In this document: positions 1-27,645 of the stretch, piece after piece | How positions within the stretch are numbered: the stretch's first letter is position 1 | Layout: each line of letters begins with the position of its first letter | Assembly: GCA_041688295.1 (NCBI GenBank) | Contig: JBDNIM010000101.1 | Span: 1 to 27,645 of the forward strand | Length of the DNA stretch: 27,645 nucleotides | Direction: 5' to 3' | DNA from: Bacteroidia bacterium | Lineage (GTDB): Bacteria > Bacteroidota > Bacteroidia > NS11-12g > UBA955 | The notes under the pieces: model-generated | What the model was told of the DNA's origin: nothing | What the model saw: the letters and a program-made list of their open reading frames with translations, nothing else | The model's database searches: none | Made by a program: the position numbers and the translations under genes

Positions 1-155
1 ACTTCATTTTCAGCCTTTTTGTCGTTTTTCCCATCGCTTTCAAATGCAATGTTCCAGCCAAAAGAGTGATACTTTTTAGTTACTGTTAGTTTTTGTCCGC
101 AGCTTGAAATTAACAAGGCAGAGATAATTGTTAATGATAGAAAAATTTTTTTCAT
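1..155 (-). CDS. Lipoprotein of unknown function (5' part, runs off the window)
   Basis: Manual translation from ATG at 155: MKKIFLSLTIISALLISSCGQKLTVTKKYHSFGWNIAF...; KK, hydrophobic stretch, ISSC lipobox; open to the window edge. Not in the ORF track. Confidence 0.7.
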   Translation of the reverse strand, partial: MKKIFLSLTIISALLISSCGQKLTVTKKYHSFGWNIAFESDGKNDKKAENE

Positions 156-194
156 AATATATTATAATTGATTAAGGCACAAATATAAAAGTAT

Positions 195-1208
195 TTATGA
201 GAGAAAAAAATTTTTTTTCTTTTTTCTCAGGTAATATTCCATAGCAATGCTTTTGTGCAATACTAATTCAGAATTATATACATTTTTTTTGCTTGTATTT
301 CGCTTTTTATACCAATATTTAAGCCTAAAAACGAAATGTCTATGTGCCTTTGCAACAGCAAAAAAGTCAGCTGATTTTCCTTGAAACAACCATCTATAAG
401 CCGCCACATGGTCTAATATTAATCTTGCAATAATAATGGGCAATAGTTTGTTTTTAGGTAGGTTTTTTATCAATAAAATCAATCCATTTCTAAAATTAAA
501 ATATGTTTTTTGTGGATTTGTCTTTTTTAAAGTTCCCCCGCCAACATGATATACTTTACTCTCTGGACAAACCATAATTTTATAGCCTTTGTTTTGCAAT
601 CTCCAGCATAAATCTATTTCCTCCATGTGTGCGAAAAAATCTTCATCTAGTCCTCCTAATTCATGATATAATTCAGCCTTTATAAACATGGCAGCTCCCG
701 TTGCCCAAAATATTTGTTTAATATCGTCATATTGCCCTTGGTCTTCTTCAATTGTTTCAAAAATTCTTCCTCTACAATATGGAAAACCAAATTTATCAAT
801 AAAACCACCACAAGCACCCGCATATTCAAATTTTGCTGGGTAATTATAATCTAATATTTTGGGCTGTATTGCGCCAATTTTTTTATCAGATATTGCTAAA
901 TTAACCATTGGTTGCAACCAGTCTTTATCAACTTTTACATCACTGTTTAATAAAACGAAATAATCTGCTTCAACTAATTTCAATCCGTGGTTATACCCTC
1001 CCGTAAAACCATAATTTTCCTGTAATTCTATTACTTTAATATTTTTAAAATTGCTTTTTAAAAACGCAACAGAATCATCTTTTGAGTGATTGTCTATAAC
1101 AACTATTTCTTTGTTTTCATAGTTTGTATCGCAAACGCTTGGGAGAAAATCTTTTAAAAAATCTTTTGTGTTATAGTTTAAAATAACAATCGCTACTTTA
1201 GGATTCAT
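195..1208 (-). CDS. Glycosyltransferase family 2 (GT-A fold)
   Basis: VAIVILNYN, VIDNHSKD, NYGFTGGYN, LLNSD, WATGAAMFI, FFAHMEEIDLCWR, VYHVGGGT. Start moved to MNPKV (ATG 1208) because the longer ORF start lies inside the upstream gene. Confidence 0.9.
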   Translation of the reverse strand: MNPKVAIVILNYNTKDFLKDFLPSVCDTNYENKEIVVIDNHSKDDSVAFLKSNFKNIKVIELQENYGFTGGYNHGLKLVEADYFVLLNSDVKVDKDWLQPMVNLAISDKKIGAIQPKILDYNYPAKFEYAGACGGFIDKFGFPYCRGRIFETIEEDQGQYDDIKQIFWATGAAMFIKAELYHELGGLDEDFFAHMEEIDLCWRLQNKGYKIMVCPESKVYHVGGGTLKKTNPQKTYFNFRNGLILLIKNLPKNKLLPIIIARLILDHVAAYRWLFQGKSADFFAVAKAHRHFVFRLKYWYKKRNTSKKNVYNSELVLHKSIAMEYYLRKKKKNFFLS

Positions 1209-1596
1209 TTTCTTTTTTATCTTCTTCTTTTTCCCCAATTTCATAAGGCACAAAAACAAACTGAGCGCCCAATTGCGTAATCAAAAAAATGCAACAATGT
1301 GTTTTTGGATTTTTATAAGTAACCTTAAATTTTTCAACATTTTTGGGCAAAATAATCTTTTTTTCTACAAATTCTTCCATTGTGCTAGCTTGAATACTAA
1401 ACGATGTGCCTAACTCTTCTTTATCTAAAATCATTTCACCCAATTTTACCTCAGCCTGATGGGCTATAAAAATAGGAAATTCACTAAATTTTTCATTAAT
1501 AATATCTTCACTAACTTCTTTGATAGAATCTTTAAATAAATTCAAATCTAGTTGCAATAAATTTAATATTTGTTTTAAAAGTGCGTCTTGCTCCAT
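1198..1596 (-). CDS. Hypothetical protein (132 aa), coupled to the GT2 gene
   Basis: Fills the gap between pheS and GT2, 7 nt after the pheS stop and overlapping the GT2 start; globular composition; no motif recognised. Confidence 0.75.
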   Translation of the reverse strand: MEQDALLKQILNLLQLDLNLFKDSIKEVSEDIINEKFSEFPIFIAHQAEVKLGEMILDKEELGTSFSIQASTMEEFVEKKIILPKNVEKFKVTYKNPKTHCCIFLITQLGAQFVFVPYEIGEKEEDKKENES

Positions 1597-1603
1597 GGTG
1601 TAA

Positions 1604-2614
1604 TTAAAATTGTTTTAAAAATCTTAAATCATTTTCAAACATTTGTCTAATATCTTTAATCCCATATTTTAACATAGCTATTCTATCTACTCCCATTCCA
1701 AAAGCAAAACCTGAGTACTTTTCAGGGTCTATATTGCAATTAATCAAAACATTTGGATCTACCATACCGCAACCCAAAATTTCTAACCATCCTGTGCCTT
1801 TTGTTAATCTGTAATCTTGTTCTGTTTCCGTGCCTAAAAAAATATCCATTTCTGCACTCGGTTCGGTAAAAGGAAAATAGGAAGGTCGGAATCTGATTTC
1901 TCTTTCTCCAAAAAATTGTGATACAAAATAATATAGTGTTTGTTTTAAGTCAGCAAAACTTACCGATTCATTAATATAAAGTCCTTCAATTTGATGAAAA
2001 AAACAATTTGATCTTGAAGAAACAGCTTCATTTCTATAAACTCTGCCTGGCATTAAAGCTCGAATTGGCGGCTTTTCGCTCTCCATTAATCTTATTTGAA
2101 CACTGCTTGTATGCGTTCTTAATGCAAAATTACCAAATGGTTCTTTATTCACAAAAAAAGTATCTTGCATATCCCTCGCTGGGTGATTTTCAGGAAAATT
2201 TAAAGACGTAAAATTATGCCAATCATCTTCAATTTCTGGCCCATTTGCTATTGAAAAACCTATTTTTTCAAAAATTTCTATTATTTCATTCTTTACCACT
2301 GTAATGGGGTGCAAACTTCCCATTTCATAAGCGTTTGTAGGTAATGATTTATCATAAGTATTGACTTCACTTTTATTTGAAGCATATTTTTCTTTAAATT
2401 CCTCATATTTTTCCTCTGCTGTTTGCCTTAAAATATTTAATTCTTTTCCAATTTCTCTTTTTTCATCACCTTGGATAGTTTTAAACTTTTCAAACAATTC
2501 CCCAATAACACTTTTTTTTGCTAAAAAATTATTTCGGAACAATTCCACATCGCCAACTTTCTCGGCAACGGAATTTTTAATTGTTTCTTTCAAATGGTTA
2601 ATCTCATTTAACAT
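1604..2614 (-). CDS. pheS: Phenylalanine--tRNA ligase alpha subunit
   Basis: GSLHPIT, NFTSLNFPENHPARDMQDTF, LRTHTSSVQIR, GRVYRNE, FHQIEGL, FRPSYFPFTEPSAE, WLEILGCGMV, GFAFGMGVDRIAMLKYGIKDIR. Start set at MLNEI (2614), just downstream of a -7 element. Confidence 0.97.
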   Translation of the reverse strand: MLNEINHLKETIKNSVAEKVGDVELFRNNFLAKKSVIGELFEKFKTIQGDEKREIGKELNILRQTAEEKYEEFKEKYASNKSEVNTYDKSLPTNAYEMGSLHPITVVKNEIIEIFEKIGFSIANGPEIEDDWHNFTSLNFPENHPARDMQDTFFVNKEPFGNFALRTHTSSVQIRLMESEKPPIRALMPGRVYRNEAVSSRSNCFFHQIEGLYINESVSFADLKQTLYYFVSQFFGEREIRFRPSYFPFTEPSAEMDIFLGTETEQDYRLTKGTGWLEILGCGMVDPNVLINCNIDPEKYSGFAFGMGVDRIAMLKYGIKDIRQMFENDLRFLKQF

Positions 2615-2619
2615 GATTG

Positions 2620-2627
2620 CAAAAGTA
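2620..2627 (-). promoter_or_regulatory. Bacteroidota sigma-A -7 element for pheS
   Basis: TACTTTTG on the minus strand matches TAnnTTTG; 5 nt before the ATG at 2614. Confidence 0.6.
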
Positions 2628-2659
2628 ATTAAAATTAATAACTCTCTCAATCCACTTTA

Positions 2660-3026
2660 ATCACAAAGCAATAATAATAAATCTTTAAATAAAAATATAT
2701 ACTAATATTAATAGGGTGTTTATATCTTGATATCTTTAATAAAATTAATTTTTTTATATTCTATTTTATTTTTACCCATTAGTTATCAACCTTATTTTAC
2801 TTATGTTTATATGAGTTTTAATGTAGTTTTAATGTAGTTTTAAACATATTAACACCCATGTGAATTTGCTGTTACTTTATTATTAATTTTAGGTGAAAAT
2901 GTTAACAAGCAAAATATTTATCCCCCATTTAAGAAAGTTATTAGACACAATATATCACATTTATAGAGTACCATTCTTTTACATTAATTTTACCATACAC
3001 TGTTGTTAACTTTGTGTATAAAATCG
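2660..3026. other. Candidate oriC
   Basis: Very AT-rich noncoding region. One TTATNCACA match (TGTGTATAA 3013-3021), one 1-mismatch box (TTAGACACA 2941-2949), several 2-mismatch boxes (2783, 2859, 2892, 2900, 2918) and tandem AT-rich 11-mers; mnmG and parS-like sites are nearby. Confidence 0.45.
2814..2844 (+). repeat. Tandem 11-bp AT-rich repeat (AGTTTTAATGT x2 plus partial third copy)
   Basis: Read directly: 2814-2824, 2825-2835, then AGTTTTAAA at 2836-2844. Confidence 0.8.
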
Positions 3027-4340
3027 TTATTTTTTTATAATAATTTCTTCAATCCAATTAGGTTTTATGACTATTTTTTTGTATTGTAATGGATTGATTA
3101 ATAGATTTTTATGAAAGTTACTTAAATCATATATTTCTAATAAATATTCACCGTCATCTAAAATAATATTTATTTCCTTTTCTTTTATTACCTTGCTTAT
3201 TATTAGTTTATTTTTACTGTAAATAAGTACGAATAAATTCTTAAATTCTTCGTTTTTGATTAATATTTCACTGTTAATTTTTTTATAATTATTAGGTGAA
3301 AGGATGATATTAAAATTTAAGCTATCTAAAAAAGTAATATTTATAGTATCTTTTTTATTTTCACTGAAATAGGTGGTATATAATTGCGTCTTTAAATTCG
3401 TTTTAAAGCCATTTAAAACAATTTTGTTAAAATTATTATTTATAGTATAGTTAAATCCTATTTTCTCTTTATAAACCGCTATATTCTGTTCTAAATATTT
3501 TTTTACTAATTTTTTTATATCGTTTGAACTAAAATTTTCATTTAAAAAAATTGTTGAATCTTTATCAGTGTATAATAATTGTCTTTTATCTTTAAATATT
3601 AGAGGATTAAAATCACTTTTTTTGTATATGATATAATTACTATCTAAATTAGTTTTAGTTGTTGTATCGATAATTAATTGATGTGGAACTATAATTTCTT
3701 GTCCTTCAGATATAGTGTCAAAATTATAAATAGAATTTAATAATATTTTATGTTGCTTTTCATCTTCTGCAAAAATGTAATAGTTATATAATTCATTGGT
3801 TTTAAGACCTTGAATGGTGTTCTCACCATCATTTGTTAATTTAAGCTGATATTCTATTTTATTAAAGTTAAAACTATCTGGCTGTGTGCTATATAAGTTT
3901 ATATGAATATTCTTATATTCTGCTAAATTCTTGTAGCTAAACTTTATTTTACCGCTGTCAATGTCTTTACCTGTAGAAAACAAATAATTAAAATTAAATA
4001 AAATTCCTTCATTGTTGTCTTTTATTCCTTTATTTATATTTAATTCATAAGTTGTATTGTTTTGGAGACCACTGTCTAAAGTGATAACTAAACTTTTACC
4101 AATAACTTCTGATTTAATCGTTGTATGTTTAGGGTATATATTTATATTTTTTGAAGGTTCATTTAATTGAATGTATTCATCAAATTTTAAAATGATTCTT
4201 TTCTCATTAAAATTATTTCTATGTAAATTTGTTTTAACAATATTGGGCGACAATTCATCTTTTTTTCCACCAGATAGGTTGCCAATACTAGCGCAACTAT
4301 GTATTAATATTGCAGCGAAAAGTATAATAAATTTCTTCAT
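3027..4340 (-). CDS. Ig-like (Big_5-type) domain lipoprotein
   Basis: Lipobox IHSC followed by ASIGNLSGGKKDELSP and IILKFDEYIQL...NTTYELNINKGIKDNNEG...YLFSTG, the pattern of the Bacteroidota lipoprotein commonly found downstream of mnmG. Confidence 0.8.
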   Translation of the reverse strand: MKKFIILFAAILIHSCASIGNLSGGKKDELSPNIVKTNLHRNNFNEKRIILKFDEYIQLNEPSKNINIYPKHTTIKSEVIGKSLVITLDSGLQNNTTYELNINKGIKDNNEGILFNFNYLFSTGKDIDSGKIKFSYKNLAEYKNIHINLYSTQPDSFNFNKIEYQLKLTNDGENTIQGLKTNELYNYYIFAEDEKQHKILLNSIYNFDTISEGQEIIVPHQLIIDTTTKTNLDSNYIIYKKSDFNPLIFKDKRQLLYTDKDSTIFLNENFSSNDIKKLVKKYLEQNIAVYKEKIGFNYTINNNFNKIVLNGFKTNLKTQLYTTYFSENKKDTINITFLDSLNFNIILSPNNYKKINSEILIKNEEFKNLFVLIYSKNKLIISKVIKEKEINIILDDGEYLLEIYDLSNFHKNLLINPLQYKKIVIKPNWIEEIIIKK

Positions 4341-4344
4341 ATAT

Positions 4345-6198
4345 TTATCTACCCAAATGGATTAACAGAACTGAAACATCTGATGGAGAAACACCGCTTA
4401 TCCTTGATGCTTGACCAATGCTTTGTGGTTTAATTTTATTCAACTTTTCCCTTGCCTCCAGGCTCAACGATTTTATACTTAAATAATCAAAGTCTATATT
4501 TAATTGATAGTCTTCCAATTTAACTAGTTTCTCAGCCATTAAATTTTCTTTTAAAATATAGTGCTCATATTTAATCAAAATGTCTATCTGTTCTAAAATT
4601 TCTTCATCTATCGTAATTAATTCAGGGGCAATTTTAAGAAAGTCAAATATAGAAAGTTGTGGTCTTAAAATAAGCTTATCAAGTTTAGTTTTTTGGGTAA
4701 TAGTATTAGTCTCCTTTTCTACTAACAAATCATTTACCTCATTTTCTGCTATAGATTTGGTTTTGATAAAATTTAATGTTTCAGTTATGATTTCTTTTTT
4801 AGCATGTAGATTTTTCAATCTAATTTCTTCGGCCAGTCCAATTTTATAGCCAATCTCTGTCAATCTATCATCTGCATTATCTTGTCTAAGTAAAATTCTG
4901 AATTCAGCTCTTGAAGTAAACATTCTGTAAGGCTCTTCCGTCCCTTTGTTAATCAGATCGTCTATTAGAACACCAATATATGCTTCTGAACGGCTCAAAA
5001 CCAACGGATCTAAATCATTTATTTTTAAGTGGGCATTAATACCTGCCATTAAACCTTGACAAGCAGCTTCCTCATATCCTGTTGTACCGTTTATTTGACC
5101 AGCGAAATAGAGTCCATCAATAAGTTTGGTTTCTAAAGTTGACTTTAATTGAGTTGGTTGAAAAAAATCATATTCAATGGCATAGCCAGGTCTGAATATT
5201 TTAGCCATTTCAAATCCAGGTATCAATCGTATGGCTTTTAATTGAACATCTTCCGGTAATGATGTAGAGAATCCATTAATATACATTTCAATTGTTTGCC
5301 AACCTTCGGGCTCAACAAATATTTGGTGTCTATCTCTTTCAGCAAAACGATTGATTTTATCTTCTATGGAAGGGCAATACCTTGGTCCAATGCCTTGTAT
5401 TCTGCCATTAAACATGGGCGATTTTTCAAATCCTTCTCTTAAAGTTTCGTGTACATTTTCATTGGTGTAGGTTATATAGCAAGGCAGTTGGTGTTTTAAT
5501 GACGATGTGGTTTTGAGATATGAAAATTTTTGAGGATTTATGTCTCCATCTTGTTGCTCCATTTTTGTGTAATTAAGACTTCTTCCATCTACTCTTGGAG
5601 GTGTGCCAGTCTTCATTCTACCGTATTCAAAGCCCAACTTAACCAATGCTGCTGTTATTCCAACACTATTTGTTTCTGCCATTCTACCGCCTCCAAACTT
5701 CTTTTCTCCGATATGTATCAATCCGTTTAGAAAAGTGCCACTTGTTAATACAACCGCTTTTCCATTAAAATTGTAACCTAGAGATGTTGTTACACCTTTT
5801 ATTGTATTATTTTCTGTTATTATGTCAATTACATTGTCTTGCACAAAGTCAACATTTTTGTTTGCTTCTAATATTAAACGCCATTCTTCCGAAAAACGCA
5901 TTCTATCTGATTGTGCTCTTGGACTCCACATAGCAGCCCCTTTCGATCGGTTTAGCATTCTAAATTGTATCATGGTTTTGTCTGTTACAATGCCGCTCAT
6001 GCCTCCAAGTGCATCTATTTCTCTAACAATTTGGCCTTTAGCCACACCTCCCATTGCAGGATTGCAGCTCATTTTGGCGATTGTTTCCATGTTCATTGTA
6101 ATTAACAGCACTTTGCTGCCCATTGTTGCTGCCGCATGTGCCGCTTCGCATCCTGCATGCCCAGCACCGACTATTATTATATCATAAATGTTTTCCAT
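4345..6198 (-). CDS. mnmG: tRNA uridine-5-carboxymethylaminomethyl(34) synthesis enzyme MnmG (GidA)
   Basis: IIVGAGHAGCEAA, MSCNPAMGGVAKGQIVREIDALGG, RMKTGTPPR, GPRYCPSIEDK, AGQINGTTGYEEAACQG, YRMFTSRAEFR, QASRISGVSPSD. Confidence 0.98.
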   Translation of the reverse strand: MENIYDIIIVGAGHAGCEAAHAAATMGSKVLLITMNMETIAKMSCNPAMGGVAKGQIVREIDALGGMSGIVTDKTMIQFRMLNRSKGAAMWSPRAQSDRMRFSEEWRLILEANKNVDFVQDNVIDIITENNTIKGVTTSLGYNFNGKAVVLTSGTFLNGLIHIGEKKFGGGRMAETNSVGITAALVKLGFEYGRMKTGTPPRVDGRSLNYTKMEQQDGDINPQKFSYLKTTSSLKHQLPCYITYTNENVHETLREGFEKSPMFNGRIQGIGPRYCPSIEDKINRFAERDRHQIFVEPEGWQTIEMYINGFSTSLPEDVQLKAIRLIPGFEMAKIFRPGYAIEYDFFQPTQLKSTLETKLIDGLYFAGQINGTTGYEEAACQGLMAGINAHLKINDLDPLVLSRSEAYIGVLIDDLINKGTEEPYRMFTSRAEFRILLRQDNADDRLTEIGYKIGLAEEIRLKNLHAKKEIITETLNFIKTKSIAENEVNDLLVEKETNTITQKTKLDKLILRPQLSIFDFLKIAPELITIDEEILEQIDILIKYEHYILKENLMAEKLVKLEDYQLNIDFDYLSIKSLSLEAREKLNKIKPQSIGQASRISGVSPSDVSVLLIHLGR

Positions 6199-6199
6199 C

Positions 6200-6637
6200 T
6201 TATTTGTTCCCCGTGGAACTTTTTATTATTTTGTAATGTTCTATGTATTTATTCTCCTGACTTGTCATTATGTCTTTGTCTTTTTTTGTTTTATCGTTTT
6301 CGCCAACTAAGTGTAAAAATCCGTGAATTATTATCCTTAGAAGTTCCTCGTGGAACATTGTGTTAAATGTTTTTGCATTGTCTTTCACAGTTTCAAAACT
6401 TATATAGAGGTCGCCTGAAACAAAATTTTCTTCAGAATAATCGTGTGTTATTATGTCTGTGTAATATTCGTGTTGCAAATAGGTTTTGTTCATTTCAAGC
6501 AGTTCGTTGTCATCCACAAGCACTATCGCTATATCCCCTAATTGTTTCTTATAATCAATGCTTATTTGTTTGTAAAGCACCTTAATTGCATTGATTTTGC
6601 CTTTTAATAGTGTTTTTTTACCACCTATACTTATCAT
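6200..6637 (-). CDS. ybeY: rRNA maturation endoribonuclease YbeY
   Basis: LNxxYLQHEYYTDIIT-type motif (MNKTYLQHEYYTDIITHDY), GDLYIS, IIIHGFLHLVGEND (H-x3-H metal site; the usual third His reads N in this translation). Confidence 0.92.
   Translation of the reverse strand: MISIGGKKTLLKGKINAIKVLYKQISIDYKKQLGDIAIVLVDDNELLEMNKTYLQHEYYTDIITHDYSEENFVSGDLYISFETVKDNAKTFNTMFHEELLRIIIHGFLHLVGENDKTKKDKDIMTSQENKYIEHYKIIKSSTGNK
6205..6220. promoter_or_regulatory. parS-like site 1
   Basis: TGTTCCCCGTGGAACT, 14/16 to the palindrome TGTTCCACGTGGAACA; inside the ybeY 3' end, just upstream of the mnmG start. Confidence 0.75.
6342..6357. promoter_or_regulatory. parS-like site 2
   Basis: AGTTCCTCGTGGAACA, 14/16 to consensus; inside ybeY, encoding MFHEEL. 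Confidence 0.75.
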
Positions 6638-8397
6638 TATTTTAATACTGTTATTGTTCCTGTGAAAAGTAGTATTGTGCCGTTAAGCGCAACTACCCTG
6701 CATTTATAAACATATATGTCTGATACCACCAACTCGTCTTTTGTGTCTTTTCCATCCCAACCTTCAGATATATTGGAAATTTTTTTAACCTGTTCTCCCC
6801 AACGGTTAAATATCCAAAGTTCTGATTTGCTTGTGTCTATAAACTGCCCTTTTGGAATAAATGTAGTGTTAAATCCATTTATTTGTATAGCGTTTGGGAA
6901 ATATACTATTGGCTCGGCTGTTATACAAGATATGTTACTGTAGCTTGTGTCTTGTCTTATATATGGTGGAGTAGGACTGTTTTCTATTGCCCTTACACAA
7001 TAACAAATGTAGTTTTCATTTAGACCAAATACGCTAAAGTCTTGGTGGTTTGTTTCTCTATTGTTAACTGTTGTCAGTGTGTTCCACGGGGAACTATTGT
7101 TGAAATTAGGGCTGTTTCCTAGTAGAATTTGTTGATTTTGCGTGTTTTTAATAAAGTCGTCATACAAACTCCATTTTAAATCTTGATTGCCTGGGCTTAT
7201 CATAAGAACCTTTAAAAGTATTGTTGTTGATACTTGGCTAGTATCAAAAATAAAGTTGCATGGCCCTGTCGTTGTGAAATAGTAACTATATGAAAATCTG
7301 TCTGTTTTTACATCCGTGTCAATTCTATTGATAACTCCACCCGTTGTTGGAATGTTCTCAAGTAAAAAGTATGCCCCATTGTTTTCTGATTTGTAAACAT
7401 CAATGGCTTGAAGGGAAGTGCCAGTTTCTGTAATTAAAGTCAACTCAATGTTTTTGTTGTTTACAGTTGCTTTTGCAACATAAGAATTTGCGCTTGCAAT
7501 AATGTTACTGCTTGTTCTGCAACTTTCATTAGAACTTGATGTTGTGTTTTCTCCTGCCTTTTTTGCTCTGATAAAGAAGCAATAATTATCGCCAAAGGTT
7601 GTAAAGTTATAAGTAAACTGACTGATTTGCGGAACAACAGTGCCAACCAGCTGATAGTTGTTTGCGTTAATTTTTCTATAAATTTGATAGCTCTCTACCG
7701 CCCATCCTAAATAATTAGTCCAGCTTAAACTGATTGTTTTGTTGCATTCATTATATGTGTTGGTTAAGTGCATGGTTGTGTGTGCCTGGCTGATTAACGA
7801 AGCAATATTACAACTGTCGAAAGCGGCAATACTATATGAAATTGGCTGTGATGCAGGATCTCTTGAACCTATGTCTAAATAATTTATTTGTGCTGTTGTA
7901 TGTATAATTGTGTTTACACCAGTTACATTATAAATATAATAACCTTTATTGTCTTTGCTGTTGTTGGTTTTCCAACCAATTTGGGTTTTCTGTGTAGCTA
8001 AATTAACTGACACAGAGTCTATTAGAGAATTTTCGGGGGCCGTAATATCGATAATTAAAGTATCGCTGTAAATGCTGTCTGTTCCAGCACAATTGGTGTT
8101 ATAAACCAAATAAAACTCCCACGAACGAAGGTTTTTTAGTTTTAGTTGCACATTGTCTAACGCAAAGTCGTTCCATTTGCCCATAAAGTTATATAAGCCT
8201 AAAATATCATCTCGTCCATAAACGCTAAAGCTTGTAAAACTGCCGCAATTGTCTGTGGGTCTAAACCATAATAAATTTACAGTTGAGTCTGCTCTGTTTA
8301 GACAAACTCGCCTCATTTTCGGCCTGTTTTCAACAGAAAAAGCCGAAATGGTTATTAATAAAAATAATACAAAAACGATATGTTTTTTAAATATCAC
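6637..8397 (-). CDS. T9SS type-B sorting domain (gliding-motility-associated CTD) protein with FnIII-like repeats
   Basis: Signal peptide; beta-sandwich repeats (ISLSWTNYLGW...YQIYRK...YCFFIRA); C-terminal YFPNAIQINGFNTTF...IFNRWGEQV...WDGKD...YVY...GTITVLK. Confidence 0.88.
   Translation of the reverse strand: MIFKKHIVFVLFLLITISAFSVENRPKMRRVCLNRADSTVNLLWFRPTDNCGSFTSFSVYGRDDILGLYNFMGKWNDFALDNVQLKLKNLRSWEFYLVYNTNCAGTDSIYSDTLIIDITAPENSLIDSVSVNLATQKTQIGWKTNNSKDNKGYYIYNVTGVNTIIHTTAQINYLDIGSRDPASQPISYSIAAFDSCNIASLISQAHTTMHLTNTYNECNKTISLSWTNYLGWAVESYQIYRKINANNYQLVGTVVPQISQFTYNFTTFGDNYCFFIRAKKAGENTTSSSNESCRTSSNIIASANSYVAKATVNNKNIELTLITETGTSLQAIDVYKSENNGAYFLLENIPTTGGVINRIDTDVKTDRFSYSYYFTTTGPCNFIFDTSQVSTTILLKVLMISPGNQDLKWSLYDDFIKNTQNQQILLGNSPNFNNSSPWNTLTTVNNRETNHQDFSVFGLNENYICYCVRAIENSPTPPYIRQDTSYSNISCITAEPIVYFPNAIQINGFNTTFIPKGQFIDTSKSELWIFNRWGEQVKKISNISEGWDGKDTKDELVVSDIYVYKCRVVALNGTILLFTGTITVLK
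7080..7095. promoter_or_regulatory. parS-like site 3
   Basis: TGTTCCACGGGGAACT, 14/16 to consensus; inside the T9SS cargo gene. Confidence 0.7.
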
Positions 8398-9634
8398 CTG
8401 ATATACAGTATTTTAACGAATTAAAGTCGAAAAAATTGTTCATTATTTCAATTATTTCCTCTGATGTAATGGCATTGACGGCTGCAACATACCTGTCGTA
8501 ATAATCAGAGTCGCCCATTAAATCTAAATGGGTTTTTAGTCTTTCGGAAACATTAAAAGGGCCATCGAAGTTTCTCATCAATGCACCTAAAAGATAGTTT
8601 TTGGCGGTCTTTAATTCTTCTTCACCAACCAATTGTGTTTTCATTAGATTGATTTCGTTTATAATTTCTTGATAAACGGTTTCACTCAATGTGGAATTGC
8701 ATTCACAACTTATTTTTAAGATACTAAAATCCCGAAAGGGTGTGATGCTAGAGAAGATCCCGTAAGTCAAGCCCTTCTCTTCTCTAATGTTTTTCATTAA
8801 TCTTGAGCCAAAATAACCTCCTAGAATTAGGTTACTCAATTGCAGTTTAAAGTAATCTTTGTGTGATCTGTTAGGCAAGATTTTGCCAAATCTAATCGCA
8901 TTTTGTGTGGCATTGTCTTTTTTTATGTGCTCTTCATCCGCTGTTTTTTCAACGATTGTCTCTTTAAATTGAGCAATCTCAGTAGTTTCGGTTTTAAAAC
9001 CTAAGTGGTTTAATTCACTAATAATGTCGAAATTTTCTGGCCCTGCAAATATAAATGAATAGTTATCTAAACTATTTGAATGATAATTCTTTAGATCTAT
9101 TGAACTAATGCTTTTAATTAAGTCTTCCGTAGATGACAAACTGAAAGGGTGCGTTGTTCCTAAAATCAAATGATTGATACCCCTACTCGCCAAAAAACTA
9201 GGTTTTTCTAAATTGATAGCTCTTTCGCTTAGTTTTTTGTTTTTGTATATTTCTAGTTCCTTTTCGTTGTAAATACAACCGTCTATTGCCTCTTTAACAA
9301 GCTTAACAATAGAAGAAAACTGATGGTTTGCGCCATAAATACTTATACATGCATTGTAGTAGTCGCAGGTTTTAAAAACAAATCCGCCCAAGGTGTCAAT
9401 TTCTTCAGATATTTTATGTGCGGTTTTAGTCGCTGTTCCGCTCAATATTAAATCTAAGCCATAAATGGCATCAAATTTATTATGATAGGTTGCAAATCCA
9501 GCATTAGGGAAAATGATTTCTAACTTAAAAACCCCTTCGTTTTGCTTAATATGATAGACATTTCCATTCGATTCAGGAAATTTAGTGCTAAGCTGTTGAA
9601 TTGTTTTTATATCGGGAGCAACTTTTCTGTTCAT
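8387..9634 (-). CDS. M16 family peptidase-like subunit, non-catalytic
   Basis: ILGGYFGSRLMKNIREEKGLTYGI, SGTATKTAHKISEEIDTLGG; no HXXEH motif. Confidence 0.88.
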   Translation of the reverse strand: MNRKVAPDIKTIQQLSTKFPESNGNVYHIKQNEGVFKLEIIFPNAGFATYHNKFDAIYGLDLILSGTATKTAHKISEEIDTLGGFVFKTCDYYNACISIYGANHQFSSIVKLVKEAIDGCIYNEKELEIYKNKKLSERAINLEKPSFLASRGINHLILGTTHPFSLSSTEDLIKSISSIDLKNYHSNSLDNYSFIFAGPENFDIISELNHLGFKTETTEIAQFKETIVEKTADEEHIKKDNATQNAIRFGKILPNRSHKDYFKLQLSNLILGGYFGSRLMKNIREEKGLTYGIFSSITPFRDFSILKISCECNSTLSETVYQEIINEINLMKTQLVGEEELKTAKNYLLGALMRNFDGPFNVSERLKTHLDLMGDSDYYDRYVAAVNAITSEEIIEIMNNFFDFNSLKYCISGDI

Positions 9635-10869
9635 TTCTTTGGTTGGTATTTAAGTACAGTATAGTTTTTAGTGGATAAATAGGTTTTACATACCCGCAAT
9701 ACATCAGCTTCGGTTATTTTTTGTATTTCGTCTATTTCAGTGTTTATTTTATTGGTGTCGCCTAACAAATGTGAATAGCAAAGTCCCATTGCTTTGTTTA
9801 AGACAGATGTTTTGCTAAACAAGTTGCCTGTTATAGCTTTATTTTTTACTTTTTCTAACTCGTTACTTTGCAATCCTTCCTTCATTATTTGAAAAAATAT
9901 TTCTAAAACCGATTGTTCCGCTTCATCAAATTCTATGTTTTCGTTTAGCTTGCCTTCCACAACCAATAGACCAGGGTCAATATCTCCAGAAATATAAGCA
10001 GAGACATGAGAAAATACGCCTTTTTGTTTTACCAAAACCTCAGTGAAACGAGAAGATTCTGTGCCAGAGAGCATATCCGTTAAAACATCCAATGCATAAT
10101 AATCTGTATGGTTTCTTGCCACTGTGTCAAAGGCCATAAATATTGCTCTTTGTGGAACATCAGCTTCTATCGTTAGTTCTTTTCTTATAAATTTTGGCGT
10201 TTCAAGCGTGTATTTATTGCTGTTAACCGGCCCAGCAGGAATATCACCAAACCATTTTATAACAAGCGTTTTAGCCGCCTCAAAGTCAATATATCCGGCC
10301 AAACTGATAATAGCGTTAGATGGGTTGTAAAATTTATCGAAAAAAGCTTCAACGTCCTGAAGTTTAGCATTCTCAATATGGCTAATTTCCTTGCCAATAG
10401 TGGCCCATTGGTAAGGGTGTTTTTCGTAAGCAAGAGGTCTTAATTTTAGCCATGCATCGCCATAGGGTTGGTTCAAATACCGTTGTTTAAACTCTTCGAT
10501 TACCACACCTTTTTGAACCTTCAAAGCCTTTTCATTAAAATCTAAACGCAACATTCTGTCGCTCTCCAACCACAGCGCTGTTTCAATGTTTTCTGCCGGC
10601 AGGGTGATGTAATAATTTGTAATGTCATTGCTAGTAAAAGCATTGTTTTCGCCACTCGCCATTTGCAAGGGTGTGTCGAAGGAAGGGATATTTACCGAGC
10701 CGCCAAACATCAAATGTTCAAACAAATGCGCAAAACCCGTTTGTTCAGGGTTTTCGTCTCTTGCTCCCACATTATATAGAATATTGCAAACGCAAAGCGT
10801 TGTGTTTTTATCCTCATTATGAATAAGCGTTAAACCATTGGGCAGCTTATAGGTGTTAAATGAAATCAC
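9631..10869 (-). CDS. M16 (pitrilysin/insulinase) family zinc peptidase, catalytic subunit
   Basis: YNVGARDE, GFAHLFEHLMFGGS (HXXEH), NAFTSNDITNYY, LWLESDRM, VVIEEFKQR; GTG start; 4-nt overlap with the partner gene. Confidence 0.93.
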   Translation of the reverse strand: MISFNTYKLPNGLTLIHNEDKNTTLCVCNILYNVGARDENPEQTGFAHLFEHLMFGGSVNIPSFDTPLQMASGENNAFTSNDITNYYITLPAENIETALWLESDRMLRLDFNEKALKVQKGVVIEEFKQRYLNQPYGDAWLKLRPLAYEKHPYQWATIGKEISHIENAKLQDVEAFFDKFYNPSNAIISLAGYIDFEAAKTLVIKWFGDIPAGPVNSNKYTLETPKFIRKELTIEADVPQRAIFMAFDTVARNHTDYYALDVLTDMLSGTESSRFTEVLVKQKGVFSHVSAYISGDIDPGLLVVEGKLNENIEFDEAEQSVLEIFFQIMKEGLQSNELEKVKNKAITGNLFSKTSVLNKAMGLCYSHLLGDTNKINTEIDEIQKITEADVLRVCKTYLSTKNYTVLKYQPKK

Positions 10870-10873
10870 CCTG

Positions 10874-10881
10874 CAAATATA
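10874..10881 (-). promoter_or_regulatory. -7 element for the M16...mnmG operon
   Basis: TATATTTG on the minus strand, 4 nt before the GTG at 10869. Confidence 0.6.
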
Positions 10882-10978
10882 ATGAAATTAGTTAAGTTTA
10901 TTTTTTTGCAAATGTGGGTCATTTGGAGGATGAACTCGATACAATAAAGTCGGAAGCTGGAATTTTGGGGAGTAAACC

Positions 10979-11077
10979 TTTTCTGTTGATGGGATACCTT
11001 GTTCTGTAAAAGGCAATCAGCGCTCTTTTATCGGAAAACAGCAATCTTTATGGCTTAAAATATTTTCTGTTGATGGG
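10979..11077 (+). repeat. Pair of 15-bp direct repeats TTTTCTGTTGATGGG
   Basis: Exact copies at 10979-10993 and 11063-11077 (84-bp period) in noncoding DNA. Confidence 0.75.
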
Positions 11078-11260
11078 GTAAATTCTGTCTTTGTTTGTTA
11101 AGAGAAACATGTGCTAAAAACTTGAATCGAAAAACTAAAATTTCATTAACTAAGAATTGTTTTAGTAACACTAAATTTTGGCAATTTATTGCAAATTATC
11201 CCCTGCTTTGGTTTTATCATCATCAGCAAAATTAATTTATAAGAAAAAAAGAATTTCCAT

Positions 11261-11809
11261 TTATTGTAAAATAATAAATATCTTTTCTTGTAGTTTTTTT
11301 ATCACTTTTTTCTCTGAGATATAAGTGTTACTGGTTTTATTCGTATAAACAATTATTGTCCAATCTTCATTATCAAACAGTTTATTAAATTCTATTAATG
11401 AAATTTTTGTATAAAATCTGGAATTAAATTGTTTGTTTCTTTTTTCATTGAATAACAATCTAATGTCTTTCCTTAATATTTTATGTGTTGTATTTGCAAA
11501 GCGTAAACTATTAATACTTTTGAATAAAATGGAACTATGCAAAGATAAATTTACAATTACAGAATCCTTTACAATATTTTTATATCTAAATGTAAAATCT
11601 AAATGTATTTCTTCTCTATTTAGGGTGTTATAAAAAATCATTGGTTTTATAAAATACTGAGTACCTCCTTCCCCTAAATAAAATGTCTCAAACAAATTCT
11701 TGCCAGATTTTACACCTGAAGGCTTTACAGATGGGCATCCTGTTAGAAAAACAAATAACACTAAACCAATAAATATTTTTGAAATATAATTATTACTTGA
11801 TATTTTCAT
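11261..11809 (-). CDS. Putative lipoprotein of unknown function
   Basis: Hydrophobic stretch plus LTGC lipobox (IFIGLVLFVFLTGCPSVKP); very AT-rich. Confidence 0.75.
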   Translation of the reverse strand: MKISSNNYISKIFIGLVLFVFLTGCPSVKPSGVKSGKNLFETFYLGEGGTQYFIKPMIFYNTLNREEIHLDFTFRYKNIVKDSVIVNLSLHSSILFKSINSLRFANTTHKILRKDIRLLFNEKRNKQFNSRFYTKISLIEFNKLFDNEDWTIIVYTNKTSNTYISEKKVIKKLQEKIFIILQ

Positions 11810-11812
11810 TTT

Positions 11813-12037
11813 TCAATTTTGATTAAATCTATTTGAAAGTTCCGACCGATTAAAAAGAGAATCTGCGATTTTTTTAGAATTAGATATTGCTAGAATATAA
11901 ATTAAGTTTTTATCAAATACCTTTGAATATTCTGAAATATAAGTAGTGTCATTATTATGTGTTTTATAAAAATAAGAAAGAGAGTCCGTATGCAATTCTA
12001 ATGTATTATTCGACTGTTGAAAAATTTGAAACATCAC
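11813..12037 (-). pseudogene. Probable 3' gene remnant (74 aa)
   Basis: Ends 3 nt before the lipoprotein start; its start codons lie inside a hairpin and there is an in-frame TAG shortly upstream; no signal peptide or motif. Confidence 0.4.
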
Positions 12038-12065
12038 TCGCTTTCGCTTGCATCTTGCGAGTGAT
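12033..12065. repeat. GC-rich inverted repeat (REP-like hairpin)
   Basis: ATCACTCGC-N15-GCGAGTGAT, a perfect 9-bp stem in AT-rich context. Confidence 0.6.
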
Positions 12066-12176
12066 AAAACTTGCCACTTTAGGTATTCCTAAATAAAAAA
12101 CCCACCTCATTTCAAACAAGGAAACCAAGCCCATTATTTCTCTAAATAAATAACATAAAATTTTAATAAGAAGTGT

Positions 12177-12184
12177 TATTTTTG
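12177..12184 (+). promoter_or_regulatory. -7 element for fabG-tatC-rpiB
   Basis: TATTTTTG, 23 nt before the ATG at 12208. Confidence 0.6.
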
Positions 12185-12207
12185 CCTAGAAAAGTAACCC
12201 CTAAAAT

Positions 12208-12951
12208 ATGTTAAACGGAAAAACAGCTTTAATAACTGGCGCAAGCCGAGGAATAGGTAAAGGAATAGCAGAAACATTTGCAAAAAATGGTGCCAATATC
12301 GCCTTTACATTTGCGAGTTCGGTAGAGAAAGCACGCGCTTTTGAGCAAGAATTAACCGATAAATATGGTGTTAAAGCCAAAGGCTATCAAAGCGATGCGT
12401 CTAACTTTAATGCTGCACACGAATTGGTGGATTTAATCATTGCCGACTTCGGAACGATTGATATTTTGATTAACAATGCTGGCATTACGAAAGATAATTT
12501 ATTAATGCGAATGACAGAGGAGCAATGGGACGATGTAATTAACACCAACCTGAAATCTGCTTTCAATCTGACCAAGGCTTGTTTAAAAACATTTCTTAAA
12601 AACAGAGCGGGAAGCATCATAAACATGACCTCTGTTGTGGGTGTGAACGGCAATGCAGGCCAGTCTAACTACAGCGCAAGCAAAGCGGGTATGATTGGGT
12701 TTACAAAATCGATGGCGAAGGAATTGGGCAGCCGAAATGTGCGTTGCAATGCCATTGCCCCAGGTTTTATTGAAACCGAAATGACCGCAACCCTAAACGA
12801 AGAAATTAAAAAACAATGGATTGACACCATTCCTTTGAAAAGGGGCGGTAGCACAGAGGATGTGGCCAATGTTTGTTTATTTTTAGCCAGCGATATGAGC
12901 GCATATATTACAGGCCAAACCATCAGTGTATGTGGCGGTATGTTAATGTAA
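12208..12951 (+). CDS. fabG: 3-oxoacyl-ACP reductase FabG
   Basis: TGASRGIG, INNAGITKDNLLMRM, GNAGQSNYSASKAG (YxxxK), NAIAPGFIETEMT, YITGQTISVCGGM. Confidence 0.95.
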   Translation: MLNGKTALITGASRGIGKGIAETFAKNGANIAFTFASSVEKARAFEQELTDKYGVKAKGYQSDASNFNAAHELVDLIIADFGTIDILINNAGITKDNLLMRMTEEQWDDVINTNLKSAFNLTKACLKTFLKNRAGSIINMTSVVGVNGNAGQSNYSASKAGMIGFTKSMAKELGSRNVRCNAIAPGFIETEMTATLNEEIKKQWIDTIPLKRGGSTEDVANVCLFLASDMSAYITGQTISVCGGMLM

Positions 12952-12955
12952 TATT

Positions 12956-13792
12956 TTGTCACTAGACCAACAACATACAGATAAAAGCGAGGACAAGGAA
13001 ATGTCCTTCTTCGACCATATTGACGAACTAAGAAAGTATTTGATGCGAAGCGCTTATGCGCTGGTTATCTTTTCTGCGATTGCGTTTATTTACATGGATT
13101 TTATATTCCATACAATTATCATTGGCCCTTTAAGCAATAAGTTTTTTACCTATCAATGGGTGTGTAATTTTGCAACAAAATATTTCCATACGGACAAATA
13201 TTGTTTTAAAGATTTAAAATACAGCCTTTTGAACACGGAAATGGCAGGGCAGTTTATGCTATCCTTTAAATTGTCCTTTATTGTCGGAATAATTGCAAGT
13301 ATGCCTTTTATACTTTGGCAAGTATGGTTGTTCCTTAAGCCTGCCCTATCTGAAAAAGAAAGAAAAAATACCCGTGGGTTTGTTTTTTACACCACTATTT
13401 TGTTTGCCTTGGGTATTATGTTCGGCTATTTTGTTCTGTGTCCTATTTCTGTAAACTTTTTCTTTAATTATTCTTTGAGCTCTACCATCGAAAATAAAAT
13501 AAGTATTCAAAATATAGTTGGTTTTATGAGTCTATTGGTAATAGGCACGGGTTTAATTTTTGAATTGCCAATATTAATGTATTTCTTGGCTCGCATTGGG
13601 TTAATATCTAGTGCCTTTCTAAACAAATACAGGAAATATGCTTTTGTTATTATCTTAATAGTGGCTGCTCTTGTAACGCCTCCCGATGTTGTTAGCCAAA
13701 TAATTTTAACCATTCCGCTTTATTCGCTTTTTGAATTGGGCATATTAATTACCAAAAGAGTGGAGAAAAACCGACTTTTATCAACCCCATAA
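12956..13792 (+). CDS. tatC: Twin-arginine translocase subunit TatC
   Basis: EMSFFDHIDELR, WLFLKPALSEKE, FELP, YRKYAFVIILIVAALVTPPDVVSQ, LYSLFELGI; about six TM segments; TTG start. Confidence 0.96.
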   Translation: MSLDQQHTDKSEDKEMSFFDHIDELRKYLMRSAYALVIFSAIAFIYMDFIFHTIIIGPLSNKFFTYQWVCNFATKYFHTDKYCFKDLKYSLLNTEMAGQFMLSFKLSFIVGIIASMPFILWQVWLFLKPALSEKERKNTRGFVFYTTILFALGIMFGYFVLCPISVNFFFNYSLSSTIENKISIQNIVGFMSLLVIGTGLIFELPILMYFLARIGLISSAFLNKYRKYAFVIILIVAALVTPPDVVSQIILTIPLYSLFELGILITKRVEKNRLLSTP

Positions 13793-13796
13793 AAAA

Positions 13797-14234
13797 ATGA
13801 AAACAATACATATTGGTTGCGACCATGCCGGTTTCGATTTGAAACAAGAATTGATTAAGTGGCTAGAAACAAATGGTTATAAAACACAAGATTATGGCAC
13901 ATTTTCTAAAGATTCTATGGATTATCCGGACACTGTGCACCCTTTGGCAACAGCTGTTGAAAAAGAAGAAAATGGCACAGGCATTTTAATTTGTGGCAGT
14001 GGAAATGGCGTTTGTTTAACAGCCAATAAGCACGAAGGCATTAGAGCAGCTTTGTGTTGGTTGCCCAATTTGGGGGCTTTAGCAAAACAACATAACAATG
14101 CCAATATCCTGTGTTTGCCTGCTCGTTTCGTGAGCCAAGAAACAGCTATACAAATTGTAGAAGCCTATTTGAATGCCGAATTTGAAGGTGGCAGACATCA
14201 AAGTAGAATTGACAAGATTTGCGGGTTTAATTAA
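13797..14234 (+). CDS. rpiB: Ribose-5-phosphate isomerase B
   Basis: IGCDHAGF, SMDYPD, GILICGSGNG, ANKHEGIRAAL, HNNANILCL, FEGGRHQSRIDKI. Confidence 0.95.
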   Translation: MKTIHIGCDHAGFDLKQELIKWLETNGYKTQDYGTFSKDSMDYPDTVHPLATAVEKEENGTGILICGSGNGVCLTANKHEGIRAALCWLPNLGALAKQHNNANILCLPARFVSQETAIQIVEAYLNAEFEGGRHQSRIDKICGFN

Positions 14235-14241
14235 ATTTTAT

Positions 14242-14249
14242 TACTTTTG
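14242..14249 (+). promoter_or_regulatory. -7 element for the C10 protease gene
   Basis: TACTTTTG, 21 nt before the ATG at 14271. Confidence 0.55.
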
Positions 14250-14270
14250 TAACAATTAAATGATATTGTT

Positions 14271-16901
14271 ATGAAAAAAAATCTACTATTTGTTTTAGCA
14301 TTAATTGCTTGTTTCAATCTATTTTCTAAATCTGTAAGCCAAGAAAAAGCGCAAGCTTTGGCAACGGGATTTTTTAAAAACTACTTTCCTTCGGTGTCCA
14401 AAGCCAATTGCTATTTAGCTTACCAATCGCAGAGCAATGCTTACAGCAACAGCAACAGCAGCACTCCCGAAAACTATTTTTATGTGTTTAATTATCAAAA
14501 CAAAGGCTTTGTTATCTTGAGTGCCGATGATGTTTTTACACCTATTATTGCTTATTCTTTAGAGAATGGGTTCACGGCCGACAACATGGCACAGCATGTA
14601 CAAAAATGGTTAGAGGGTTATAAAGAAGAAATTAGAGCAGGCATAAAAAATGGACTTGAAAGCACTATGGCCATCAATAATGAATGGAAAAACTTAGAAA
14701 ATGGCTTGCTTATTGGTGCTGAGAAAATTGGAAACACCAATCCTAAAAGGGGCAGCGTTTCGCCCTTGTTGACCACAAAATGGAACCAATCACCAAATTA
14801 TAATGCTTTGTGTCCTTATGACAATGGAGCAAGGCAACTAACTGTTAGCGGATGCGTTGCCACGGCCGTAACTCAAGTAATGAAATATTGGAACTATCCT
14901 GCAAAAGGAACGGGCAATTATTCTTACAATCATAGCAACTATGGCACGCTTTCTGCAAACTTTGCCGCAACAACTTACAATTGGTCTAACATGCCCAACA
15001 CGGTGAACAGCGGCAACTTTCAATCTGTCGCTCTGTTAACCTATCAAGTTGGGGTAAGTGTAGATATGAACTATGGAATTGCTTCCACGGGAGGCAGCGG
15101 TGCTTATGTTATTAGCAGCAAAAGCCCTGTAACCAATTGTGCTGAATATGCGCTCAAAACTTACTTCGGCTATAAAACCACTTTAAAAGGGGTGGAGAGA
15201 GCAAGCTACAATGCCACCAATTGGATAAATTTGCTGAAAGCAGAATTAGACGCTTCTCGTCCTATTATTTATGCCGGTTTTGGCTCGGGTGGTGGCCATT
15301 GTTTTGTTGCCGATGGCTACGACAACAATAATTTTTTCCATTTCAACTGGGGATGGGGTGGTAATTCCGATGGTTATTTCAGTATTAATGCCCTTAATCC
15401 CGGTTCTTTAGGTGCGGGCGGAGGCAGCGGAGGTTTTAATAGCGGACACCAAGCCATTATTGGTGTTGAGCCAAAGGAAGGTGGAACGAGCGCTTCTACT
15501 ATGGATATGCGTTTATATTCAGAAATCATATTGAATCAATCGCCTGTAAATTATAACACCAATTTCTCTGTGAACGTTAGTTTGGCTAATTTTGGTACAA
15601 CAAGTCAGCAAAATTTTCAAGGCGATTTTGCAGCTGCTATCTTTAATTCAAGCAATCAGTTTGTTTCTTTTGTTGAAACCAAAGCAATTAGTTTGCTAGA
15701 ATTTAATTTTTTTAATACCTACACATTTAGCACACAAGCATTGAGCAATTTGGTTCCGGGAACCTATAAAATGGGAATGTATTACAGAATAAAGAATACA
15801 ACAGATTGGAAAGCTTTTTCAAACAATGGTGGTTATTCCAACTTTCAATCTTTTGATGTAAAAGGATTGAATATAAATCCCCTAAAACTATATGCAGCCA
15901 TTTCAACAACGCCTTCTCCCATTGTGCAAAACAATAGTTTTGTGATTTCTTTTGACATAGCAAACTTTGATAATCGGGATTTTAATGGCGATGTGTCTGT
16001 CGATTTGCACAGTTCAGATGGAAAACACTTGGGAGAGTTAGGTATTAAAACAGGACTTTCTCTTCAAGCAGGCTATCATTTCACAAATGGCTTGCAATAC
16101 ACAATTAGCAGTGGCTTGGCAGATGAGCCAGGCAATTATCTGTTGTTTGTTTACTCTAAACCCTCAGGTGGAATATGGGATTATGTAGGAACCGGCAATT
16201 TTGCTAACCCTGTAAGCATTCTGGTGGTTGCGCCTAGCCTAAATCCAGATATTTATGAAAATAACAACACTGTTTCCACGGCCTATACCTTACCGGTTAG
16301 CTATGTTAACAACAAAGCGACAGTAAAAACAACAGGTTCTAATTGTCATATTGGCACCGACTACGATTTTTATAAAATTAACTTTCCCGTAGGTACAAAT
16401 TATGCTTTCTCTGCCAAACTTAACGATGCTTTAGTTTCTGACGATGGAAAAACATACACCCTAGATGCTGTGTTTTCTTATTCTTTAGACAATGGCGCTT
16501 CGTTTTCAGATGTGTTCGACACCCGAATAGGCGAAACTTTGATTTCAAAAGGGGGCAGCAATGTTATTTTTAAAGTGTCGCCCTATTTCACTGGCGGTAT
16601 TGGTACCTATTTGTTAGACATAAATATAGATTTTACCCAATCTGTGTCCGATCTGGCGTTTCAAAACCTAATAAAACTATATCCAAACCCAGCCAAAGAC
16701 TTTGTTACCGTTCAGTTTGATGCTATTAAGGTTAATTCCATTACCGTTATGGATGTTCAAGGCAGGATTATTGAAACCTACAAAAATCTAGACAAAGAAA
16801 ACTTGCTGCTGATAGAACAAAACAATCTGGGCGCGGGTATTTATTTCTTGAATATAGAAACAGACAAGGGCCTAGTTGTTAAAAAATTGGTGTTCAAATA
16901 A
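14271..16901 (+). CDS. C10 (streptopain/SpeB-family) cysteine protease with prodomain, Ig-like/PPC-like domains and T9SS type-A CTD
   Basis: Prodomain YFYVFN...GFVILSADD..PIIAYS; TTKWNQS, SGCVATAVTQVM (Cys), GGHCFVADGY (His), HFNWGWGG; DIYENNN...DYDFYK; C-terminal LYPNPAKD...GIYFL...VVKKLVFK. Confidence 0.93.
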   Translation: MKKNLLFVLALIACFNLFSKSVSQEKAQALATGFFKNYFPSVSKANCYLAYQSQSNAYSNSNSSTPENYFYVFNYQNKGFVILSADDVFTPIIAYSLENGFTADNMAQHVQKWLEGYKEEIRAGIKNGLESTMAINNEWKNLENGLLIGAEKIGNTNPKRGSVSPLLTTKWNQSPNYNALCPYDNGARQLTVSGCVATAVTQVMKYWNYPAKGTGNYSYNHSNYGTLSANFAATTYNWSNMPNTVNSGNFQSVALLTYQVGVSVDMNYGIASTGGSGAYVISSKSPVTNCAEYALKTYFGYKTTLKGVERASYNATNWINLLKAELDASRPIIYAGFGSGGGHCFVADGYDNNNFFHFNWGWGGNSDGYFSINALNPGSLGAGGGSGGFNSGHQAIIGVEPKEGGTSASTMDMRLYSEIILNQSPVNYNTNFSVNVSLANFGTTSQQNFQGDFAAAIFNSSNQFVSFVETKAISLLEFNFFNTYTFSTQALSNLVPGTYKMGMYYRIKNTTDWKAFSNNGGYSNFQSFDVKGLNINPLKLYAAISTTPSPIVQNNSFVISFDIANFDNRDFNGDVSVDLHSSDGKHLGELGIKTGLSLQAGYHFTNGLQYTISSGLADEPGNYLLFVYSKPSGGIWDYVGTGNFANPVSILVVAPSLNPDIYENNNTVSTAYTLPVSYVNNKATVKTTGSNCHIGTDYDFYKINFPVGTNYAFSAKLNDALVSDDGKTYTLDAVFSYSLDNGASFSDVFDTRIGETLISKGGSNVIFKVSPYFTGGIGTYLLDINIDFTQSVSDLAFQNLIKLYPNPAKDFVTVQFDAIKVNSITVMDVQGRIIETYKNLDKENLLLIEQNNLGAGIYFLNIETDKGLVVKKLVFK

Positions 16902-16902
16902 A

Positions 16903-17418
16903 ATGAAATATTGGTTTTTAATAAGTTTGCTTGTCTTTAGTGTTGCTTGCAAAAGCAAAAAGAAAGCGAAAGACAAAGAAATGGAAAATACGGTGTTTGT
17001 GCCAAACAATACCCCTGGCGCCAAAGCCATTGTTTATAAAACAATTAAAAACTACGACAAGTTTGTGGCTATTATTATGAGCCAAGATGGCAAAGAAATC
17101 ATAAGTTATCCCGATCCAAAGGATGTGGCCTCCAATGGCGATTTGATTGCGCTGCCGACAGTGTTAAAACAAGGCTATTTGCTAGACAACAGAGGAATTG
17201 GCCCGCAAGTGGCTTTCCTAAAAATCAGCTACAAAGACTTTGGCAAGCTAATGACACCACCTTCTTTAGAAGATATGCAAGCCATGATTTTAGAAAAAAG
17301 TCCTTTGCTAGAAATGTATGACTGCGGCAATCGAGACAGCATCAAAAACCTTACCCAAACCCTAAATTCTTTGATAGAAAAAAAACAATTGGACAAGGTT
17401 TGCAAAAAATTGTATTGA
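16903..17418 (+). CDS. Lipoprotein of unknown function, co-transcribed with the protease
   Basis: Start at MKYWFLISLLVFSVAC (lipobox), 1 nt after the protease stop; GYLLDNRGIG, PLLEMYDCG. Confidence 0.8.
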   Translation: MKYWFLISLLVFSVACKSKKKAKDKEMENTVFVPNNTPGAKAIVYKTIKNYDKFVAIIMSQDGKEIISYPDPKDVASNGDLIALPTVLKQGYLLDNRGIGPQVAFLKISYKDFGKLMTPPSLEDMQAMILEKSPLLEMYDCGNRDSIKNLTQTLNSLIEKKQLDKVCKKLY

Positions 17419-17437
17419 AAACGAACAAAGCCACCTA

Positions 17438-18571
17438 TTATTTTGATTCTGATAGATTCTGGAATAAATGTTTTTTAATCGAATCTTTTAATGCAGCAGA
17501 TAAAAATGTAGGCACAGCATTTCCTATTTGCAAGTTTTTATCGCCTCTTGAACCATAGAAAATATAATGGTCTGGAAAACATTGAATTCTAGCCCCTTCT
17601 CTTGTTGTCAGTGGCCTTGGTGCTATTGGATGGATACACCTCGATGATGAAGGGGTACTTAAATTTCTAGTAATTGTTGTACTAGGTCTGTTCCACCACA
17701 ATCTACAATAAGTATTTGCAAAACCACTTTTAGGTCTCATTTCTTCTGGCAAATCTTTTGGAGTTCCACCATCTGGAAGGTTTTCCATTATTTTGATTAA
17801 ACTACCATTATTGTTGGGGGAATTATGGTCCATTAATTTATTTGGAGCATTTTCTCTCATTAATTTCTGAAATTCATTAACAGGTTCAGTAGCATAAACA
17901 AAACATTCTTCGCTACTTTTGATAAAAGCAAGATCACCAATAGCTTCTCTTAATGTTAGATAAGGTTTTAATTCTTGATTTAAAAGATTAATGCCATCTT
18001 CAGGATTATATCTTGTTGGTTCAGGATACATATATTTAGCATCTAATTTTGTTCCTATAATTATTACTCTTTCTCTTATTTGAGGTGCCCCAAAATCTGC
18101 TGAATTTAAAACTTTATAATCAACCTTATAACCTAATGATTTAAACAACAAAATAATTGACTTTAATAATTCTCCTTGTTGCATAGAAATAAGACCTTTT
18201 ACATTTTCAAATAAAAACATTTTTGGATCTAATTCTTTGAGAACTCTAAAATATTCTTGAAATAGTTTTCCTTTTGGATCGTCAATTAACCTTTTTCCAA
18301 CAGTTGAATATGCTTGACAAGGAGGCCCTCCTATAATTAAATCTATGTCTCCTTTTTTAACACCAAAATCTTTTTTTAAATCTTCAAGTCCAAAATCTTT
18401 TATGTCTTTGCAATAAACTTTAACAGATGGATGATTTAACTCATAAGCTTTTGCCATATTAATCAAAATTTCATTAGCAGCTAAAATTTCAAAATTTTCA
18501 TCTTGAACAAACCCATAACTTAAACCGCCAACTCCTGCAAATAAATCAATAGTTTTGAATTTTTTAAGCAT
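17438..18571 (-). CDS. DNA (cytosine-5)-methyltransferase, Type II R-M
   Basis: IDLFAGVGG (I), GGPPCQ (IV), FENV (VI), QIRER (VIII), REGARIQCFP (IX), QIGNAVP (X). TRD RPKSGFANTY...WW..P..TITRNLSTPSSSRCIHP is recalled as matching H. pylori ACGT methyltransferases (not verified). Confidence 0.95.
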   Translation of the reverse strand: MLKKFKTIDLFAGVGGLSYGFVQDENFEILAANEILINMAKAYELNHPSVKVYCKDIKDFGLEDLKKDFGVKKGDIDLIIGGPPCQAYSTVGKRLIDDPKGKLFQEYFRVLKELDPKMFLFENVKGLISMQQGELLKSIILLFKSLGYKVDYKVLNSADFGAPQIRERVIIIGTKLDAKYMYPEPTRYNPEDGINLLNQELKPYLTLREAIGDLAFIKSSEECFVYATEPVNEFQKLMRENAPNKLMDHNSPNNNGSLIKIMENLPDGGTPKDLPEEMRPKSGFANTYCRLWWNRPSTTITRNLSTPSSSRCIHPIAPRPLTTREGARIQCFPDHYIFYGSRGDKNLQIGNAVPTFLSAALKDSIKKHLFQNLSESK

Positions 18572-18582
18572 AATCTTATATT

Positions 18583-19365
18583 TTAAATTTTAAATAATTT
18601 TTTATAGTTAGGTGGGAATTCCGTTAATTTCCAAACAAAATAATTTTGATCTATATTAAAAACAGTTTGCCCTTCCAATTGTTGTCTTGTTATCCAATTT
18701 AGACTGTCATCATCAATATTATCTATTTTTACAAAAGCAACCTGCCCATTGTATAAATCAAAATGAACAACTAATGAAGGAATCTTCTCTTCTCTTTTAA
18801 TTCTTTTTGCTTCTAAAACTTTGTGTTGTTTAATGTCATTTATTCCTTGAAATCCAGATTGAACTTCAATTCTAATCTTTTTGTCATTTTTTAATTTAAT
18901 TAGCAAATCTGCCTTTGGTGATTTTTTAAAAGTTTCAATATTTACTAAATCATCATCTCCAATTAAATCAATATTTTCAATATCAACATCAAAAACTTTG
19001 CTCAATGCACTTAAAAAATATGAAGACATTACAAATCCACGCATCCAAGAAAAATAAACTTCTTCAGGTCTTCTACCTAGATTATTTAGTCTCGAAATGA
19101 TGTTGTGTGTTTTTAATTTCTCAAATACTGTTTTTATATTTTCATCACAAAATATCCCTAAATCTTCAACTTTTATTTCATCCACGACCAAATCATTTAT
19201 TTTTGCTACTATTTCAAGTAGTCTGTAGTTTAATAATTCTATATAATTGTAATCAATTGTTGGAATTATATCTTTCGCACCCAAAAAAGCCTTAAGTTTA
19301 TTCTGATTAGTAAAGCCCAGTTGTTCTCTATATTCCTTGAAGTATTTTGTATCAATCATTGTCAT
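18583..19365 (-). CDS. Type II restriction endonuclease (recalled as HpyCH4IV-like)
   Basis: Directly upstream of the MTase (11-nt gap); PD-(D/E)xK-like KADL...IEVQSG...DIK; RLNNLGRRPEEVYFSWMRG. Start ATG 19365 or 19359 (track uses TTG 19380). Confidence 0.8.
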   Translation of the reverse strand: MTMIDTKYFKEYREQLGFTNQNKLKAFLGAKDIIPTIDYNYIELLNYRLLEIVAKINDLVVDEIKVEDLGIFCDENIKTVFEKLKTHNIISRLNNLGRRPEEVYFSWMRGFVMSSYFLSALSKVFDVDIENIDLIGDDDLVNIETFKKSPKADLLIKLKNDKKIRIEVQSGFQGINDIKQHKVLEAKRIKREEKIPSLVVHFDLYNGQVAFVKIDNIDDDSLNWITRQQLEGQTVFNIDQNYFVWKLTEFPPNYKKLFKI

Positions 19366-19422
19366 ATTTTTAGTTATCAAAAATCATTCGCTAACAGTAG
19401 TCTCATTTTTTAATTTCAACTA

Positions 19423-19430
19423 CAAAAGTA
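19423..19430 (-). promoter_or_regulatory. -7 element for the R-M operon
   Basis: TACTTTTG on the minus strand, about 60 nt upstream of the REase start. Confidence 0.55.
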
Positions 19431-19714
19431 ATATTTTTATCCATTTTTTAATCTTAATTTTATAAAATTTTGGACTATTTTGCAATTCTCTACTAAAGAT
19501 TATAAAGGTTTTATCTATACCCAATATTATTTATTTTATAATATGAACCAAATTTTTAATAGCTACTTGTTTCTGTTTTAATTGTGTATGAATTAATTTA
19601 AGGTTCTAATAATAATCTTTTGTGGTTTTGGTTTATGTTTAAAATAAAAAAAACAGCTTTAACTTCTTCAATATCAAGCAATGTCGCAGCAACGGATTTC
19701 TGTCCGCTAAATGC

Positions 19715-20956
19715 TTAGTCAATTTCCATCCTCCTTTTTGGTTTGTATTCCATCAACAAAAGAAAATACAACAACAATTGGCCAATGGGCAAAACATTTT
19801 GTTTCTCTAACCAATACATACCAGCACGACTAACAATTACCTCAGCAGAAAATGTGAGGCAAAACATAGCAAAAGAAAAACAAAACAGTTTAAATGCATT
19901 TGGTTTGTGGAGGTGATAATGATAAATTAGATAGAAAACGGCTGGCAAAGCATAAATGTAATTCGCTTTCCACACCAAGGGCGTCAAAAGGGGAATGGCG
20001 GTAATAATCACCAAAACAGAGAACTGATAGAAACGAGCCGTTGGTTTTAATATCTGCCTAAAAAACATTGAAAAATAGAACAAAGCCAAAAGCAAAGCAA
20101 AAGTATAGTAGGCGGCTTTTATGTAGCTGTCCTTGAGCGCAATAAGAGGTTTTTGATTGTTAACAAGGATGTTTTCTTCACTAAAAAGCCTGAAAAAGCC
20201 AGCCATAAGAGATTGGTTTCTGTGATGAATGCCATGCTTTGCCGTGGCAATGTGATCATACCAGTGACGGTGGAGTTGCAAGGTTTGTTCAATCCCAAAA
20301 ACCAAGACAACTGCAACAAAAACTACGAGCAAACCGATAAAAATACCCAGAAGAGATTTCCATTTCCGTAGCAAAATATACAAAGGGATTAAAAATATAT
20401 TGAAAACCTTGCTGCCAATACTAATCCCAATCCAAACATTGTTTTTTATGGTTTTATTTTCTCTTAAAGCCAACAAAGCAACCGCCAACATAGGCAAATT
20501 TATTTGCATATACATAATGTTGTCCATCATGGCACGGCAAACAAACAACAAAGACAACACAAACCAAGGTTTTTTAATATAATAGGAGAACAACGAACGG
20601 TAGGTAACTGGCTTTTGTTCCAAAAACTCGGTCATGGTTTTTATGCTGAATAACAAACACAGAAACAAAACAATCATCCATAAAAACCTAACCAAATGGA
20701 AGTTTATATTATTGATGATAGCAAAAGGTACCGACAAAATACTGAAAGCAGGCGGCCATGTATTAAACATAGAATCATAAATATTTTTCCCATCCAAAAG
20801 CAAATTCCCCGAATCCACATACCCCACAAAATCGCCATTGTTCTTAAAACAAAGCAAAGCATAGACTAGCATGACAGTCCAAAGCAAAAAGCCCAGCAGT
20901 TTGATATATTTAGAATTAAAAGTTATGGTGGGCAAAAATAAGGAATTGAGGAACAA
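19715..20956 (-). CDS. Polytopic membrane glycosyltransferase, GT87/DUF2029-like (GT-C fold)
   Basis: About ten TM segments; GDFVGY...GKNIY...NTWPPAF, QINL, GISIGSKVF, NQSL. Start uncertain: a -7 element at 20933-20940 lies inside the track ORF, so ATG 20872 is an alternative. Confidence 0.78.
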   Translation of the reverse strand: MFLNSLFLPTITFNSKYIKLLGFLLWTVMLVYALLCFKNNGDFVGYVDSGNLLLDGKNIYDSMFNTWPPAFSILSVPFAIINNINFHLVRFLWMIVLFLCLLFSIKTMTEFLEQKPVTYRSLFSYYIKKPWFVLSLLFVCRAMMDNIMYMQINLPMLAVALLALRENKTIKNNVWIGISIGSKVFNIFLIPLYILLRKWKSLLGIFIGLLVVFVAVVLVFGIEQTLQLHRHWYDHIATAKHGIHHRNQSLMAGFFRLFSEENILVNNQKPLIALKDSYIKAAYYTFALLLALFYFSMFFRQILKPTARFYQFSVLVIITAIPLLTPLVWKANYIYALPAVFYLIYHYHLHKPNAFKLFCFSFAMFCLTFSAEVIVSRAGMYWLEKQNVLPIGQLLLYFLLLMEYKPKRRMEID

Positions 20957-21037
20957 AAGTTAGATGGAAATTTGGTATAAAATGTGGTCAGATCATTTAA
21001 CATGTAAAATGCCTATAACCAAGAAGCAAAATATCCA

Positions 21038-24000
21038 TTACCAAACCACAACTTTTTCAGCGTATATCCTTTCGTCTATTTTTATTTTAAAAATGTAAAC
21101 ACCTTTGTTTAGTTTAATTTCCAATGATTTGGTAAACGGATTGCTTACTATAAGAATGTGTTGACCTAATATATCAAAAACTTCTAGGTTAAAAGCTTTA
21201 TCGCATTCAATATGAACTTCCCCATTGCTAGGATTTGGGTATATTTTCAACCTTGCCAAACTGTTGTTTTAAACCTTGGTGTTTATAAATGCATAATTTT
21301 CTGATTGCGAAAAACAGCCGAAGCTATTGGTAACTTTTGCAAAATAGGTGCCACTCGGGCAGTTTAAAATGCTGTCTTGGTCTGTAGCAAATAAAGTATC
21401 ATTAAAAAACCAATCCACCTTATCGTTGGTATTGATAAACAAGGTATTTCCTGACCGTTGCAGAATTGGTTTTTCTGGCTGTTGAACAACTTCAATGACT
21501 TTGGTTTCAGTTTTAAATACACAATATTTGTCGCTTATAGTGTTGAAATAAAAAGAATCTTGGTTTTTTATATTGCCAAAAACAAAGCGTTTAGCAAAAC
21601 TTTTGGAAACAATCAATTGATTGTTTTTATAAACCTCTTTTTCCCATTCGTTAGTCATCGTTATTTCAACCGAATCGTAATTACATATCTTGTTTTTTGC
21701 AGTAATTAATTCAGCCACAGGCAAAGGATGCACCCTCAAATATATAGAATCGGAAAAGCTAGAACAGCCGTAGTTATTAAATCCTTGAACAATTAGATGG
21801 CTGTTTTGAGTTAGTTTTATGTTAGAGAAAGTATCGGCAGTCGTTTCTATCATGTTTCCGTTTAAAAATATATTGTAAGTAGTGGAAAAATATTTGCCCA
21901 ATTGTATGGTTTCATTCTTGCAATAATCATCTTTTCTATCAATCACAAAAATGTAAACCTGCGGCAATGGATGAACATCTGGCTTAACAATCATTGTATC
22001 GGTGCATGAATTATTGGTATCTTGCATTACAATTTTTATTACATCTTGCGGTTTTAATGTATCAAAATAATTAATGTAAATTCCCTTTGAAAATTGTTCT
22101 TGGTTGTTCTTAAACAATTGATGAGGATTGTTAGAGTTAAATTGAAGTGCAAATAATTCTTTCTCACAAATGCCATTGTTTACTAAATTGCTGCTAATAC
22201 TTATTGGGCTTGACTTTTTAACCAAAAGTGCAACAATTCCGATGCTGTCTATGCTTACACTATATGGATTGGTGGTGCGTGTTCTTAATAAATAATTGCC
22301 AACTCTGTTCAACCTTGGAACCTTGAACTGAAGACTGTCCTTCGTTTTGTTAGTGTTTTTATATCCTAAAACCATTGGATTGCCAAATAAACCTTGGCTA
22401 TCACTTAGTTCAATAAATGTTTGGTTGTTCGCAGCCAGCAAAATTCTAGGCTCAAATACAATCAAATTGCTGTCGTTCAAACAAGTGCTTGTGTTTTTTA
22501 TTCTCAAAATCTTAACCGGACTAATAATATTCCCTTTTGCAATATTGGTTGCCACTTTATTAGTAAATTCAAAATCTATGGTTGCTTGGTTTTTAAAGCT
22601 TGTTTCTTTTTCAATATCAGAGTTTAAACCCAATGTAAAGTTTAAAAAGACATTATTTTCATTGATGTCCTTTTCATATTTAAGTAAATTTATTTTTTCA
22701 AATTCAAAATAAATAACATTGCCAACAAAAACAGGTTTGCATTTTTTGTTGTTAAAGTTTAAATTGAACATTGATAAATTAAAATGTTTTAAATCAATGG
22801 TATCCGAAATAATAACATTGTTCAAAGTGTCTATACCCGAATTCACAAAGCTGATACTAAAATCTATTGTTTTATCGATAGTGGTTTTGCTGCTATCATT
22901 TATAATTTGCTTGAAGTTTGCGCCTTCGGCTTTGTTTACTACTTTGATTAATATGGCTTTATTATTATTTCTATCGGAATCGTTATTGATAGTTGTTTGG
23001 TCGGTTTTGGCTTGAAAAAAAATTGAATGACCTGCACTAAAATTTGCTTGTGATTTTATTTCATCAATTTTAAAACTAAAGTTTTTTTCTGAAAAAGGTG
23101 CAACACTGTCAATAACGATGTTGTTTTCTGCTCCTGTTAGTTTTTTCCAATTGTTTGTGCCATTTATATTGTTAATGCCTAGGCTCAATGCTATCGGAAT
23201 AGCTTTACGAGTTTTGTTGCCATTGTTTTTAATATTCAAAAAAATAGATACACTTTCACCTTTTATTATTTCTCCTGCATGTAAGTTTACCTCAATATCG
23301 CTGTAATTATTGTTTTTTTCTATTGCAAAATCTAATCCAAAATAGGCGCTATCTGCCAAAGTGCTAATGTTGATGATGTTATTGGAAGGGCATGAAACAT
23401 CAAAAGCACTACTGTTTATTAAACAACTTAATTGGTGATTGCCAGCTTTCGCTGCTATATAATACAAACCGTCTGCACCAGAAATGCCAATATTATTGCC
23501 AAGGCTGTCTTTTATTTTATATCCCATTAAAGGAATGTCGGCATTGTCAAACACACAGTTTTTGTTTTTATCTTCATAAACTCGTCCGTAAATGCCAGAT
23601 TTATAAACAAATCCGATTTCCAAAGAAACTGAATCTCTGAAACTTAACGAAAAAGTTGTGTCTTTCGTAGTTTGATTTAAATAATAATTGTAATCGGGAC
23701 TCAGCGTGTAACTGCCTTTTTCTAGCATTTGTGTTAATTTCCCGTTTGTTGCCGTTTGGTAAATTTTGCCTTTTCTGTTTTGGTAAATTAGTTTAACCTT
23801 AGACTGAATGAAAGGTTCGCCATTGTTTCTAATACCATCATTGTTCTGGTCTAAAAAACTTGAGTATTTTAGTTTGCCAACAGAATCGGGTGGCAGAAAT
23901 CTAATAAAAAAACTTTTAGAATTGTAGGCATTAATAGGGCAAAAATTATCCCTGGTATTAAAAATTGCTAATTGGTAATCCTTGTTTTTTATAGAATCAT

Positions 24001-25177
24001 AAAAACCATCTGTCATTTTAAAGCAATAAACCCCAATTTTTTGTTTAGCAGACGAATCTTTTAAGAAAAAAGTAGCACCAGGCAAAGGATTAATTAAAGT
24101 CAATTGGGTTTCTTCACCATTGTTAGCAGAATCTTTATGGTTGCCAATGGCATCTTTGGCGTTTATTTCATAACATTTTTTCTCGCCCACTTTAAACTCA
24201 AAATGATTGGAATTAATGTTCGGTTTTGCATTTTTAACAAAGCCTGAAAAGCCGGAAACTGTTAAAATAAACTCTCGTGAACTATAACCAAGCCATATCT
24301 TTTTCCCAAGCGAATCTGTTCTATATTCATCAGCTCTGAAATTAAGAATGGGTCTCTCTAAATATTTCATTGGTGTAACAAAGATTGTACCGGTTTTATA
24401 ATCAAAATAAAAACCCCTTGGCGGATTTGCCGATGGAATAGGCCTACAATTCGTAACCGCAGGATTTGGTGGACAATAGGGTGTAATCGGAATTGAGGGA
24501 TTGCCATAAGTAAAAGGGGAATATATATTAAAACCAACTTTTGGGGTTGCCATTTTATAATCAATAGAATCAAAATCTACATAATCGTTCCCTGCAAAAC
24601 TATAGCCAAACGGATTGGTTTGCAATAATTCGAATTGTCTAAAAATTGGATACTCAACCGATGAATTGGTATATTTTGATTTACACAAATTAATCATTGC
24701 CTCAATATAAAAAGGTGTGTTGTATGGGCCTGTTAAAATTCCGCCTAGTTTTCTAATACCAATGTATGAACCAAAATTAACAACACAACTCCGACTTACA
24801 AAGCTGTCATATTTTTGGTCGTTGAAATCTATTTTGGCAATAAAAGTATGTAATTCTAACCCAGTTGTATTTGAGTTGTTGGTGTTTTGAGATTTGCAAA
24901 TATTGCTTCCTGTATCCAAACAATTAATAGAAATATCCTGAATACTTACCCTTGTTGTTGGCAGTCTCATGGTGTCTGGCGTTTCATTAATCAAAAAAAT
25001 TGGAATATTTTTCAAAGCCAAACCATTGCATTCGCGATAGACCTTTAATGTTATTTCATATTTTTTGTTGCCTGTTTGTTTATAGGAAATTTCTCCGCCA
25101 ATGACATCGGCTTTCATCTGATTTGTTAATAAAAACAGCAGAAGAATGGTTAATGTTTTAAATGGAAATTTTGCCAT
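21038..25177 (-). pseudogene. Large modular T9SS type-A cargo protein interrupted by an in-frame TAA (21269-21271) before its CTD
   Basis: Signal peptide from ATG 25177; ADVIGGEISY N-domain, SdrD-B-like repeats (FLDQNNDGIRNNGE; GRVYEDKNKNCVFD), DUF11-like SFVNSG..NVIISDTI, Ig-like repeats; then TKV*NNSLARLKIYPNP...GVYIFK...EKVVVW in one frame. Confidence 0.8.
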
Positions 25178-25593
25178 AGAATCTTTAAGACACAAAAATG
25201 AAGCGTTTCGTTGCCTTAATATTATTTTTTGAATGGCAGAAAATTGGGAAATTAGTGAACGACTGCTATTCGATTGGTTTGATTGCTTTTGTGGCAAATA
25301 GCATATTTTTTTAAAAATTAATTGTATGTTTTTTACCGTTGCAAAATGGGAGCCCATTTGGCTTAAATAAAGTTATTTAATGGCATTTCTTCAATGCGGT
25401 AATTCTATTGATTGTTTATAGGCAATGGCGATAAATATATATTCAAAAATATTAGGTTTTTTTAAGTAGAATAGCTGTTAAATAAAACTTCGGCACTATC
25501 TTGGCTTTTATTATTAAGACAATATGAAACTTTAATAAGTTATTTAAAGAGATTGTGAAAACACTTTTTTAAAAGACTAAGAAATAAATATTC

Positions 25594-25601
25594 TACCTTT
25601 G
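25594..25601 (+). promoter_or_regulatory. -7 element for the DUF488 operon
   Basis: TACCTTTG, 4 nt before the ATG at 25606. Confidence 0.55.
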
Positions 25602-25605
25602 TGAA

Positions 25606-26490
25606 ATGTTTTATAGAAGAAAAATAATATTGGCATTATTACAGATTTTTGATGGAAATATTGATAAAATAAGCTTGCAGAAACTACTGTTTTTATTCTC
25701 CAAACGACAAAGTAAAGCTGAATATGATTTTATTCCATACCGTTTTGGTTGCTATTCTTATTCTGCAAACGCTGACTTAACTGCTATGGTTAATAAAGAA
25801 TTATTGACAGAAACAAAAAGTCATTTTATTAGTATTGAAAAAATCGATTACTTTAAAGTTTTAAAAGAAAATGACAAAAAAATTATGATAGAAATTAAAG
25901 CTCTTTATGGAAAAATGAATGCAGATGCTTTAATGAAGCACACCTATCTAAATTTTCCTTATTGGGCAATCAATAGCGTTAAGGCAAGCGAAATATTAAC
26001 AGTAGATCAATTTGAGAAAGTCAATAACAGTAGACCCAAAACCAATGAAATTAGTTTGTTTACTATTGGATATGAAGGTATTTCTTTGGAAGAGTATTTA
26101 AATAGATTGCTTAAAAATGATGTGAAAATATTAGTTGATGTTAGAAATAATGCTTTAAGTATGAAATATGGTTTTAGCAAAAGTCTATTGCAACGATTCT
26201 GTAATAGCTTGGGAATTGAATATTTGCATTTCCACGAAGTAGGCATACAATCTGACCAAAGACAAGAATTAAATAATCAAAATGATTACGATAAATTATT
26301 TTCTATTTATTGTGAAACTAATCTAAAAAAAACAACTGATTCTCAGTTGAAAATTTTAGATTTATTGCAAAAACACAAACGAATAGCTTTAACTTGCTTT
26401 GAATCTAATATTTGTCAATGCCATAGAAAACATTTGGCCGAAGCAATTGAAAATTTGCCAAACTTTAAATATCAAGTAAAACATATTTAA
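25606..26490 (+). CDS. DUF488 family protein with an N-terminal SocA-like winged-helix domain
   Basis: aa 151-294: LFTIGYEG, LVDVR, SMKYGFSK, GIEYLH, ALTCFE...CHR. aa 1-125: LQKLLF...YDFIPYRFGCYS...YLNFPYW. Confidence 0.85.
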   Translation: MFYRRKIILALLQIFDGNIDKISLQKLLFLFSKRQSKAEYDFIPYRFGCYSYSANADLTAMVNKELLTETKSHFISIEKIDYFKVLKENDKKIMIEIKALYGKMNADALMKHTYLNFPYWAINSVKASEILTVDQFEKVNNSRPKTNEISLFTIGYEGISLEEYLNRLLKNDVKILVDVRNNALSMKYGFSKSLLQRFCNSLGIEYLHFHEVGIQSDQRQELNNQNDYDKLFSIYCETNLKKTTDSQLKILDLLQKHKRIALTCFESNICQCHRKHLAEAIENLPNFKYQVKHI

Positions 26491-26492
26491 AT

Positions 26493-27317
26493 ATGGCAAA
26501 GACAAAAGTATTGATTACTGTAAAAACTTACCCTGCCATTTCCGGGAAATATGACGAATTGGTATGTACCGCTGGTTTTTTGGAGGATGGAACATGGATT
26601 CGAATTTACCCTATTCAATTTCGAAAAAAATCTTTTGAAGAGCAATATAAAAAATATGATTGGATTGAAATCGACCTTGTAAAAAACAAAAGAGATTTTA
26701 GAAAAGAAAGTTTTAGACCAGTTTCATACGATACTGAAATTAAAATTTTAGACCATTTAGATACAAAAAGTAATTGGTTGCTGCGAAAAGAAATTGTGTT
26801 CAAAAACGAAATCTATAATGATATTCAAAAACTAGTTTTAGAAGCAAAGAACAGAGAAATCATGACTTCTCTTGCGGTATTCAAACCAACCGAAATAAGC
26901 AATTTTACGATTGAACAAGTAGAAAGAGAATGGAACAAAAAGAGGCTTGAAAAGCTAAAACATGATAGAAGTAGTAATTTATTTGCACAAGAAGAAGAGG
27001 ACTTGTTTGAAGTGATTAGAAAACTTCCTTATAAATTTTCTTATGTTCTACGAGACTGTAATGGAAAACAAAGTAAAATGATGATTGAAGATTGGGAAAT
27101 AGGTCAGCTTTATTGGAACTGTCTTGCTAAACACGAAGGAAACGAAGTAAAAGCAGTTGAAGATGTTAGGAAAAAATATTTTGATGACTTCGCAAAAACA
27201 AAAGACTTACATTTGTTTTTAGGAACATCGCAACTCCACCATTTAACGGGCAAAAATCCATTTATGATTATTGGAACTTTTCATCCGAAAAAAGAAAATC
27301 AACAAACTTTGTTTTAA
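26493..27317 (+). CDS. Uncharacterised DUF488-partner protein, putative OB-fold nucleic-acid-binding
   Basis: 2 nt after the DUF488 stop; VLITVKTYP...LVCTAG...WIRIYP...KKYDWI...RKESFRP; PYKFSY...MIEDWEIG...HLFLGT; ends QQTLF. Fold is inferred from recalled family resemblance. Confidence 0.75.
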   Translation: MAKTKVLITVKTYPAISGKYDELVCTAGFLEDGTWIRIYPIQFRKKSFEEQYKKYDWIEIDLVKNKRDFRKESFRPVSYDTEIKILDHLDTKSNWLLRKEIVFKNEIYNDIQKLVLEAKNREIMTSLAVFKPTEISNFTIEQVEREWNKKRLEKLKHDRSSNLFAQEEEDLFEVIRKLPYKFSYVLRDCNGKQSKMMIEDWEIGQLYWNCLAKHEGNEVKAVEDVRKKYFDDFAKTKDLHLFLGTSQLHHLTGKNPFMIIGTFHPKKENQQTLF

Positions 27318-27514
27318 TAAAAGAGTTAATATAGAGCTAGACTAAATTAATAAAACTATTCAAACACTCTTTTTTACCATTCATATTTTTCAAGAAATGC
27401 CTCACATTATTGTAAAAGATATAACGCACAATAAAAACATTGTTTCTGAAAACCACATAAAATTAAAACCGTTAAATTATCAGATTGATAATAGAAAATT
27501 AATATTAAAATCTT

Positions 27515-27522
27515 TATCTTTG
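27515..27522 (+). promoter_or_regulatory. -7 element for the last gene
   Basis: TATCTTTG, 21 nt before the ATG at 27544. Confidence 0.55.
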
Positions 27523-27543
27523 CAATAAAAAATTGAAATAAAC

Positions 27544-27645
27544 ATGAAACAAATAATTATTATATTATGTGTTATCTCATTGTTATCCTCTTGTAGAAAA
27601 GAATGGTGGAACCCAAAAAAGGTAGCAGAACCAACATTACCTGGC
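27544..27645 (+). CDS. Lipoprotein (5' part, runs off the window)
   Basis: Manual translation MKQIIIILCVISLLSSCRKEWWNPKKVAEPTLPG; LSSC lipobox. Confidence 0.7.
   Translation, partial: MKQIIIILCVISLLSSCRKEWWNPKKVAEPTLPG

Follow-up and report, generated by a model that had tools for sequence, protein, structure and literature searches.

Loss of the ACGT centre from the parS-like sites of an ACGT-depleted Bacteroidota genome

The three parS-like palindromes of the Bacteroidota genome under study (G000, an assembly of 2.49 Mb that is 86% complete) are all altered inside the central ACGT. Few DNA signals of bacteria are as conserved as parS, whose ACGT centre is commonly regarded as invariant. 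We consider it probable, with a confidence of roughly 0.6, that selection for the avoidance of ACGT rewrote sites 1 and 2, that site 3 had lost the tetramer earlier and that the variants still load ParB.

The three sites and the loss of ACGT from the genome

The window, which is the whole stretch of 27,645 nucleotides that was analysed, contains site 1 at 6205..6220 (TGTTCCCCGTGGAACT, centre CCGT), site 2 at 6342..6357 (AGTTCCTCGTGGAACA, centre TCGT) and site 3 at 7080..7095 (TGTTCCACGGGGAACT, centre ACGG); no strand was assigned to them. Compared with TGTTCCACGTGGAACA, every site has two mismatches, one in the central tetramer and one at a terminal base, and the GTTCC/GGAAC arms and the central CG are intact in all three. 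This bears out the initial annotation, which had described three sites altered inside the central ACGT, with other deviations only at terminal bases and no C-to-T among the three core changes. In each site exactly one half-site is altered, at the position that faces residue G201 of ParB.

Sites 1 and 2 are hosted by ybeY (endoribonuclease YbeY, 6200..6637, minus strand; PF02130, E 4.7e-23), and site 3 lies in the gene of a T9SS-sorted protein with a CHU_C / type B sorting domain (6637..8397, minus strand). The triad is anchored by its conserved neighbour mnmG/gidA (4345..6198, minus strand; PF01134, E 2.7e-165). Site 2 encodes the motif FH[V/E]EL, in which the variant turns FHVEL into FHEEL, and site 3 encodes SS[T/P/S]WN, here SSPWN. 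The earlier caveat that the sites lie in coding sequence applies to these two, but site 1, which spans the final six ybeY codons in G000, is intergenic in the closest relatives.

Three parS-like matches were found in the window where 0.06 were expected by chance, and none of 100 shuffled sequences had at least three. The pattern GTTCC-N4-GGAAC occurs four times in the 2.49-Mb assembly, three times in the triad, which is the sole parS-like cluster. A look-alike with a deamination-type core on contig C395 (C395:5272, TGTTGCATGTGGAACA) was considered as a fourth parS and rejected, since at the orthologous place five clade relatives have ordinary coding DNA without a palindrome, which makes the resemblance a chance one. 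No ACGT-centred parS-like site was observed in the assembled 86% of the genome. The initial annotation had named other parS copies with an ACGT centre as evidence against its reading, and no such copies turned up in that part.

The genome is purged of ACGT. At 0.07, its ratio of observed to expected occurrences (O/E) is lower than that of any other of the 256 tetramers; about 93% of the expected words are missing, and 412 of the 521 contigs have no ACGT at all. The 29 sampled congeners had an O/E of 0.46-1.19 and none of them is purged, so the purge is real and, within these congeners, specific to the lineage of G000. The genome-wide loss of a 4-bp palindrome, together with a restriction-modification (R-M) system deemed to match it, resembles restriction-site avoidance. 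Unlike the known cases, the avoidance in G000 reaches a near-universal functional DNA signal. Helicobacter pylori is a classic ACGT-avoiding species. The parS used in its ParB work keeps ACGT (PMC11229316). A literature search found no published link between parS and restriction avoidance.

Under the favoured explanation, the lineage would have been under long-lasting selection against the word ACGT, caused most likely by ACGT-cutting restriction of the kind that appears to be encoded 10 kb away by an m5C methylase and a nuclease. Selection would have removed the missing ACGT words and, among the parS copies, would have acted on the two in which ACGT was still present. In site 1 a transversion from A to C, and in site 2 one from A to T, each at an outer position of the tetramer, would have disarmed the site while leaving the central CG and one perfect half-site. 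At site 3 the ACGT would have been gone already in an ancestor. The variants would be tolerated as the outer core base is weakly read by ParB, with a recognition helix that is unchanged between lineages that have ACGT cores and those that lack them.

History of the sites within the genus

Of the 27 congeners, 18 have ACGT at the orthologue of site 1, as do all five clade relatives, which have ACGT at site 2 too. In the mnmG tree G000 falls into a clade (SH-aLRT 97) with these five genomes, which all show the centres ACGT, ACGT and ACGG. As the relatives keep ACGT at sites 1 and 2, the two changes occurred on the branch of G000 itself. At site 3, ACGG is common to most congeners (about 18 unpurged ones), ACGT is found in seven and ACGA in two; the ACGG of G000 was therefore inherited. 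The claim that the centromere evolved away from the restriction target is supported for sites 1 and 2, which changed on the branch of G000, and is not supported for site 3. An attempt to obtain the substitution spectrum at ancestral ACGT, from an alignment with four relatives, was uninformative, because about 10 kb yielded only 12 usable sites, of which two were parS.

The alternative that survives best is neutral or near-neutral drift, in which the outer core bases at positions 7 and 10 are weakly read and wander, so that the purge is coincidental. We regard this as rather unlikely. It is favoured by the inherited site 3 and by several independent switches among ACGT, ACGG, CCGT, TCGT and ACGA in the genus. 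ACGT is missing from every core in eight of the 27 unpurged congeners, and identical variants are present where there is neither purge nor methylase: G008 and G007 have CCGT at site 1, G016 and G009 TCGT at site 2. Positions 7 and 10 are therefore labile in the genus anyway. The chance probability of two such changes on the long branch of G000 was roughly 0.02-0.08, a post hoc estimate from tree-wide rates. The initial annotation had stated that the same variants in relatives without the methylase would speak against its reading, and in these four genomes this was partly observed. The ParB proteins of the genus also have K or R at the position equated with 184, a permissive state in Caulobacter experiments.

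Against drift, the half of the tree that contains G000 has 16 genomes, and in none of the 15 others was ACGT gone from sites 1 and 2 together. No site with two core changes was seen among the genus and cross-lineage sites compared, which points to constraint rather than to free drift. Further evidence against it comes from the other lineages.

Association across lineages and the restriction-modification cassette

Among 93 genomes, 21 of the 29 ACGT-purged but only 15 of the 64 unpurged ones were without an ACGT-centred parS (odds ratio 8.6, from counts that ignore kinship). Core loss was strongly enriched in purged genomes of at least six other lineages, and six or seven independent contrasts all pointed toward ACGT-less parS in the purged genomes. 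In G052 both sites are ACAT, whereas 11 close relatives have ACGT at both and the six of them that were sampled show an O/E of 0.78-1.05. G054 has CCGT and ACGG, while 14 relatives keep ACGT. In both cases clean double changes fell on a single lineage, and exactly on the purged genome. The same pattern was observed in purged clades of Paludibacteraceae, Ignavibacteriaceae and Cloacimonadota and in G102 and G103. The core changes are limited to a narrow set of single changes, ATGT/ACAT, CCGT/ACGG and TCGT/ACGA.

Seven purged genomes keep an ACGT-centred parS, which shows that the purge does not force the change; in six of them parS is nearly the only ACGT in a 20-kb sample. The data thus support a recurrent tendency, not a rule, for parS to be rewritten where ACGT is avoided.

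A candidate source of the selection lies about 10 kb from the triad. It consists of a C-5 cytosine DNA methyltransferase gene (17438..18571, minus strand; PF00145 3.4e-73, TIGR00675 4.7e-65), of putative ACGT specificity, and a 265-aa partner gene (18583..19380, minus strand). The methylase matches M.HaeIII and M.HhaI in the PDB, and DNMT1 too, and belongs to the C-5 cytosine methyltransferases. The partner had no match in Pfam or NCBIfam; from its co-location and from the NCBI names of its homologues, several of which are called 'restriction endonuclease', it is a putative ACGT restriction endonuclease. Methylase homologues of 56-85% identity were found with ACGT-poor flanks in 23 genomes of many phyla, and of 24 loci with a homologue of at least 56% identity, 23 have the nuclease gene directly upstream of it. 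As judged from these gene neighbourhoods, the cassette is a mobile two-gene unit across phyla.

The flank O/E of ACGT was 0.00-0.45 in 22 of 23 cassette loci, the exception being 0.86 on a 3.6-kb flank, and ACGT was usually the most depleted palindrome there. A methylase homologue of 29% identity without the nuclease had an O/E of 0.98. We infer from flank and genome composition only that the cassette recognises ACGT. With its m5C methylase, small nuclease, horizontal mobility and ACGT-poor carriers it resembles the type II R-M systems of the MaeII/HpyCH4IV type (ACGT), a likeness in which the specificity is judged from composition.

Purged relatives were expected to carry a cassette of the G000 type, and most did not. 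Among them the nuclease was found only in G046 and G048, plus a 74-aa remnant in G073. At E 1e-20, eight of ten purged genomes tested had no m5C methylase, and the two matches were only 36-38% identical. Since most purged relatives are without this nuclease and methylase, core loss tracks the ACGT purge and not the G000-type methylase, whose presence the initial annotation had proposed to compare with core loss. Its broader idea of selection by restriction fared better: the depth of the purge in G000, the ACGT-poor cassette carriers and the enrichment across lineages agree with it, but the variants shared with unpurged congeners do not.

The initial annotation had also offered an epigenetic alternative, in which m5C in the central CpG hampers ParB loading and the target was removed from parS specifically. 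The methylase is indeed a C-5 cytosine enzyme, and every rewritten site loses the methylase target by one change. This reading was weakened by four genomes that have the cassette and yet a perfect or near-perfect ACGT-centred parS (G047, G049, G050 and G053, which are among the seven keepers). Moreover, many purged genomes with a rewritten parS show no detectable homologue of the cassette methylase, and ACGT was lost genome-wide and not from parS alone. We therefore consider it very unlikely. Still less credit is due to mutational erosion without selection, i.e. deamination of m5C in ACGT to ATGT or ACAT: such cores occur in the Paludibacteraceae, Ignavibacteriaceae, Cloacimonadota and Sulfurospirillaceae groups, but G054 and G103 have no C-to-T change, nor has G000, where deamination was consequently not the route.

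A more far-reaching version of restriction-driven rewriting, which we think improbable but worth stating, is that ACGT-cutting R-M systems are a recurrent evolutionary force on the bacterial centromere. With ParB bound, parS might be poorly methylated and, lying near the origin, be cut preferentially by the cell's own nuclease. A lineage could respond in one of two ways, with a single tolerated change in each of its parS cores or with parS kept as the last ACGT island. Rewritten cores might outlast the loss of the R-M system and the rebound of ACGT as scars; if so, the unpurged congeners and sister species with an ACGT-less parS would be such scars.

Our results indicate that the avoidance of a 4-letter restriction target can overwrite parS, more than once and in more than one phylum. 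They make it possible to test for a link between defence systems and chromosome segregation, and the purged lineages serve as a natural experiment on the core changes that ParB can tolerate. Search programs that require ACGT will miss real parS centromeres in ACGT-poor genomes.

Identity as parS and reading by ParB

The palindromes are most likely chromosomal parS sites, that is, putative ParB loading sites, which form a triad beside mnmG/ybeY throughout the genus. The triad was found at orthologous places in 27 congeners, at offsets of +3..16, +135..144 (or +43..45) and +867..921 from the mnmG start, and also in other families of the order. Conservation of the 16-mers is 0.94-0.97 compared with 0.55-0.69 in the flanks, so they are conserved beyond their surroundings. 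As the orthologous sites in the relatives are mostly ACGT-centred, the sites of G000 are derived variants of true parS. They share with the chromosomal parS of the ParB (Spo0J) systems of Bacillus subtilis, Caulobacter, Helicobacter pylori and most bacteria (consensus TGTTNCACGTGNAACA) the 16-bp palindrome matching this consensus, the arms and central CG, the clustering of two or three copies at mnmG/gidA, the conservation across genus and order and the presence of parA and parB in the lineage. They differ from it in that none of the three copies has the canonical ACGT centre. That they are instead a coding motif, or are bound by some DNA-binding protein other than ParB, is hardly credible: two of the three lie in coding sequence and the parS role is predicted from sequence, but the 16-mers match the universal parS arms, are conserved in three contexts (intergenic or gene end, ybeY and T9SS gene) and across families, and adjoin mnmG with no second cluster in the genome.

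ParB_N was detected in 23 of 23 high-quality relatives, and a profile search did not find it in the 86%-complete assembly of G000. A real absence of ParB was rejected. On contig C242 only 26 bp remain after parA before the contig breaks off, and there the initial codons of parB (ATGAGTAA) can be read; ParB is therefore probably missing through an assembly gap.

The variant sites most likely remain able to load ParB, as judged from the proteins of related genomes. Residue G201 of Caulobacter ParB lacks a side chain with which to read base pair 6, and ParB becomes promiscuous at positions 1 and 6 when residue 179 or 184 is a lysine (PMC7383237). In three groups, lineages that have ACGT cores and lineages that lack them share an identical recognition helix (the ParB of G000 itself being missing), and no co-evolution or re-specification of ParB was seen in them.

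The variants partly resemble the Noc-binding site (NBS) of Firmicutes, which differs from parS at half-site positions 1 and 6 (PMC7383237). CCGT and ACGG carry the parS-to-NBS change, a C at position 6, in one of the two half-sites. Unlike in NBS, where A1 and C6 occur in both half-sites, C6 is found in only one half-site of sites 1 and 3, position 1 stays G in the sites of G000, and the other variants have T at position 6. In the ParBs of the relatives the GH(A)K/R motif still has its glycine, so that no Noc-type R201 was seen.

The parS-like sites beside mnmG

The three parS-like 16-mers of the window were located at 6205-6220 (TGTTCCCCGTGGAACT, site 1, in the last codons of ybeY), 6342-6357 (AGTTCCTCGTGGAACA, site 2, inside ybeY) and 7080-7095 (TGTTCCACGGGGAACT, site 3, inside the gene of a T9SS-sorted protein), where the chance expectation for such matches is 0.06. 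Compared with TGTTCCACGTGGAACA, every site has two deviations, one in the central tetramer and one at a terminal base. The altered centres and the absence of C-to-T among the changes, both described in the initial annotation, were confirmed in the window sequence. In the assembly of the genome under study, G000 (521 contigs, 2.49 Mb, 33% G+C), three of the four occurrences of GTTCC-N4-GGAAC are in the window, and no ACGT-centred parS-like site was found in the whole assembly, which is 86% complete. A fourth look-alike on contig C395 was rejected as a chance match, unconserved in relatives.

The sites adjoin mnmG (4345-6198, minus strand); two are inside ybeY (6200-6637, minus) or at its end, and one is in the T9SS-sorted protein gene (6637-8397, minus). 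In 27 congeners the triad was found at a fixed distance from the mnmG start (+3..16, +135..144 or, in one clade, +43..45, and +867..921), and in other families of the order the same locus has canonical parS. Over 28 genomes the conservation of the 16-mers was 0.94-0.97, compared with 0.55-0.69 for the 30-bp flanks. Site 1 is intergenic or at a gene end, site 2 is read as FH[V/E]EL in YbeY and site 3 as SS[T/P/S]WN in the T9SS protein. Since these contexts differ, the DNA word is conserved and not a protein motif.

ParB_N was detected in all 23 high-quality relatives. In G000, parA (contig C242, 8560-9383; locus L208) stops 26 bp short of the contig end, the next gene opens with ATGAGTAA and the contig then breaks exactly at the parB start; the absence of parB from G000 is therefore an assembly break. 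From these sequence comparisons we conclude that the three palindromes are the probable chromosomal parS sites of G000. In one clade of the genus (L062 in G031, L065 in G043, L015 in G007) the triad is rearranged, with a second parS copy 36-38 bp past the first, at +43..45, instead of the ybeY-internal +135..144. This second copy is absent from six other members of the clade.

ACGT depletion and the methylase with its putative nuclease

ACGT had the lowest observed/expected ratio (O/E) of all tetramers in G000, with 165 sites against about 2350 expected (O/E 0.07), followed by GATC (0.27) and CGCG (0.33), and 412 of the 521 contigs were without any ACGT. Across 29 congeners the ACGT O/E was 0.46-1.19 in 20-kb samples, and among the congeners sampled the purge is specific to the species of G000. 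G000 is also poor in CCGG (O/E 0.52) and GGCC (O/E 0.53) and has two more m5C methylase genes (C486:1873-2442 and C364:694-1044); together with the GATC and CGCG depletion, this indicates that several R-M specificities probably shaped the genome. The congener G043 (L053) showed O/E values of 0.02 for GATC, 0.10 for CGCG and 0.46 for ACGT in its 20-kb sample.

A gene for a C-5 cytosine methylase (17438-18571, minus) was found in the window and, directly upstream of it, a 265-aa open reading frame without a family match (18583-19380, minus). No close homologue of the methylase was found in the congeners, the best having 39% identity. Homologues of 56-85% identity were found in 23 genomes, including Gammaproteobacteria, Patescibacteria, Cloacimonadota, Bacteroidales, Ignavibacteria, Rickettsiales and Campylobacterota, and the 265-aa gene adjoins the methylase in 23 of the 24 loci of this set. 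The ACGT O/E was 0.00-0.45 in 22 of 23 cassette flanks (6-21 kb), usually the lowest palindrome, the exception being one 3.6-kb flank (0.86). A distant methylase homologue (29% identity) that lacks the partner gene had an O/E of 0.98. Several homologues of the 265-aa protein carry the NCBI name 'restriction endonuclease', and we infer that the two genes would form a mobile ACGT-specific R-M cassette. The cassette proteins are 72-85% identical across Patescibacteria, Rickettsiales, Campylobacterota and Bacteroidota (loci L084-L106), which implies a recent and wide horizontal spread. The window also contains a DUF488 gene with a 274-aa partner without family match (25606-27317).

Core changes in the genus and in other lineages

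In the mnmG tree, G000 grouped with G003, G037, G004, G018 and G001 (SH-aLRT 97). In all five of these relatives sites 1 and 2 are ACGT-centred and site 3 has ACGG. Therefore, A to C at site 1 and A to T at site 2 occurred on the long branch of G000 itself; the ACGG core of site 3 is inherited. The derived changes are non-synonymous or in the gene tail, V to E in YbeY for site 2 and the last ybeY codons for site 1. Core variants were frequent among congeners with neither purge nor methylase, and most unpurged congeners have ACGG at site 3. The initial annotation had read the cores as evolution away from an R-M target, a proposal to be doubted if relatives without an ACGT methylase shared the variants; in part they do, with CCGT at site 1 in unpurged G008 and G007 and TCGT at site 2 in unpurged G016 and G009. 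None of the parS cores was ACGT in eight of the 27 congeners (G031, G043, G032, G008, G039, G035, G007 and G011; O/E 0.46-1.19).

parS was then searched in the whole genomes of cassette carriers and their relatives, with ACGT O/E taken from 20-kb samples. In the Sulfurospirillaceae genome G052 (O/E 0.00) both sites have ACAT; its 11 close relatives have ACGT at both, with an identical 2.3-kb spacing (O/E 0.78-1.05 in the six sampled). The Bergeyella-labelled G054 (O/E 0.03) has CCGT and ACGG, and 14 relatives have ACGT at both sites. These two are clean cases of core rewriting. G000 is less clean than some cases, since only two of its three changes are its own and these positions vary in the genus anyway. 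Only ATGT/ACAT or TCGT/CCGT cores were found in purged Paludibacteraceae (G046, G055, G056, G061, G057), Ignavibacteriaceae (G048, G070, G072, G073, G075-G078) and Cloacimonadota (G045, G122, G128), and likewise in G102 and G103.

When genomes with an ACGT O/E of 0.38 or less were classed as purged, 21 of 29 purged genomes had no ACGT core and 8 kept one, compared with 15 and 49 of the 64 not purged (odds ratio 8.6, Fisher p 2e-5, without correction for relatedness). The direction was the same in each of the six or seven independent contrasts. Seven genomes were purged yet kept parS (G047, G049, G050, G053, G108, G114, G130), and for six of these all or most ACGT words of the 20-kb sample were parS cores, such as 2 of 2 in G047 (C7:78937 and 80864), G049 (C2:265056 and 271249) and G114 (C11:65358 and 67286), 1 of 1 in G053 (C277:16697) and 4 of 5 in G050 (C4:110960-116351). 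In such genomes parS is a last island of ACGT. Several unpurged genomes with purged neighbours or sisters (G060, G069, G071, G074) also have rewritten cores, which would fit a possible persistence of the rewritten core after ACGT rebound.

The putative nuclease was present in only two purged relatives, G046 and G048, and as a 74-aa remnant in G073; most were without it. The G073 frame (C36:31593-31808) covers no more than the C-terminal 72 residues of the putative 265-aa nuclease, at 81% identity, and looks like a decayed cassette copy. At E 1e-20, 8 of 10 purged genomes tested had no m5C methylase match, and the two matches were 36-38% identical. Core loss thus goes with the ACGT purge, from whatever cause, and not with the presence of this methylase, an association for which the initial annotation had proposed a test.

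ParB tolerance and explanations for the G000 cores

In the Caulobacter ParB-parS structure, the A of ACGT is half-site position 6, one of two bases separating parS from the Noc site, and G201 has no side chain for reading this base pair; in a mutant screen, lysine at 179 or 184 relaxed the specificity of this ParB at positions 1 and 6 (PMC7383237). In the ParBs of the genus and other sampled Bacteroidota, the 184-equivalent residue, mapped by motif (LRLLKLP), is mostly K or R, and N in one. The recognition helix is identical between lineages with and without ACGT cores, and also between G052 and its relatives. Judged from the relatives' ParBs, the identical helix and the K or R would favour tolerance of variant cores over re-specification.

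The best reading, with a probability of about 0.6, sees sites 1 and 2 of G000 as disarmed under selection against ACGT, through what would be the only kind of core change tolerated by the ParB of the genus. parS, ParB, restriction avoidance and ACGT R-M systems are each already known; a full-text search found no literature linking parS to restriction avoidance, and the H. pylori parS in recent structural work retains ACGT (PMC11229316).

The main rival, which we regard as rather unlikely, is drift at soft parS positions. Every variant in the genus is a single change at the outer A or T with CG invariant, two core changes at one site were seen in no case, and parS positions 7 and 10 are labile. 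From tree-wide rates, the chance that both sites 1 and 2 change on the G000 branch was roughly 0.02-0.08 (post hoc). Interference of m5C with ParB loading, an alternative of the initial annotation, has less support, as four cassette carriers retain an ACGT-centred parS. Simple deamination of ACGT may account for the ATGT/ACAT lineages but is excluded for G000, where the changes are transversions.

What the first reader, a model, noticed from the sequence alone, without database searches (positions are those of the whole stretch)
17438..19365. Probable ACGT-specific R-M system in a window almost devoid of ACGT
Seen: by eye I found ACGT only three times in 27.6 kb (2206, 10352, 15574) versus about 50 ACGA on the + strand; a manual count may miss a few. 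The depletion covers core genes and islets alike. Recalled, unverified: the MTase TRD and the REase resemble H. pylori HpyCH4IV/Hpy99XI (ACGT). Inference: long-term ACGT restriction or methylation pressure on this lineage, although the cassette itself looks like an AT-rich insertion, so such systems may have been gained repeatedly.
Basis: partly seen in the sequence, partly recalled or inferred. Interest (0 to 1): 0.62.

Follow-up and report, generated by a model that had tools for sequence, protein, structure and literature searches.

The report
ACGT restriction-modification system, ACGT-purged genome
This Bacteroidota genome carries a horizontally acquired two-gene restriction-modification system of the known MaeII/HpyCH4IV (ACGT) kind and has lost about 93% of its expected ACGT sites; this is a clear but ordinary case of a phenomenon already well described in Helicobacter pylori.

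Summary
The window has 3 ACGT sites against 41 expected. The whole 2.49-Mb genome has 165 against 2350 expected (O/E 0.07), the lowest of all 256 tetranucleotides.

On the minus strand, 17438-19365 encodes a 260-aa endonuclease and, 11 nt downstream, a 377-aa C5-cytosine methyltransferase.
- The methyltransferase is 80% identical, without gaps, to the only m5C methyltransferase of Methanococcus aeolicus PL15/Hp, the source strain of MaeII (A^CGT).
- The same R-then-M pair occurs in at least 134 species across many phyla.
- In 68 host loci of at least 6 kb, ACGT is the single most depleted tetranucleotide in 50 (pooled O/E 0.12).
- Thirty-two congeners lack the system; the 13 sampled over at least 7 kb have ACGT O/E 0.56-1.11.

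Caveats: selection by restriction and m5C deamination could not be separated. Four of 18 Campylobacterales without this system are also ACGT-purged. AT-richness is a property of this cassette in nearly every host, so it is not evidence of recent arrival.

The scan has met look-alike cassettes in 13 other windows, one already called MaeII-type.

Verdict: a new member of a known kind, of modest interest.

The parts
18583..19365 (-). Restriction endonuclease gene (260 aa from the ATG at 19365; alternative starts are ATG 19359 and TTG 19380). It is a candidate ACGT-specific type IIP enzyme with a probable PD-(D/E)XK-like core in residues ~110-265.
   Evidence: ORF. 1153 homologs at 67-84% identity across phyla, some named 'restriction endonuclease'. 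No Pfam or NCBIfam hit. AF2 model pLDDT 77.8. Best fold matches are the DpnI catalytic domain (Z 7.0) and Hjc (6.6, 5.8, 5.5), then PspGI, BsaWI and SfiI. E106, D158, E172, Q174, K184 and K187 are invariant down to 50% identity.
17438..18571 (-). C5-cytosine DNA methyltransferase gene (377 aa), M.MaeII-type; inferred product is A(m5C)GT.
   Evidence: PF00145 3.4e-73, TIGR00675 4.7e-65. 80% identity over 369 aa with no gaps to UXM84573.1/WP_262289764.1 of Methanococcus aeolicus; 79% over the TRD, residues 185-300. The TRD core is also conserved in the Helicobacter homolog.
18572..18582 (-). 11-nt spacer between the REase stop (TAA) and the MTase start (ATG). The two genes form one R-then-M unit.
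   Evidence: The same arrangement, with a gap of 5-66 bp, is seen in 74 of 80 host loci.
19366..19714 (-). Upstream intergenic region holding the only promoter-like site in the right orientation (first hexamer at 19485, second ends at 19457). No controller (C) protein ORF is present.
   Evidence: This is a weak consensus match, fewer sites than in shuffles, and the sigma-70 consensus is a poor model for Bacteroidota, so it is only a candidate.
2206..2209 (.). Residual ACGT site 1 of 3 in the window.
10352..10355 (.). Residual ACGT site 2 of 3 in the window.
15574..15577 (.). Residual ACGT site 3 of 3 in the window, inside the C10 peptidase gene.
19381..27645 (.). Context: a block (GT87 glycosyltransferase, a 1362-aa DUF7619 protein, DUF488 and others) that, like the cassette, is not syntenic with the nearest congeners. 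It is also free of ACGT (0 observed vs 8.0 expected).

Best explanation
This is a type IIP restriction-modification system of the MaeII / HpyCH4IV (Hpy99XI) kind, with target ACGT. The 377-aa enzyme methylates C5 of the cytosine in ACGT on both strands. The 260-aa endonuclease, probably a dimeric PD-(D/E)XK-type enzyme with an E..D-X13-E-X-Q site, cuts unmethylated ACGT in incoming DNA.

The cassette reached this Bacteroidota lineage by cross-phylum transfer. While this cassette, or earlier ACGT systems, was present, the genome lost about 93% of its expected ACGT sites. Two known forces act in that direction: selection against self-restriction whenever methylation lags, and the high C-to-T mutability of m5C.

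Shown here: the gene pair, its homologies, the conserved operon, and ACGT avoidance in this genome and in most other hosts but not in congeners.

Inferred: enzymatic activity, the cleavage position, and which of the two forces dominated.
For: Depletion in this genome:
- Window: 3 vs 40.8 expected.
- Genome: O/E 0.07, lowest of 256 words.
- No flanking-base bias among the 153 residual sites outside C331, so the avoided word is plain ACGT and not a longer word.

The methyltransferase:
- It has the full PF00145 match.
- It is 80% identical, without gaps, to the M. aeolicus m5C MTase on the 1,677,738-bp chromosome.
- PMC10113651 states that strain PL15/Hp makes MaeII (A^CGT), that ACGT is its only m5C motif, and that M.MaeII was assigned by REBASE homology.

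The operon across hosts:
- The R-then-M operon is conserved in 74 of 80 host loci.
- In 68 loci of at least 6 kb from many phyla, ACGT is the most depleted of 256 words in 50 and in the top three in 60; pooled, 152 observed vs 1223 expected.

Contrasts:
- The REase was not found in 40 relatives (24 of the same genus), and the DNA search found no cassette in any of 32 congeners.
- 13 congeners sampled over at least 7 kb have O/E 0.56-1.11, median 0.88.
- 0 of 167 ACGT sites in congeners' orthologous genes are kept in G000, against 10-18% for ACGA, ACGC and ACGG.

Helicobacter:
- Five VacA-positive Helicobacter genomes carry an adjacent homologous pair and have ACGT O/E 0.00-0.11.
- In H. pylori, ACGT is the target of the m5C MTase M.Hpy99XI and of HpyCH4IV, with O/E 0.05-0.11 (10.1101/2023.06.29.547018; PMC3849833).

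Nuclease fold and invariant acidic residues.
Against: - There is no direct biochemical or methylome evidence for this protein pair.
- M.MaeII itself was assigned bioinformatically in the cited paper.
- I could not test whether R.MaeII is homologous to this REase.
- The fold matches are middling (Z 7.0 at best), Foldseek found nothing below E 0.001, and there is no Pfam hit.
- Some carriers are not depleted: L024 O/E 0.98, L082 0.66, and L049, L051 and L058 about 0.5.
- Four of 18 Campylobacterales without this REase are strongly ACGT-depleted and have no MTase match to P0001 at E <= 1e-40. The cassette is therefore neither sufficient nor necessary for depletion.
Confidence: 0.85

Rival explanations
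1. Same system and same target, but the purge is mainly mutational. m5C at ACGT deaminates to T, giving ATGT/ACAT, faster than repair removes the mismatch, so methylation rather than restriction emptied the genome. The endonuclease would be irrelevant to the depletion.
For: ATGT/ACAT is the commonest replacement of congeners' ACGT sites in G000, at 48 of 167 sites (29%). In H. pylori, ancestral reconstruction found ACGT loss heavily skewed to ATGT/ACAT and named deamination a main driver (10.1101/2023.06.29.547018). Helicobacter genomes whose REase copy has an internal stop remain at O/E 0.02-0.11.
Against: The CpG-transition share at ACGT (0.29) is no higher than at control words ACGA 0.32, TCGA 0.32 and ACGG 0.26, so there is no ACGT-specific excess. 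At 68% nucleotide identity the comparison is saturated. Synonymous Arg-codon swaps (ACGT to AAGA/TCTT, 24 of 167) also occur. By general knowledge, orphan m5C MTases such as Dcm do not produce a depletion this deep. The two forces are not exclusive.
Confidence: 0.35
2. The ACGT purge is older than, or independent of, the present cassette. Earlier ACGT systems (possibly with unrelated nucleases) or another pressure emptied the genome. The present cassette is a later arrival that was cheap to accept because few sites were left.
For: The cassette was acquired horizontally: it sits in a clade with Gammaproteobacteria, Patescibacteria and Caenarcaniphilales copies, support 97. It lies at a synteny break. 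Four of 18 Campylobacterales lacking this REase, and lacking any MTase match to P0001 at E <= 1e-40, have ACGT as their most depleted word.
Against: None of the 13 sampled congeners is depleted, so any earlier system must also have been specific to this one lineage. No second MaeII-type MTase or REase exists in the assembly. G000's copy sits on a fairly long terminal branch of its own (0.19 substitutions per site against 0.02-0.13 for its neighbours), which argues against very recent arrival.
Confidence: 0.2
3. The methyltransferase is active but the endonuclease is dead or silent, so the system now behaves as an orphan methylase.
For: No terminator or convincing promoter was found. REase copies are pseudogenised in most of the Helicobacter genomes examined.
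Against: The G000 REase reading frame is intact and keeps every residue that is invariant across 27 homologs, and across the set reaching 50% divergence.
Confidence: 0.1
4. The cassette recognises some other site, and its co-occurrence with ACGT depletion is a coincidence.
For: No direct assay was done. The genome also avoids GATC (0.27), CGCG (0.33), CCGG (0.51) and GGCC (0.53), and holds three further m5C MTase genes.
Against: ACGT ranks first of 256 words in 50 of 68 independent hosts, while the next most depleted words vary from host to host. TRD identity to M.MaeII is 79%. The other m5C MTases share only the catalytic domain with P0001.
Confidence: 0.04

Closest known systems
MaeII restriction-modification system of Methanococcus aeolicus PL15/Hp (A^CGT; M.MaeII, m5C)
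   Same: The MTase is 80% identical over 369 aa without gaps, 79% in the TRD. Both are m5C enzymes. The inferred target ACGT is the same.
   Different: The host is a bacterium (Bacteroidota), not an archaeon. Whether R.MaeII belongs to this REase family is untested: no M. aeolicus protein is among the best 120 REase homologs, and the locus could not be fetched.
HpyCH4IV / Hpy99XI system of Helicobacter pylori (ACGT, m5C)
   Same: A homologous adjacent pair exists in five VacA-positive Helicobacter genomes (M 45-49%, R 50-52% identity), with a conserved TRD core and conserved candidate catalytic residues. The genomic consequence is the same: H. pylori ACGT O/E is 0.05-0.11 at 53-295 sites/Mb, against 66 sites/Mb here.
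   Different: Gene order is M then R in Helicobacter and R then M here. The pairs are only about 50% identical. The Helicobacter REase copy carries an internal stop in most genomes seen. That those Helicobacter genes are the ones named Hpy99XI/HpyCH4IV is an inference, since REBASE was not available.
Restriction-site (palindrome) avoidance in prokaryotic genomes, and m5C-driven motif decay
   Same: The recognition word of a resident type II system is strongly under-represented across the host genome. Here it is lineage-specific and genome-wide.
   Different: Nothing in kind. The depth (O/E 0.07) and the sharp contrast with congeners are at the strong end.

Membership tests
C5-cytosine DNA methyltransferase (Pfam PF00145 / TIGR00675) | Full-length match to the family model, including the catalytic motifs (FxGxG AdoMet site, PCQ catalytic Cys, ENV) | tested here: met
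   PF00145 3.4e-73 over model positions 1-324 of 324; TIGR00675 4.7e-65. FAGVGG, PPCQ and ENV are visible in the translation.
M.MaeII-type (ACGT) methyltransferase | Target recognition domain shared with an enzyme of known ACGT specificity | tested here: met
   79% identity over TRD residues 185-300 and 80% overall to the M. aeolicus m5C MTase. That enzyme was assigned as M.MaeII in PMC10113651, by homology in that paper.
M.MaeII-type (ACGT) methyltransferase | Demonstrated methylation of ACGT | not testable with these tools
   Needs expression plus bisulfite, EM-seq or nanopore sequencing, or an HpyCH4IV protection assay.
Type IIP restriction-modification system | Separate REase and MTase genes, adjacent and inherited together | tested here: met
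   11-nt spacer here. The same R-then-M pair is found in 74 of 80 host loci.
Type IIP restriction-modification system | Short palindromic target, cut within the site | tested here: inconclusive
   The target is inferred indirectly from avoidance: ACGT ranks first of 256 words in 50 of 68 hosts, with no flank bias at residual sites. The cleavage position was not tested.
PD-(D/E)XK nuclease superfamily (for the REase) | Alpha/beta core fold with acidic residues on the second and third strands | tested here: inconclusive
   Best matches are all PD-(D/E)XK nucleases (DpnI Z 7.0, Hjc 6.6, PspGI, BsaWI, SfiI), but Z is below 8 and Foldseek found nothing below E 0.001. D158 lies on strand 158-162 and E172/Q174 on strand 168-175; all are invariant. 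There is no Pfam hit. Residue-level superposition was not available.
R.MaeII endonuclease family | Sequence homology to the MaeII endonuclease of M. aeolicus | not testable with these tools
No M. aeolicus protein is among the best 120 homologs.
HpyCH4IV / Hpy99XI system | Homology of both proteins to the H. pylori ACGT system | tested here: inconclusive
   Homologs of both proteins are adjacent in five VacA-positive Helicobacter genomes that are ACGT-poor. That these genes are the ones named Hpy99XI/HpyCH4IV could not be checked without REBASE.

The most novel reading that the evidence does not exclude
ACGT purging may be a self-reinforcing state that is partly independent of any one system. 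Once a lineage has lost its ACGT sites, ACGT-specific systems with unrelated nucleases can be gained and lost at almost no cost, so such lineages collect them repeatedly. On this reading, the ACGT-purged Campylobacterales that lack any MaeII-type gene (4 of 18 sampled) either mark former carriers or point to a further, still unidentified driver of ACGT loss.
Probability: 0.2. Interest if true: 0.5.

Novelty: new member of a known kind. Interest (0 to 1): 0.3.

Why it matters
The finding gives a well-supported target prediction (ACGT) for a large, unnamed endonuclease family with no Pfam model. That family is spread over at least 134 species in many phyla. The method, asking which word all hosts of an operon avoid, can be reused for other uncharacterised R-M families.

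The sharp contrast between this genome (O/E 0.07) and its congeners (median 0.88) is a natural experiment. With closer relatives, it could be used to time a site purge and to separate restriction-driven selection from m5C deamination.

On the practical side:
- HpyCH4IV or MaeII would hardly cut this organism's DNA.
- DNA introduced into it would need ACGT methylation or ACGT-free design.
- ACGT density can flag mis-binned contigs in this MAG.

None of this changes current understanding of R-M biology.

Tried and rejected
- Substitution spectrum as a test of deamination against selection. CpG transitions at ACGT (0.29) are no more frequent than at control NCGN words (0.13-0.32), and the nearest relatives are only 68-76% identical, so the test is uninformative.
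- Clean empty-site test for the insertion. The conserved block fabG-tatC-rpiB-C10 peptidase-orf180 ends at the cassette. The genes that follow orf180 in congeners lie on another G000 contig (C286), and the far side of the cassette is non-syntenic, so no precise insertion boundaries can be drawn.
- No tRNA in the window. No terminator-like site, and promoter-like sites no more frequent than in shuffles.
- Sequence search of the PDB with the REase gave only chance-level hits. Foldseek against the PDB gave nothing below E 0.001.
- tblastn of the REase against 72,556 plasmids gave no match.
- A literature search for Moraxella catarrhalis plus ACGT R-M gave nothing relevant. The supplements of the M. 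aeolicus paper hold no MaeII gene data.
- A first attempt to centre genome search on a locus id failed. It was solved by first obtaining G handles.
- A longer target containing ACGT (AACGTT, CACGTG, GACGTC, TACGTA) is rejected. All contexts are depleted, and residual sites mirror the background flanking composition.
- A second ACGT system in this assembly is rejected. There is only one REase match, and the three other m5C MTases share only the catalytic domain with P0001.
- The ESM Atlas lookup returned only clusters automatically named 'restriction endonuclease', plus a sub-threshold (0.88) PDDEXK_14 lead.
Full report
**Observation**

The count is exact. ACGT occurs at 2206, 10352 and 15574 and nowhere else in the 27,645-bp window. 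Dinucleotide-preserving shuffles give 40.8 +/- 5.4, and every one of 100 shuffles had more than three.

The window is contig C293 of a 2.49-Mb, 521-contig assembly with 33% G+C. Genome-wide there are 165 ACGT sites (66 per Mb) against 2350 expected under a second-order Markov model. That is O/E 0.07, the lowest of all 256 tetranucleotides; GATC (0.27) and CGCG (0.33) come next. 412 of the 521 contigs have no ACGT at all.

Within the window, the depletion holds in each part:
- 3 observed vs 16.6 expected in the syntenic core part (1-17437);
- 0 vs 8.0 in the non-syntenic block 19381-27645;
- 0 vs 3.8 in the pooled AT-rich islets.

The 153 residual sites outside contig C331 have the same flanking-base make-up as ACG[not T]. 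The avoided word is therefore plain ACGT and not a longer site.

**What is at 17438-19365**

Two genes lie on the minus strand, separated by 11 nt.

The upstream gene encodes a 260-aa protein (18583-19365; alternative starts at 19359 and 19380).
- It has no Pfam or NCBIfam match.
- It has 1153 homologs, the best 120 at 67-84% identity, in very different phyla. Several are named 'restriction endonuclease' by their sources.
- An AlphaFold2 model (pLDDT 77.8) finds nothing significant with Foldseek.
- A Foldseek-independent search gives a list dominated by PD-(D/E)XK nucleases: the DpnI catalytic domain (Z 7.0), three Hjc resolvases (6.6, 5.8, 5.5), PA endonucleases, PspGI, BsaWI and SfiI. These Z values are middling, so I treat the fold as probable, not shown.
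- E106, D158, E172, Q174, K184 and K187 are invariant, even in copies only 50% identical. D158 and E172-x-Q174 sit on consecutive predicted strands, the usual position of the PD...(D/E)XK residues.

The downstream gene (17438-18571) is a complete C5-cytosine methyltransferase (PF00145 3.4e-73).

**Organism and setting**

The neighbours include a C10 peptidase with a type IX secretion sorting domain. This places the host in Bacteroidota, not Helicobacter.

The block fabG-tatC-rpiB-C10 peptidase-orf180 is conserved in the four nearest congeners where it lies on one contig. In a fifth it is split over two contigs. These congeners are themselves only about 76% identical in DNA. Synteny ends exactly at orf180. 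In the congeners, a 264-aa gene and a 219-aa gene follow, and their G000 orthologs lie on another contig, C286. The cassette therefore sits at a synteny break, but no clean empty site can be drawn.

**Which target?**

Three independent lines point to ACGT.

1. Homology.
   - The MTase is 80% identical over 369 residues without a gap, and 79% over the TRD, to UXM84573.1/WP_262289764.1. That protein is a Methanococcus aeolicus m5C MTase on a 1,677,738-bp contig.
   - Fomenkov et al. (PMC10113651) report a 1.68-Mb closed chromosome for M. aeolicus PL15/Hp, the commercial source of MaeII (A^CGT).
   - They state that the strain's only m5C motif is ACGT, and that M.MaeII was assigned by homology to REBASE enzymes of known specificity.
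2. Comparative avoidance.
   - A scan of one genome per species found the REase in 134 species.
   - In 74 of the 80 loci kept, it is followed within 5-66 bp by an ortholog of this MTase at 61-85% identity.
   - In the 68 loci of at least 6 kb, ACGT is the single most depleted of 256 tetranucleotides in 50 and among the top three in 60. Pooled, there are 152 sites against 1223 expected (O/E 0.12). The second and third most avoided words differ from host to host.
   - The REase was not found in 40 relatives, 24 of them in the same genus, and a DNA search of 32 congeners found no cassette.
   - Thirteen congeners sampled over at least 7 kb have ACGT O/E 0.56-1.11, median 0.88.
   - In 156 kb of aligned orthologous coding DNA, none of 167 ACGT sites of the congeners is kept in G000. 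By contrast, 10-18% of ACGA, ACGC and ACGG sites are kept.

**The Helicobacter recollection**

Among 401 Campylobacterales genomes, 25 have a match to the REase. A group of about 1.6-Mb genomes matches at roughly 52%. Five of them that I checked encode full-length VacA, which none of the 14 control genomes does, so they belong to the H. pylori group.
- In each, the best match to the MTase (45-49% identity, TRD core conserved) lies directly beside the REase homolog, but in the order M then R.
- In most of these Helicobacter-sized genomes, including three of the five VacA-checked ones, the REase copy has an internal stop.
- Their ACGT O/E is 0.00-0.11, rank 1 or 2 of 256.

The literature says that in H. 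pylori ACGT is methylated by the m5C enzyme M.Hpy99XI. It is among the most under-represented and unstable motifs there (53-295 per Mb), and it is lost mainly to ATGT/ACAT (10.1101/2023.06.29.547018). HpyCH4IV sites have O/E 0.05-0.11 (PMC3849833).

That these Helicobacter genes are the ones carrying those names is an inference I could not verify without REBASE.

**History in this lineage**

A tree of the concatenated R+M proteins places G000's copy in a clade (support 97) with copies from Gammaproteobacteria, Patescibacteria, Saccharibacteria and Caenarcaniphilales. It stands apart from the seven other Bacteroidota copies, so it came by cross-phylum transfer. Its own terminal branch is fairly long, at 0.19.

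The cassette is AT-richer than its flanks in 59 of 63 hosts (mean 32.0% against 37.3%). Here the figures are 28.6% against 32.4%. AT-richness is thus a family trait and not evidence of recent arrival.

**Limits and rivals**

I could not separate selection against self-restriction from m5C deamination. ATGT/ACAT is the commonest replacement (29%), but CpG transitions are equally common at control words, and the comparison is saturated.

The cassette is neither sufficient nor necessary for depletion.
- A few carriers are not depleted; for example L024 has O/E 0.98.
- Four of 18 Campylobacterales in which the REase was not found have ACGT as their most depleted word, yet no MTase match to P0001 at E <= 1e-40.

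Carriers as a whole (n = 67, median 0.05) still differ strongly from the pooled non-carriers (Mann-Whitney p = 3e-9). That test overstates the case, because relatives are not independent.

Whether R.MaeII itself belongs to this REase family is open.

**Comparison and verdict**

This works like, and by the MTase criterion belongs with, the MaeII / HpyCH4IV group of ACGT systems. The genomic consequence is the one already documented for H. pylori.

Earlier notes of this scan found look-alike cassettes in 13 other windows, one already called MaeII-type. I used that as a lead and tested the MTase link myself.

It is a new member of a known kind.

Noticed in passing
G000 contig C331 (L123:1-13856): This is the only contig that escapes the purge: 12 ACGT against 13.7 expected (Poisson p 3e-10 against the genome rate). 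It carries ordinary chromosomal genes (aconitase, a two-component pair, an ECF sigma factor, fatty-acid hydroxylases, Omp85) plus an IS transposase. It has the most atypical tetranucleotide make-up of the 47 contigs of at least 10 kb. It is probably either mis-binned or recently acquired, which suggests ACGT density could serve as a purity marker for this bin.
   Followed up: partly
Campylobacterales genomes G053, G057, G060, G071 (L128, L132, L135, L145): ACGT is the most depleted tetranucleotide (O/E 0.01-0.04), although neither this REase nor an MTase match to P0001 at E <= 1e-40 was found in these genomes. Possible reasons are another ACGT system, past carriage or an incomplete assembly. 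G073 (L147) is similar, at O/E 0.07 and rank 4.
   Followed up: partly
H. pylori-group genomes, e.g. L113:9638-11417, L116:8833-10612, L117:9378-11160: The homologous pair has the opposite gene order (M then R). The REase copy has an internal stop codon, mostly a single TAA, in most of the Helicobacter-sized genomes. It is intact in G285 and G438.
   Followed up: partly
L024 (Sulfurospirillum sp. MAG): This host carries an intact-looking R-M pair but shows no ACGT depletion in the 11 kb available (6 observed vs 6.1 expected). It is a candidate for a very recent acquisition. L082, L049, L051 and L058 are intermediate (O/E 0.5-0.7).
   Followed up: no
L016, L035, L067 (between REase and MTase): In these three hosts about 670-715 bp is inserted between the two genes, which are otherwise 5-66 bp apart. 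The content of the insertion was not examined.
   Followed up: no
L082:10001-11835, L083:8883-10753 and L080: In L082 and L083 the REase homolog is paired with a much more divergent m5C MTase (43-44% identity), in a different arrangement (opposite strand in L082, upstream in L083). In L080 only a partial MTase match (53%, 845 bp upstream) was seen. This may reflect partner exchange.
   Followed up: no
G000 contigs C364 (L124:109-1596), C486, C129: There are three further m5C methyltransferase genes, one of them fused to an N-terminal HTH domain (495 aa). The genome also strongly avoids GATC (0.27), CGCG (0.33), CCGG (0.51), GGCC (0.53) and GTAC (0.59), which suggests several more restriction systems, past or present.
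   Followed up: partly
window 12026-12386 vs G000 contig C401 (3006-3290 and 4138-4299): The region just upstream of fabG and its first codons recur on contig C401 at 92% and 85% identity. This is a short repeated segment of unknown nature.
   Followed up: no
window 14271-16901 and 21269-25357: There is a C10-family cysteine peptidase with an N-terminal Spi inhibitor-like propeptide and a T9SS sorting tail. There is also a 1362-aa protein whose only recognisable part is DUF7619.
   Followed up: no

Follow-up and report, generated by a model that had tools for sequence, protein, structure and literature searches.

The gene pair at positions 25606-27317 of the window is, from its profile matches, essentially certain to belong to PDC-M19, a candidate system listed in PADLOC, and it is a real, self-contained and horizontally mobile two-gene cassette. 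The window, i.e., the whole stretch of DNA analyzed, is one entire 27.6-kb contig of a Bacteroidia bacterium whose genome assembly is 86% complete and consists of 521 contigs. Gene A (PDC-M19A; 25606-26490, + strand) encodes a 294-aa protein in which a domain resembling the C-terminal part of DarG is fused to DUF488, and gene B (PDC-M19B; 26493-27317, + strand) encodes a 274-aa protein predicted to be composed of tandem OB folds. The best overall explanation, to which we give an even chance of being right, is that this PDC-M19 member is a mobile conflict module where B is tethered to the sliding clamp and A acts as its partner.

Membership of PDC-M19 and organization of the cassette

Gene A matches the PADLOC profile PDLC04505 from residue 1 to 294 on profile positions 1-294 (E 4.5e-125) and also PHROG 14939 (E 4.8e-64), while gene B matches PDLC04508 over its entire length (E 3.5e-125). 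The order and orientation of the two genes are those of PDC-M19 (FAM_02799>>FAM_02993). An earlier note on this DNA regarded the pair as an uncharacterised, unnamed system, which has to be revised since the PADLOC search matches a named candidate at full length with E about 1e-125, an outcome that the note itself had listed as refuting its claim. As the pair is already catalogued, it represents a new copy of a known candidate system. PDC-M19 is cassette CAS_00089 of PADLOC-DB v2, marked ‘assign as candidate’, and is one of 145 ‘guilt-by-embedding’ candidates, detected through their position within loci of BREX, DISARM and Type I R-M systems (Payne et al., bioRxiv 10.1101/2024.01.29.577857). 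The copy in the window has a structurally identical make-up, but does not lie inside a BREX, DISARM or R-M locus. A literature search for experimental work on PDC-M19 found no study, in agreement with the note, which knew of no experimental characterization.

The note also described an operon with a 2-nt gap, its own -7 element and non-coding flanks of about 430 and 230 bp, and these features are all present. The genes are spaced by 2 nt (TAA, ‘at’, ATG), and a Bacteroidota -7 box, TAccTTTG (TAnnTTTG; 25594-25601, + strand), is located 4 nt upstream of the gene A ATG, which implies a leaderless or near-leaderless transcript. The identical box at the identical 4-nt spacing was found in 54 of 76 homologous loci, compared with 3.4% of 60-nt background windows, and the cassette is thus predicted to carry its own promoter. 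On the upstream side, non-coding DNA extends over 248 nt when measured to the longest ORF start (25357), and over about 428 nt if the secreted neighbor begins at its signal-peptide Met (residue 61). Downstream of gene B, 227 nt separate the pair from a lipoprotein-like ATG at 27545, and a search for an intrinsic terminator 3’ of gene B found none.

The gene upstream of the pair encodes a 1362-aa DUF7619 protein, and downstream lies a DUF6252 lipoprotein-like gene followed by housekeeping genes on the adjoining contig. The pair had previously been placed among secreted-protein genes, and its neighbors are indeed secreted-protein or housekeeping genes; such surroundings argue against a conflict-module reading. 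The R-M-related neighbor that had been placed about 6 kb away is a C5 methyltransferase gene (17438-18571; PADLOC MTase_II, 1.8e-101) 6.2 kb upstream, which is accompanied by an unassigned 264-aa ORF. No match to DarT (PF14487) was found anywhere in the window’s genome (86% complete).

Predicted folds and motifs of the two proteins

The structure model of A (pLDDT 93.1) comprises two domains. The N-terminal domain (residues 1-141; 25606-26028, + strand) contains a winged helix and is predicted to have the fold of the C-terminal, DarT-binding part of DarG. When compared with DarG (7yk3_D), it gave a VIA Z of 11.9 with 139 residues aligned, against 7.9 for the runner-up, and Foldseek matched it to DarG with E 5.6e-4 and probability 1.0. 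Weak HMM matches to the C-terminal part of DarG were also seen (PADLOC DarG, E 0.0025; NCBIfam antitoxin_DarG, E 0.014). In DarG, this C-terminal domain binds and inhibits the toxin. The earlier note stated that DUF488 occurs with OB-fold partners near DarT-DarG and other conflict loci; a link to DarT-DarG does exist, but it lies within A itself and is of a different kind than the one stated there. A Panacea identity of the N-terminal domain was considered but is not supported, as A stays below the cut-off of SocA_Panacea (PF13274; 12.1 bits against 25.7, E 0.6).

The second domain of A (residues 147-294; 26044-26487, + strand) is DUF488 (Pfam PF04343, E 4.7e-23), scoring 82.5 bits where 22.2 is required, as the sole Pfam match in A, while the score for Pfam DUF488-N3a (PF22751) was 20.5 bits and below the gathering cut-off of 27. 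Its motifs, all on the + strand, are TIGYEG, DVR (26137-26145), CFE (26395-26403) and CHR (26419-26427). D178-V-R180, C264-F-E266 and C272-H-R274 are invariant across 43 homologues of 50-71% identity, so the D-V-R and C-x-E...C-H-R constellation is intact, as had been claimed. The domain models as a Cys-phosphatase or rhodanese-phosphatase-type Rossmannoid fold, the placement that the note had given, with matches to laforin, PRL, KAP and Sulfolobus PTP (VIA Z 8-9) and also to CobF/CbiL-type domains (VIA Z 10). No macrodomain was found in A, where Pfam gives DUF488 alone and residues 147-294 model as phosphatase-like. Weak glutaredoxin matches to A were ascribed to chance. Neither A nor B had sequence relatives in the PDB, profile searches included.

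The model of B (pLDDT 94.6) is assigned with high confidence to two OB folds, and the OB-fold partner proposed for the DUF488 protein is thereby supported. OB1 is predicted at about residues 1-90, followed by a helical linker and OB2 at about residues 125-265. Matches of the model include Teb1, RPA, PriB, HIN and TEBP, with OB1 at Z 7.5-8.6, and both OB folds align with HIN domains over 164-170 residues (Z 7.7-8.1); matches in the range of Z 7-8.6 can reflect a common fold alone. B has its predicted fold in common with the tandem-OB binders RPA70, Teb1, TEBP-alpha, PriB/SSB and HIN-200, but it has no sequence relationship with them, and its tail with a clamp motif is a feature of its own. No Pfam family matched B or 81 of its relatives. 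The polar residues R37, D68, R70, D200 and W201 are invariant and peculiar to the B family.

The C-terminus of B, QQTLF (27300-27314, + strand), matches the bacterial beta-clamp docking pattern of Q-x-x-L-F at the carboxyl end. Clamp-docking motifs of this type are typical of polymerases, mismatch and repair proteins. A C-terminal LF is present in 78 of 100 unique B homologues, with Q at -5 in 72 of these 78 and variable residues at -4 and -3. The tail motif occurred in 34 of 82 diverse representatives compared to 3.5 in shuffled tails, and of 91 homologues from bacteria, 68 terminate in Q-x-x-L-F. Among 55 tails from archaea, a final LF is never seen, and 27 carry L-[FL]-[DNSE]-[FIYW], a PIP-like motif of the L-x-x-F type. 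Additionally, B has an internal loop at residues 160-172 (SSNLF...EEDLF; 26970-27008, + strand; pLDDT 69 for block 161-170). Among 102 homologues this loop mostly reads Q-x-N-L-F (QLNLF in 24, QGNLF in 22, QMNLF in 8), and SSNLF was found in 16. The B protein in the window has the degenerate form SSNLF, which counts against the clamp-tethered reading of B. Binding of B to the sliding clamp is suggested by a short linear motif only.

Linkage, distribution and mobility

Gene A is directly 5’ of gene B in all 80 species loci. A conserved third gene or wider synteny was rejected, as every other gene family is shared by at most 4 of these 80 loci. The linkage of B to DUF488 persists across phyla despite changes in gene order and orientation; in Proteobacteria, Actinobacteria and Gordonia phages, B faces a convergent DUF488 gene whose product has no DarG-like domain. 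A contact between the N-terminal domain of A and B can therefore not be what all versions of the system have at their core.

At 50% identity, the B family splits into about 2,000 clusters, and it is found in approximately 5% of sampled Bacteroidota species as well as in Proteobacteria, Actinobacteria, Cyanobacteria, archaeal plasmids and temperate phages. Within Bacteroidota the distribution of the pair is patchy, with 22 of 401 species and 20 of 180 genera. Only one of 32 other species in the same genus has the pair, and the DNA identity of 70% is confined to the two genes. In this relative, the pair is near an Olokun OloB gene and adjoins a gene resembling the UDG superfamily (weak, E 2e-4). 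A HigB toxin gene adjoins the pair in one context.

Several of the carriers are mobile. Temperate Gordonia phages have the B-DUF488 pair beside integrase and immunity genes, conjugative plasmids also carry it, and in an Elizabethkingia integrative element it has an integrase gene on one side and the anti-restriction gene ardA on the other. Neither of these genes is a regular neighbor in Bacteroidota, as a non-exhaustive tblastn found a related integrase within 10 kb in 3 of 80 loci and ardA in none of 80. The nearest ORFs (132, from 39 loci) are mostly housekeeping genes, and about 10 match defense models, including type IIG R-M, Cas12a/Cas1, PD-Lambda-5, PDC-S05 and CapP. Defense enrichment around the homologues is only modest and the window copy is outside a defense island; strong enrichment, a check named in the earlier note, was not seen among the nearest neighbors. 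Broken B with intact A was seen in 7 loci and broken A with intact B in 2-3 loci. A greater decay of B than of A is suggestive only, and the 2-3 loci imply that, unless the breaks are assembly errors, B cannot be a strongly lethal toxin.

Functional readings and comparison with known systems

Regarding function, we lean slightly towards a role for A and B as a mobile conflict module, either in defense or similar to a toxin-antitoxin system. The mechanism that we propose for it, with B as a clamp-tethered DNA binder that is restrained or complemented by A, is more tentative and has well below an even chance. The two OB folds of B would bind single-stranded or primer-template DNA, while the Q-x-x-L-F tail would dock B onto the sliding clamp (DnaN), and the second Q-x-N-L-F in the internal loop of most B homologues could dock likewise. 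Docking on DnaN would bring B to replication forks or to DNA on which the clamp is loaded, where free B would impede replication that depends on the clamp, whether of the host or of an invading phage. A would be a two-part partner similar to DarG, with an N-terminal domain that grips B or fills its DNA groove and a DUF488 cysteine enzyme that strips a phosphate-linked group off nucleic-acid ends or adducts at those sites. The analysis itself establishes family membership, the strict linkage of A and B, mobility, the predicted folds and the conservation of the motifs, while DNA binding, clamp binding, A-B contact, the enzyme substrate and an anti-phage effect are inferred; the action on abasic or ADP-ribosylated DNA ends suggested in the note is pure inference.

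Like DarG, the antitoxin of the DarTG toxin-antitoxin and defense system (PDB 7yk3; Deep et al. 2023, Structure 31:780), A is a two-part protein that combines an enzymatic domain with the predicted DarG C-terminal fold. However, the two domains come in the opposite order, DUF488 takes the place of the macrodomain, and the partner is a dual-OB protein instead of an ADP-ribosyltransferase. SocAB of Caulobacter consists of the clamp-binding toxin SocB and the Panacea-domain antitoxin SocA (PMC8832971), and has in common with the proposed A-B mechanism the idea of a partner-controlled protein acting via the beta sliding clamp.

The nearest named fold to B is DuOB, for which B is in turn the closest structural neighbor (AFDB E 4.8e-9), and the two share an N-terminal VC-x-AG...W-I-R (hhalign probability 89.5%, E 2e-6, 32 columns). 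This makes B a distant relative of Pfam DuOB in terms of fold-level and local profile-profile similarity only; by HMMER, PF22557 matched 0 of 82 B family members and, even with E values as high as 10 allowed, nothing in the window’s genome. DuOB corresponds to PDC-M45A, which has flanking DUF488 genes at 8 of 9 loci. The system PDC-M45, which is Pfam DuOB (PF22557) together with DUF488-N3a/N3i genes (Pfam names, reportedly from Burroughs and Aravind 2023, NAR Genom Bioinform lqad029), has the same theme as our pair, with genetic linkage between a protein of two OB folds and DUF488 enzymes. Unlike A, the DUF488 proteins of DuOB systems are short, come from one or two genes of their own and are not joined by a DarG-like domain, and unlike B, none of nine DuOB proteins examined has the Q-x-x-L-F tail.

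A rather unlikely alternative, although the strongest one, is an accessory DNA-repair or end-processing module which helps the host or mobile element survive DNA damage instead of providing immunity. Here, B would sense gapped or damaged clamp-loaded DNA, in the manner of other clamp-binding repair factors, and recruit DUF488 to clear a blocking phosphate-linked group. Such a role fits the conserved docking motif, the predicted RPA/PriB/SSB-like fold of B, the predicted phosphatase fold of A with its intact Cys site, the mostly housekeeping neighbors, and the weak UDG-like gene in the same-genus relative. Burroughs and Aravind (2023) also reportedly predicted DNA-end processing for this clade. 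However, presence in 5% of species, mobility and prophage-immunity neighbors would be unusual for core repair genes, a domain similar to the DarG antitoxin has no obvious use in a plain repair factor, and PDC-M19 was detected inside BREX, DISARM and R-M loci.

We find it improbable that the pair serves establishment or anti-defense of mobile elements by shielding the DNA of an element as it enters or replicates. The antitoxin-like domain could, for instance, neutralize a DarT-type or other DNA-modifying defense, with DUF488 reversing the adduct and the single-strand binder targeting both to replicating DNA. The resemblance of the N-terminal domain to the DarT-binding part of DarG is in line with this, as are the Elizabethkingia element and the copies carried by conjugative plasmids and temperate phages. 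Orphan DarG-like antitoxins are carried by phages as counter-defense, according to two reports (PMC11825919, PMC11481870). On the other hand, here and at most loci the pair is chromosomal amid housekeeping genes, integrase and ardA are rare or absent near the Bacteroidota loci, and the phage copies sit with lysogeny genes and not with early lytic genes. Furthermore, DUF488 is not known to be an ADP-ribose hydrolase.

A plain addiction module without an anti-phage role, in which B would be a replication-blocking toxin and A its antidote, persisting by post-segregational killing, is the least probable: the tight coupling in a mobile cassette with its own promoter, the antitoxin-like domain, the SocB precedent, the more frequent decay of B and the adjoining HigB gene would all suit it, but the convergent DUF488 genes in other phyla, which lack the antitoxin-like domain, differ from classical operonic toxin-antitoxin pairs, loci with broken A and intact B exist, and a simple binding antidote would not need a conserved DUF488 catalytic site.

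The conflict module with a clamp-tethered B remains our preferred reading. In a bolder version, which we regard as unlikely, PDC-M19 would be the first defense or toxin-antitoxin-type system with an effector acting through the sliding clamp. B would then grip replication intermediates and plug or tether the clamp by one or two motifs (PIP-like in archaea), while A would be a DarG-like antidote where a DUF488 cysteine phosphatase replaces the macrodomain, i.e., a new reversal chemistry. What was a bare catalogue entry now has specific predictions: binding of the B tail to the clamp, A-B contact via the DarG-like domain, and a role for the DUF488 cysteines. If the link to the clamp is true, a common mobile cassette would be tied to the replication machinery of both bacteria and archaea, and the large DUF488 family would gain its first functional context.

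Identity and setting of the cassette

Judged by sequence, the two genes near the end of the window are a further copy of PDC-M19, a phage defence candidate of PADLOC-DB v2. Gene A (25606-26490, + strand; 294 aa) encodes a DUF488 protein and gene B (26493-27317, + strand; 274 aa) a dual-OB protein, and the earlier note had placed both ORFs and their 2-nt gap exactly. As the PADLOC models PDC-M19A and PDC-M19B match A (E 4.5e-125) and B (E 3.5e-125) over their full length, the pair is already catalogued, though uncharacterised, and is not an unnamed system. Payne et al. (bioRxiv 10.1101/2024.01.29.577857; Table S8) list it as cassette CAS_00089 (FAM_02799>>FAM_02993). The 145 "phage defence candidates" to which it belongs were identified as genes embedded within loci of BREX, DISARM or Type I R-M systems, and the authors call all of them untested. 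Our literature search found no paper mentioning PDC-M19, and the DUF488 literature found included no functional study of the A-B pair.

The operon was also said to have its own -7 element, and the Bacteroidota -7 box TAccTTTG indeed ends 4 nt before the ATG of A. Among 76 homologous loci, 54 have the box at identical spacing, while its background frequency is 3.4% of windows. Given this conservation at a fixed distance from A, the cassette carries its own promoter, and its transcript is probably leaderless. The noncoding flanks (227 nt downstream, about 250-430 nt upstream) agree with the roughly 230 and 430 nt described before.

The window is an entire contig of a Bacteroidota assembly that is 86% complete. 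Its last 80 nt (27563-27642) match one end of contig C89 (C89:6542-6621) of the same genome at 99% identity, so the two probably join. The genes past the window end (a DUF6252 lipoprotein-like gene, an ABC ATPase, sucC, tsaC and mnmA) belong to a contig with housekeeping content only. The cassette is preceded by genes for a large DUF7619 protein and a GT87 glycosyltransferase, and a C5 cytosine methyltransferase is encoded 6.2 kb upstream; the remaining genes are housekeeping or encode T9SS-type secreted proteins. The methyltransferase and a neighbouring 264-aa ORF (17438-19380, - strand) occupy a low-GC stretch (about 0.26), and this ORF, which had no match in Pfam, PHROG or PADLOC, is probably the restriction partner. 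At 2500-4000 the GC content drops to about 0.21, overlapping an intergenic gap proposed elsewhere as replication origin.

Linkage, spread and mobile carriers

In clusters at 90% identity, the relatives of A and of B number about 7,000 each, and the B family comprises 1,980 representatives at 50% identity. In all 80 species loci A immediately precedes B, only a few nt separating them, and no other gene family recurs around the pair in more than four of these. The ORF closest to the cassette on its upstream side shares its strand in 63 of 72 loci and the closest downstream ORF in 44 of 70 (L005-L084), an orientation bias. Of 401 Bacteroidota species sampled, 22 carry B (20 genera out of 180). 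It also occurs in one of the 32 other species of the window's genus, where 70% DNA similarity with the window is limited to the two genes. In that species (locus L126) a homologue of Olokun OloB (L126:10862-12577, - strand; PADLOC E 9.5e-120) is encoded two genes 5' of the PDC-M19 copy, with a 207-aa, weakly UDG-superfamily-like gene in between.

Outside Bacteroidota, B is carried by conjugative plasmids (Rhizobium, Burkholderia, Pseudomonas), by other plasmids (Streptomyces, Calothrix, Sulfolobus) and by temperate Gordonia CZ1 phages, where it sits beside a repressor and an integrase. An integrative element of Elizabethkingia anophelis (L085-L093, about 6800-18300) has the pair between its integrase and ardA genes and also holds small ORFs, an ImmA/HTH pair and a cluster of Multi_ubiq-ThiF-BubE type; in variant L092, an MmeI-like R-M system and an AAA_15 ATPase are present instead. 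In the examined proteobacterial and actinobacterial plasmids and in Gordonia phages, DUF488 is encoded by a short gene that converges on B, their 3' ends overlapping, so the B-DUF488 link outlasts changes in gene order and orientation. On the Sulfolobus plasmid no DUF488 gene was seen adjoining B. In Gordonia phage Eviarto, gene 42 on the opposite strand encodes the DUF488 partner; gene 44 (L002:4024-4974), an "immunity repressor" directly upstream of the B homologue, had no PADLOC match and was rejected as an A partner.

Among the 132 nearest ORFs around 39 loci, most are housekeeping and about ten match defence models (type IIG R-M, Cas12a/Cas1, PD-Lambda-5, PDC-S05, CapP). Enrichment for defence neighbours, which had been put forward as a check, is thus modest. 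At L094:9206-9860, a HigB-toxin gene and a small partner follow directly 3' of a PDC-M19 copy in otherwise housekeeping surroundings.

Domains of A and B

The predicted model of A is confident (pLDDT 93.1). For residues 1-141, the best fold match is DarG's C-terminal domain as seen in the DarT-DarG complex (7yk3_D; VIA Z 11.9 over 139 residues), the next-best match of this N-domain being well below at Z 7.9; Foldseek gives E 5.6e-4, and two DarG family models match the region weakly. The predicted N-domain thus resembles the toxin-binding domain of DarG, which, according to what Deep et al. reportedly found in 2023, binds and inhibits the toxin. A SocA/Panacea identity is not supported, as the family model's cut-off was missed. 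Residues 147-294 resemble cysteine phosphatases and related CobF/CbiL-type domains (Z 8-10.5), consistent with the rhodanese-phosphatase placement of DUF488 given in the earlier note, and the DVR and CFE...CHR residues reported as intact are invariant across 43 homologues.

B is likewise modelled confidently (pLDDT 94.6) and is predicted to hold two OB folds, in line with the suggested OB-fold-like partner. OB1 matches Teb1, PriB, RPA and SSB (Z 7.5-8.6), and OB1 and OB2 jointly align with HIN domains. No Pfam family matched B or its relatives, and the closest named fold cluster is "Dual OB-containing domain". Profile-profile comparison of B with nine DuOB proteins, which are PADLOC PDC-M45A, gave 89.5% probability across the N-terminal VC-x-AG...W-I-R motif. 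One or two DUF488 genes flank eight of the nine DuOB genes; most in Bacteroidota (L107-L114) have two in tandem, in keeping with Pfam's division of DUF488-N3 into "active" and "inactive" subclades. Since PDC-M45, like PDC-M19, links a dual-OB protein with DUF488, the combination "Dual OB plus DUF488" is a recurrent one, with two catalogue entries.

The C-terminal QQTLF of B had been proposed as a clamp-binding motif, and its conservation was checked among homologues. Of 100 unique homologues (29-90% identity), 78 end in LF, and 72 of these have Q at -5 while positions -6, -4 and -3 vary; among diverse representatives the motif occurs in 34 of 82 tails, versus 3.5 in shuffled tails. An internal low-confidence loop reads Q-x-N-L-F in most homologues and SSNLF in the window's B. 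None of 55 homologues of the Sulfolobus plasmid protein has the LF end; the few of these homologues with a named source are archaeal. In 27 of them L-[FL]-[DNSE]-[FIYW] stands 4-6 residues before the end, and canonical PIP boxes occur in a few. This tail switch parallels the change from beta clamp to PCNA and is the best evidence here, at motif level, that B may dock on the sliding clamp.

Working model and alternatives

In our working model, B would bind DNA at replication intermediates while tethered to the clamp. A would be a DarG-like partner whose N-domain restrains B and whose DUF488 domain acts enzymatically. Broken B beside intact A (seven loci) outnumbers broken A beside intact B (two to three loci), which argues for this model, while the existence of the latter loci, the modest defence enrichment and the absence of the DarG-like domain from DUF488 partners in other phyla count against it. 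Two same-genus genomes (L128 and L129) share an identical in-frame TAG within B next to an intact A; the codon marks either an inactivation common to both or a site of read-through. Alternatively, the pair could be a clamp-recruited repair or end-processing module, could serve mobile-element establishment or anti-defence, or could be a plain addiction module. The earlier observation holds and its interpretation is partly supported, and this A-B copy yields concrete, testable leads on how PDC-M19 may work.
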